The notes under the pieces were generated by a model. The model worked only from the letters and a program-made list of their open reading frames with translations. It searched no databases and had not been told where the DNA came from. A stretch of 64,000 nt of DNA from Nemertoderma westbladi (taxonomy: Eukaryota > Animalia > Xenacoelomorpha): positions 38,798-102,797 of the forward strand of contig JAUCBJ010002827.1 of assembly GCA_032718475.1 (NCBI GenBank), read 5' to 3'. The position numbers were made by a program, and so were the translations under genes. Positions 1 to 64,000 of the stretch are shown in pieces; within the stretch, counting starts at the first letter, position 1, and the number at the start of each line of letters is the position of its first letter.

Positions 1-710
1 ACTTCAGTAATAATTAATTTAAGTTAATATTTTGTTGAATTGGTAAGTTTTTGAATGATTTTTTTTTTTAATATTTTGCTCACTCTTGCTTACCGGTACA
101 ATATTACGCTTACAAGGCTGCAAGGGGATATAGAGTTCCACGATATGTGTACAGTAGTAGCCCTAACTTTGATTTTATGGATCAAACATAATAACAATAA
201 TAATAATTCATTTATTGTTGTCATTTATAGTCAGTAGTGTTGAAGTAGGCGTGGGAAAACTAAAGTAAAATGAAATTGAATAATGGGAAACGTATGAGGC
301 AAAGGTAATAATCTATACTCTAGGCTCCTATACAGTATGGCCTTTGTTTACGAGTTGCCGAAACGTATCTATCAGTTTGTCTAAGCGCATCCTGAACAGT
401 TGCCGAAATACAACTATCTGACTATGAGTTGCCGGAATGCAACCTTGTTGCATTCCCCACTCTTGTTGAATGTTGCCGAAACGCGTCTCTAAATACAGAT
501 TCATTTCTTTCAGGTGATTCACATTACTGACGTTTTTTAAACTGTTGACTATTCATTCATTTATTTTATATTATATTTGTCTGTTTGTATATATGATATA
601 TGGTTTTGATTTTCCTATACTGAATTCCAGAACGAGGAGTTCCAGGAACAAATTGAGTATCGGATCCGGTACCAGTACCGGCGGGCGGGGTACTGGCTCC
701 AGCCACGTAA

Positions 711-1440
711 ATGCGGCTATTTCCACCCCCAAAGGAAGTGCTACGAAATCTAAGTCGAAGAAACAGGGCGGAAGAAAATCCGGTGCAAATTGACATGTCC
801 AAACTTTTCTATTGTGATAACTGTCCACCCATTTTCATAAATAAAGCCGATTGCAATCAACATGTAGCAGAGTGCGATCCATCGGTTACTTCTACTAGCG
901 ACGTTTGTCCACATTGTGACACTGCAGTTTCTGGCACTGACTGCCTGGGATGTGAAGTCTGTGGTTGTTGGGTTCATGGACGGTGTCTCAACCTAACCAC
1001 CGTGGAAGTTGCCACAATTGGGGAGTGCAAAAACTGCGTCATTATCTGTAACTCTTGTCTCGGCCGTGGTAAGGTCGGCCTCATCAACCAAACGGAAGAC
1101 GGGCTAGATTCAGTGATTTCGAAAGTACAGAAGTCCCTTTCTGATCACTAGGATCGGATTTCTGCCCAGATCTCGTGTCTTCGTAGTGATCTGGGTGATG
1201 ACACTTCCCTGTGGAACACGGTCAAATCAAAACGCTCGAACTCCTCTAAAGATTCCACTATTGGCGGTCTATCAGCCGACGATGTAGATAAAGAGGTTCA
1301 AGAGCAACGTCGATGTGAACAGAATATCGTCATCCGTCAGTCCGTGGTCTATCCCTACCTGAAGTCAGTTCTAACGACATTGGTTTTGTCAGCGAATTTA
1401 TCTCTAGTGAGTTCGGCAGTGACACTGCTGTTAGTAAAGT
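711..1440 (+). pseudogene. CR1-type LINE ORF1 remnant with PHD finger
   Basis: CPHC...CLGCEVCGCWVHGRC...CNSC is a C4HC3 PHD finger, typical of CR1 ORF1. Premature stop at 1149-1151, with coding-like sequence continuing afterwards. Confidence 0.7.
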
Positions 1441-1484
1441 ACTATATTAACTTATTTATTTATTTTATTTACTTATTTATTATA

Positions 1485-1818
1485 CTGTATTCAAAACTTG
1501 CATCGTGTCTTGCTGCCCCATTATCGGTTATTTTTCAGGTTTCTTTTATCGGCCATGCTTTACCTACTATTTGGTTGACAGCATAAGTTGTACCTGTGTA
1601 CAAGAAAAATGATGCTTCCGACCCTTATAATTACAGGCATGTTTCACTTACTTACATAGCATGTAAAGTAATGGAATTGTGCATTAAAAAGGAATTGTTA
1701 TCGTATTTATATTTGCACAAACTTATAAACAAGGCACAGCATGGTTTCCTGAAAAAACGTTCGACCTGTACCCAACTATTGAACTGTGTTAATGAATGGT
1801 AACAATGTGTTGGCAAGC
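1485..1818 (+). pseudogene. CR1-type LINE ORF2 reverse transcriptase fragment (N-terminal part of RT)
   Basis: LAAPLSVIFQ..LPTIW..*VVPVYKKND..NYRHVSLT..CKVME..QHGFLKKRSTCTQLL, with in-frame stops. Confidence 0.85.
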
Positions 1819-2013
1819 TGTATTTTTCGAGGAGTTTGTTATTATACATTTATTATAGGAAGGGATCTAGGGGTCTTAACCTCGAATGATAAGTTTATTT
1901 TACCGAAAATAACTTATCTTTTATTGGCGCAATTGTAGGACTAATCCCATCACATGCGTACTTTTTAACCGGGTAGTGTACAAATTTAGGAATCGCGTAA
2001 TTTTTCTTGAAAT

Positions 2014-2140
2014 TAATATCTCATATCTCTCCAAACCACGTACGCGTTTCGACCTTACTGGGTCTCATCAGCGTGGTGTCGGATTCGAACCTGGGACCTC
2101 GAGGTGGAAGCCGAGATTACAACCACTAGGCCACAGGTTC
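2014..2140 (-). mobile_element. tRNA(Gly-TCC)-derived SINE-like element carrying a hammerhead ribozyme
   Basis: Minus strand has A box TGGCCTAGTGG, anticodon-like arm CTCGG-CTTCCAC-C(T)CGAG and B box GGTTCGAATCC. Flanked by a 10-bp direct repeat TTCTTGAAAT (2004-2013, 2138-2147). Confidence 0.7.
2035..2077 (-). ncRNA. Minimal type I hammerhead ribozyme
   Basis: Minus strand reads ACCACG-CTGATGA-GACC-CAGTAA-GGTC-GAAA-CGCG-TA-CGTGGT: full catalytic core, 6-bp stem I, 4-bp stem II, palindromic minimal stem III, GUA cleavage triplet. Confidence 0.85.
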
Positions 2141-2395
2141 TTGAAATATGGGGTATTAATTTCAAAGCCAGCTGCCATTTTATTAGCCACTGATTTTTGA
2201 TAATCAAAATTCTTCATAGCCTGCGGCACATGCTCCGCCAAGAAATCTCTGAATTCTCCCCGATTCTCCGGCGTCCACCTGTCCAAATACCTCTGCGTAT
2301 TTATCACTCCGGCATACGACGCCGCCTTCGACACCTCCTGATAGGTAAACGGAAGTCTCCATTTTATAATCTCCAGGTGGGCCTCTTGGTTGATA

Positions 2396-3790
2396 TTAAA
2401 GAATGGCCTTCATCCGCTGTCGGGTCATGGTACCGACGTCAGCCCACTCCTCGAAGATCCTAAACTTCTCCTCGTCGTCCATCCAGTCGCACTGGCGTCC
2501 GTAGTGCCCCCGGAAGTTGCACTTAGAGCACCGGTTGTGCAACCGTGGACACGCCCCCATCCTATGACTCGACTCGCGGCAGTAGAGACAGCTAGTCCCC
2601 TTTTGGAATTGGTACAGGCAGTTCCTTTCCTGGTAAGTTTGCCTCCCGCAGTAATCGCAACCGAGTACCAATGCCTCCCACCCCATGTCGTCTTTCCTCC
2701 CAAGCGATCTCCTCGGTCTATGGAGTCGCTGGTAAGCGAACTTCTGGACGTTAGCGTCCCTGTCCACGTCTATCTCCTCGCCCCTCCTGGGCATCGTCTC
2801 CCCGAATACTACCCATGGTGCCATTCCCGGTTGCTCGCCCAACCTGATGGTGCTCCCCGCGAAATCCATCGCTGGCTCCTCATGCACCCAGGCCCGCTTG
2901 CCGGGTCTATCCCAGAAGGCCCTCGCCCCGCTGGCCATCACCACTCTCCCGCCAACCCAGTCTGTGCCCGATTGGCCGATCCTCCCAATGGGCGGCATCT
3001 CTCCGAACTCGTCGTCATCCTCGTCTTCCTCAGGGAGTGGTTCCAATCCCGGTAACCCGGTGGATCCACTGTGTCCCTTCCCACCTTGGCTCTCGCCCAT
3101 GATTCTCCATCCTTCCAGCTCCCCCGGCCTCCTCTGCACGAAATCGCCCTCGGCGCCCGCTGGTATGGGTGTCACCTGCAATCCCGATGTCGACTGTTTC
3201 GGTGACCCTACCGTCCACCCCAACTCTCGCCCTAGAGACTCGCCCGAACTCCCTGATGATGTCCAACGAAGTTCGTCTAAGGCCGCCTGTTCCTCGAACC
3301 CGTAGCTCTCTGCTCTGGCTGCCTCCTCCCTTTCTTCTGCCTCTCTCCTTTCTCGTCTAGCGATTTCTTCCAATCGCTTCTCTTCTCGTCTATCCGCCTC
3401 TAGCTGCTCCCACCTCTGATATGGCGTATCCGCATCCCTGTCTACTAGATGTCGGCAGTTATAATACACCGACTCGCCCTTCAGCCCCGGGTGGTCTACC
3501 AGACCCTCGAAAGCCACTCTGAAGGCTCTTCTGTAGTTCAGGGGTGATCCCGATAGCAGGAATGCTGTTGGTTCTCTCTCGATAACCACGGTGATGAATA
3601 GGTTTAGCAAACCTATCATTATCCAGTCCTCCTGCAGGATATATCGCTTCTGATATACCTTTATCGCTCCTCTCCGGAATTGATACACCTCTTGCTTCCC
3701 CGGCCTCGCTCCCCACTTCAGCGAGTTTGCCAACTCCGCTCCGTACTCCTCCCTGATTTTACCCCAGTCCATTGTTTGTGGCATACGAGT
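2396..3790 (-). CDS. Extra ORF of BEL element, C-terminal part: ExoIII-like motif, charged helix and CCHC zinc knuckles
   Basis: YQKRYILQED; CDYCGRQTYQERNC, CLYCRESSHRMGAC and CSKCNFRGHYGRQC. Probably joined to the upstream ORF by a frameshift near 3770-3785. Confidence 0.65.
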   Translation of the reverse strand, partial: TRMPQTMDWGKIREEYGAELANSLKWGARPGKQEVYQFRRGAIKVYQKRYILQEDWIMIGLLNLFITVVIEREPTAFLLSGSPLNYRRAFRVAFEGLVDHPGLKGESVYYNCRHLVDRDADTPYQRWEQLEADRREEKRLEEIARRERREAEEREEAARAESYGFEEQAALDELRWTSSGSSGESLGRELGWTVGSPKQSTSGLQVTPIPAGAEGDFVQRRPGELEGWRIMGESQGGKGHSGSTGLPGLEPLPEEDEDDDEFGEMPPIGRIGQSGTDWVGGRVVMASGARAFWDRPGKRAWVHEEPAMDFAGSTIRLGEQPGMAPWVVFGETMPRRGEEIDVDRDANVQKFAYQRLHRPRRSLGRKDDMGWEALVLGCDYCGRQTYQERNCLYQFQKGTSCLYCRESSHRMGACPRLHNRCSKCNFRGHYGRQCDWMDDEEKFRIFEEWADVGTMTRQRMKAIL

Positions 3791-4525
3791 CCCATTAGCT
3801 GGCCCATCGCCACCGCTCCACAATGGCCCGCGTTCTCCACTAGTCCCAACCCGTCTGGTGCCATCATAGCCATGTAGACCGTTTGCGTATCCAGGAGGTT
3901 GGAGGTCTCCGGACCGATGATCCTCTCCGCATCGTCGCGGATCGCCGATCCCACCTTTATCGTCGACTTCTCCCTTACTAGACTCTGCACCGCTTTCGGC
4001 AGCCGGTTCAACTTCGGTCCGTTCTTCTTCCCATACGTTCCTAGATCGAACAGGAATATATCCCCATTTGGCGCGGCCAAATGCAGGAGTATGGTTCTGG
4101 CCGACCCCGCCGACCCTCTTCTCGAACCTTCCTTGTCTTCCACGGTCCCCTCATCGTCTAGGACCATGTATCCTCCCCTGCTGACGGACTCTACGAACCT
4201 CTTCCAATCCTTTCTCGGTGGCTCCTTTGCGTACTTCGGTATCCCGAACTTCGCCTCGTCTCCCTTCACCATGTAGTGGAAATGCTCGAAGATCGCATTG
4301 TCTAGCGACGGTGTCCCGTAGGTCCCGACCAGTCGCTGTTCGTGCACCTCCCTGAAATGGTCCTGCAGCGCTCGCGCTTTGTGACCCCTCTCTAACCGCT
4401 CGTAGTATCCCCTCGTCTTTTCTTCCGGATGCCTCTCGGTGAAATCCACCAGTATCTCCTTCCCTCCCAACTCCGCCTTTCTCTTTCTGACCAGTTCTCC
4501 GCCATTTCGAACTTTCCCGATCGCT
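3770..4525 (-). CDS. Extra ORF of BEL element, N-terminal part: DEDDy 3'-5' exonuclease (WRN/EXD/mut-7-like)
   Basis: VLDDEG (ExoI DxE), ILLHLAAPNGDIFLFDL, LPKAVQSLVREKSTIKVGSAIRDDAERI (ExoII) and LLDTQ match the WRN-type exonuclease pattern. The frame is open from about 4525, just after a possible splice acceptor. Confidence 0.7.
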
Positions 4526-4934
4526 CACCTATAAGATGGGGCCTTGCCAAGGCACAATATAAATGAGTGATGTGGTTTGGATGGTCTGTACTGTCCGATA
4601 ATGGCCTATCTCTCACTGTATGTTAGGTTATCGCCTAATTTTCCTACCCTAATTTCCTAAAAGTGCCAAATTCTGCTAAATTTCGTAATTCTGTCCGTTA
4701 CTTAAATTATGTTCCAGAATATTTCTCCTACTGTTACCATAATTTGTCTAATTTTCTATTTTTATTTAATTTTAATATTTAATTTTATCCTACAACTGTA
4801 TTATCAATATCTGCTAATGGATTATTCTACTTTATAATCCATATTCTAGCCTACTCTATGGGCCTGTGCAGTACAGCAGTATGTATCGCGTGGCCTACAC
4901 GATTTATCCAGCTGTACCCACGTGCCCCCCTCTC

Positions 4935-5550
4935 GCTACCTACCACTAACTCTACTAACTTTCCAACTGATTTCTACTAATTCTTACCATATACTATATT
5001 ATACATATCCTCCTACCACTAACTCTTACTACTAACGGTACTATACGTACCCTCTCACTAACTAACTCTCCAACTAACTCTTACTAACCGGTACTACGTA
5101 CCCTCCTACTACTAACTAACTCTCCAACTAGCTCTTACTAACCGGTACTACGTACCCTCTTACTAACTAACTCTCCAACTAACTCTTGCTAACCGGTACT
5201 ACGTACCCTCCTGCTACTAACTAACTCTCCAACTAACTCTTACTAACCGGTACTACGTACCCTCTTACTAACTAACTCTCCAACTAACTCTTGCTAACCG
5301 GTACTACATACCCTCTTACTAACTAACTCTACTAAGGGTACTACGTACCCTCTTACTAACTAACTCTACTAACGGACTACGTACCCTCTTACTAACTAAC
5401 TCTACTAATGGTACTACGTACCCTCTTACCAATTAACTCTACTAATGGTACTACGTACCTTCTTACTAACTAACTCTACTAACGGTACTACATACCCTCT
5501 CACTAACTAACTCTACTAACGGTACTACGTACCCTCTTACCAACTAACTT
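4935..5550. repeat. Tandem minisatellite (about 37-bp unit ACTAACTAACTCTACTAACGGTACTACGTACCCTCTT plus 52-55-bp variants)
   Basis: Directly visible tandem copies between pol and the extra ORF. Confidence 0.9.
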
Positions 5551-5659
5551 CTATCTGCCTACTTACCTATTGCGTATCTACTATGTACTATTACTTTCCT
5601 TTATCTTTCTTTCTTTCTCTATTATTTTTAATTTTATTATTTTTTTTATATAAAAAGTC

Positions 5660-7026
5660 CTTAGTACGTCCTCTGTTACCATGTGGGTGTTCATTAACTT
5701 TGTCATCAGACGCTTGGAACTACCCACGAGTCTCTCGACGCATCCTAGAGTATGCGGAGCATACGGCGTCCTCCTCTCCCACTTCACCTGTCATCTTCTC
5801 ATGGCTGCCCTGACTTCCTCCCCTTCCAGGATGTCCAAGGCCTCTGCTAGCTCGTTCTCCGCCCCCACAAAGTTGGTTCCGTTATCCGAGTATATTACTG
5901 CGATCGTCCCACCTTTGCGGTCTCTGAACCTCTCTAGGGCATTGATGAATGCCGATGCGGTTGCGTTTTGGGCGAGTTCTATCCCTACCGCCCGCGTGTT
6001 ATTACATACGAAGATAATGCCGTAGCGCTTCTCCGTGTGCCGCATCACCTTAATCTTTATCAGCCCGAACATATCTACACCGCAGTGTGTGAATGGCGGG
6101 TCGTGCTGTCTCACCCTACTGGCCGGTAGTGGCGCCATCTCCTGTATGGCCCGCTCCTTTCTCGTCCGTCGGCAGGTCTGGCACTGCTCCACCACTGCCT
6201 TTACCTTCTTCGTCAACTGTGTGATCCAAAAGGTCCTCCGTATCTCCGTGATGGTCCGGTTGGTGCCCCCGTGCAATATCGACTTATGGGAGTCCCAAAT
6301 GATCTGGTGCACTATCGGCGATTTATTAGGGATGATGATGGGTTTTGGTGGTATAATGAGGCTTTTATTATTTAGAACTCTAGAATTCATTACTAAGATT
6401 CCATCGTCATTGAGTTGTGGCGACAGCGTGATCAGCTCGCTGTCCCGTCGAAGATGTTGATGTTTACCGATTCGCTCCACTTCGTCGCCGTAGCTCTTTC
6501 TTTGTTCGTAAAGGACCATGGCCTTGGCCGCTCCCTCCAGATCGACGTTTGGTTTGTTCTTGGTGTCTTGGCCGACCTCTTTTATGAAGTTCCCGAAGGC
6601 TCTCCAGTACGCCACTAACTTTTTGGTCTTGTACCAACTTGAGCTGTAGCTAAGGAGTTTGTCCGTCGGGTTATCGCACAGTTCTTCCGGTTTTGGTTGC
6701 ACGTCCCTTATCTCCCTCACCAACTGGCTATATATCTCCTCGCCTTCTGAGTCTCCTCCCTCCTCCTCTAGTGCTACTTCCTCTGAGCCCGGGTCCACCT
6801 TCTTCATCGGTGGCCAGGCTGTCCTGTCGTTCAGGAATTGTGGCCCGTGCTGCCACAATACTTCCTTCTTCAAGAAAGTGTGGCGTGCCACGCCCCTCGA
6901 TAACAAGTTCGCTGGGTTCTCGTCCGCTGGGCAGTAGTGCCACCTTTCCAGCTCCGTCGTCGCTCTTATTTCGTCCACCCTTTTGCGACGAATATAGGGT
7001 ATCTCGTCCTCTCGTTGTGTAGCCAA
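5660..7026 (-). pseudogene. BEL/Pao integrase (zinc-binding domain and core), frameshifted and C-terminally truncated
   Basis: WHYCPADENPANLLSRG; HKSILHGG..CQTC; PFTHCGVDMFG; IYSDNGTNFVGA; WERRTPYAPHTLGCVERLV in the next frame. Confidence 0.9.
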
Positions 7027-7361
7027 CCAAGCACTACCATGGAGTCCGTCCAGTAGTGTGTCTCCTCTATGTTGGGAATAGCATCCATCAGGTAGGCTGT
7101 GGCCCTAACTCCTAACCTCGCAGCTGTCAACTCGAGTTTCGGGACCGATGCTGAATCTGGCGGTGTCGACTTTGCTTTGCTGAATGCAAGTCTGGGCTTA
7201 TGAGCCCCCTCCCATTGTACTAAGTAGAGTGCCACTCCGTATGCCTCCAATGATGCATCGGAGAACATATGTAGATCCAGATTCGTCATGTCCCCATCCG
7301 GGAAATACACGCGTGGCATGCTGTATGTTCCCATCTGTTCTAAACTCTCTGTCCACTTGCA
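6966..7361 (-). pseudogene. BEL/Pao RNase H fragment
   Basis: LHMFSDASLEAYG, SKAK..SVPKLELTAA, YWTDSMVVLGW. Confidence 0.9.
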
Positions 7362-9148
7362 CTATTGTTTGCTGAGCTCTTCCGATACCTCTGTATCCCA
7401 CTCATCCTTTAGCTTATATACTTTCTTGAGTATTTGTTTCCCCGTGACTAGTAATGGGGATGCTAGGCGTAGGGGATCGTATATCCTTGCTATATACGAT
7501 ACATAGCCCCTTTTTGTGTGGATGTCCGCGCCCTCCTGGCTCAACTGGTACTTCAACTCGTCTGTCTCTCGGTTCCACACGATCCCTAATGCCTTCTGCT
7601 GGGACTCTACCCTTTTGTTCGCCATGTCCTGTCCCTTGGCTGTCGTGGGATTATCCATGGTCGACTCTGGCCTCCTGTCCTCTATGGCTTTCATGAACTC
7701 TCCCGAACTGGACTGGAACTTGGTCAGGTTGAACCCGGATCCTTTTAGGATGTCGCGAACCTCGCGCCCCGTATCCAGTAGTTCTTTAACCGTGTTTCCA
7801 GACTCCATTCCGTCGTCTACATAGAAGCCGCGTCGAATCATATCGACGGCTTTGGCGCTATATTTCTCTTCTTTACCCTCTACTGTGTTTCTTACAGCCA
7901 CAGTCGTCGTGAATGAGGACGACTTGGCACCCATATTCTGCTCCACCATCTTGTACATCGGTATTGTCGACGGTTCCTCATCGCCGTTGTACCATAGGAA
8001 GTGCTGACTGTCGCTATCCTCTTCCGTTACATGGACTTGGTTGAACATGCCTTCGATGTCGCAGGTGAAGGCGTGCTTCCCATTCCTGAATCTAAGTAGG
8101 ACCTCGATCCCTGAGTTATAGATATTGGGACCCTCCAGCAGGTAATCGTTTAGGCATTTGCCGTCTGTCTTGGCCGATGCGTCAACTACCATCCGCAGTT
8201 TACCTTTCTTTAGATCTAGAGCCACGTGGAGTGGCAGGTAATAGGTCCTGTCCGTGTTTGGTTCGTCGACCTGTAACTCTACGGCCCACCCTTTCTCGAC
8301 ATACTTCCTAATCGTCTTATGAATGTACTCATTCTTTTCGGGGCTCCGTCTTAGCGTTTGCTTCAACTTACGAAGCCTCGTGAGTACCATTCCCTTGTTG
8401 TCAGGTAGCGGTAGTTTTGGTAGTTTCCATACCATCCCTATGGTATACCGCCCCTCGTCGCACCTCATCGACTCCTTTACGCTTTGTAAAGCCTGCTTAT
8501 CTTCTACCGAGGTTCTGACCCCGGTCTCTTTCAATCCCTCAAAATCCTGCCTAAGCAGTCTTCTGAGCTGCTCTTCCGCTCCTCCATCTTCCATCTCCCG
8601 CATAGTTCCCGCGAACATGCACCCTGATGTCTCCGACATCCTAAACGTTATTTTGCTTCTGATTGGGCCGCTCAGCGTCCACCCGAATGGTGTTAAAATT
8701 GCCACCGGGTCACACTGCCTGTATTCGCCTAAGACCGTCTGCATTCTCTCGTGGGCCGTCGGGCAGTCCATTCCTACAATAATGGATACTTTCCTAACAT
8801 CCACGTCTGGTATTGAGAAGTCGATACTGTCTAGGAATTTGTATTGTTCGACCTCGATGTTGGTTGGTCGCCTGGCGTTGATATTTATCGACTCTATCAC
8901 CTGGATGGGGTCAATGGTCGCCCCATAGTCGCATCCCGGTGCTATCGCTGCTATCCCGCACCGTCCAGTCCTCATCCTCAGGACCTCATCTTTGCTGGAG
9001 ATGGTTGTTACCGCCATTCTACTTGGCCTCGTCCTCAATCCTATCTCTTCGGCCACCCAATTCTCAACCAACGTGAAGGCTGCTCCACTGTCGACCAGCA
9101 TCAGTGTGGTTACTGATCGATTGCCTTCCCCAATCACCCGCACTGGTA
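7362..9148 (-). pseudogene. BEL/Pao aspartic protease and reverse transcriptase
   Basis: LVDSGAAFTLV; TPFGWTLSG; YYLPLHV..KLRMVVDASA..LNDYLLEGPN; CDIEGMFNQV; FYVDD; IARIYDPLRLASP. Confidence 0.92.
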
Positions 9149-11455
9149 CTACCCGATTAGTACCGTTCCTCTCTTCTTTGCCCCTACGGTGCTTGTTGCC
9201 ATCGTCTGTCCTTTGCCTTGACCGAACTTAATTGGCGTTTCTTTGCATTGGTTGGCTCTATGTCCACCCGTCACACATCGAGAACAAACTTCGTTCCTCC
9301 TCGCATATTCTGTCTGATCTTCTCTGGGTAGTGCTTGCCAATATCTGCAGTTCATTGTCTGATGAAGTGCGTTCGCGTGCAATTGGCATTTGTTGTTTGG
9401 GTTATAGCCGTCCTTGTATAGTGCGCTGCGTATCGCACTTGGATTTGTACCTAAGTCCCTACTGTTTTTATTGCTTGGGTTCGGCCTACTGGGTGTGTTA
9501 GGGTTGTGTTTATTTGTGTTGTTATTTTTCCCCTGTCCACTCCATGGTGCAGCCTTACCCCCGGCTACATGTGGACTAGCAGTCCCCTGCGTCGCCGCGT
9601 ATGGCAGCGATTGCCTGAGCTTTGGCAATGCGTTCGCCGTGTTATGTTCTGGTTTCGGCCTATTGTATTCGGTCTTTGGTCCCTTTCCCAGGCTATCCTC
9701 GCTATAGACTGGGTCTGTTATGATTTCGGCTTCGTAGTTAAGGAAGCTCGACATTTCTTCTAGGCCCGGTTCCACACCCTTCCTCTCTCGAGTGGAGAAA
9801 GCGATCTTCCTCCACTTGTTGCACAACCACATCGGCAGTGCCTGTGCTATCGTGGTGATGTTGTTGGATGCGTTAAGTTCGTATGGTGCGTCCAGCGTCT
9901 TTAGCACGATTAGCGCTTTCTCGACTTTGTTCGCAAATGTCTTTATGCTAATGGGATTATCCTGTAGGCCACCCGATGTTATACCTCTCAGGGTCTGCCG
10001 GATGATCTTGGCCGGGTGCCTGTACTCCCTGTCTAGCGCCCGCCATGCTGTCGTGAAGCCACCCTCGATGCCCTGGTACTGCCTCACGATGTCGTATGCT
10101 GGGCCTCCTGTATACACCTGTAGATATTTTAGGCACTCCGCCTGCGTCAAGTTCTTCGTCAATATCTCATTGCTATACATGCGCCGAAACTGCAGGTATT
10201 CTTCCAGCCTACTTCCATCGAATTTAAACGGCTCCACGGGTGGTAACTCGATCCTGGTCTTTAATGCATCAATTAATGTAGCCATTCCCATCGCTTGTGC
10301 TTCCAATGGGTTCGATGGATGCTGTACAGATTCTCCTGTTGGGTGCGGTCCGTTCGTCCTATCTGCTGCCTTTCTATGGGTTGGATATATCATAGGGGGT
10401 AGCGGCCCCCTCCATATTTCGGTGTCGCATGATCTGTTCTCGTCCAGGGGGTTCGATGTTCTTATTCCTATTGGAGTATATTGTTGATATCGCGATGGGG
10501 GAATGTCACCCTGTCCCCCCCCCACCGGTATGTTTGATACTGGGGTTGATGGTAATATATTGGGGCCCATGCACCTATCCGCAATAACTCTCCCCTCCCC
10601 TGGATATATGTTATGTCCTTGCATGCTGTAGTCATACTGCTGTGCTGGTACCGGTATAGGCCTATCCACTTCTGGCCTACCTACAGGTATATACTCCGCG
10701 ACTTCCGGGTTTAATCCCTTCGTCCGCGCTACCCTATCGCCTACATTATCTCTTCCAGCATGGCCTATAGTATGTGCAGTAAGGCCTACAGTGTGTCCTG
10801 CAGTCTGTATGTGTCGCTCGGGATCGGAGTTTAACCTTCTCGAATAATCCTCCCCGCGGCTACCGTATTCTCGATCAGCAGGTATATCCCGTCGGGAAGT
10901 TTCTCTTCGATCCCCTCTACTGCTCTCGTCCTCGTACCGGTACACCCTGTACCCCTCTCTCGGTGCGTAGTACGCCTCGTCAGGTCGCGTCTCCCCAGGA
11001 CGACGGCAATCTCCCGGAGTTCGACCCCACTGACTCTCCGTCTCCATCTCTACTACCGACGGCTCGCTATCCGTCCTCACTTTCCTGTCGTTCGCGACGA
11101 CAATTCTTCTACTCTCTTCCCTTCTTCTCTCTGCAGTGCAGTATCCCCGCTCATGAGATCTCTCGTCGACCTCCCGGTTAAACTCCACTGTTCTTCTTCC
11201 CTCTTCTGATTGGGCTCGACGTCTCGTCGCTCGCCCTCTCGCGACGTCAACCTGTCTCTTTCTGCTCGATCGCACGCCGCTGGGGATACTCGTAATCCCC
11301 CTACTATTCTCCATCGCCGGGTGCTGCGGTTCACCTAATTCGCCCCGCGCATTATCCGCCGACGCCTGTGGGGCACTCCCTGCCCCCCCCCCCTCTCTCG
11401 CCGCTAATCCCTCGTTGTGGGGCTCCTGCAGCCCCCCCCCCCCCTCACTCGCCAC
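9149..11455 (-). CDS. BEL/Pao Gag (capsid-like DUF1759 region and Cys/His knuckles)
   Basis: PFKFDGS..EYLQFRRMY..LKYLQVYTGGPA..AWRALDREY; CQLHANALHQTMNC and CSRCVTGGHRANQC. Confidence 0.85.
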   Translation of the reverse strand: MASEGGGGLQEPHNEGLAAREGGGAGSAPQASADNARGELGEPQHPAMENSRGITSIPSGVRSSRKRQVDVARGRATRRRAQSEEGRRTVEFNREVDERSHERGYCTAERRREESRRIVVANDRKVRTDSEPSVVEMETESQWGRTPGDCRRPGETRPDEAYYAPREGYRVYRYEDESSRGDRRETSRRDIPADREYGSRGEDYSRRLNSDPERHIQTAGHTVGLTAHTIGHAGRDNVGDRVARTKGLNPEVAEYIPVGRPEVDRPIPVPAQQYDYSMQGHNIYPGEGRVIADRCMGPNILPSTPVSNIPVGGGQGDIPPSRYQQYTPIGIRTSNPLDENRSCDTEIWRGPLPPMIYPTHRKAADRTNGPHPTGESVQHPSNPLEAQAMGMATLIDALKTRIELPPVEPFKFDGSRLEEYLQFRRMYSNEILTKNLTQAECLKYLQVYTGGPAYDIVRQYQGIEGGFTTAWRALDREYRHPAKIIRQTLRGITSGGLQDNPISIKTFANKVEKALIVLKTLDAPYELNASNNITTIAQALPMWLCNKWRKIAFSTRERKGVEPGLEEMSSFLNYEAEIITDPVYSEDSLGKGPKTEYNRPKPEHNTANALPKLRQSLPYAATQGTASPHVAGGKAAPWSGQGKNNNTNKHNPNTPSRPNPSNKNSRDLGTNPSAIRSALYKDGYNPNNKCQLHANALHQTMNCRYWQALPREDQTEYARRNEVCSRCVTGGHRANQCKETPIKFGQGKGQTMATSTVGAKKRGTVLIG

Positions 11456-11559
11456 CTATCACTTCCCTACCTCTCACTTCGTCTCTACACCCCTCTCTAG
11501 TCGACGCACTAACTCTACTGCGGCTGGGTCTATTCACCCCCGCCTCTCCCTCTACTACT

Positions 11560-11822
11560 GTGTGGCCTACCAGGCCCCCCTCGGGTTGACTCAACCCTGC
11601 CACTCCCTGCATACTAACTACGTGGCCTACCAGGCCCCCATCGGGCTCTCTCACCCCCGCCGCCTCCTGCCTACTGATTACATGGCCTACCAGGCTCCCG
11701 TCGGGGTTTCTCACCCCCGCCACCTCCTCCCTACTGATTACGTGGCCTACCAGGCTCTCATTGGGGTTTCTCACCCCCGTTGCTTCCTGCCTACTAACTG
11801 CGTGGCCTACCAGGCTCTCATT
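11560..11822. repeat. 60-bp tandem repeat (20-aa unit SLVGHVISRQEAAGVRNPDG on minus)
   Basis: About 4.4 copies of GTGGCCTACCAGGC at 60-nt spacing. Confidence 0.9.
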
Positions 11823-12494
11823 TGACGGGCCATCCGCATCCGCCACATTTATATTAATAGCACCATTATCAACACTGTTTACCAAATTATTTAAATTATT
11901 TTGCACATCTAAACTAGAAACGGGATTATTTTGTTCGTTCGAATTAAGATTATTATTTAAATTATTTTGCGTAATTATATTATTTGAATTATTTTGTATA
12001 TTCGGATCTAAATTATTACTTGAATTATTTGGGTTACTATGTACGTTTAAATTGTAATCGTTCGGATTTAAATTACTAGTATCGGGCAAAATTTTATTTC
12101 CTGCAACGAAAGTTTGATTAGGGTTATCCACTATGGTACTATTAATATTAATGTTTTCTACAGTATTATTATTATTACCCCCCCGCCGGTACGGTCACAC
12201 CAGTCTTGGGTCTGTCGTCCGGTCCCTGTAAGTGGGGTATTAATAAATGTTTCCATAACTTCTGGCTCCTCGTAAACACTACCCGAGCCAGCCTCTCTCT
12301 CTGACAGCCCCACCTGCGCCAGTTCTAGTCGGTGCTTCTGTTTCGCCTGATACTGCATAAGCCCCCTCAACCGGGCGTGCATGTCATCCCGCACACGCTT
12401 TCCCGTTCTCTCTCTCTCCCTGTCCTCTCGCATACTCTACTCGGCCAATTCCGCCTCTCTCGCAACTCTCTCAAGTCGTCTCGCCTCGTGCTCT

Positions 12495-12695
12495 TTTCAC
12501 TCACTCGCCCCTCTCGCCTCACGCTCTTTATGTTCATTCTCCTCTCTCGCCTCACGCTCTTTACGTTCATTCTCGTCTCTCGCCTCACGCTCTTTACGTT
12601 CATTCTCCGCTCTCGCCTCACGCTCTTTACGTTCATTCTCCACTCTCGCCCCTCTCGCCTCTCTCGCCGCCTCACGCTCTTTACGTTCGCTCGCC
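12495..12695. repeat. 33-bp tandem repeat (11-aa unit MNVKSVRRERR on minus)
   Basis: Repeated CTCTCGCCTCACGCTCTTTACGTTCATT. Confidence 0.9.
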
Positions 12696-13755
12696 TCTGC
12701 CGCTCTTCTTGCTCCTTCCTTTCCCTCATTCCTATTTCTTCACACTCCCTAAAGTTTCTCGCGACCCTCTTGGCCCTCTCTTTATTCTCTCTGGCCAGCT
12801 CTCTGTCTTTCTCTAGTAATGCACTCCCTTCTTCCAACTGCCTCTCTAATTCTCTCTGTTCCAGCGCCACCAGATCGAGCCAACACGCCAGATCTATTTC
12901 TAGCACCCGTCTTACTTTTGCGGAGGATGTAGCAGACTTGTCGGTCGCGACGGACTCCTACCGCCTTCCCGTCCTACTAACTTTCCCCCGCTTTCTGGAA
13001 TTCTCGCCGACCGACGAGACCGAATCCTCGGGATTAACCTCGGATTCGCCCTCCTGCGGTCCCCTCCAACCCACTAACTTAATTCCCTGGGCATCGACTA
13101 AGTATGGCCCTATGTACACTACACCAGGCTCCATAACCCTACGCCTACATTCCCACAGTTCGAACAGTTCGGTGGCGACCCCTCTCGCTCTCTCATTGGC
13201 TAGTTCTCCCTGCCCAAAGCGCACTAAATAATCAAAATGTTTATTCTACTCACCTAGCCGCTTCTCTAACTTCACCTGGTCCATCTTCGCCCCTTCTTTG
13301 GCTTCCCTCAGCTGTTTTCTGGTTGGGTTGTAGGCTCGTCAGAGCCGATCGCTGATTCCGACGTCCTCGTCGCCGACATCCCCTCTTTCTCTCCGTGTTC
13401 GGCGTCGTACCGGCGGCCCCACCATCGCTGTTCCGGTGGGCCGTCCATTGCCCTCGGCCTGTGGCTGGCCGGCGACATCGGTACGTCGACCGCCGTCGTG
13501 CGTCGACTCGTCTCTCCTTTCCCCCGACTCACTCGTCCCTCCTTGTGGGAGACAGCCGCCCTACGCTTGGGCTACCGGATCGTTCGGGGTTGACGAGTCC
13601 GGCGTCCTGGGTCGATACTGTCGCGTTGCGGCCTCGTGGATCGTTTCGTTTGTATCATCCGGGGTCCGCGGCGGTGTTCTTTCTCCCTCTAGACTCATCT
13701 TTAACTTCTTCTGGTGGCTGGCAGTCACAGTTTTGGGTAGCTGGTATTTTATTAC

Positions 13756-14042
13756 TGTGACGGGATCACAGGATCCCGACCGGTTTTAGTTTATTTACGC
13801 GTCCCCGCCGTGTGAGTGAAAATGAGTTTATTATCATTCCGATATTATTGGTGAATATAAAATATAGTTTGTGATTAAAGAACAGATAACACAGTTGATA
13901 GATATTGAGTGAATGGCAGACTGGATATATGAAATGGTTTGTGGCCTTACTACTCAGTCGATGCTTGCCCCCCATTGGCCAATAACCTAATTCTCGGCTC
14001 CCACCTCTGTGGGAGTGTTTCCCCCTTGCTACCGACTGTACA
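13756..14042 (-). repeat. Putative 5' LTR of BEL element 1
   Basis: Minus strand begins TGTACA, ends TCACA and contains AATAAA; CR1 sequence resumes directly at 14043. No second copy exists to confirm the inner boundary. Confidence 0.45.
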
Positions 14043-14473
14043 AATTTAATTCGTGCTCTACATATTTTGGAATCTTGGGCTGATACTTGGCAATTGAAAG
14101 TTGCAGCTCATAAGTGCCATGTGCTTCAAATAGGAACTTACGGCCGAGATAATGGTGCTATTACTTACCAGTTGTGCGGTAGTATTTTGAAACTGAATGC
14201 ATCGTGTAGGGACTTGGGAATTACCATGTGCAGTGACTTAAATTTTGACCTGTATTGTCGTGAACATGTTTCCAAGGCGTTCAAGATTGTAAATATTATT
14301 TTCAGATGCTTCTGTACAAATAATACTCGTGCCTTTCTCACTGCTTTTAAATCCTATGTACGACCTTATATTTCACCTCTGTTTGGTCGCCCTATCATGT
14401 TGGAGCAATTGATCTCCTTGAGCGGGTACAAAGATATTTTACGCGTCGACTGTGGAATTTGGAACATGTAGGG
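14043..14473 (+). pseudogene. CR1-type ORF2 fragment (end of RT and thumb)
   Basis: LESWADTWQLKVAAHKCHVLQIG..RDLGITM..AFKSYVRP, then LERVQRYFTRRL after a frameshift. Confidence 0.85.
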
Positions 14474-15789
14474 CAGTGGCGGAGATCTGTATTTGATAGT
14501 GGGGGGGACAGAAAGAGAATTAACTTTTTTACTAACTTGAATTTACAGGGAGTGGGGGGGGGGGGGGGGGGGGTGGGGGGAGGGTGGTGTGGTAGCGAAT
14601 GATCACAAATACAACTACTTCTCATTGTGATGTTTTCGCAGCCTAAAATTTAGTGAAAAGTTTAGGAATGGACATTGGACAATCCAAATTCTTTAAAAAA
14701 AAAGTCACCATGATAGCACTTTAGCGGCCAAATGGCCTATTTGCCAAAAAGGGTAGGCCTATACTTCTTGAACAATATCTGAATATTGCTGTTATTGAGT
14801 TCAAATTTGGTGAATCGGTTTATTTCATGGTTGCATCCAATGCTATCGAGCAATTATGGCAGAAATTTAGCTGTGGCCATTTTATAAACAAAAAGGCCCA
14901 AAAAAGGCCCGTTTTGGAGCCTTTTCGCTCTCAAATGGCCCCGTGAAGCATTTTTAGCTAAAATTGCTTGATAACCATAGAGACAAGCATATTTTGAAGC
15001 TCTGTTCCAAATTTCAACTAATTTCATTAACTGATTTCGAGAAATATAGTTTTTCGAGAAAAAAATACATTCTCTGCGATTTAATGGGTTTAATAAAGTA
15101 AAGAAAATGCAAAGTTTACCGTTAATTTAGATAATATCTTCTTTCTTTGTTCGACTATGACTTTGTCAAATAATTTTTTATCATTTCGTTTGAAATTCAA
15201 CTAAATTTTTTATCATAGCTAAAAATATACTGTAAGATATACTGTATGCCTACAGCATGTATATATACAGTATATTGCAGCATTTATATGTAGCATATTT
15301 ATACAGTACAACCATTTGCCAATTTTATTAATTTATACCTGCACCTTGGGAGCCTTTTTGGTGAAAAGGGCCTTATTCGATTGAAATTATCGTCCTGCTC
15401 GAAGGCCTCTCAAAAAAAGACTAGCTCTTACATTTTGGCTAATAACTTGAGTTTGAGAAAAGATATTTGAGAAAGCTGCTTGCAAACTTGCGTTGAAAAC
15501 ATATCCAAATACATTTACTATTTAAATGTGGTTAGAATGTCATTATTATACAAATAATACAGGTCTTTCATTTTTGGAGGTCCAATTTTACAATGCAAAA
15601 TGTATTGTATTTTTATGTAGGTATATACTGCGATAATTAATTTTAACCAATAATGGATCAATGGGTGGGTCTCATTGATGGACTGAATGAAAAACCTATC
15701 TTTACTAATTATGGAGGGGATATTATCACCGATTCTAAAAAGTGGGGGGGGACAATGTCCCCCTCTCCCCCCCAGGATTTCCGCCACTG
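14474..15789. mobile_element. Non-autonomous hAT DNA transposon
   Basis: TIRs CAGTGGCGGA.../...TCCGCCACTG; perfect 8-bp TSD ATGTAGGG (14466-14473, 15790-15797). Confidence 0.9.
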
Positions 15790-16583
15790 ATGTAGGGTAT
15801 TTAGATAGGATTAGGATATTAAAACTACAACCTCTCGAAGTGCGCCGTGTTATTTTTGACTTAAAAATGGCACATTCTATCGTTTACTTTACAGTAATAT
15901 CGAATATCGATTTGAACGATTTCTTCACTATTGCACCGAGAGCTGGACTTAGAGGTCACGAGCTTAAACTCTACCATAAACAGTCGAGGCTTCTAATGTG
16001 CAAGAATAATTTTGCCCACCGAGTAGTTTCAATTTGGAACTGGCTCATAGCGGAAACTGTCAATACTGAAAGTAAATTTTTATTTTCTAAAAAGCTTAAA
16101 GACCTTGACCTGCTATCTTTTTTGTAAATTTAATTTGTAATTTAAAATGTAATTTAATTTTTTATTTTTTTGATTATTTTTGTGAATCATAACAATCAAT
16201 TTTTATTGCGAATATTTTATTGCACATAGCCTACTGTTTAGTGTACCCTTGTATTTATTTTATTTTATATTTTCAGCACCGCTTCTGTCTATTCTACTGC
16301 ACCGTTTAATGCTTTTTTATTTTGAATGTAAATATGACATCTTTATTTACTGCAACAAATTTTTTTTTTTATCAATTTTCAGAAATTCGTAGACTATGAC
16401 ATTGTTGCGTTAATTTTAATTTGTAGAATATATTTCTGTATTTTTGTGTAATTTTAGAGCCTGCTCGGGCAACCATAAGTGTTTAATTTTTAATAACCTG
16501 GCTGTTTTCTCTCCTCATGTACTTTTAATTTAATTTTTATATATACATAGAGTGATAATAATAAAAAAATAATAAATAAATAA
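15790..16583 (+). mobile_element. CR1-type LINE 3' end (ORF2 C-terminus, 3' UTR and (AATA)n tail)
   Basis: YLDRIRILKLQPLEVRR..LRGHELKL..FAHRVVSIWNWL; stop at 16127; A-rich tail ending about 16583. Confidence 0.85.
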
Positions 16584-17615
16584 AGCTACTATCAGTTGCC
16601 GAAACGCGACAACACCGGTGGCAACTACTAGCCCTGCTACTAGCTATCATCCTATTCCTTCCTTCTGTAAGCTTCATCAATCTTATTTCACTCATAAGTG
16701 CAATTTTACTCATAAAAGGATGGAAGAATTAAATTGAAAAATTGAAATTGAAATTGAATCGGCATAAGGTAAAGGGGAACTTTCCTTTCTTCTTTGATTT
16801 ATTCTCATTGGCGGTTTGGTTAAATTTCTTATTTATTTATTTAAATTTCTTAAGTATCGATTTTGGGATAGAATTGCTCAATTTTAATCTGTATCTAATA
16901 ACTGAGCCTCGCCTGCGCGATGGCCCCACGAAAATGTTGTTATTGTAAAAGCTGTCAAGTGTGTATAACTACTGTAATTTCACACATTTTATATTCGCCC
17001 GTGTATAAATTATTAACTTAATAAATCAATTCTAAATGATATAATTCGTAATTAATATTAGTTTTTAAACGTTCTTCAGTTCATTGTGCACACGTTTTAC
17101 TGTTTTATGTGCTATTGAGGAACAAATTTTTTTGGTTGGTGTAAATTCAGTGTTGCTTGGCGCAAATTATTCTACGCCCGGCGCACCTCCGGCGTGCAAT
17201 ACATAGGGGGACGTCTATTTACACCAAAAACACACAAAAACACACAAAAACTCACAAAAACACACAAAAACACACAAAAACTCACAAAAACACACAAAAA
17301 CATACAAAAACACACAAAAACAGACAAAAACATACGGCATATATATGAAATGCCTGCAAAGGTAATTATCATTGCGGTTTGGGTTGTTGTCTGTTTGTAT
17401 GCCTGTTTGTCTGTGTGGATGTAATTAATTGTAATCCAAAACGCAATAGTCAGATAGTTATTGCTGAAATACCTGTAGGCATACTCCAGTAGGGTCAGCC
17501 TAATCACCCAACTACACCCAACTTTCACCCAACTACACCCAACTACACCCAACTTTCACCCAACTACCACCCAACTACACAACTACACCCAACTTTCACC
17601 AACTACACCCAACTA

Positions 17616-18853
17616 CAGTCCCTATCTCATTCTGAATATTATTTCTCAAACTGGGTATCATTTCTCAAACCTTTTACTAATGATAGTCAACGGAGAATTT
17701 CAGTAGGTAAGACTGGGGTAAGAGTTGAGAAATCAGAAAGATGCAACCAGCTCAATCTAACTCAACTAGAGTCTGGCGCCGCCATGGTTTGAGTTAGGTT
17801 GACTTCCAACGGTGCCATACTCAGCATTACTCTTCCTGTACGGGATGGATAATTACTCTGGTTGAGTGAGGCACCACATGGGGAAGGGGCCTCTGTCTGT
17901 TGCTTGGGCTCTTGAGTTAATGGGTTGAATTACATAAGCTGGGCAGGCCGGCAGGCTTGCTCATAAAAGACATGTCAATCACGCAATTCCTTTGTGGGCT
18001 TTACTAAATGTATGTTGTTAACTAAACCACACTGGCTCGGTCTGTTTGTAGAGATAGTTTTAATTCTGGGAATATTGTTGTCGAAAATTGGTGCTCTGTT
18101 GTCTGTCTGTTTGATGTCAATTGGTCCCTTACAAGACATATCAGTTTAAAAATCTAATGGTTAATTAAGAATTATTAGTGCATATGGGACCTCGCAACAC
18201 CCCCCTCCCATAAATATGGCCCTGTCTATAATTACAGAGGTTTCCTCTGGCCCCTTTGCCCGGTATAGCCACACCCGGACGTATTGCGAATAATTGTGTT
18301 GACGATGTAATAGAGAATTAAACATTGGTAAAACATTAACGTTAAACATTAGAAACATTAGCGAAATATACGCGACATTAAAATAAATTTATAAAATTGG
18401 TTGGTTATATTATATGGTTATATTTTAATGTAAAATAACGTTAATATGTTATGAGTCATACATACTTAATAAATGTAATAAAAATTTATAAATCTTCAGT
18501 TTAATAATTTTTTAGCATATAATTTTTTTATTCTGAAATTTAAAAATAAATAGAGTCACTGAGTCTGCAACTTAATTCTCACTGTCTACTGGAGTTAATT
18601 ACACACAAACAAATCAAGTTTAGGGAATGTTATAACAGCAGGAGACCATCAAACCCGTAGGCAGAGTATAACAGAAGCGAGTGGGCCATTAAACACAGAC
18701 AGCTTGCTGTATGAATGCTACACAGTGCACAGTGGGTGGTTACGCGAGTTTGAGTTGGGTTTGAGTAAACCAGACAGGTTTGAGTTAGTAAGAGTGAGGT
18801 AAGAAAAAAGGTACCCAGTTTGAGAAACAGTATCTAGAATGAGTTAGGGACTG
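17616..18853. mobile_element. Tc1/mariner-type non-autonomous element
   Basis: TIR CAGTCCCTA(T/A)CTCATTCT..TTTCTCAAACTGGGTA; TA on both sides; inserted into an (AACTACACCC)n array. Confidence 0.8.
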
Positions 18854-19847
18854 TATACCACCCATCTATGATCTACACCCAACTCTGCAAATACACCCAA
18901 CTTCAACGTTCAACACAACAGCATCCAACTTACACCAAACTATACTGTATGGCACCTATCTTCCACAAATTACAATATGTACAGTAAACAAACTCTGAAC
19001 TTCTTTGAGGAATTGCTGAGATATGAACTTTTAAAAGTTGCATGTACTCGTGCTGTATTTTGCCATCACTGCCCTGCAATTATGAAAATAACTAACTAAC
19101 ATTTTATTTTTATTGCAGGTTGATTCTAGAATAATTGATGAATTTAGCAATAAATATACAAAGGAGAGACACAGAGACTATTGACGGACGATCCAGATAC
19201 CTATAGATGTCTACACATACCACGCATCAAAACTCCAAACTAAGCTACAGTACAAACTAAACTGGCGCTGTGGGATTGCGGTGAAAATGAAAACGGTATT
19301 GATACACAGGAGGGTCACCGTCACAGCCTTAACGACGAAATCGCATTATTGGAAACTTCTGCTGTGGGAATAGCAATGCAGATAATTCGTACAAAGTTAA
19401 TGGACATAAGTTCTATATTATACAGTATGTTTAATGCAATTATAATAATGTAATTATCCTTTATGTATCATAGAATACAAGAAAAAAAACTGTAACATTA
19501 TTTTCAGCTTCTTTATCTTAAACTTTATGGCCTTTATACTGTATTAATTAATTTTTAACGAAACAACAGAAATAAATTTAGAACTTTTTACATTTCTCAT
19601 TACATTTTACATGTCTCAAGTTTACACTCCATTTGGCTCCCTGATCCAATCTTAATGGTTAGCAAATAAAGTACTTTCTGTATAATATAGGCGAATAATA
19701 AATTTCTCATGGAACCAAAATAATAAACGAAAGATAAGATCAAATTAATATAAAGGCCACGAAGTTTAGAATAAAACTGTTGAAAATAAAGACTACTGTA
19801 TGTTACAATCTTTCTTGTAATATGATACATAAAGGATAATTATAATA

Positions 19848-19975
19848 TTTTATTGTTAAATTTCTGAATTACTTAACGCTCGTCCTTGGACAAGCCGTAA
19901 ATACAGTAGATAGATGGATTATTTGCGGCTCGTCCATAGACGAGCGCTAAGTAATCAAGAAATTTAACAATAAAA
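19848..19975. repeat. Near-perfect 128-bp palindrome (hairpin MITE-like)
   Basis: TTTTATTGTTAAATTTCT...AGAAATTTAACAATAAAA, with pairing continuing inward. Confidence 0.7.
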
Positions 19976-20502
19976 CAACGTATTTTAGTGTATAATGTAC
20001 TTTTATCTCACTTCGGTCCCTCGTTTCAATATTTCACTAACTCGAATATGATAATAACTCGAAATAAATTTTCCAGTATTTACTAATTATCATAGTGCGT
20101 TAAGGCTCGCCTTTACTACGTGGCTCGCATGTTCTCGCTGTTATGCCTCAGAACTAAACATTAGATATATTGTACTGTATGTCCTACTCATCTTCACATC
20201 CAAAAAAGCGACGTAGATTAGGATTTGTATGGTTTTTGGCAATTTTATAATTTGCTTTATAATTTTTTATTTTCAAAAATCCTGACCTGCGAGAAAGTGG
20301 TGAAAGGTAAGTGTAGTTGTGTGGAAGTGAGACAATGTTGAGTGTACTGTAGTTGGGTGGAGAATTGGGTGTAGTTGGGCGAAAGTTGGGTGTTGTTGGG
20401 GGTAGTTGGGTGAAAGTTGGGTGTAGTTGGGTGGAAGTGGAGTGTAGTTGGGTGAAAGTGAGTCAAAGTTGAGTGTAGTTGGTTGGAGAGTTTGGTGTTC
20501 TG

Positions 20503-20648
20503 TGGACGAGTCACGCAGTCAGGGCAAGCCTTAGCGCACAATTGCAATTAGTAAAAATAGGGCAAAATTTCATCTCCAGTCGGTCGATCTGTCCGCTTGT
20601 CTGTCTGTAATGAAAAATTCATTCGTAAGTAACTTTTGAAGATTTTCG
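20503..20648. repeat. Dispersed short repeat with (GTCT)n microsatellite, DINE-1/Helentron-like; inverse copy at about 34740-34863
   Basis: Shared CTTAGCGCACAATT..AATAGGGCAAAATTTCAT..GTCTGTCT..TAATGAAAAATTCATTCG. Family assignment is inference. Confidence 0.45.
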
Positions 20649-20779
20649 CCAACTGATCCACATTAAAGCCCGATGAGAAACCCCACTTGGGATCCGACTA
20701 TGTAGCAACATACCTAAAGTGTGTGACATATTATTCATTCACATGTGAGAATTTAGCTTGGAAACCTCAATGTTGATCA

Positions 20780-21203
20780 GATAGACTTTGCTGATGACTT
20801 AGGAGTACTCTCAGAATCATTAGAGGGAGCCCAACGGCTCCTCAGCTCATTAGAACATTCTGCTTCTAGTGTTGGTCCCATGAGCATAAGCTCAAAAGAT
20901 GGTATGCTTGAGCATGTGGACAACTTCTGTTACCTGGGATCATGGATCCGGAAGTCAGATGAGGACCTTCGAATACGTAAGGGAAAGGCATGGGCAGCCT
21001 TGAATAGGCTTTCCAGGATTTGGAAGTCACCGAGAATTAATCGGAAACTCAAGGTCCGATTATTTAGAGCAGCAGTAGTTCCAGTACTCCTCTACGGGAG
21101 TCCATGCTGGGCTCTAACTGCTGAGGACACCAAATCTCTGGATGGCACATTCACAAGAATGCTACGCCGGGTTCATTGTGTCAAGTACAATGCACACATT
21201 AGG
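20780..21203 (+). pseudogene. RTE-clade LINE RT internal fragment
   Basis: DFADDL..VDNFCYLGS..RIRKGKAWAALNRLSRIWKS..LKVRLFRAAVVPVLLYGS; flanked by a 22-bp direct repeat. Confidence 0.85.
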
Positions 21204-21524
21204 TTGGAAACCTCAATGTTGATCACATGAGGATTTTCGAATGGGTGGAATGTCTGAAAGATTAAAAAGATGTGTGATGAATTATTATTTCTACTACTGT
21301 AAGATCTGTAATGTATAACGATCTTATCGATTCTCATACTGTAGAGATCTTGTCCATTCTGGCATCGCCTGTATGTGAAGTTCATAATAAGTTCCTTGCA
21401 GAAATTCCCTTGACCTGTACAGATCTTACCAGATCCCCTTTTAGTTTATCAAAAATGTAAAATGTTCTAAAATTATTGCTGTTGTTTCGTTAAAAATTAA
21501 TTAATATAAAGGCCATAAAGTTCG

Positions 21525-21723
21525 CCCATGTGAATAATACCAGGATTTCACTTTTCGGTCGACATTTTATTGGAATTTTATGTATGAAGATTTTTTATTT
21601 TTTTTAATTTATCTTTTTGATACGTTTCGTTTTGATACGGCTAAATTTCGTTTATTGTTTTGGTTAGATTCAGCCCTTTTGTAACCTGTGATTTTAATGA
21701 AAACCTGGGATTCTTCACATGGG
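21525..21723. mobile_element. Small MITE-like element
   Basis: TIR CCCATGTGAA(T/G)AAT(A/C)CCAGG; a related end is present at about 27385-27424. Confidence 0.55.
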
Positions 21724-22799
21724 GGCAACTGCAAAGTGAAATATATAACGGCAGAAAGTGTTTACATGGGCCCAAGATTAAAATAAAGCTGCTGAAAATA
21801 ATGTTACAGTTCTTTTTCTTGTATTCTATGATACATAAAGGATAATTAAATTATTATAATTGCATTAAACATACTGTATAATATAGAACTTATGTCCATT
21901 AACTTTGCACGAATTATCTGCATTGCTATTCCCATAACAGAAGTTTCCAATGCGATTTCGTCGTTAAGGCTGTGACGGTGACCCCCCTGTGTATCAATAC
22001 CGTTTTCATTTTCACCACAATCCCAAACAGCGCCAGTTTAGTTTTATACTGTAGCTTGGATCGTTCGTCAATAGTCTCTGCGTCTCTCCTTTGTATATTT
22101 ATTGCTAAATTCATCAATTATTCTAGAACCAACCTGCAATAAATATAAAACGTTAGTTTGTTATTTTCATAATTGCTCAGCAGTGGGGGCAACATACAGT
22201 ACATGAAACATTTAAAAGCTCATATCTCAGCAATTCCTCGAAGAGTTTGTTACTGTACATATTGTAATTTGTGGAAGTTTGGTGCCATACAGTAGGTATA
22301 GTTTGGTGTAAGTTGGATGCAGAGTGGAAGTGGAAGTGCAGTGGAAGTTGGGTGTAGTGGGGTGGAACTGTGTGGGTGTAGTTGGCTGAAAGTTGGGTGT
22401 AGTTGGGTGAAAGTTGGGTGTAGTTGGGTGAAAGTTGGGTGTAGTTGGGTGTAGTTGGGTGAAAGTTGGGTGAAGTGGGATGCACTCGATCCTCCGTGGA
22501 ATTCCCATTATGAACATCACATATACTGATATATTTCGCCTGGACGGATGCATCGCGCTTATTCAATCTAAACATTACTATATGATTGTGATCAGGCAGG
22601 CAGGTTATGGTTGATATCAGTTAATGCGATGCCTTTGATAAATTGCGCAAAGGGCGATTAAGTACTGTAATACAGTAGATAGTGTGGTTGCGTTTCCGCC
22701 AACATCTCTTTCCAAGCTTGGTGAGAATAACTCTTCCGGGAAGAAAAATATACTCGATTTATGACTACCATCATCTGATCATATGTTGACGTCACATTA

Positions 22800-23672
22800 A
22801 ATAAACACAAATAAACAAAAACACACACAAACAAAAGCAAACAAAACACACAAAAACACACAAAAACACACAAAAACAAACAGAAACACACAAAAACATA
22901 CAATTCACACAAAAACACACAAAAACATACAATTCACATAAAAACACACAAAACAAACAAAAACACACAAAAACAAACAAAGGCAAACAAAACAAACAAA
23001 AACAAACAAAAACACAAAAACAAATAAACAAAAACACACACAAACAAACAAAAGCAAACAAAACACACAAAAACAAACAAAAGAAACATAACGAAACAAA
23101 ACACACAAAAAGAAACAAAAACACACAAAAACAAACAGAAACACACAAAAACATACAATTCACACAAAAACACACAAAAACATACAATTCACACAAAAAC
23201 ACACAAAACAAACAAAAACACACAAAAACAAACAAAGGCAAACAAAACAAACAAAAACAAACAAAAACACAAAAACAAACACAAATAAACAAAAACACAC
23301 ACAAACAAACAAAAGCAAACAAAACACACAAAAACAAACAAAAGAAACATAAAGAAACAGAACACACAAAAAGAAACAAAAACACACAAAAACAAACAGA
23401 AACACACAAAAACATACAATTCACACAAAAACACACAAAAACATACAATTCACACAAAAACACACAAAACAAACAAAAACACACAAAAACAAACAAAAAC
23501 ACACAAAAACAAACAAAAACACACAAAAACACACAAAACACACAAAAACAAACAAAAACACACAAAAACAAACAAAACATACAAAAACAAACAAAAACAC
23601 ACAAAAACAAACAAAAACACACAAAAACAAAACAAAGACACAGAAAAACAACAAAAACAAACAAACAAAAAC
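22800..23672. repeat. (ACACAAAAAC/ACAAACAAAA)n low-complexity satellite with about 255-bp higher-order duplication
   Basis: Direct inspection; same motif as in the TIRs of the enclosing element. Confidence 0.9.
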
Positions 23673-25173
23673 TTTGTTTTTGTTTTAAAACAAAACAAAA
23701 CATTTATTTTGTAACAATATATCACTCTCTTTTATTAAAGAATTAAGCCACAATAAAGTACCAAATTAAGAATAAAATTACTTAGGCCTATATTACATAG
23801 GGGAAAAAAAACTTAAGAACATATAAGCCGTGAAGTTTATAACTGGTCTTGCTTTCCCATGTAATAAATAAATTAGTTTTATCATGGCCATTCAATTCCA
23901 CTACAATTCCGATTTTATTACCGATTTTAAAATATTATTACATTTTTAAAAAATGTTGTTTATAGGCCTACTACAGTATGATTCTTCTGCAAATATATTT
24001 ATTACATCGTCCCAATAAATCACATCAAACTTCCCGTTTCTCTACTGTATACTTAATAAATCCAAACTACTTAAACGATCTTGTAATTGTAAATATAGTA
24101 ATAGCATTGTTGTTGCAAGTGGCAAGCCCTGGGTGATTTAATAATAAAATGGTTTTGTAAGTGTTTTATTCCATCAATAGGCCCAATAAAATAATTAATT
24201 TTTTTTTAAATTATTTAATTATTTTCTAATCCCCAGCCCCCCCCCCCCCCCACCCTCGGTATGCCTCTGTTAAGCATACATGAGTATGAAATACAGACAC
24301 AGGGTGTTATAATGACAAAGTATGAATGAATCGAGCTAATACTGTAGTTTCAGATTCGCAGGTAGAATTTAATGTGACGTCAACATATGATCAGATGATG
24401 GTAGTCATAAATCGAGTATATTTTTCTTCCCGGAAGAGTTATTCTCACCAAGCTTGGAAAGAGATGTTGGCGGAAACGCAACCACACTATCTACTGTATT
24501 ACAGTAAATAATCGCCCTTTGCGCAATTTATCAAAGGCATCATTAACTGATATCAACCATAACCTGCCTGCCTGATCACAATCATATAGTAATGTTTAGA
24601 TTGAATAAGCGCGATGCATCCGTCCAGGCGAAATATATGTGATGTTCATAATGGGAATTCCACAGAGGATCGAGTGCATCAATGATCTAATTTATACTGA
24701 AGGTACCTGTAGAGTGTAGACTACTGGACTATGCCTATAGGTATTTCAGCAATAACTATTGCGTTTTGGATTACAATTAATTACATCCATACAGACAAAC
24801 AGGCATACAAACAGACAACAACCCAAACCGCAATGATAATTACCTTTGCAGGCATTTCATATATGTGCCGTATGTTTTTGTCTGTTTTTGTGTGTTTTTG
24901 TATGTTTTTGTGTGTTTTTGTGTGTTTTTGTGAGTTTTTGTGTGTTTTTGTGTGTTTTTGTGTGTTTTTGTGAGTTTTTGTGTGTTTTTGTGTGTTTTTG
25001 GTGTAAATAGACGTCCCCAATACATAGAGATTCCAGTCTGGCAAACAGTGAGCTGTGCTGCAGTACTGCAGTAATGGTACCGGTACCGGTAGCCTAGCTC
25101 TGTAGCCAGGTAGCTGTTAGGATTATTACAGTATTAGGCCTACTGCTGTACTGTATTACCGGTATACATTTCC

Positions 25174-25969
25174 ATGCCTGTCTTACGGGGTCATCTCTTC
25201 CCCAACAACATGGAGACGCTATTGGCCGATTCCGACAAGGATATCAACGAACGCGTGCGAATACTCGAGATAAAGATAGCGGAACAGGACGAAGAAATAT
25301 CGCTTCTACGAGACACTCTCCTAGAAGTGGTCAACAACCTCAAGGAACACCCTCCAAAGGCAAAAAAACTTGTAAACAAATTCGCCCACCGCCGACCCTC
25401 CGCCTATTCTGCTTCTAGTTCCCCTATAGCTTCATCCAACCATCTGCACCCATCCAACTCAACCTCCAGACTCTCTGTATCTTCTGGTCCCATTGAATCA
25501 TCCTCGCCATCATCATCCGTAAACTCTTCGTTAAAGTCTAGAAACCGACAACTCAAGTATTCTTCAGGCAGTTTAAACCATTTCGGTTCGGCTAGCGACC
25601 TCAACCAATCAGCGTCTTCCAGCCCTAGACCAACTAAGCCGACAGCCAATCACCTCTCATCCCGACGTGCCAGTAGCGCCGTTCTACCCACTAAAGCCTT
25701 ACAGCGTCGATCCTCATTGGGTAACGTGTTGAGTAGTCGACCGTCGGAGGTGTCGAACCAGCGTCGGACTATCTACGACCCAGAGACCGGGACTGTCTGT
25801 CTGCAGGATGGCGTCTCCAGGACTGTGTTACACGGGACCTCCGACCCGTCTGTTACCGTCACACCGTGTCCCATCGAGTCTCTGCAGTTGGTCTGGGCTC
25901 AAGGTTATAGAGGGAAGGATTCCAGACGGAATCTGTTCCTTCTACCAACTGGCGAGCTCTTATACACAG
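25174..25969 (+). CDS. EML1: Echinoderm microtubule-associated protein-like (EMAP/EML1-4 type), exon 1
   Basis: Trimerisation coiled coil ERVRILEIKIAEQDEEISLLRDTL, Ser-rich basic linker, HELP motif LQLVWAQGYRGKDSRRNLFLLPTGELLY; phase-1 GT donor at 25970. Alternative ATG at 25210. The symbol denotes the family; orthology is not resolved. Confidence 0.85.
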
Positions 25970-26829
25970 GTAGGCGACACTCGCGATGTTATATAAATTA
26001 AATTAAACATTGATCTTTATTATTTTTATTTAACATTTATAATTTGTACTTTTATTAATTGTTATTTTTTAAGTAGAACCAATGTCATTGGGCATTTATT
26101 CCTCGGCTACGCCTTGGAAAAAATGTGCACATTCTACTTTTCCACGAAAATGCGGATAAAAAAGTCGGACAAAAAAATAGTTATTTATTTTTGTAAAAGA
26201 AATAGTTATATCTGTTGTGAAATTAAATTCCCATCGATTTTCAACCAAGGGTTTCAGATTTGCTGATAAACTATAGGGCCTAAGCTCTTAACGTTCTGCT
26301 TCTGATGTTCTTTTATCAGTTTATAGGGGCCTATTGAAATATAAAACATCTGAAATTTTTTTTTAAGAATTTACTTTTCCTACGCTCCACACAGTCTGAA
26401 CCTGATGATATGTTAGTATTCTTTGTATCTGATCTGACAGTCTGATCTGATCTGACAGCATCTGATCCTATAACCAATCAGGAGAAAGAGATATAATCTT
26501 TACCTAACTGTCTGTTAGGTAAATAGCCAATAGCTGAATAGGGGATCACGTTTCACGTTGCCAGTTTATGTATCAGTATCATCACATGACGTAGCAGTGT
26601 AGGCATACCGGTATGCATCTAATGCACAAAGGCATGTTATTATATATTAAAAATGCGATATAGGTTGAAGGTTTGTTACGCTAAAGGCAGAAAGTGAAGT
26701 CAGGAAAGGGTATCTCTCTATGCCTACTGTGTAGTGTGTATATTAAGAAACACTTAACATGCTCCATATTGCCAGCTGATACAGTGGAATTTACAGTATA
26801 CCCAGACGATGAAGGAATATCTGAATATG

Positions 26830-27120
26830 GGAAGGTGGATGGGAATGTGGGAATTAATAAACGCTGTTGTTACCTTCCAATTGAAGGAAAAGAGCAGGTT
26901 ACAGCGGCTGTAATTTCTAACCATAACAATAAACGACGTTGTTACCTACAAATTGAGGGAAAGGAGCAGATTACCGAGACAGGGTTTTCTAACCAAAACA
27001 ATAAACGAATTTGTTACCTACCAATTGAGGGAAAGGAGAATGTTACCGCGGTTGACTTTTCTAACCAAAACAATAAACAACCAGCGGACACCCTTCCCAC
27101 ATTCCCATCCACCCACCCAC
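26830..27120. repeat. Three about 66-bp tandem units of a dispersed repeat (CCAATTGAGGGAAAGGAGCAG..TTCTAACCAAAACAATAAAC)
   Basis: The motif recurs at about 36070-36330, 54482-54600, 58975-59030 and 61645-61780. Confidence 0.6.
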
Positions 27121-27963
27121 CCATGTGGCAATAATAGCTGATAGGTTGATAAAGAATTAGCATAAACATAATTAGTTAAGTACTATTAGTAGTAAGAAGA
27201 TTGTGATATCGTGTTAAAGTTAATTGGGAAAACAATCAGCTGTAGTTGTTGAATTGGAGCCGTAAGTGTGTCATGGGGGGGGAGAGAGTACCAGAAAGGG
27301 AGAGAGGGCAGATTGCGTGATGTGTAGTGTAGGTTGAAGTGAGAGAGTGAGAGTTTTAATAAAAAATATCGACCAATAAAAAAATCGACCGAAAAGTGAA
27401 ATCCTGGTATTCTTCACATGGGCCGGCACCAAAATTTGGCATCAGCCGCTAAAAACAAGTTTAAAATTTCTAGCTTATTTTATTTGAATTCCTTTTAGTT
27501 CGTTTCAGTTAGTCTTTTAGTTAGTATCAGGGGGGGGGGGGGGGTGGTGGGGGGGTTTATATTGACCCCCCCCCCCCCGGGTTTAAGGGGAATACCGGGG
27601 AAATTTCACATGCTGACATAGGCAGAAAGTCCAGTACTCATTTAGCTACCGTTTAAGGATGCAAGGCAGAGATGCCTCGCTAAACCCTTCAAAAATTCGT
27701 GCCGAAACGAAAAAATGTGAATTCAATATAACCACTACACCAAGGTCGGCTCTGAACCAAGGTGGAACAAGTGTCAGATACCGTCAGATCAGATCAGATA
27801 AGGACAGACGTTTTAGCCATCCTAGAATAATGTTGTTCTGTCTGATATTGTAGTGCGTGAATATGCGATAGTTCAGCATTACTTGTTATTTATTTGACAG
27901 TTTTAGTTAATATTACGTTATTCGAGTTAGAATCACTTTTACTGTAACATTCTCCCCCTATAG

Positions 27964-28454
27964 TGGCGGCGTTGGCTGTTCTTTACGACCCGACAATGCG
28001 ACGCCAACGGCACTACACGTCGCACACAGCCGAGATCCGTTCGATCTCGGTTCACCCGGACTGTGTCACCGTGGCGACCAGCCAGGACGGATCCATCCCC
28101 TCAGATCCCCGGGTCCTCGTCTGGGACTCACTCTCGATGCGCACGCTCGCCGCTGTGGGGCGCTGCTGCACCGGGGGTGTCTCCTGTCTCGGCTTCTCCG
28201 CTGGGGGGCGCGACTCCGGCCGTCTGCTCGTCGGTATCGATGACAACCAGCCCGAACGGACCCTGTTCCTGTGGGATTGGACCCGTCGCGATGGGTCCGC
28301 GGGTGAACCCGTCGGGTTGGTGGCCTCTCGGGAAGTCGTCGGGTTGCCTGTCGGCTGTTCGTTCTTCCCCGATCGCTCCGATCGGTTCCTCGTCTTCGGG
28401 AAGGCCGGAATCGATTGTTGGACCTTCACAACGTCCACCAATGAAGGACAGAAG
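27964..28454 (+). CDS. EML1: EML exon 2 (WD40/TAPE)
   Basis: AG acceptor 27962-27963; VAALAVLYD..QRHYTSHT..VHPD..VATSQ..VWDS..LWDW; phase-0 GT at 28455. Confidence 0.88.
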
Positions 28455-28591
28455 GTTAGCGGTTTGGTTTATATGTCCAATATAGTAATATGTAATCTCA
28501 CATTAACATCTTTAACCATTATTATTACTAACAGGTAGTTGTGCAGAGCGAACTGGTTTCTCATCCTCAGAGATTGTTTATTAAGCGATAA

Positions 28592-28963
28592 AGGCCTGTT
28601 TACACGCGGCAACTTGTAGAGCAACTTTCTCTGCAACTAGCAACTTTTTTGGAGCAACTTAATTTAATCGCTGTTTACACGTGGCAACTTTACCAGCAAC
28701 TTGGCCGGCAACTTTTAGAGCAACTTGGCTAGTTTAAATGTAAAATAGTGGGTCATTTTATCTACTAGCTAGTTTTTGATAATCTAATTTGATTATCCCG
28801 CTTTAATTCGCCAAAGCAAATTCCTTCAAGTTGCCGTAATCGTTGAGTAACTGTTACGGCAACGTTTTTACGTGTTTACACGGAGCAACTTGATCGGCAA
28901 CATGGGTTGCTCTACAAGTTGCCGAGAAAGTTGCTCTCAAAGTTGCCACGTGTAAACAGGCCT
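28592..28963. mobile_element. PIF/Harbinger (Tourist-like) MITE
   Basis: TIR AGGCCTGTTTACACG; TAA TSD on both sides; subterminal GCAAC repeats. Confidence 0.85.
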
Positions 28964-29082
28964 TAAGCCGTCTTGGAAAAAAAACAAGAAATTAACATTT
29001 GGTACAGTTTTAACTAACCTAAAGTGCCGTATTTCATTTTTTCAACCTTTGAAAATTATTTAATATGATTAGCTGGGTTCTG

Positions 29083-30126
29083 GGACAGTTTAGCCCTCCG
29101 GACAGTAGTCCCCCGGACAGTTAGTAGCCCCCTGGACTGTAGGCCACCGGACAGTAGTCCCCCGGACAGTAGTCCCCCGACAGTAGTCCCCCGGACAGTA
29201 CCCCTGACGTAGCCCCTGACTGTAGGCCACCGGACAGTAGTCCCCCGGACAGTAGTACCCCCCGTGACAGTAGTCCCCCGGACAGTTAGCCCCCTGGACT
29301 GTAGGCCACCGGACAGTAGTCCCCCGACAGTAGCCCCCCGTACAGTTAGTAGCCCCCTGGACTGTAGGCCACCGGACAGTAGTCCCCCGGACAGTTAGTA
29401 GTCCCCCGGACAGTTAGTAGCCCCTTGTACTGTAGGCCACCGGACAGTAGTCCCCCGGACAGTAGTCCCGCGGACAGTAGCACCACCGTACAGTTAGTAG
29501 CCCGCTGGACTGTAAGCCACCAGACAGTAGTCCCCGGACAGTAGTCCCGCGGACAGTAGCCCACCGTACAGTTAGTAGCCCCCTGGACTGTAGGCCACCG
29601 GACAGTAGTCCCCCGGACAGTTAGTAGCCCCCCGTACAGTTAGTACCCCCTGGACTGTAGGCCACCGGACAGTAGTCCCCCGGACAGTTAGTAGCCCCCT
29701 GTACTGTAAGACACCAGACAGTAGTCCCCCGGACAGTAGTCCCGCGGACAGTAGACCACCGTACAGTTAGTAGCCCCTGGACTGTAGGCCACCGGACAGT
29801 AGTCCCCCGGACAGTTAGTAGCCCCCGGACAGTAGTCCCCGACGTAGCCACACGTAGTCCCCCGGACAGTTAGTAGCCCCCTGTACTGTAGGCCACCGGA
29901 CAGTAGCCCCCCGGACAGTAGTCCCCCCGTACAGTTAGTAGCCCCCGGACAGTTAGTAGCTCCCTGACTGTAGGCCACCGGACAGTAGTGCCCCCTGGAC
30001 AGTAGGCCCCCGGACAGTAGTCCCCCGGACAGTAGCCCCCGACGTAGCCCCGGTTAGTAGCCCCCCGTACAGTTAGTAGCCCCTAGACTAGTAGCCACCA
30101 TCCGGACAGTAGTCCCCCGGACAGTA
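29083..30126. repeat. GC-rich intronic satellite built from CAGTAGTCCCCCGGA / CAGTTAGTAGCCCC / CTGTAGGCCACCGGA modules
   Basis: Direct inspection. Confidence 0.9.
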
Positions 30127-30547
30127 ATAGACCCTGGCCGTTTTTGAGTGTTTTTTTAATTGGTAAATGTTCTAGAACCTTAGTAGATATTTTTTTTATG
30201 GTAGCTAGTGTTTTTTGAAAATTATTTTGGTCATTAATATATTCCGCAACAGTTTAAAGCTGAAATATCCATCGAAAAATTCTTCAAAAACCACCAGCTG
30301 TTCTAGAATATTCACCAATACCAAAAAAAACATTAAAAAAAATATCATATTCTGGAATTTCTGTGATATAAAATCCCGGGGGGCTACTGCTATAATACTG
30401 ATTCCAGAAAACAGCGATGAAATACATTCCTTGAAAGATAATTCAGTAATTCGAACTTTGAGGTAATTTTTGGCTCGTAAAAGGAGCAGTTTGCCAGAGT
30501 TGCAGAGCTCATCGGGTTTCTTTATGTAAATTGTTATTGTATTCCAG

Positions 30548-31903
30548 GATTGTTCTCTCACCGTACGCGCCTTAATGTTCGACCCGTTACCCCGCCCACG
30601 CACCGTCTCCTGCCTCGCCTTCGACGAGTCCGGCCGTCCGGTGTCCGGCGACTCGGACGGGAACCTCGTCCAGTGGGATCCCGTCTCGTTGCGGCCCCGC
30701 ACCTACATCGTGGGGGCGCACCCGGGGGGCGGGGTGTTCGCGGTGCTGCCACTCCCGGACGGGGGGCTGCTAACCGGGGGCGGGAAGGACGGCCGCGTCT
30801 ACCAGTGGAGTCTGGACGCCCCTAGCGGGGAGCCCCTGCTACTGGTCGCGCTCCCCGAGACGGCCGGCGGTGTCCGCACGCTGCTAGCCGAGTCCGTGAG
30901 TAAGTCGTTGTACATCGGGACAACGAGAAACCTTATTGTAACGGCGAGTAGCGGGGATGACTCTGGGTCAATGTCCCTCTCGCACGGGACAAAGTCGCAG
31001 GGATCAGCGTCCCTCACGCACGCGACTAAATCACTCACACATGGGACAATGTCCCTGTCCCCTACGCCGTTAGTTCTGGGACACAGCGAGGAGTTATGGG
31101 GCCTCGCGACTCACCCAACTCGCCCCGAGTTCGTTACCGGCGGGTTGGACGGTTTGGTAGCGGCGTGGGGGCTGCGGGACGGCGTCCCGCTACCGCTGTG
31201 GACCCATCGTCTAGACGACGGGGTCACCTCGGTAGGGTTGCACCCGCACTGGGACATAGTCGTAGTCGGTACACAGAGCGGCCGCTGGATGGCCTTCAAC
31301 TCCAACAACAGAAACCTTTTAGCAACTCATTCGGATTCCTCCCAACAAATAAACGTTCTAGAATTCTCACCGGATGGTTGTAGACTGGCGGTTGGTTGCC
31401 ACGATAAACACGTTTATGTTTACTCCGTGTTGGACTCCGGAAAACGTTTCGGTAAGGCTGGACGATGCGTTGGGCATACGGAGTACGTGGCGGCCGTTGA
31501 TTGGTCGGTTGATTCCGCGTATATTCGGAGCTCCGCCGGGGATTTAGCGTTGCGGTACTGGTCGGTGGCGCACTGCCGGTTGGTTGCGGCCCCCGAGAGC
31601 ATGGTGGGCACCGCGTGGGCCACGCAGCGGTGTCTGGTGACCCGGGATACGGTGGGGGTGTGGGCCGGCGACGGGGGCGAGGGGTTGACCTCCGTGGACG
31701 CGGGGGCGAACGGTTGGCTGCTGGCCGCGGGCTCGGACGCCGTCCGGTTGTATAGGTTCCCGTGTCCGAGTGTCCGGGCCGAGTGTCGGACCGCAGGCGG
31801 ACACGGGAGGGCGGTGACCGGTGTCCGGTTCCTAGCCGGGGGCTCCGGGTTGGTCTCCATAGGGGAACGTTCCTGTGTTCTATACTGGAAGATTGTCACT
31901 TAA
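30548..31903 (+). CDS. EML1: EML exon 3 (WD40/TAPE repeats to stop)
   Basis: AG acceptor 30546-30547 in frame; LLTGGGKDG, LYIGTTRN, GHSEELWGLATHP, FSPDG..LAVGCHD, CVGHTEYVAAVDWS; TAA at 31903; AATAAA at 32091. Confidence 0.92.
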   Translation, partial: DCSLTVRALMFDPLPRPRTVSCLAFDESGRPVSGDSDGNLVQWDPVSLRPRTYIVGAHPGGGVFAVLPLPDGGLLTGGGKDGRVYQWSLDAPSGEPLLLVALPETAGGVRTLLAESVSKSLYIGTTRNLIVTASSGDDSGSMSLSHGTKSQGSASLTHATKSLTHGTMSLSPTPLVLGHSEELWGLATHPTRPEFVTGGLDGLVAAWGLRDGVPLPLWTHRLDDGVTSVGLHPHWDIVVVGTQSGRWMAFNSNNRNLLATHSDSSQQINVLEFSPDGCRLAVGCHDKHVYVYSVLDSGKRFGKAGRCVGHTEYVAAVDWSVDSAYIRSSAGDLALRYWSVAHCRLVAAPESMVGTAWATQRCLVTRDTVGVWAGDGGEGLTSVDAGANGWLLAAGSDAVRLYRFPCPSVRAECRTAGGHGRAVTGVRFLAGGSGLVSIGERSCVLYWKIVT

Positions 31904-33192
31904 TCGATGTGTGTGGGGGGGGGGGGGGGGGGGGGGGGGTCAACTCCAATTGCCTTCAACTTGCTGTAAACTATTTATACAATAATAACTTTTCAGTTCC
32001 AAATCGAAAGATTTCGATTTTTTAAGAGAAACCGAACAGCACACAGCGCTATCTTAGAGTAGATGCCACTACCAAGCCATTTGTTGCAGTAATAAATAAT
32101 TTAATTTGTTTTATTCTGTTGAGTTTAGCTATTAAACTTATTAATTTATTGGTTTGGGTAGCGGACTAGCGGTACTTAAATGTTGCGATTCGCTAAATAA
32201 TTCTGGTGTTTTTATAAACGATGCAGTAAATATTCAATTAACCTCATTAATGTTTTAATTTAGTGGATTTAGAAACATTTTATTTAAGTATTAAAATCGT
32301 CATTTTATTTTTCATGTTTGTTGATTAAATATAAATATACGGCCGTTTGTTGTCGTGTTGTGTTTATTGTTTTGTTTATACCTTTGTGTTTTATTATATT
32401 AATTATTGAACTGCCATCTTGTTGACGTGTTTTTATTTCATTCCATTTTTTAAATATCGGTACATTATTTATTGTTTGTTACTTTTATGCTGCTAGTTTT
32501 GGATGTAGTTGCATTACGAGTAGAGAATAATACTTACAATTAATACCTTCATATACATTACCTTTTATATAATAATTAACTTACCCAATAGAATGGGGTA
32601 AAGAATATTTATAGGTACTCAATTTTAACAAAACTCAATTTTTTGGTTTGTTCTTAAAAATAGGGTTGATAATATAATTTGTTTATATCATGTAAAGTAG
32701 CACTTTATTTGACAAGCGCTTATGATTGATGTGAAACTATACGATGCTATATACCACCAAGATACATTGCGTGACCTTAGAGCGAGGACTACACTTAGAA
32801 AAAATATCGATTCGAGAAAAACCCAAAACTATTTCCTTTGCCTCTGTGTTGATCTCACCTCCTATTTTCTGTACAGAAAGGCAGCGCACCTCATGGAGAT
32901 TATCATTATACTGGCTGCGCTGCGTTGGTTGTGGGTTGTTCTGGTTCTACTAATATCTCAATAAAAATCTTCTAAATGGACAAATAAAGTAAACGACTCA
33001 TTTTAACACATAATGTATAACGCAAGATATTCATAAATATATTTTCTTTGCCCACTTCACGTTCACACATACATTCCTATATCTGCTGCTACTCAACTGT
33101 TTAATGTATCTCACACAACCCGAGGACTTTCATTGCGGCGCAATTAATTAATAAATGTTACTGCTATATACACCATGTTGTACATTCAATTA

Positions 33193-33327
33193 GGGGGCAT
33201 CCATAAAGGACGTCCGAGGTCAGGGGGGCAGCTTGGACAGGGGGAGGGGGGGTTTCAGACCCCCACCCCCCCCGGGTGGGGGTCTGAAAATCTGAAATTT
33301 ACTCGGACGTCCTTTATGGATGCACCC
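33193..33327. mobile_element. PIF/Harbinger MITE (135 bp)
   Basis: TIR GGG(G/T)GCATCCATAAAGGACGTCCGAG; TTA TSD on both sides. Confidence 0.85.
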
Positions 33328-34132
33328 TTATCTAAAATAATTTAATTTGTTAAATGTGATCTGATCATATAAATTTTATGCCACTCAAAACGCTTAACAT
33401 TGAATTTTTCTTTATAGTCTTAAAAAATTTAATTAGGTACCCGATACTTAATTAATTTAATTCAATGTCATTACGAAATATAATTTGAATTTTCGAAATA
33501 ATTTAGCCGTTAGAACCTTAAGTTCCGTGTGTTGTATGTGGCAGTTTATAAGTATTTTTAACAAAAGAATGGTATGGGTTTACTAAGTGAGTGATATTAT
33601 TATTGTTCAATTTTCTACAACATTTATAAACCAATGAAGAACAACTTTTATTAACTGCCAATCAAACCAAAGTAATTATTAACGGCATCGCCTGATACGT
33701 TTAAACTTATTATTTTAGGTCAAGTTGCAGTTTCAGTTTCATTTTAATTATTATGATTTTTTAGCATTAATTAAATTATGTTTAATTGTTTGTACCAATT
33801 TTGTGCAAGTATTTATGTTTTTAATTTATGTTTAATTAACATTGTGTAATAAGAAGTTTTGTTTTTAATTTTTGTGATATTATCGCAATTTGTAATCACC
33901 TCAGACTATGTATTTATTAAAGTTTAGATTAATAAAAATAAGGAGCCACGTGAGAATATATAAGGTTATTATATTTTTTTTCTAGAATACTTTTAGCTAA
34001 TAAGTTAACATTCACGTTTCTCACAGATAGTAATTCCGTAATTCATTAATTTCCACTAAGAATCGCATCTCTCACAAATATAATATTTGTCTTTTCTGGA
34101 ATTGGAATCTCACAAAATTATTGTGATAGCAC

Positions 34133-34460
34133 CCTATCACCCATGACATCCGCATCCGCATCTTCAAGGCCAGTGTCCTTTAAGATGCGTCTCAAGAAAG
34201 TCATAGGCTGTCCACCATGCTTATATATTCTCCATGGGGCTGCCAAAGCACATGACTGCGCACAGGCTGGTCCTCACTGCGAAAGCAATGTCCTGCGAAG
34301 CAGAGGCGGCTCTGTTTTGTTTGGGGGAGGGGGGCAATGAGACACTTCCAATGCTGTATAGTGCTCAGTAAGCCCGGCGCATCATTCTTGTGAATGTACC
34401 ATCCAGAGATTTGGTGTCCCCGGCAGTTAGAGCCCAGCATGGACTCCCATATAGGCCATT
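34133..34460 (-). pseudogene. RTE-clade LINE 3' fragment
   Basis: SRLCFAGHCFRSEDQPV..VLWQP; shares sequence with 59175-59490. Confidence 0.65.
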
Positions 34461-36006
34461 TGTTATTACGCAAGACAAATTCCTGTTACGGTGACGTCAC
34501 CCTTAACAACACCGCCTTTGTGAAATTTACATAGCTACCCATGCAATTACTGTGACGTACCCCGTTGAAACACCTACCGCTGTGAAGTCACCCCGCAGCA
34601 CGGGAACTCGAAACCCCGCAGCTCGAAACAAGGTCGATTTGATCTGGAGTCAAAAGTTCGAGAGGTATTTGCCCGTAACTCTCAAAAATATTGGAACTTT
34701 TTCTTTAGTATGCCCATACAAAATTTGGTTGAAAATGGTTAAAATCTTCAAAAGTTATTTGCGAATGAATTTTTCATTATAGACAGACAGACGGGCATGA
34801 AATTTTGCCCTATTTACTACTTATAATTGTGCGCTAAGACTCGCCTTTACTGCGTGGCTCGCCCCATATAATTTATTTTGGTCTCCAGAACTGTCATTTA
34901 GTAACTTCCTGTAATTGAATACTTTCACCGTCGCACGTGATTCAGCAACAACTCTGCACTGTTCCCTATATTCAATGCAAGTTCGATTCCCAATATTTCC
35001 TTTTTTTGGCGAAACTTCCTTTTCTCTGTCACAATTACCTCGTTACACCACTGTCCCTCGGGGCGCAAAGACATAGTTATGTTAATAATTGGAGCGTGTT
35101 TGTTTGTAACTTTCGAATGTGATAATAATACTTGAGGTTAATATGTCGCTGACATGCCTGTGTCAGTGTGACAACGTCACGAATGCTTCTAGCTGTAATT
35201 TTAAAATTGCCATTCGAGCCAGCATGAAATTCAGTGCTACATTCTTAATGTTGAACAGTTAATATTTTATAATACAAAACCAAAATAGAGAACCGTTCAG
35301 CAATTAGCTTTAAATATAATAGTTTTCATAAATAATTAATTATGTGAAATAACCAATCACCACTAAATATAATTATTGACTTCACCCAACCATTCAATAT
35401 ATAATGTTATAATTTCGTACTATAATGAAATAGTCATAGCATAATAATTAATATGTTTATAGGTCTCACCGGTACCATGTTATAAATAAACCACTTAATA
35501 TTATTACAATACGCAGGGTTTGTGTTCGAAAAGTAGTTTGTCTAGATACAATGGAATACTTCGCCCGTTAATTACTAATTCAGATATGGGGTTAAGTAAC
35601 AGCTGTATAAAATACAAACTTATCCGTTTTATCCGTAGCGTGCAATGTTAGCTGTACTCGTTTAAACCAATTACTAAATAAAATAAATGCCAATTTTCGA
35701 AATTTCCCCTCCATTTCCGTAGTTGTCTGCAATATCCGTGTTTGTACAAAATAAAAGACAGATGGCCTCTCGATTCAAGGCACTTTGTAACCCCTCCCAT
35801 ATTCGAATGATTATAGACAAACAATTTATTGAGCAAAAACCCTAGTATGAACAATAAACACGTGATATATACAGGATGATCAACATATTTGATACTCTTT
35901 GTTTTTAAAAAATACTCTTTGCTTGTTTATTATGGTTAATTAGATAAATAAAAACCACTTATCTGTACTGAGGTAATAATAACTGCTCTAATAGACCTCA
36001 ATATGC

Positions 36007-36397
36007 GGGTGACTATAAAACAAAGACTCAAATAATAAAGACCTCATAATATTGTAACATGTGTTAGCTTTCGTTTATTGTTTTGGTTCTCCCAACACGC
36101 CTCTGTAACCTGCTCCTTTACTAACCTGCTCCTTTAAATGGCAATGGCACCTAACGCTCTTTGGGACCTGTACAAAAAAAGAGGTAAAGTCGCGTTACGT
36201 CCAAAAGAGCGTTAGGACCCAAAAAGCGTTAGATCCCAAAGAGCGTTAGGTCACATTGCCATTTAAAGGAGCAGGTTAGTAAAGGAGCAGGTTACAGAGA
36301 CTTGTTGGGGGAACCAAAACAATAGACGAAAGTTAACACATCTGTTTTGTACAGGTCTTTATTATTTGTGTCTTGGGTCTTTGTTTTGTAGTCACCC
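36007..36397. mobile_element. Palindromic Mutator-like MITE
   Basis: Whole element is an imperfect inverted repeat starting GGGTGACTA; TSD CTCAATATGC (35997-36006, 36398-36407). Confidence 0.85.
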
Positions 36398-36657
36398 CTC
36401 AATATGCATGTCCTCCGAAGCCACCAACTGTCTGAACTTTAATTAATGTCATTCATTACAGTTTCAACGAAAACTTAGATGGGCATAGGATTTTAGAGAA
36501 AGCCTCTGCAATCGAATCTTTGAGCTCTTCAATACTCCAGAGGAAATACAAATTACAGCTGTATAATGACACCAAAGTTACTGCAAATCATTAATTAATA
36601 TGGAGCCGTTCTTTTAATTAGCACTTAGTATGAAACTCTGTGGGACACCCCGTATTA

Positions 36658-37518
36658 CACCATCTCCCTTAATACAACAACCATTTTTAGGGGTCGGAAG
36701 TTAAGACTCCCCCCCCCCCCCCCCCCCAATTTTTTTTCAAATTTCAATAAAATGCTACGAAATTTGGTATGATGATAGATCGACACCTTTTCTTACTGGT
36801 GGCCTGGCCGATTGTTCAATTTATGGCTATTTCGATATAACAAACTGTTAAAAATCGTCTATTTCGCAATATTTTGCCACCTCCGTCGGCTATATTTTAA
36901 ATTTCACCAAGAACTTCCGGAGATATTATCAAAATTCAAAGGTATACATTTTGACACGTAAATTCTAACGTTTTTTTTACTCAATTCTATAATATTAATT
37001 ACGCACAATGAAGAAACAATATGTAGATATTGTTTAGAGAAATATTCTTTACTCCTATCATATCTATTCTTTACTCTGATATTCTTTACTTAAAGAGTTT
37101 TAAACGCTCAGCTAAATAATAATTAATATTCTGGAATAAAGACAAAAAAACATCAGAATTATAGTGATATTTACGTCTCAAAATTTTCACATTAGTATTA
37201 TGATAATATCTTTGCCACTTTATGGTTAAATTTAAAACGGTTTTCTGATTTGGAATCTGCAGATGAAAGCTGTTCTAATGATATCCACATTACATTCTAA
37301 AGACGAAAAATATAGTCTACGGAGGTGGTTTAACATTGCAAACACATTGAGAAAATTGAAAAATCGAGCCAGGCCAGCAGTAAGAAAAGGTGCCGATCTA
37401 TCATCATACCAAATTTCGTAGCATATGATTGAAATGTGAAGAAAAATTAAGGGGGGGGGGGGGGGGGCTCCGAACCCCCCCCCCCCCCTCTCTGGTTGTT
37501 GTATTAAGGGAGATGGTG
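36658..37518. mobile_element. MITE with long imperfect TIRs and TA TSD (Tc1/mariner-like)
   Basis: Perfect terminal 26 bp CACCATCTCCCTTAATACAACAACCA; similarity extends over 200 bp inward; TA flanks. Confidence 0.8.
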
Positions 37519-37637
37519 TATGTAAATCATAATTATTAAATAATATAGTGTAATTTATTCATTTGTGTTTAGTTTGTTATCGTATTTTACCGTGACCCTC
37601 TACTAACACAGGTCCGGTAACTACAACAGTTGCGTGA

Positions 37638-38753
37638 TCACGGTAGTGGTGTTGTGCTAACTGTAGAACAATCACCGTAAGTACCACCTCCTGGAATCAA
37701 CCAAACAATGGTACAGCTGCAAGGGAGTATAGAGCAAATCGCATCTGCATGTTCCGGGCAGTAATTGGCTGAACATATGTCCATCCCGCATGGAAGTGGT
37801 GGACATGAGGTAGTAGTTGAGGGGGGTGGACCTACCCCCCCTGTTGACGTTGGCGGTGCAGCTATTGCTGTTGTCGTTGATGGTGGTAATGGGGGTGTTG
37901 GTGGTACTGTACTGGTTGTAGTGCAATCGAGGTAAACACCACCTAATGGATTCATCCACATTATGTCGCAAGTGCATGGAATTATTGTGCAAACCGCATC
38001 GAGGTGCTCGGGGCAGTAGTTTGCACCGCATATGTTCCATCCACAAGGAAGCGGTAGACATGGTGTAGTTGTAGTCGAGGATGTTGGTATAGGTGGTGTG
38101 CTTGTTGTAAACACCCAAGGAGTGCAGTCCATGTACTGAACCCCAAAATCATCGAAAAATTCAGCGAAACATCCATTGCAGTAATTTCCTTGACAAATCG
38201 CTGTGGGATGTTCTGGGCAATAGTACAAGGTGCAAGGGTCTGCGAAACAAGGTGTGAGTAAGCACGAAGTTGTTGTGGGTGGGCCTGTCGATGTAGTTGT
38301 TATGGGGACTGTTGCTGGTTCACAATCGACAACCTGGTTTAGACCGTTGTAGAAGAACGCATGACATCCACCGCAGTAGTTCGGTATGCACTGCGCTTTC
38401 GGGTGAGCTGGGCACACAGCGTAGTCGCATGGGTTGACGAAACACGAGACTAGAGGAACTCCTGGGGGGCATGGGCCTGCATTCCCCTTGCAGTCAATGA
38501 TGTTGCCGTTTTCATCGAAGTATTCGGCGAAACAACCTCCGCAAAAGTTCGGTTTGCACCGCGCTTCCGGGTAACCATGGCACTGATTTAAACGACATGG
38601 ATTACCTTTGCATCTAACGAAAGGAACACCTGGTGGACACGGTCCTTTTATTTTATGTTTCAAAGATTGTGGCCTTCTATCTCTGGGCAATTTCCCAGCA
38701 TTAAATGCAGGCAAAAAGAGAGCGAAACTTAATAATAACAAAAAATAATTCAT
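37638..38753 (-). CDS. Secreted cysteine-rich repeat protein with Thr/Pro-rich mucin-like linkers (371 aa, intronless)
   Basis: Signal peptide MNYFLLLLSFALFLPAFNAG from ATG 38753; five Cys modules (C..C...PC....CP.hP.A.C..N.CGGC.A.F.....DC); AATAAA on minus at 37554-37559. Confidence 0.8.
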   Translation of the reverse strand: MNYFLLLLSFALFLPAFNAGKLPRDRRPQSLKHKIKGPCPPGVPFVRCKGNPCRLNQCHGYPEARCKPNFCGGCFAEYFDENGNIIDCKGNAGPCPPGVPLVSCFVNPCDYAVCPAHPKAQCIPNYCGGCHAFFYNGLNQVVDCEPATVPITTTSTGPPTTTSCLLTPCFADPCTLYYCPEHPTAICQGNYCNGCFAEFFDDFGVQYMDCTPWVFTTSTPPIPTSSTTTTPCLPLPCGWNICGANYCPEHLDAVCTIIPCTCDIMWMNPLGGVYLDCTTTSTVPPTPPLPPSTTTAIAAPPTSTGGVGPPPSTTTSCPPLPCGMDICSANYCPEHADAICSILPCSCTIVWLIPGGGTYGDCSTVSTTPLP

Positions 38754-39355
38754 TTTAATGAATAAACTGAGTCTCTGCCCGTTGGAATATCCGATTAACA
38801 ATGATACTTTTCCATGAGTGTGTGATGTATTATAATAATTTAAGTTGATTTGATGTCGCAGATGTATTAACATTTACTCACGGTTATTTAGTCTCGCAGA
38901 AACGCACTTATTTTTGTATGGAAATTATAATCTACTCTTAGAGAAACTCCACCCAGCAAAAACAACCCGCGGTTTTATTGTGATTCGAAGACAATGTAAC
39001 AATTATTGACCCGAAATATATGGTCAGATTAAGTTAGGGATTTATCGATTGTGATTCGATTCGAATATATGGTGAGAAAGTCACATGTGGTTGCTTTAAA
39101 ATTAATTTAAACAATGAGGATTTTATAAAATATATAATTCATATATGAGTCACTGGGGAAGCAGTGTGGGAGTGGTGTGGCGGTGGTTCCATGATCCCCC
39201 TCCAATTACAATAAATCATACAGCACTGTCTGTAGCTAGGCTATGGCACACATTCCACTGCTTCGAGAATTATTGACTGACACAGATTGTTTTCAGTGAT
39301 TTAGATTTTCCATTAGCTTTTGTCTTTTCTGAAGCCAATTGCCAATTGAATCTCT

Positions 39356-40548
39356 TGTAAAAGCTTTTGCTGAATTGTCCGGTTATTTTTCCTTATTTTT
39401 CCCGTAAAATACTCTGTAGTTGGTTTACCAGGCATAAAAAGGCCGTGTCCTTGCTGTACTGGTGTTTTAGCGGACATAAAAGCTATTTCTTCTGTATTTG
39501 TACTTTAGAGGACATAATCCGTAATTCCGTGACGTAAAAGCTCGATACTCTTGAAAACAGTGTCGCTACCATGACGACGGCTAGCAGCTGATATTGCCAC
39601 GTTGACGTTTCTTTGTTCTCTCGTTGTTCAGGTTGACCAATCAGAGCGTTTGTTGTCTCTGTGTTGGAGGTGTATACAGAAACTCAGTAGTTCAGTGTTA
39701 TGTTTTGCCCAGAGCCTAAGAACCGGCTTTTGGCACCTCCGTGTTTTCAGTTTTTAGTCCTACACTAGTAGGCTTAATTATAAGGACATATATCCGTTAT
39801 CTGCATATTGCACACTGATGTCTGATGTCTGCATACTGCATACTGCATACTGTGTAACACTGTGCATACTTTTATATTGTTATACTGCTATTTACTGTCA
39901 GTTCTTCATAATATGGTTGATGAATTATTATATTTGGAATAACGACAAATAACCCCGAAAACCCAATATTCTTGATATACCGAAGGTAAGAGAGAAAGGT
40001 TACAGATAAATGATTGCGACCTATGTTGAGTGGTTTGAAGTGAATCTAATGTTATTTGATAGACCCTACATGATTCGGTCCGTGTTCCTTTTATATGTGA
40101 CTAAAATCAGTGAAGATCGGCAGATCAGTGTGCAGTATTGTGCAGTATTGTGTATGAGTGAGACTGATAACGAAGCATTTCCTAAAGAATGCGCCATATA
40201 TGTGAATTATAACTAAGCCATATCGTTGTGAGTAGTTTAAGTCATAACTCTTTTTATATAGATAGAGCGCCACGTCCTAAAGGAACTGTTAATATTTCCC
40301 GAAGGTGAATAATATTGTCAGAGATTATATAATACTGTCAGTCGAATAATACATTAGGCTTACATAGCAATAAGATTAAGCCGTCGAACCCAATCTCCCG
40401 GGTATATCCAACGGGTGAATGATCGCGCACAGATTGGTTTCGACTAGTGTAGTGAATTAAATACTTGTCATAGACTAAAGGTGATTTATTATCTAGAAGA
40501 CATCCTAATTTGGCGGGTTAAACTGCCAAAGGTCTGAAAGCGCGAACA
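39356..40548 (+). repeat. 5' LTR (1193 bp)
   Basis: Near-identical to 52466-53683. Confidence 0.95.
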
Positions 40549-40560
40549 ATAACGGATATA
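40549..40560 (+). promoter_or_regulatory. Putative self-priming primer-binding site
   Basis: ATAACGGATATA directly after the LTR is the exact reverse complement of LTR positions 39789-39800 (TATATCCGTTAT); no TGG tRNA-type PBS. Confidence 0.6.
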
Positions 40561-42042
40561 GCTTCTTTATTGCAGTAAGCAATAAAGTTGAAAGTACCGG
40601 TCAACCGGTAAACCTGAACGGTACATCTGTAGGTCAGTAGGCCCAACTGTCCTAACCGGTACTTCCGTATAAGTACATTAGTATTATTCGACTTGATTGT
40701 TGTATACCGGTAGGCTGTTTAAGAGATTAGGGACTGTACACCCCTTGTTTCTTTTGGAGCTTACTTATTTCTGTCAGTTTTATTTATTTGTAGGCCAGTA
40801 TTGAACAGAAGGCGTGTAAGCCTGATCAGATTGTACAGACGATTTGTAGGCTGAGCTGTTGTCTGATTGCTGTTAAGTCCGAACGAATTGCAGTGTGTGT
40901 AGATCACCTGTCCGATTAAGTACGGTTAGGAAGTAGGGGCAGCGAACGCTGTAAGGTAAACCCCCAACTAAAGAATAAGTCGCACTACTGGGTTAGAGCG
41001 CATACTCCCTAATCATTTCGGAGTCTGCATATACCGTAGTTTGTTTAGGCTTGATGGTAGTCTGTCAGTGTTCGGTCTGTATTTTGTTTGAGTAGTTTGT
41101 ACGCGTAGCGTAATATTTATTATTCAGAGTTTATGCGATTATCCGCAACATTCATTCCCCAAGTTTGTTCCTACAATAATTGTGTTTGTTATACATACCG
41201 CTATAGTTAAATTAACCCCGGTACTACACGGGCTGCATGGCGTAGGTAAAGACTGGTGATTTTGTGCATCGGTCACTCCAGCAGATGCCGTGGTTCTTTT
41301 AGCTGTTCAAGTATATTTAACTACTGATTATCTGTTGTACAAGTACTCGTACCTAATTTAGGGTTTAGTGTACAGTGCTTTCCGAGAGTAATTAGTGTAG
41401 GCATTATATTTGTGTTGTAAAGTGGTTAATAGGCACGTTCGATTAGCTCTATTAACTTCTAGGTAGGAACACTCCGTGATACATAACGTAGAACCTATAG
41501 CGATACGGCTATAGCAGGTCGTCAGGCGGTGGTATTTTCCTATCTGGACAACGCAGTGTATTTACTACTACTTATTATTTCAAATACCGCATTACCCTGT
41601 CCGTTGTAATAACCAGAATTCTAACCCTTTGTTAGGCTGGTTTGTAGACTTCTTGTAAAATTACCCTAAAAATTCGTATTTTGTGTTTTTTGTAAATTTT
41701 TGTGTTTATTTAGAGATCGTAATCTCAACCCGAATTGTACGTAATTTGTAGTATTAAGTAACTTAGGTAAATTAGAATTATTTGTTTTAGTGTCCTATAA
41801 GTAACACTTCACTGAAAGCGCACCGCTTTGTGTAGTGATTACTCCCCAGAAATAATAACATTTATTTCAAACATTGACAAAACCCATTAAAACGGGTATA
41901 TAATAATCTTCTTTATTTCAGCATATTGCAGCCATATGGTACAGTAAAAGATAAGATATATATTAATATTTAGCACAGAGTATTATAGTATAGTAAAATT
42001 TAATTAGGACGTAAAATAAAATAAGTTAAATTAGTAATTGGA

Positions 42043-45000
42043 CTATCTACATAATGTTATGAAGTTACTATATAATACTGAGACTGGGCGACACACCAAG
42101 CGAACAGTAGAGATAATTGAGTTTATAGATTTATCAACACGTATATGCAAACTATATAGAGCATGTCTATGTATTTCAATAAGTGATTTAATACCTAGAT
42201 TAACAAGCATAGCACTGGCGCTGTTAGGCAAACCAGTTTCAACATTAAATAAAGGTAAACGAAATAAATTTCTGACTGTTTTGTTTATGGCGGTATGCAA
42301 CTTATTAAAAACAGATTTCGTATAATATATTTTAGACCAGAGAGCATTACAATAAATAGTTGAGCAATATGTAGTATAAAGAAGTAACTTGATATGATTC
42401 GAGCAATTGGCAAACTTACGTATTAACATGTTAGCCCATCCATAAAAACGACGCGTCTGTGCACCAATATCGAGGTCATCAGAAAAATCACTTGATATAA
42501 TATGTCCTAAATACTTAAAGCTCTCCACGACTTTAAGTGGTTTTCCGTCCAAGATTATCGACGCGAAATCAAAATGTTTTCGCATCTTACTGCGCATAAA
42601 AACGCACTTTGATTTAGCACCATTAAATGTCATACCGTTAGCAGATGCAAACTTGCTACAAATGTCAATGAGCTCTTGTAGAGCAATAGGTGTAGAGGCA
42701 ATGATACAGATATCATCAGCATATATTAAATGGTTAATGCACATATCGTTTAAGGAACATCCAAGTTCAGATTTACAAAGATCAATACTTAGTTGATTAA
42801 TAAACAAATTAAAAAATTTAGGGCTAAGCGGGCTACCCTGTCTGACTCCATTGGAGCATGTGAATGGTAAGGATTTAAAACCGTTCCATAGCACGATCAT
42901 GGTTTGATTTGAATACATGAAGATAATAACCCTAATAATAAAAATCGGTACTTTACGTTCAAATAATCTAGAAAATAATTTAGAATGATCTACATTGTCG
43001 AATGCTTTGGAAGCATCTAAGAAGGATATATACAAATTAGAACCATTAATTAAGTAATAATTAATAATCTCTTTTAGCGTATAGACACAAAGTTCAGTCC
43101 CTAGTTTGTCTTTGAAACCGAATTGGTTATCTGTTGTAGCCAGTAAGCAATCAATTCGCCTTAAAATGAACAATTCGTATATTTTACATATTATATTTGA
43201 AACCGCAATAGGACGGTAGTTACTCTTGTCTGTAGTATCACCGGTTTTATCTTTAATAACCGGTGATATATAAGACGATATCATACTAGGAGATAAAAAA
43301 CCATGAATATTAAAACCGGTAAAAATTAATGAAAAAAGCACCATAATCCGTTTACTGGCATAAATAATATGTTCCGCGGTTAGGTTGTCAGGACCGGACG
43401 CTTTATTTCTATCCAACTTCCGAATGAGCTCAGCGATTTCGTTTGGCGAAACTACCATATCCTCGGAAAAGAGAATCTCTTTTAAGTACACTGCCTCAGC
43501 TATCGGTGGAGGTACTGAAGGGTGCACATGCGGATCGGAATTAGGTATCGTTGGGGGCACCGTAGGGGGCACCAGCGATGGTGCGGTAACCGTCGGAGAC
43601 ACCGAAGGGGGCTCCGATGTCGAAGGGGGCAGCCAGGTGGGAACCGCACCCAGCGGATTCGCCCAGGTTGAGGTTGGTATCGAAGCCGAAGTGGGCGCAG
43701 GCGGGGGCACTGAACCCGATGGGGGCGTCCCGGTGGGCACCGAAGTCGAGGGGGGCGCCCAGGTGGGTACCGAATCCGCAGGGGGCGCCCAGGTGGGCAC
43801 CGAAGCCGCAGGGGGCGCCCAGGTGGGCACCGAAGCCGCAGGGGGCGCCCAGGTGGGCACCGAAGCCGCAGGGGGCGCCCAGGTGGGCACCGAAGCCGCA
43901 GGGGGCGCCGAAGTGGGAAGCGAAGTCGAGGGGGGCACCCAGGTGGGCACCGAAGCCGCAGGGGGCGCCCAGGTGGGCACCGAAGCCGCAGGGGGCGCCG
44001 AGGTGGGAAGCGAAGTCGAGGGGGGCACCCAGGTGGGCACCGAAGCTGCAGGGGGCATCCAGGTGGGCACCGAAGCCGCAGGGGGCGCGGGCGCCGGAGT
44101 TGTTGCCGAATTAAATATAGTGCGATAATGGAGTTCCCACATGTTAGCAATGTTCTGAGTGCCAGATGCTCCACCGATTGTAGTCGCTGGAGGGGACTTT
44201 ATCGTGTTGTCCTTCTTGACATTTTGCCAGAACTTATAACAGTTTTTATCCAATAGGCCTTCCGCTAACTTATCGCAGCGAATTGTTTCGGAGGTACGTT
44301 TAATAAGGCGCAGCTGACGTTTAAATTGTGCCCTCGTTGAGCACATTAAGTGGAACAGTGGGCCGTTCCGGGGGCTACCGTTCGCACGCCAGTCGAGGAA
44401 ACTACAGCGGGCCATGCGATGGAGGTGGCTCACCTGGTCATTCCACCCAGGAACAGATGTTTGGGTTGGACTACAGGCAGGTTTCGGGATACTAACTGGG
44501 ATATTACCCGTTACTGATGAATGTAGAGCAGACACAACTCCATTATATAACGAGTTTAACTCACCCTTATGAGTTGGATTATTGCAAGATGGGTCCCTAC
44601 AGGATAGGGCTTCATGTGGTATAATAATTTTAGCCAGTTCGGTGTCGGTAGAAGCTGAGTAGCAGCCGAGTTTAAACGCTGATGCTGAGTTCCAGAGTGG
44701 TCGAGTAAATGGAATCGGAATCGACGGCTCCAGTTTGTCCAGGGGGATGATACGTTCACAGTTTATTTCAACACACATTGGTAAATGGTCGTCGAATACT
44801 AGTGAGTAGTTTATTACTATATCTGTTATTCTATGTTTCATCGACCCGGTGCAGACGCAGTGATCCAGCCATGAAGTAGATCCTTGGGCAGCTCCAACGA
44901 AGGTAAATGATTCCGAGGGTAACATGAGTGTGTCCAGTATCATGAGACCTGACTCCATACAGGTATTAGAGAGCTCACGAAAAAATGGACGACTTGGGTG

Positions 45001-45471
45001 AGCGTTGAGATCCCCTAGTATGCATACATTATTGTTATCTAGAGTCTCCGCAATGGTAACTATCTTGGCTAAATAATCGAGATAATCGTCAGCGTTATCG
45101 GCACACTCATAAGGTAAGTATGCATTAATTATATAAAACTCCTCACCGGTACCAGGCGGAGTAACTTTAATTATCATTAGACGAGGGTCAGATTTATCAA
45201 CAATTTCAATACAATCATCACCGAAGCTTTTATTCCATAGGACTCCGAGGCCACCGTGTGGCCTTCCGATAAGGATATCGGATTCCAAGTCAACAGGAGA
45301 GGAGCCTCGCCCGTAATGATTAATGGATAGCGTATCGAGAATCCCCAAGTCCTGTTTGGTAAGGAGAGTTTCTTGTAATAAAATTATATCGTTAGCCTTC
45401 GCGAGTTCAGAAATCACGTATCTACTTGATAGAGTCCGAACGGAGTTTGCGTTATAGGTCGCGATTCGCAT
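42043..45471 (-). CDS. LINE ORF2: APE endonuclease and reverse transcriptase
   Basis: [30 protein letters not shown] (APE); [38 protein letters not shown] (RT); uninterrupted. Confidence 0.93.
43606..44095. repeat. 30-bp GC-rich minisatellite in frame within LINE ORF2 ([10 protein letters not shown])n
   Basis: Tandem GGGGGCGCCCAGGTGGGCACCGAAGCCGCA units. Confidence 0.92.
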
Positions 45472-46019
45472 ATATATTATATATATATTATAAATCAAAT
45501 CTAACGATTTATAAATAGTAGGCCTACCATATAACCATTAGGTCTCAATATCAGTTGGACTACTGCTCAAATAACGGTAATAAAGTAAGTAAAGTAACAA
45601 AGTAACCCTAAAGTTCAGAAATTCAATTATTTAAAATAATTGATATACCGGTATTTACGATAGGCCTATTATCTTTATTTCTGTAAATTTAGGCTGAAAT
45701 TATACCGGTACTTGTAATTAATTCTAGTCCAGAATTATATATACTACAAATTGTAAGCTGTATACCGGTATTCCCGATAGGCCTATTATATATTTATATA
45801 TATTTGTGCTAAAATTATACCGGTATTCTGAGATAAACCTAGTCTGTAATAATACTTATATATACTATAAGCATACCGGTATTCTAATATATTATATATA
45901 TATCACGCTACACTGAGTAGCAGTATCGGTAATTAATTACTAGGCTAGCAGTTAATACTGAATTACTAGACTTGCTTAGACTGTAATATAGCAGTAGGCA
46001 TTCAACTGTACAAACAAAA

Positions 46020-49000
46020 ATGTGTGACACAAAACGGGCACTGTCAGATAGTCTTTTGGAAGGTGTTAGAATCAGCCTTAGACTTGGACAGGGTCTTGAA
46101 AGGAAGATGGCAGAGGCAATGGCAACAGCAGAAGCGAAAAGAAAGGCGGCAGAGGCAATGGCAACAGTAGAAGCGGAAAGAAAGATAGAGACACCTGTAC
46201 TCCCAGAACCTGCCTATAAATTCCCTTTGTACAGTACTAAATTACCTGTGCCCAGTAGGACTGTTCCCGAGTCCGAACCCATCCTGGACGCCGAGCGAGA
46301 TATTAAGAATTTATCGCCCGTCGTCTCTCGCTCGCCCGCTACAACGTTGGCGACTCCCGCTTCGGCGGTTGAGTGGGTAGCTGAGGGACGACGGGAGATG
46401 GGTCTCCTGCTCGAGCAGCTGAGGGAACACTGTTTGTGCTCCTCTCAGCAGGTCCGGGAAATGGAAGAGACTGTTCAGCAGCTCAAGGGAACAGTAAGGG
46501 AAAGTAGGTTAGAGTTGCAAAAGGTGCAGCAAAGTATCGCGTTAGAATGCGATAAATTAGTGAACATACAAAGGGGTATAACACCACCCCCTGTAACAAT
46601 GTGTCAACCCGTTAGGTCTGAAGTATTTCATGCGCAAGGTGTGGAGCCTACATGCATCTATACTGCTAGTGAAGTAGAAACTCCTATAGTAAACCCTATT
46701 CAGGGTAATTATAAACCTGTTGATAATAATATTCCATATAGACCTGATCATAATCCGAGAAATTTATATACCGATAATTCTATATTCAATAATACGATGG
46801 CTCAAGAAAGTTTTACGCGTCAAATGGCTAGAACCGAAGCCCGGCAAGCGGTAAAGGTGGGAGAGATCGTCAAGTTCAATGGAGATGAGATGAAATGGTT
46901 ACCTTTTAATGAATATTATAAAGATAACATACAGAACTCTGTACTATCTAACGGAGAGAAACTTAGATTCCTCATCGAATGTTTGGAAGGACCTCCCAAG
47001 TCAATGGCGTTAAAATTTATTGGACATCCAGATGGATTAAGACAAGTTTGGGATACACTAAACATCAGGTATGGTAATAGGACTAACATAGCTAGGTATT
47101 TATATGCGAAATTAATGGCGCCCCAAAAGTTTCTTAGCAGCGGGATTATAGAGTTTTCCGATGAGATTCAGGAGATCTGTAGACAACTAGATTGGTTAGG
47201 TAAGTCTCATGAATACCAGAATTCTATGGTTGTAGGAGCCTTAGCATCTACTTTGCCCAAGGGTGGAGTAGGTACACGCTGGGACAAGAAGGTGTTATAT
47301 ATGATGGAACAACAACGACGAGACCCTACCATGACTGATCTCATGTCATTCTTAGATAGAGAAGTGAAATTACAGCTCCTAAGGCAGTCCAGAGAGAAGA
47401 CATTGGAAAACAAGGTAAGTGAGAAACCCGTTTCTAGGAGAAGGGTAACACCAGTATGTTATACCGACGACAGTAAAAGCCAAACTTCTCAAGGAGAGGA
47501 CAGCGGGAAAGACACTGACAGATCTTATTATGTCAATAAAATGCCTAAAGATCAGGTAAGTAAATCCGAGTCTCGACCCAATGACAGAAGGGAACCGGTA
47601 CAAAAAACCCTTCCTACGTCTCCTAAAAGAATTCAGGTGAGAAAGCCCGAGGAAAGAACAAGTGTGCACCACATAGCACAGGTTAAAGTAAGTAACATCA
47701 AGCCGAAATGTGTGCTGTGCGACGGGCCCCACCGTTTAAATGTGTGTGATAAATTCCTGAGGAAATCACTTGAGGATAGACGTGAAGTCATGTGGGATAA
47801 GCGGTTGTGTTATAATTGCCTCAGACGAGGACACCAACGGCGAACCTGTAACTCCGACGCAAGGTGTGCAAAGTGCGGTGCAAAACATCATATCTTGTTG
47901 CACACGGAATTCGAACGAAACAGCCCGAGTCAGGTAAGTGAGTCCGAACTACATGTCCAATTCAGTGATGTGAACGACACTGATCAATCTGAGATGGAAG
48001 GATTCTATACGGACGAGTTCTCCGACCAAAACGAATCCTGTTACCTAATAAACACCACCGCAGTGTATCGAGCACTCGTGTATGAGAAAGACACAGACAG
48101 CGACCTTACCTTAACTACTTCCGATCAACAACCATCTTGGAAAGCGCCAACTTCCAATATAGGAATCCGAGAATTTCCTGTAGTCCAGTTACGGGTCCAC
48201 GGACCTCAGAAGAGCTATATAGTGAACGCCCTCCTGGACTCCGGTAGCACAGGAACATTCATCGATAAAGAACTAGCCGAAGTCATCTTTGCTGGACAAC
48301 CCAAGTTCCGAACCAAGCTAAACATGTCAGGGATCATGCAGGTTTGGAATTCTACTGTAGCTGCCGACTATTATATAGGTGAGTTGTCCACCCCCCAGGA
48401 CGAACTAGGAGAACATAGCATCAGGTCAGTGAAAATGGTGGCTATAAAGAACTTCGCTACTACTCAAGCAGACCTTTATAATTGGGACGAGGATGAGAGC
48501 ATCCAACATCTTAACATACCTCGATTCCAGACTGATTATCCTGGAGTGCAAATACTCATCGGCCAAAACGCGCATGAGGCGCTGGAGACATTAGAGAAAC
48601 GGCCTGCTCAACCGCAGCCACTACAGACCTATGCGGTAAGAACTAGAGTAGGTTGGTACCTTACTGGACCTTCCCGTAGAACGCTCAGGGAAAGACTGCT
48701 TCAAGATCGCGTCTGCCAGGTGAGTGAATGGGAAGATGATACTAGTGAGGGAGACGACCCAACTGAGGGAACACCACACTCCTCAGATAATGACAATCTT
48801 AGCTCCAATGTAGATCAATTGAGATATTGCCCCAAGAAGTTTAATCCAACGGACATCGCTTCCAGAGGAGCAACTCCTCAAGAACTGACAGATACTATAG
48901 ACCGGTTAGGTGAACCCGACTTCCTGAGTAAGGAGAATGAATGGCCTCCCCATCTTACTCCGACTGAGATTAGACCAGCCAAGGGAGCGGAGAAAGTTAA

Positions 49001-49448
49001 ACCTAAAACCCGGACGGGTGGAGCGGAGTTATTTGAACCCGGGATAGATCTGTCGGTATTGCATATTGCCAGGGATGACGCCGTGGATCTGGACCTCCCC
49101 ACCGCGAGTGGATCCTTCATGAAGATCAGAGAGAGCGATTGGAGCTCTGGAACATCAGACGTCTCGCAGGGACTCTCACCTCTCCTGCAGAGAGCGACGG
49201 ACCACTATAGCTCCTGGAATCGGCTTTGTGACGCCGTCATATACTTTGAGCGATGTTTCTATCGTCACTATTCCAGGACGAAGAGGAAACCTGAAATTGT
49301 ATTCAGGATGCAGCGACTCAATCACCCAGTCGGTCGTTTGTGTTTACCGGAAGGGAATGGAGGACTCTCCGGAAACTGTGGAAGGCAAGATTCTCTTCCC
49401 ACGACCACCTCCCTAATCCTTCAAACATCTAGGGACTCCATAACGTAA
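46020..49448 (+). CDS. BEL/Pao Gag-protease polyprotein; RT, RNase H and integrase deleted
   Basis: KFNGDEMKWLPF..EKLRFLIECLEG..WDTLNIRYG; CVLCDGPH..C, CYNCLRRGH..C, CAKCGAKHHILLH; LLDSGSTGTFI; TRVGWYLTGP; then directly LRYCPKKFNPTDIASRG (post-RNase H motif). Confidence 0.9.
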   Translation: MCDTKRALSDSLLEGVRISLRLGQGLERKMAEAMATAEAKRKAAEAMATVEAERKIETPVLPEPAYKFPLYSTKLPVPSRTVPESEPILDAERDIKNLSPVVSRSPATTLATPASAVEWVAEGRREMGLLLEQLREHCLCSSQQVREMEETVQQLKGTVRESRLELQKVQQSIALECDKLVNIQRGITPPPVTMCQPVRSEVFHAQGVEPTCIYTASEVETPIVNPIQGNYKPVDNNIPYRPDHNPRNLYTDNSIFNNTMAQESFTRQMARTEARQAVKVGEIVKFNGDEMKWLPFNEYYKDNIQNSVLSNGEKLRFLIECLEGPPKSMALKFIGHPDGLRQVWDTLNIRYGNRTNIARYLYAKLMAPQKFLSSGIIEFSDEIQEICRQLDWLGKSHEYQNSMVVGALASTLPKGGVGTRWDKKVLYMMEQQRRDPTMTDLMSFLDREVKLQLLRQSREKTLENKVSEKPVSRRRVTPVCYTDDSKSQTSQGEDSGKDTDRSYYVNKMPKDQVSKSESRPNDRREPVQKTLPTSPKRIQVRKPEERTSVHHIAQVKVSNIKPKCVLCDGPHRLNVCDKFLRKSLEDRREVMWDKRLCYNCLRRGHQRRTCNSDARCAKCGAKHHILLHTEFERNSPSQVSESELHVQFSDVNDTDQSEMEGFYTDEFSDQNESCYLINTTAVYRALVYEKDTDSDLTLTTSDQQPSWKAPTSNIGIREFPVVQLRVHGPQKSYIVNALLDSGSTGTFIDKELAEVIFAGQPKFRTKLNMSGIMQVWNSTVAADYYIGELSTPQDELGEHSIRSVKMVAIKNFATTQADLYNWDEDESIQHLNIPRFQTDYPGVQILIGQNAHEALETLEKRPAQPQPLQTYAVRTRVGWYLTGPSRRTLRERLLQDRVCQVSEWEDDTSEGDDPTEGTPHSSDNDNLSSNVDQLRYCPKKFNPTDIASRGATPQELTDTIDRLGEPDFLSKENEWPPHLTPTEIRPAKGAEKVKPKTRTGGAELFEPGIDLSVLHIARDDAVDLDLPTASGSFMKIRESDWSSGTSDVSQGLSPLLQRATDHYSSWNRLCDAVIYFERCFYRHYSRTKRKPEIVFRMQRLNHPVGRLCLPEGNGGLSGNCGRQDSLPTTTSLILQTSRDSIT

Positions 49449-52400
49449 CAACATATGGAGTGGGTGTGTGACTCTATTATTTTATATTATTTTATTATTT
49501 TTATATTTCTGTATGTATTACTATGTAATTTTATTATAATCGTTTTCTTTAATTTTATTCAGAGAATGTTATTTTAGCGATTATTTAGTAGATTAGTGCA
49601 ATATATATTCGCGTTTATTACTTAATTACGTATATATTATATTTAATGCGACGGCAAGAAATAATTCTTTTCCTCTTTCCTTACTGCCCGTATCATATTA
49701 TAAATACGTGACTACAGTAAGATGAAATGTCCGTACTTATTAAAGTACAATAAAGCCACTACTATATTCAAGTATTATTGGTAGGCAGAGTATTAGGAAT
49801 GCAAAGTTCAGATCCTCGTGTCTCGGCTAAACCAAGCTCTGGGTAGACCTTGGAAACGACTTGCCTCTTCACACTGACATTGCTTCGTGCGATATTGCTC
49901 TCATACCGTATATTAAATAATACATATAGTAGCGTGATGTCCCTTTAACAGTAGCGTATAACGCAAAATAAATCTGTTAAACCCTTTGACCATCTGTAAT
50001 TCTAGTCGATTAAGATATCGCGGCACCCACCGATATACTTGAAAGACAAATTCTAGAATCAGTGGTTAACGTCCCCAGACAAGTTCTGGAATAAATTGGT
50101 GCCCATCTCAAATATTAATTATTTAATATTTGCAAATCTAATAAATCAAAATCTGTAAAATTCAGATCCTTCAACAATTCTAGTCAATTAAGATATCGTA
50201 GTATTTACCGATATTCTTAAAAAGACAATTGTCATAGAATTAAGGATCTTGTGTCCCCAGACATATTCTAGAATCAAAATATGTCCATTTAATTATCAAA
50301 TAATAAAATTTCAGGGAATAATTTAAATTCATGCCTTTTAATGAATTTAATAAATTGCCATTTTTACGCAATTTATAACATTCCCAAAAATTCCATTAAT
50401 TAATAGATCAAGGGAGCGGAGATTTATCTTATTATGCCTATGAGTGTGCGAAAGTCTCCCAAACATAGTCAATAGCCGATAAAATTCATAAAGTCATGTA
50501 TAAAACAGAACATTGACTATTAAAGAATACTATTAAATAACATCCCAGATCTGTATGCATTGGAATCACCCTAATTCTACCGCTAGCTTTGCATAATGTC
50601 ACCATAGCAACAACCACGCTAGAATTAGAATTGAGTTAAAAGAACAATAGAAAGCTTGTCCCATTGAATAGCATAGGGAATAAATAGCGCACTACTAGTA
50701 TCCAAGGATACATAATAATACAGTGACATTCTGGAAGGCATTGACTAACGGACAAATGGCCCGAATGTGTGTAATTTGTGACAAGTTGTGTGTGTGGTAT
50801 TTGTGAGTTTATAGGTGAATGTTACTGCTAAAGTGTGTTTACAGTAGCTAGTCGCAATCGTAAAAGTAACCTAACTCTCCAAGGAAAACCTGAAGTACAT
50901 CTAAGCCTTTGGGACGGACAGTTGAGTGACTTGTGCCGGTTGTCGTTGTCGTTGTGCGGCTACGTCGTTGGCGAAAGTACAGCGGCGACGACACATCGGC
51001 GCTGAGGATCTCGTACTGTCCGGGGGTTGATTGGGGTAGGCAGCGACGCTCGCTAGCCTAAATATAAACTCATTATAATATGGATAAACTCATATAGCAG
51101 ATATGGTTGAGTTGATAGAAGATGGTCTTGGTATCGGGGAGCGATATACTCTACTTTTACAAGCGTTTGTTGATAGCTTAATACGCGGCGACGTTAGTCC
51201 AACTGCTGCGGAGGACGATGGTCGTTATATCGAACCGCCAATGTCCCAAGAGCAGCTCACGCGTGAGTTGGACTATAGAAAATTCGCTGCTCGATATACG
51301 CAGCGTAATGGTACGTATATGGGCTTCTTAACTACTGGTCATCCTATCGATTTACACAATACGGACTATGTCGACTATATATCCTGCCCAGCGGAGTCGG
51401 AACCATAAACTGAAATTCGAATGCGAAAATTCTATTCGAAATCGACTCGAAAGAAAAGACACTAAAGAAACAAATGGACGCGGTAACTCCAACGTATATT
51501 TGGAATTCTTGATAGAAGCATTGTAACAACAAATAAATATCACCCGCGTTTACCCTACCAGACGTGCGTCTTTGGTATTATTACGATAAATGCCCTAGAC
51601 CCAACTAATAAACGGAAAGACATAAACATCCACGTAAACCGAAACTTGTTGACGTATCACCTATGCTCACTCGGCTCGAACGATCCTGGAGTAAACCTAC
51701 GATCAGAGTCCCGGAATACTCGGTCAAACCTCCTCATTCCTTAGTTGGACCTCAGACCTGCGATCCTGGTGGTGTCGCGGATCCTCGCGGACTGTATTCA
51801 CTGTTCAAAGATCTAGTGCTACCCTAACAATTAATCGGTAACACTCCGACAGTGATTTCTAGCTAGCCGCCCATCTTACCTAGCCGGATTGTGACGCGGA
51901 CATTTAATATCGCCGTTTAACCCTTACCATCGTCCCGGCTTGACACGATATAACCTGTCACCAGAGTGGCGGAGAACGTTGTACCAAACGAGTTAAACGC
52001 TATTCTACAAAGATCAGAAAGGAAACCTACGTTTGTTCAGATAAACGTAAGTTATAACAGCAAGTCCAAGCGATAAACGAATTGTCTTTATCTCAGTTTG
52101 ATTGTGAAATCCAGAATCTCTAAGAAGATATCGCACTTAGACAACCCCATTCTCTGCGAGAGTTTTTGGATGAACGTATCCAGCTACGAGCGGAGGAAAA
52201 TCAGCTCGAGGAGAAGCATATCGAAATGGCGGATACCCCAACCATAATCCTACACCTTCTGATGCAATCATATTGCACCCTTCACCCAGGATTTATAGCC
52301 CTCCTAGTAAAGTGGCTCCCCCAAGGAAAAAAGGACTCTTGCTAGCCTCAAGAAACTGCGTAAACGCCGTCCGCGCAAAGAAACTAACTGTTTAGAGTAT

Positions 52401-52465
52401 CTTTATGTTTTAGAAACTGTGATTTTTATATTTTATAGACTGAAAATCCCATTTTCTGGGAGCGG

Positions 52466-53683
52466 TGTAAAAGCTTTTGCTGAATTGTCCGGTTATTTTT
52501 CCTTATTTTTCCCGTAAAATACTCTGTAGTTGGTTTACCAGGCATAAAAAGGCCGTGTCCTTGCTGTACTGGTGTTTTAGCGGACATAAAAGCTATTTCT
52601 TCTGTATTTGTACTTTAGAGGACATAATCCGTAATTCCGTGACGTAAAAGCTCGATACTCTTGAAAACAGTGTCGCTACCATGACGACGGCTAGCAGCTG
52701 ATATTGCCACGTCGACGTTTCTTTGTTTCTTTGTTCTCTCGTTGTTCAGGTTGCCCAATCAGAGCGTTTGTTGTCTCTGTGTTGGAGGTGTATACAGAAA
52801 CTCAGTAGTTCAGTGTTATGTTTTGCCCAGAGCCTAAGAACCGGCTTTTGGCACCTCCGTGTTTTCAGTTTTTAGTCCTACACTAGTAGGCTTAATTATA
52901 AGGACATATATCCGTTATCTGCATATTGCACACTGATGTCTGATGTCTGCATACTGCATACTGCAGTACTGCATACACTGCATACTGTGTAACACTGTGC
53001 ATACTTTTATATTGTTATACTGCTATTTACTGTCAGTTCTTCATAATATGGTTGATGAATTATTATATTTGGAATAACGACAAATAACCCCGAAAACCCA
53101 ATATTCTTGATATACCGAAGGTAAGAGAGAAAGGTTACAGATAAATGATTGCGACCTATGTTGAGTGGTTTGAAGTGAATCTAATGTTATTTGATAGACC
53201 CTACATGATTCGGTCCGTGTTCCTTTTATATGTGACTAAAATCAGTGAAGATCGGCAGATCAGTGTGCAGTATTGTGCAGCATTGTGTATGAGTGAGACT
53301 GATAACGAAGCATTTCCTAAAGAATGCGCCATATATGTGAATTATAACTAAGCCATATCGTTGTGAGTAGTTTAAGTCATAACTCTTTTTATATAGATAG
53401 AGCGCCACGTCCTAAAGGAACTGTTAATATTTCCCGAAGGTGAATAATATTGTCAGAGATTATATAATACTGTCAGTCGAATAATACATTAGGCTTACAT
53501 AGCAATAAGATTAAGCCGTCGAACCCAATCTCCCGGGTATATCCAACGGGTGAATGATCGCGCACAGATTGGTTTCGACTAGTGTAGTGAATTAAATACT
53601 TGTCATAGACTAAAGGTGATTTATTATCTAGAAGACATCCTAATTTGGCGGGTTAAACTGCCAAAGGTCTGAAAGCGCGAACA
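52466..53683 (+). repeat. 3' LTR (1218 bp)
   Basis: Differs from the 5' LTR by two short tandem expansions (25 bp in total) and about three substitutions seen by eye. Confidence 0.95.
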
Positions 53684-54980
53684 TCTCTCAAGTCACTTCT
53701 TGCTTCAAGTCACTTTATAGAAGGCCTATGTCTGATCATATGAGAAGTGGCTACTGGCCGGGCCCATTGAAACCATCCTATTGCACGTTTATTTGATAAA
53801 TGTAACGGTCCAAATGTAACGGATAAATGTATTGGGCCTTTGGGGGTTGGGGTTGCCTTTTTGGCTCTTGTGGTCGTAACTACGCATGAAATATATACTT
53901 TTCCGTAAATTTTCGGAAATTTCCTGAAAAACATAATTTCGGAAAACGCACATCCCCCCTATATTAGACTAAGAAATTTGAAGCATGTACCTGTTTATAT
54001 CATTAGAAAAACATCTGACCAAAAAATGGAAGAATCGAAAGTGAAAAAAAGGTTTTTACAAGTGTCAACATTTGAAATCTATCCAAACTTGGTACACATG
54101 TTGTTTGGCCAATGTTTAGACATTTTCCAAGTAGAATTTACGTGTGGCCTTCGAGAAGCTAAGATAAATGCAGTTAATTAGGTAATTAGTTAATTGCGGT
54201 AAAAAAAAAGGCATTTTCAAGCCTGTATTTTAGAGGAAATTAATTATTTTATCGTATAAGATTTCAATAATTATACTTAAAAGATATGCAGATGTTTTAA
54301 TTGATCTAAAGTAATTAAAACGACATTAACTGCTATTAGTTATTGGCCAGCAGATTAGAGTTCGCTGATAGAATTCTTCTAGGAAGTTTGGATTATTTAT
54401 ATTCCTAGCTAGCCAGTAGTGGCATCGTTCTTTGCCTGCCTGCCTGACTACTCCTAAACTACTCCTGACTCCTGACTACTAAAATAACGTGCCACTGTAA
54501 CCTGCTCCTTTCCCTAAATTGAGAATTTAACATTGAGGCGGGATATTAATTCGCCAAGGCGGGTTTTGCGTCGAGTTCCCCCCCCCCCCCCCCCCCTGTC
54601 TCTATTATATTTTCCACGAATGCAGGGTCCATATTTCAAAGAAGATAAGCAGATAAGTAGATTTTCGTAAATAAGATCGTGCTTAGGCCAGTCACCCTTG
54701 TTGGGAGATTTATATTAGCTTTTATAAACATTCTTCCCATAGTTTTTCGAAACATTATATTATCATGATTATTAGTTGGCAATTTACCATTATACATAGG
54801 CTTACTTTAAAGTATTATATTTGTCACATTGTTACATTAAAATTAACAGCTGATTTATCTATTGAGGTTTACTACTCTTTAGGCCTACCATTTACTCTTT
54901 TGATATTCATTGTTGTTTTTTTTGTTGTCGTAAAACTTTCAATAATATATTGCCAATATGTATAGGCCTACTTATACTAC

Positions 54981-57156
54981 TATATATTAAATTAAATTAA
55001 AGGAAGAACAGGAGTCTTACACCCCCAATAAAAATATAGAATCAGGACATTTAGCCCAAAATATTTCTCGACCCCTAGGGTCATCGAAGAACAACAAACA
55101 CACAAACACAAAACAAATATAAATACATGCTAAACATACAGGTATGTGTCGCAACCCTAACCCTAAGCCTACCCGCCATGCACTAAATGATACCGTTAAT
55201 AACTGCACAATAGCTAAGTCTATATTCTATAAGAAAATATATGACAATTTTGTCGCCGTGAAAGGGGTATGACTGAGGCAAAAATAATTAATTTGTGAAA
55301 AATATGGTTGCGTTTCGGTGTCTTGGACCAGTACGCGCTAATCCTCGACACCTCGTCAGCTGGACAGGGAATTAGCCAAGCCTATCTATAATGCACCAAT
55401 GACCTAAAATAATCGCACCCTCAACTCTGTTACCACCTAGCCCAAAACAGAAGTCAGACCACAGAACACAGGAACCCTATAGGCCTATGGTAAGTAAATA
55501 TGTTACCAATGGGAAAACTGGTGGAATGCTAGGGCACACACACAGTACAAAATTTAACTAAGATTTAATGATTTGCAGTAATGTCGGGATTTTGCTCCAC
55601 TTTCATAATATGATAATTGATGTTAACGACATACTGACTAACAGGGGGTTGGTATGTATATATTAAATTAAATTAAAGGAAGAACAGGAGTCTTACACCC
55701 CCAATAAAAATATAGAATCAGGACATTTAGCCCAAAATATTTCTCGACCCCTAGGGTCATCGAAGAACAACAAACACACAAACACAAAACAAATATAAAT
55801 ACATGCTAAACATACAGGTATGTGTCGCAACCCTAACCCTAAGCCTACCCGCCATGCACTAAATGATACCGTTAATAACTGCACAATAGCTAAGCCTATA
55901 TTCTATAAGAAAATATATGACAATTTTGTCGCCGTGAAAGGGGTATGACTGAGGCAAAAATAATTAATTTGTGAAAAATATGGTTGCGTTTCGGTGTCTT
56001 GGACCAGTACGCGCTAATCCTCGACACCTCGTCAGCTGGACAGGGAATTAGCCAAGCCTATCTATAATGCACCAATGACCTAAAATAATCGCACCCTCAA
56101 CTCTGTTACCACCTAGCCCAAAACAGAAGTCAGACCACAGAACACAGGAACCCTATAGGCCTATGGTAAGTAAATATGTTACCAATGGGAAAACTGGTGG
56201 AATGCTAGGGCACACACACAGTACAAAATTTAACTAAGATTTAATGATTTGCAGTAATGTCGGGATTTTGCTCCACTTTCATAATATGATAATTGATGTT
56301 AACGACATACTGACTAACAGGGGGTTGGTATGTATATATTAAATTAAATTAAAGGAAGAACAGGAGTCTTACACCCCCAATAAAAATATAGAATCAGGAC
56401 ATTTAGCCCAAAATATTTCTCGACCCCTAGGGTCATCGAAGAACAACAAACACACAAACACAAAACAAATATAAATACATGCTAAACATACAGGTATGTG
56501 TCGCAACCCTAACCCTAAGCCTACCCGCCATGCACTAAATGATACCGTTAATAACTGCACAATAGCTAAGCCTATATTCTATAAGAAAATATATGACAAT
56601 TTTGTCGCCGTGAAAGGGGTATGACTGAGGCAAAAATAATTAATTTGTGAAAAATATGGTTGCGTTTCGGTGTCTTGGACCAGTACGCGCTAATCCTCGA
56701 CACCTCGTCAGCTGGACAGGGAATTAGCCAAGCCTATCTATAATGCACCAATGACCTAAAATAATCGCACCCTCAACTCTGTTACCACCTAGCCCAAAAC
56801 AGAAGTCAGACCACAGAACACAGGAACCCTATAGGCCTATGGTAAGTAAATATGTTACCAATGGGAAAACTGGTGGAATGCTAGGGCACACACACAGTAC
56901 AAAATTTAACTAAGATTTAATGATTTGCAGTAATGTCGGGATTTTGCTCCACTTTCATAATATGATAATTGATGTTAACGACATACTGACTAACAGGGGG
57001 TTGGTATGTATATATTAAATTAAATTAAAGGAAGAACAGGAGTCTTACACCCCCAATAAAAATATAGAATCAGGACATTTAGCCCAAAATATTTCTCGAC
57101 CCCTAGGGTCATCGAAGAACAACAAACACACAAACACAAAACAAATATAAATACAT
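54981..57156. repeat. 676-bp tandem repeat, 3.2 near-identical units
   Basis: Units start at 54981, 55657, 56333 and 57009; identical 63-aa ORF translations at 676-nt spacing. Confidence 0.95.
55312..55359 (-). ncRNA. Hammerhead-like core in each tandem unit (also 55988-56035 and 56664-56711)
   Basis: CTGACGA-GGTGTC-GA-GGATTAG-CGCGTA-CTGGTCC-AA-GACACC-GAAAC. Partner strands for stems I and III were not found. Confidence 0.45.
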
Positions 57157-57607
57157 ACTGTCAGCCTTACTGACTGTAGGAATAGCTTTGTTTATATATT
57201 ACATATACTATAAGATTATTGTTATTATATTCGACATCTTATACTAAAACTCTTTATCAATCCTTCGGGAACCCCAACAACCCTCACCAGTACAGCAGTA
57301 GGCAGGCTGGTAGGTCTGTAGGTGCTAGGGCTGTAGGAGATTCCGCGCAGTATTTCTGCTGTGCGCGCCAATCTCGCGCAGAATTTCTGCTGCGTGCGCC
57401 AATCCTGCAATCATGCGCAGTTTTTCTGCTGCGCACGCGGATTTTACACTGTTTTCGACTGCGCAGGCGCACATTTTTTTCTGCGCCGCGTCGCGTTCGG
57501 CTGTTCGGCTCACAAAAAAATCACTTAGCATAGCAGAAGGGGCCTACGGTGATATGTGATAGCAGGATAGGGCAGTACTGCAACTGCAGTAGGGGGCTTA
57601 GCCTGTA

Positions 57608-58075
57608 TGGAATCCATCCAAAAAGTGCGCCGGATAGCGCGCCAACCAATTTTTATGCGCGCCACGCGCCGATGCAAATTCAAAGCAAACCCTGCGCCAA
57701 CGAAATTTTTAAGCGCGCCGCACATTTGAAACAATTTTGAAGAGCGCCGCGGCCGCGCCAATGCAATTTCAATTTTGAAGGAGTGTAACCAGTCTGCCAA
57801 TGTCAGTATTGCTGTAGAGCTGTACATGTCCAGATGTCTGCATGTCCCTGTTCAGCAGTAACCATACAACAGAAAAAAGAAAGGCGAGCGAAGCGAGCCG
57901 AAATTTTTTAACAGCTATTGCAATTTTTAAGGCACTTCCGTAGTTGTTAAACCAACAAATTGGCGCCGGTTTTTATTTTTGGGAGCGCCACGCGCCAAAG
58001 CCGGCGCACTTTACGATTTTCGAGCGCGTTTGTAAAGTGCGCCGGATTAATCCGGCGCAAAGTGTATGGATTCCA
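57608..58075. mobile_element. MITE-like element with GCGCC subterminal repeats
   Basis: Inverted ends TGGAATCCAT..TGCGCCGGAT / ATCCGGCGCA..ATGGATTCCA; TSD unclear. Confidence 0.55.
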
Positions 58076-58081
58076 GTCTGG

Positions 58082-59970
58082 CAGTCGGTGAGAAGTCAAA
58101 AATTGGACTTGAGTCCAAAATTGGACTTCGACTCCAGTTCAAGTCCAAAATTGGACTTCTGTGAGTCAAATATTGGACTTCAAATCAGCCAATTGTTCCA
58201 GGGCCTTCGGTAATTGGATCGGGCGGGATTTTTTTCTTTTAATCGAAAATATATCAAAAAATAAGAGTTTTGAACAGGGGGACCTGAAATTCACCATGGG
58301 GAACTTTTTTTATAAGGCTTTGAATTTTTACAAAAGTCCAATATTGGACTTTAAGTCCAATTTTGGACGCGACATTGAGAATCTAACTTAAATGTACATG
58401 AAGCATAACAGATGAGAGACAGCCAGACAGCTATTAAGTTATGGAAAGTTACCTTTGCAGCTCTGTATGTATCTTCCTTCAGTGTAACTGTACTTAGAAT
58501 ATAATGGTACATTCTAGCATTCTACTTGTAAAATAATATTGTGGTAATTAGATGCAGTGTAGTCTTGTGATCAATAGACACTTGAGTTCTGTATATTGTG
58601 GTAATTAGATGCCATTGTAAAATGTTCTACAGTTCTAGGTACTTTACTTTTAGCATATTGTTTAGTTTACATTCATGTTATGTCTAACCTTACAGCCTTA
58701 TGTACCCAGGACTTTAGAGTCTTTAGGACTAGATTAGATTATGCTCCAACAAATACCGGTATTTAATTACAAATTATATTTGGTGGAAACTGGTAGCAAT
58801 GCAGCAATGCCAGGTTTGCCAACTGCAGCTGCTGCTAAGGCTAACTACAGTACACGCTACGATTTCGTCTAAGCTTATGGGAGCCCTATCAGAAATAAAT
58901 ACTACAAGTTGATGCTACGACCATCTCTTCTAATTTTTCCATACAACAGGGACTAGGGAGGGTATTTTAATACTTTTCTAACTAAAACAATAAACGGCCA
59001 CTTTTGACTTTACCAATTGAGGGAGCCCTATCACCGCATACTACTAACTACAATCCAGCAATCGGCATGCAGCATGCTGCATTGCAGCTGCATTATATGT
59101 ATAGACCCTATTAAGAATGCTGTGCCGGCTTATTGACAGAAGTGCGCCTCCACAACTCCCTTACACTCTTACAGCCTTTATCACCCATGACATTTGCTAG
59201 ATCATCCGCATCTTCAAGGCCAGTGTCCTTTGAGACAGTAAGAAAGACTAAAGATGCGTCTCAAGAAAGTCATGGGCTGTCCACCATGCTTATTTACTCC
59301 ATGAGGTGCACTGGCTGGTCCTCATGGCGAAAGCAATGTCCTGCAAAGCGGAGGCGGCTTTTTGTTCTAGTGTCAAGCTTGGGGGAACTAATGAGACACC
59401 TCCAACAACCAACACCAATGTTATATAGTGTCTGGTTGGAGATGTGTGCATTGTACGTGACACAGTGAACCCAATCAAAACAATTAGTCAATAAACATTA
59501 ACTCAATAACATAATAGGCAGAGAGGTTACAGTTTACAGTAGTCTTATTTTTGCCATACGAAAATACCTCAGGTATGGGTATTATGTATGAATTATACAG
59601 CTATAACTCAACTACCGCTACTGCGGTATACACCACTAAGGCAGTAAGGCTACCGCTAAGGCAGTAAGGCTACCGCAAAGCCATACCACTACCGCAAAAA
59701 GTAACTACTGATGTCTGACTGTACGTGTGCGATCCCTGCTTATAATACTTATAATAATTAATTTGATCATTAAAATGATGTTGCATTGTAATTATGTAAT
59801 ATATATGTACTGATACGGGATGCAGTATTGATTGAAATACCGATATACATTATGGCAGCATGGGTACACTTAGAGTTGTACTAAAGTCCAATATTGGACT
59901 TTGGAGTCCAAAATTGGACTTGAAGTCTAAAATTGGACTTGAAGTCCAATTTTTGACTTCTCACCGACTG
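58082..59970. mobile_element. Non-autonomous DNA transposon with CAG termini and 5-bp TSD
   Basis: Perfect 29-bp TIR CAGTCGGTGAGAAGTCAAAAATTGGACTT; palindromic AAGTCCAAAATTGGACTT subterminal repeats; TCTGG at 58077-58081 and 59971-59975. Confidence 0.85.
59175..59490 (-). pseudogene. RTE-clade LINE 3' fragment
   Basis: VHCVTYNAHISNQTLY..SRLRFAGHCFRHEDQPV. Confidence 0.7.
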
Positions 59971-60110
59971 TCTGGGGGCTTAGTCTGGCTTAGTGAAATA
60001 TCAATGTGATGGTGATCTGATCTGACTGTCTGGTCTTGATCTATAGAAACTTGCTGCAAATTTCTGACGAAACCTATAGCTACAGTACTGGAGTACTGCA
60101 ATACAGAAAT

Positions 60111-61221
60111 ATGCCGGCCCAAATCTACGATATTCCAATAATACATGATGGTTTACGTCGCGACGAAACAATGATTCAAATAGCTGACGCTTTGGACTAT
60201 CTGGAGAAAGTGTCTGCGGACATATTCGCTAGAATCTCCAATCGCGTCGCAGAGGTGAAAGGCCAAGTGGTCTCGATCAACTCCCGACTGGCTACCGCTC
60301 AAAGTAAAGTCGATTCCCTAAGGGGTCGAACCAGGGCCACTAAAGTAGAATCCGCGTCCTCTTTCCCCTCTGATAAACTCGAGACTTACCGAACTGTTTT
60401 CAATAAAACCGATTTGCTACGAATAAAGCGCTCCCGTAGAAAAGTTAAGAGTAAATTAATAGTAGTCGACGAACAAGCATTAAAAGAGAAACTCCAGTTG
60501 TTTAATGTTCAACTGGAAGAAAGCGGGAAAAAACGTGGAGATATAGGGGAAGAAGGTTTAGGGAGTTTACCAAACTACTTCCCTTCTATATCTTCCCTTC
60601 TTATGTTCAACACGAACGAAAATCCGTACAAAAAGTACGTGATGCTCGACCCACTCGGAGCGAAAGTCAAATCGCGACGAATCCTGGAAGCGGAGTCGGC
60701 TATCGGACCGGATGCCGCCCCGGAATCGATAACCCGGCGCGAAGGATCCGAGCGTCGTCTACTCCCGGACACGTTCGAGTATAAACCGGAGCTCGGAATC
60801 GTCCCGGAAAACCTCCTTCCGACTGATCTTCCGGAGTTGTCCGGAATCGCGGTGGACGTGTTTTACGCGGGAGATTCCGGACCCGGAATCGCGCCGAGTA
60901 TTCTCGTCGAATTGCCGACGGCGGGGCTGTTGGAACCGGTTGATTCGGCCCCGGCCCCGGGGTCACCGCCCCCTCCCCCGCCACCTCCGCCGCCCCCTCC
61001 ATCCTCCGTCGCCGCCCCACCGCCCCCTCCACCGCCCATTCTACCCGACACGACCGCGGCGACTCCGGCTCCGCCTAGCTCCGACACGGGACGTTCTAAC
61101 CTAATGGAAGCGATTCGGAAGGCAGGGGGATCCGAGAAGGCAAAGCTATCCACCGCCAAGGACCGGAAGTTAAAGAGGAAACTGGAGAGGGAGAAGATTA
61201 AGGAAGAGGAGTCAGGTGGAG
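60111..61221 (+). CDS. WASHC1: WASH complex subunit 1, exon 1 (WAHD, poly-Pro, WH2)
   Basis: LRRDETMIQIADALDYLEKVSADIFARIS; EEGLGSLP..ISSLLMFNTNENPYKKYVMLDPL; poly-Pro; GRSNLMEAIRKAGG; phase-1 GT at 61222. Confidence 0.93.
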
Positions 61222-62952
61222 GTGAGTTTATATTGTGTTACAACCAGACAGCTACTGATGTCAAATGACTCAAATCATGGGGGGGGGGGGGGGGGGGGGT
61301 TATCCGGCAGATACTTCTTTCATGAGTTTATATGCAAAGGCAATACGATTTTCGCTCCCCCAGGGTTGAGTTCCAGAACGATTTTTACTCACTAGTACTC
61401 CACTGGGAACAGCCGCGGTTTCATGTTATAAAGTGTGCTATATCGTATTGATAATGAAGTTTTGAAGAGTTAAATTAATTTAAAAAATAAATAAATTAAA
61501 AAAATATACCGTATATATTTATTTAATAACATACAATTGCAGTAACATTCTTAAATTCCTGGTTGTATCTTAATATATTTAAAAAAACATTCCACAATTA
61601 CAATGCAGCAATGGGTGTATTAAAATTAACAGAACTCAACATTAGAGACAGGGGGGGGGGGGGGGGACTAGACGTAAAACCCGCCTTTGCGAATTAATAA
61701 TCCCGCCTCAATGATAAATTATCAATTTAGGGAAAGGAGCAGGTTACAGTGGCACGTTATTTTAACCAAAACAATAAGCTAAACACAATAGAACAGGTTA
61801 CAGTTTCATTTTTGAGAGTAATCAGCTGTTATTTGCGTCGAATTTCCCCTGGAGAGGGATGGATTTTTATTGCGTCCACCCCCCCCCCCCCCCCCCCCAC
61901 CCTATTTGCAACATCTAACCAAATTCCCCAACTTGTCGCACTTATGAATAACTGTAAGTATTCCAGCACCACTGTTTGAACTCGTTACAGTTTCTGAACT
62001 TCATAAAGGAGCCACATTGTAGTAGTCGATGCGAGAAGTGACCAGAGCATGAATAATAGACTCAGCAGCCTTTGTATCTAGATACTTACGAATTTAGCGG
62101 ATGTTGTGGAGATAGTAATTTGCGGCGCTACATGTTTTCGATATGAATTTATTTATTTTTCATCTCTGAGACAAACCATGCCCCTAGGTTTGTCACGGAC
62201 TTTACGGGCTCGTTGTCGAAGTTACCGATATGAATTGAGGTAGACAAGAGCTCACCCAGCTGAGTATGAATTAGTCTTAGCCTGTTGTGGTTAAATGGCC
62301 AGCTGCGTATCCGAATCTATAGACTTTAATGCTGCTTGTTGGACGATGTCCCGGAAGTAGGTCGGAAGGCGCAGTATACCTGTTAGTCATCAGCAAAACC
62401 TTATCCAGGTAGTGAGAGGTGGCGTTATTATAACAAGGTTCCCTAAGTCAATTTTCGATGTGGGCGATAAATTTGGTTACAGATAGCGCGCCAAAAGCAT
62501 ACTCTCTCGTTGGTTGATTCTTGATATATTTTGTACCGCACGTGCATTCAGAGACTCAATAAATTTTCCATACTTAAGTTCCCCATAATGATATCTCCTC
62601 CGTCCCTCGTCTTACTCGTCAAAACCGTCAGACAAGAGCTGATGTCCGTTTGCATTGAATTGGGTGACACATTTACGACCAGTCGGAAGTTGGTACAATC
62701 TCCGAAAAATAAACTTAAAATGTTTCTACACGAATTTATATGGGATAACTGTGAGCGTAATATAAAGTGTGTTGAATGGCGTATAAAGTATTATATAACT
62801 TGCCGTTGTTGAATCCTGGGGAGGAAAACTAATTCATTTTAAAAATAAAATAATGTACATCGTTAATTATGTAAACTTTTGTTTAATTATAATTATGAAT
62901 CAAATGATATTGTTTCGTTTCGTTTACTTTACTTTACTTCGTGTTTCTTTAG

Positions 62953-63147
62953 GTATGGATTTTATGAGCGAAATGCGAAAGAAACTGAATCTGCGACGGC
63001 AAGGGATCTCTGGACAGCGAAACAAAGCGGGATCCGATAGTCTGGATGAGAGACCGTCTGTAATGGATAAAATATCGAGTATGATACCGGCCCCCTCCTG
63101 AGGGTGCTAGTGATAACGAGGAGGACGCAGATGATTGGTCGGAGTAG
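62953..63147 (+). CDS. WASHC1: WASH1 exon 2 (central and acidic motifs; apparent 1-nt frameshift near 63090)
   Basis: AG acceptor 62951-62952; GMDFMSEMRKKLNLRRQGISG; in-frame TGA at 63099-63101, while the acidic tail EGASDNEEDADDWSE* lies in the +1 frame. Confidence 0.85.
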
Positions 63148-63356
63148 TGGATACTGAATGGATGATGTCGGTGATTGGTCGGAGTAGTGGATACTGAATG
63201 GAGGAGGTCGGTGATTGGTCGGAGTAGTGGATACTGAATGGAGGAGGTCGGTGATTGGTCGGAGTAGTGGATACTGAATGGAGGAGGTCGGTGATTGGTC
63301 GGAGTAGTGGATACTGAATGGAGGAGGCCGGTGATTGGTCGGAGTAGTGGATACTA
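63131..63356. repeat. 40-bp tandem repeat (about 5.6 copies) spanning the WASH stop codon
   Basis: GTGATTGGTCGGAGTAGTGGATACTGAATGGAGGAGGTCG repeated. Confidence 0.92.
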
Positions 63357-64000
63357 GAGGACCGTGATTGGTCTGAATTTCTTGTCTTATCTCAAATTAT
63401 TGCATTAGAAAACAATTATTAAACAATGAATTAATAACTAATTAATATTCTTAACATTTGCTTTGTAGCTTTGATTTGTACTGCGTATTAATAAGGATAA
63501 ATTATCTACTGTATAAATATGTCACTGTTTTTAAATGTTAATTTAATGAACGGGTACTTTGTCTCATGGGCTGTTGTAACTCATGTTTATTTAGACATTG
63601 TTCTTAGAAAATAACATATAATAATTATCATATTAAGCACCTAAATAGTACTTTATTTTAATTAAGTACATAAATATTAAGTATATCTATTAAGTCTATC
63701 AGTTTGCTTGATTTACAATATTGTGCTGCGGAATCATGTAATTATTAATTGACAATTATTAAATATTTAATATAATAAATCTAATTTTCGTTCTCATTAA
63801 AAAAACACAGAACTAACAATTTGTTAATTTAAACTCCACCTTCAAATAATTTAACGTTATCTAAATAAATTTCTAAATAACGAATGTCCCAACCTTTACT
63901 GTTGTTTAATATTTTAAAGACAGTTTTTTTGTTATAAAAATATTTTTAATGTAACAACTATGTCAAGTCTTTATAATCTAATAAAGATATTATAATCCCC

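What the first reader, a model, noticed from the sequence alone, without database searches (positions are those of the whole stretch)
39781..40570. Candidate tRNA-independent self-priming in a BEL/Pao retrotransposon
Seen: the 12 nt immediately after the 5' LTR (40549-40560, ATAACGGATATA) lack the TGG of a tRNA PBS. They are the perfect reverse complement of LTR 39789-39800 (TATATCCGTTAT; also 52907-52918 in the 3' LTR). Pairing can extend past an internal loop (TAAGGA with TCTTTA, one G-U). The 3' end of the LTR segment would pair with the first base after U5, so extension would start exactly at the LTR terminus. A hairpin TTTGGCGG/CTGCCAAA lies near the U5 end. Known: in Tf1/sushi-group Ty3/gypsy elements the first ~11 nt of the transcript anneal to a PBS abutting the LTR and are released by RNase H as the primer. 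I know of no report for BEL/Pao. Inference: an independent origin of self-priming. A rough hand estimate puts a chance 12-mer match in a 1.2-kb AT-rich LTR at well under 1 in 1000.
Basis: partly seen in the sequence, partly recalled or inferred. Interest (0 to 1): 0.82.

Follow-up and report, generated by a model that had tools for sequence, protein, structure and literature searches.

The report
Self-priming signature in BEL/Pao retrotransposon
A recently inserted, defective BEL/Pao jumping gene has, where a host tRNA normally lands to start DNA copying, 12 bases that match a stretch of its own terminal repeat, and many distant relatives keep such a match with different letters, so these elements likely start copying with a piece of their own RNA, as the yeast element Tf1 does.

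Summary
Observation confirmed. Bases 40549-40560 abut the 5' LTR (39356-40548), hold no TGG and are the exact complement of 39789-39800 (chance 2-6e-4). The element is a young, RT-less BEL/Pao copy of an abundant family, with a LINE nested inside.

New here: two more duplexes directly flank this site (4/200 and 2/200 shuffles), giving the three-duplex 'pretzel' of Tf1. Family variants keep 5 of 6 affected pairs.

In distant BEL/Pao loci whose LTR ends were fixed independently, 7 of 9 show a self-match of 11 nt or more, against 0 of 82 cross-family pairs; 0 of 9 have TGG. Most relatives form the match across a splice junction.

Self-priming is likely (0.72) but no RNA start, cut or cDNA was seen, no compensatory change occurs within this family, and a TATAAG at 39779 could put the start downstream. 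Unlike Tf1, the primer probably lies about 100 nt inside the RNA. Ten literature searches found no BEL/Pao report. The scan noted this before in other genomes.

The parts
39351..39355 (+). 5' target-site duplication TCTCT
   Evidence: same 5 nt at 53684-53688
39356..40548 (+). 5' LTR, 1193 nt, TG...CA
   Evidence: matches 52466-53683 with 3 mismatches in 1192 aligned bases and 2 indels
39637..39681 (+). CCAAT box (39637) and a weak TATA-like stretch (about 39672): candidate promoter upstream of the primer (inferred)
   Evidence: CCAAT from motif scan; the TATA-like stretch read by eye; spacing resembles relatives; not tested on RNA
39779..39784 (+). TATAAG: alternative TATA box that would put the start near 39810, downstream of the primer site
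   Evidence: counts against the best reading if used
39789..39800 (+). putative self-primer, exact complement of the site after the LTR; ends in A-T and is followed by C, as in relatives
   Evidence: pair probability 0.84-1.0 for RNAs starting at 39750-39789
39801..39821 (+). arm of a helix with 40122-40145 that follows the primer directly; region very variable in the family
   Evidence: depth collapses at 39818-39845 and joints start at 39801-39803
40340..40352 (+). 13-nt perfect inverted repeat with leader 40681-40693
40358..40381 (+). LTR arm pairing with the bases just after the primer site (40561-40580); covers the likely poly(A) hexamer at 40369-40374
   Evidence: -18.7 kcal/mol, 2 of 200 shuffles; 72-78% of family depth has the canonical hexamer here
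40420..40435 (+). LTR arm pairing with the last 18 nt of the LTR (40531-40548)
   Evidence: -17.0 kcal/mol, 4 of 200 shuffles
40509..40530 (+). U5 hairpin, 8 bp
   Evidence: a family variant at 40515 turns its G-U pair into a Watson-Crick pair
40549..40560 (+). primer-binding site without tRNA signature, offset 0 from the LTR end
42043..45537 (-). nested LINE (endonuclease + RT ORF, 1164 aa) in the leader; exact ends not fixed
   Evidence: Pfam RVT_1 and Exo_endo_phos; no clear TSD
45987..49448 (+). BEL/Pao ORF: Gag (DUF1759), zinc knuckles, DSG protease, then a short RNase H C-terminal remnant; RT and integrase absent
52458..52465 (+). polypurine tract next to the 3' LTR
52466..53683 (+). 3' LTR, 1218 nt, with the second copy of the primer sequence at 52907-52918
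53684..53688 (+). 3' target-site duplication TCTCT

Best explanation
This is a non-autonomous BEL/Pao retrotransposon whose RNA is predicted to fold so that LTR bases 39789-39800 pair with the 12 bases right after the LTR, and it likely primes its own reverse transcription from that duplex instead of from a tRNA. Shown by sequence: the LTR pair, TSD, PPT, Gag-protease ORF, loss of RT and integrase, and the 12-nt complement in register. Predicted: three helices stacked along 40531-40580 (LTR end with 40420-40435; primer site with 39789-39800; leader with 40358-40381), the pseudoknotted 'pretzel' of Tf1. Inferred by analogy with Tf1: RT/RNase H supplied in trans by an autonomous partner would cut after 39800; the freed 3'-OH would sit on base 40549, and copying would begin at the LTR's terminal A. 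Strong-stop DNA would run back to 39801, and R (39801 to about 40395, poly(A) hexamer at 40369) would serve strand transfer. Inferred from relatives: transcription likely starts about 100 nt upstream, so the primer would be the 3' end of a longer capped piece. The leader duplex would also hide the poly(A) signal in the 5' LTR only. The intron-less form here would correspond to the contiguous type seen beside the spliced type in relatives.
For: (1) Exact 12-nt complement at offset 0, chance 2-6e-4, no TGG. (2) Pair probabilities 0.84-1.0 for RNAs starting 39750-39789. (3) Both flanking duplexes begin at the very base next to the site and beat shuffles (4 of 200, 2 of 200; 5 of 153 and 18 of 153 against other internal stretches), as described for Tf1 in PMC10085805. 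(4) Of 6 listed family variants on paired positions of the surrounding helices, 5 keep the pair (three G-U to Watson-Crick, two Watson-Crick to G-U). (5) Blind scan of 44 of 81 fetched BEL/Pao loci: 27 of 44 reach 11 nt or more against their own LTR, versus 8 of 132 cross-family controls; 19 of the 27, in 13 families, survive inspection. (6) With LTR ends fixed by LTR-copy divergence: 7 of 9 loci (4 of 6 families) reach 11 nt or more, 0 of 82 controls do, and 0 of 9 show TGG. (7) In a hand-picked set, 17 families including this one carry 15 different site 10-mers; all 17 start with purine-T and the base after the primer is C or G in all 17, and this element fits both.
Against: No RNA start site, cut or primer was observed. 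TATAAG at 39779 could start transcription downstream of the primer. Pair probability falls to about 0.64 for a start at 39700 and 0.22 for a start at 39356. No compensatory change at the two sites was seen within the family; the lack of variants there (none among the 40 of 63 shown) is not significant alone (about 0.15 by hand arithmetic). One common variant (40380, 64-68% of depth) breaks a pair of the leader duplex. The flanking duplexes are not general in relatives (2 of 30 tests at 5 of 200 or better). The relatives are only 20-30% identical in Gag-protease, and the tree leaves this element on a long branch outside both them and the other BEL/Pao proteins, so their evidence is by analogy. 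Host tRNA fragments were not compared. Three of 21 curated rows stay under 10 nt.
Confidence: 0.72

Rival explanations
1. The pairings are structural or regulatory (hiding the 5' poly(A) signal, packaging, or a conformational switch), and a host RNA such as a tRNA half or another small RNA is the real primer.
For: The region has several long-range perfect repeats (10-13 nt), so the 12-mer is one of a set. The leader duplex covers the likely poly(A) hexamer. Half-tRNA primers exist in Ty1/copia (PMC6317226). ICTV describes BEL/Pao as primed by tRNA-Arg or tRNA-Gly (PMC8742986).
Against: No TGG. Read by eye, the site's complement does not form an anticodon arm with a canonical loop. Fifteen different site sequences in 17 families each match their own LTR, which a fixed host RNA would not explain. 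Register at the LTR end (offsets 0-4) and the shared end motif point to priming.
Confidence: 0.13
2. Self-derived priming, but not from the 5' end of the same RNA: transcription starts near 39810 from the TATAAG box, so the primer sequence exists only in the 3' LTR copy (52907-52918) or in a separate LTR transcript, and pairs across the genome or in trans.
For: TATAAG at 39779-39784 is the only TATA-like match near the site in the motif scan. In spliced relatives the intron survives in most LTRs, which suggests that primer and template can be different RNA molecules.
Against: Cutting in the 3' U3 would destroy that RNA's R. In relatives with a TATA match upstream, the primer lies well downstream of it. 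A CCAAT box and Inr-like motifs lie upstream of the primer.
Confidence: 0.1
3. Chance complement in a decayed copy whose true primer site was lost.
For: AT-rich, weak helix: 66 of 396 internal 21-mers pair as well by energy. Scans of many windows will meet 1-in-2000 events.
Against: The copy is young (3 mismatches between LTRs, intact TSD). The family shows no variant above about 9% share at the site. Two adjacent duplexes and the end motif shared with relatives would each need further chance.
Confidence: 0.05

Closest known systems
Tf1/Tf2 of Schizosaccharomyces pombe and the Tf1/sushi group (Ty3/gypsy chromoviruses), self-primed reverse transcription
   Same: 11-12 nt site next to the LTR's CA, complementary to the element's own LTR; no tRNA site; predicted three-duplex pretzel with both site-adjacent stretches pairing to LTR sequence downstream of the primer (PMC10085805; PMC7175516); a U5 hairpin.
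   Different: BEL/Pao Gag and protease, not a chromovirus. The primer is probably internal rather than the first 11 nt. The loop is about 750 nt. Most BEL/Pao relatives form the primer across a splice junction. This copy has no RT of its own.
Ty1/copia TAR lineage (Houba, Osr-1) and Tcn1 clade, predicted self-priming
   Same: Self-priming predicted from sequence complementarity only (PMC6317226).
   Different: Other superfamilies, in plants and fungi; no spliced primer in the passages read.
Belpaoviridae / BEL-Pao elements as defined by ICTV
   Same: LTRs up to 1.2 kb, DUF1759 Gag with zinc knuckles, DSG protease, short PPT (PMC8742986).
   Different: ICTV gives an 18-nt site for host tRNA-Arg or tRNA-Gly; this element has none.
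Cer7 of C. elegans (BEL/Pao), recalled as proposed to encode its own tRNA-like primer
   Same: Element-derived primer in a BEL/Pao element. This is recalled from memory; one search found no paper on it.
   Different: A tRNA-like sequence near the 3' end rather than an LTR segment; no tRNA-like sequence was found in this element.

Membership tests
BEL/Pao (Belpaoviridae) | LTR pair with TG...CA ends, TSD and PPT | tested here: met
BEL/Pao (Belpaoviridae) | BEL-type Gag (DUF1759, zinc knuckles) and DSG protease | tested here: met
   PF03564 E=2.6e-13; 25 of 28 homologues carry PF03564 and the other 3 carry PF05380
BEL/Pao (Belpaoviridae) | RT, RNase H and integrase in PR-RT-RH-IN order, RT phylogeny | tested here: not met
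   RT and integrase are deleted; only an RNase H C-terminal remnant remains. A non-autonomous derivative; RT placement is impossible.
BEL/Pao (Belpaoviridae) | 18-nt site for host tRNA-Arg or tRNA-Gly 3' end | tested here: not met
   no TGG in 40549-40568
Tf1/sushi group (membership) | Ty3/gypsy chromovirus proteins | tested here: not met
   proteins are BEL/Pao; not a member
Tf1-type self-priming (works like) | site at the LTR end complementary to own LTR over 11 nt or more | tested here: met
   12 nt, offset 0
Tf1-type self-priming (works like) | two further duplexes flanking the site (pretzel) | tested here: met
   predicted only; 4 of 200 and 2 of 200 shuffles; not general in relatives (2 of 30)
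Tf1-type self-priming (works like) | primer is the first ~11 nt of the transcript | not testable with these tools
   no raw RNA reads served; spacing in two relative families suggests an internal primer
Tf1-type self-priming (works like) | RNase H cut at the primer's 3' end releases the primer | not testable with these tools
   needs RNA or cDNA end mapping
Tf1-type self-priming (works like) | compensatory change between site and primer | tested here: inconclusive
   none within this family; present across distant BEL/Pao families
half-tRNA priming (copia, Bianca) | site complementary to a host tRNA 5' half | not testable with these tools
   no host genome or tRNA set held; judged unlikely by eye only

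The most novel reading that the evidence does not exclude
A broad branch of BEL/Pao retrotransposons evolved tRNA-independent self-priming on its own, with a twist absent from Tf1: the primer is an internal segment about 100 nt from the cap, cut at an A-pyrimidine end. In most families it is assembled only by host splicing of an intron in the LTR. This family is an intron-less form with a full Tf1-like pretzel whose leader helix also masks the 5' poly(A) signal, so one RNA fold would couple priming to read-through of the 5' LTR.
Probability: 0.45. Interest if true: 0.85.

Novelty: new variant of a known kind. Interest (0 to 1): 0.68.

Why it matters
BEL/Pao elements are described as tRNA-primed, with replication 'poorly understood' (ICTV). 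If self-priming holds, a third LTR superfamily in animals has reached the Tf1 solution, which bears on how often and from what the tRNA-free route arises, and implies that BEL RNase H can cut an RNA-RNA duplex. PBS-based LTR annotation would miss or misclassify such elements. The spliced form in relatives would tie retrotransposon priming to host splicing. The window's copy gives exact, testable coordinates for start, cut and pairing in a very abundant family.

Tried and rejected
- No genome is held for this window, so sister and autonomous families could not be collected.
- Sequencing runs: no RNA holder listed; all runs laid were contigs, so no start site.
- Run X7 (another organism label) laid 0 contigs.
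- The exact LTR-end pattern gave 0 matches in metagenome contigs.
- Viral contigs: 0, 0 and 1 locus; the one locus lacks the 5' end.
- Protein searches found no close relative (mostly about 25-37% identity).
- Gag-protease trees could not place the element.
- The second BEL/Pao element in the window has no LTR pair and no self-match over 7 nt at its candidate LTR end, so it is no comparator.
- A splice-junction primer for this element was tested and gave nothing better than the contiguous 12 nt.
- Flanking duplexes as a general BEL/Pao feature: not supported (2 of 30 tests).
- In one search, 6 of the 27 best hits were spurious (L010, L061, L064 inside Gag; L012, L071 unrelated inverted repeats; L036 a tie at a wrong place) and 2 doubtful (L002, L025). 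37 of 81 loci were left out (too little upstream sequence, Gag start missing, or the viral locus).
- ARAGORN found no tRNA in the window.

Full report
OBSERVATION. The 5' LTR is 39356-40548 and the 3' LTR 52466-53683, both TG...CA, flanked by the duplication TCTCT, with a purine tract before the 3' LTR. The LTRs differ by 3 mismatches in 1192 aligned bases and 2 indels. The 12 bases after the 5' LTR (40549-40560) are the exact reverse complement of 39789-39800 (and of 52907-52918) and of nothing else in the window. Expected chance is 2.3e-4 to 6.1e-4, and 4 of 11,907 internal 12-mers have such a partner. No TGG lies within 20 nt of the LTR end. By energy alone the site is unremarkable (66 of 396 internal 21-mers pair as well): the signal is the register and the perfect match.

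WHAT THE ELEMENT IS. ORF 45987-49448 carries DUF1759 Gag (E=2.6e-13), zinc knuckles and a DSG protease, then runs into a short RNase H C-terminal remnant. RT and integrase are absent. An antisense LINE ORF (42043-45537) is nested in the leader. All 28 homologues carry BEL/Pao domains; no close relative was found there or among 1.84 billion representatives. The family is very abundant in its host: 27,596 contigs of run X1 lie on 2.45 kb. So this is a young non-autonomous BEL/Pao copy that needs RT in trans (inference).

RNA STRUCTURE. For RNAs starting at 39750-39789 the 12-bp helix has pair probabilities of 0.84-1.0; for a start at 39700 about 0.64, and for 39356 about 0.22. PMC10085805 (passages) describes the Tf1 'pretzel': a central primer duplex plus two duplexes between each site-adjacent stretch and LTR sequence downstream of the primer. 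I tested this. The last 18 nt of the LTR pair with 40420-40435 (-17.0 kcal/mol; 4 of 200 shuffles). Bases 40561-40580 pair with 40358-40381 (-18.7; 2 of 200). Against other internal stretches the ranks were 5 of 153 and 18 of 153. The three helices are contiguous along 40531-40580.

FAMILY VARIATION. In one search (39762-40592; runs X1 and X3; X7 laid nothing) 63 places vary at 3% or more. Forty are shown, down to about 9% share, and none lies in 39762-39945 or 40516-40592. That is not significant for the two 12-mers alone (about 0.15 by hand), and no compensatory change at them was seen. I gave the 14 listed variants nearest the helices; 6 fall on paired positions. Three turn G-U into Watson-Crick pairs (40374, 40434, 40515), two turn Watson-Crick into G-U (40126, 40692), and one breaks a pair (40380, 64-68% of depth). 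At 40369-40374 most family depth (72-78%) has the canonical poly(A) hexamer, which the leader duplex would cover in the 5' LTR only. Depth collapses just after the primer (39818-39845), with joints at 39801-39803, so the conserved block ends at the predicted primer end.

RELATIVES. With an alignment led by the RT of the window's second BEL/Pao element I fetched the best 80 of 266 metagenome loci. Earlier scan notes (unchecked AI notes, used as a lead only) suggested also testing splice junctions. A blind scan of the 44 of 81 loci with enough upstream sequence (33 families) gave a match of 11 nt or more between a post-CA site and the locus's own LTR region in 27 of 44, against 8 of 132 cross-family controls. 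On inspection 6 best hits were spurious and 2 doubtful, leaving 19 loci in 13 families.

The stricter test used 9 loci (6 families) whose LTR end is fixed by divergence of two LTR copies. Seven of 9 (4 of 6 families) reach 11-15 nt, the other two 8 nt. None of 82 cross-family pairs reaches 11, and none of the 9 has TGG.

In a hand-picked set of 21 rows (chosen after seeing these results, so not blind) 18 reach 10 nt or more: 12 across a GT-AG junction and 6 contiguous, this element among the latter. The 17 families carry 15 different site 10-mers; all 17 begin with purine-T and the base after the primer is C or G in all 17. That script did not force the motif, but L010 was first found under a filter that did. 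This element fits both rules. In L016 and L055 the donor or primer end lies 143 and 136 nt past a TATA match, so the primer would be internal. Against generality: flanking duplexes stand out in only 2 of 30 tests on 15 relatives. Gag-protease trees put this element on a long branch outside both the self-matching loci and the other BEL/Pao proteins, with self-matching loci nearest by path. Whether it shares their origin is open, and I had no named reference to assign a lineage.

MECHANISM. Shown: anatomy and complementarity. Predicted: the three helices. Inferred from Tf1 (PMC7175516, passages; PMC5341516, passages): RNase H cuts after 39800, the 3'-OH on 40549 primes copying from the LTR's last base, and R runs from 39801 to about 40395. 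The main risk is the start site. TATAAG at 39779 would give a start near 39810, downstream of the primer. A CCAAT box at 39637 and a weak TATA-like stretch near 39672 would give a start near 39700, matching the spacing in relatives. No RNA holder was listed, so this is open. Odds: self-priming in cis 0.72; structural role with a host primer 0.13; self-derived primer from the 3' copy or in trans 0.10; chance 0.05.

LITERATURE. Ten searches of the held library listed no paper on self-priming in BEL/Pao. Read: PMC8742986, whole text (tRNA-Arg/Gly site); PMC6317226, passages (self-priming in Tf1/sushi and Tcn1, predicted in copia TAR); PMC554778, passages and one section (Sinbad; no PBS or tRNA mention). 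PMC3118150, PMC2774666 and PMC6238403 were term searches without hits for PBS or self-priming. PMC3601003, PMC5443660 and PMC3286476 were passages with nothing on BEL priming. No supplements were opened. Levin's original papers and Butler 2001 were seen only as references. Subscription papers and Repbase notes are not searched. From memory only: C. elegans Cer7 was proposed to encode a tRNA-like primer, a different kind of element-derived priming; one search found no paper on it.

VERDICT. The feature is real and most likely a self-priming signature. It works like Tf1 but is not a Tf1/sushi member; it is a BEL/Pao derivative that fails ICTV's tRNA-site feature. New variant of a known kind, not found in print by these searches, and already noted by this scan in other genomes. 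Interest 0.68.

Noticed in passing
window 2020-2140 (-) and about 2400-14050 (-): A second, frameshifted BEL/Pao element (Gag 9152-11455, PR-RT 7365-9227, RH-IN 5794-7104, extra ORF 2399-4150 without Pfam match) has no LTR pair in the window. At its 3' end a tRNA-like stretch is followed directly by a hammerhead-like motif (Rfam HH9, E=0.022, below the family cut-off). A 16-nt stretch near 14007-13992 is complementary at 15 of 16 to the tRNA-like anticodon arm (blastn E=0.67; weak). It may be a SINE/retrozyme insert or an element-encoded primer.
   Followed up: partly
L003, L010, L015/L023, L016/L020/L022, L032, L037/L042, L046/L048, L051, L054, L057, L063, L074 (5' LTR ends): Metagenome BEL/Pao elements whose site after the LTR pairs with their own LTR only across a GT-AG junction (10-15 nt); L006, L017, L026 and L043 show a contiguous match.
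   Followed up: yes
L055 6918-6928 versus L057 136-854: In one family the 3' LTR of L055 lacks the intron and carries the primer contiguously while L057 has it: possible intron loss through reverse transcription (or a mixed assembly).
   Followed up: partly
window 39986 and 40305 (+): Two splice-donor-like sites in the LTR, both preceded by the same six bases: possible introns in R/U5 downstream of the primer.
   Followed up: no
window 42043-45537 (-): Intact-looking LINE ORF with a 30-nt tandem Pro/Thr-rich repeat (43611-44148) between endonuclease and RT.
   Followed up: no
window 49450-52450 (+): About 3 kb between the ORF and the PPT, with a 106-aa ORF (51088-51405) without Pfam match.
   Followed up: no
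window 25138-31903 (+), 60021-61268 (+), 37638-38873 (-): Host genes: EML-like (HELP and WD40), a WASH WAHD-domain ORF of 415 aa, and a Cys-rich repeat ORF of 411 aa without Pfam match.
   Followed up: no
window 54981-57159: 676-nt unit repeated about 3.2 times at over 99.7% identity.
   Followed up: no
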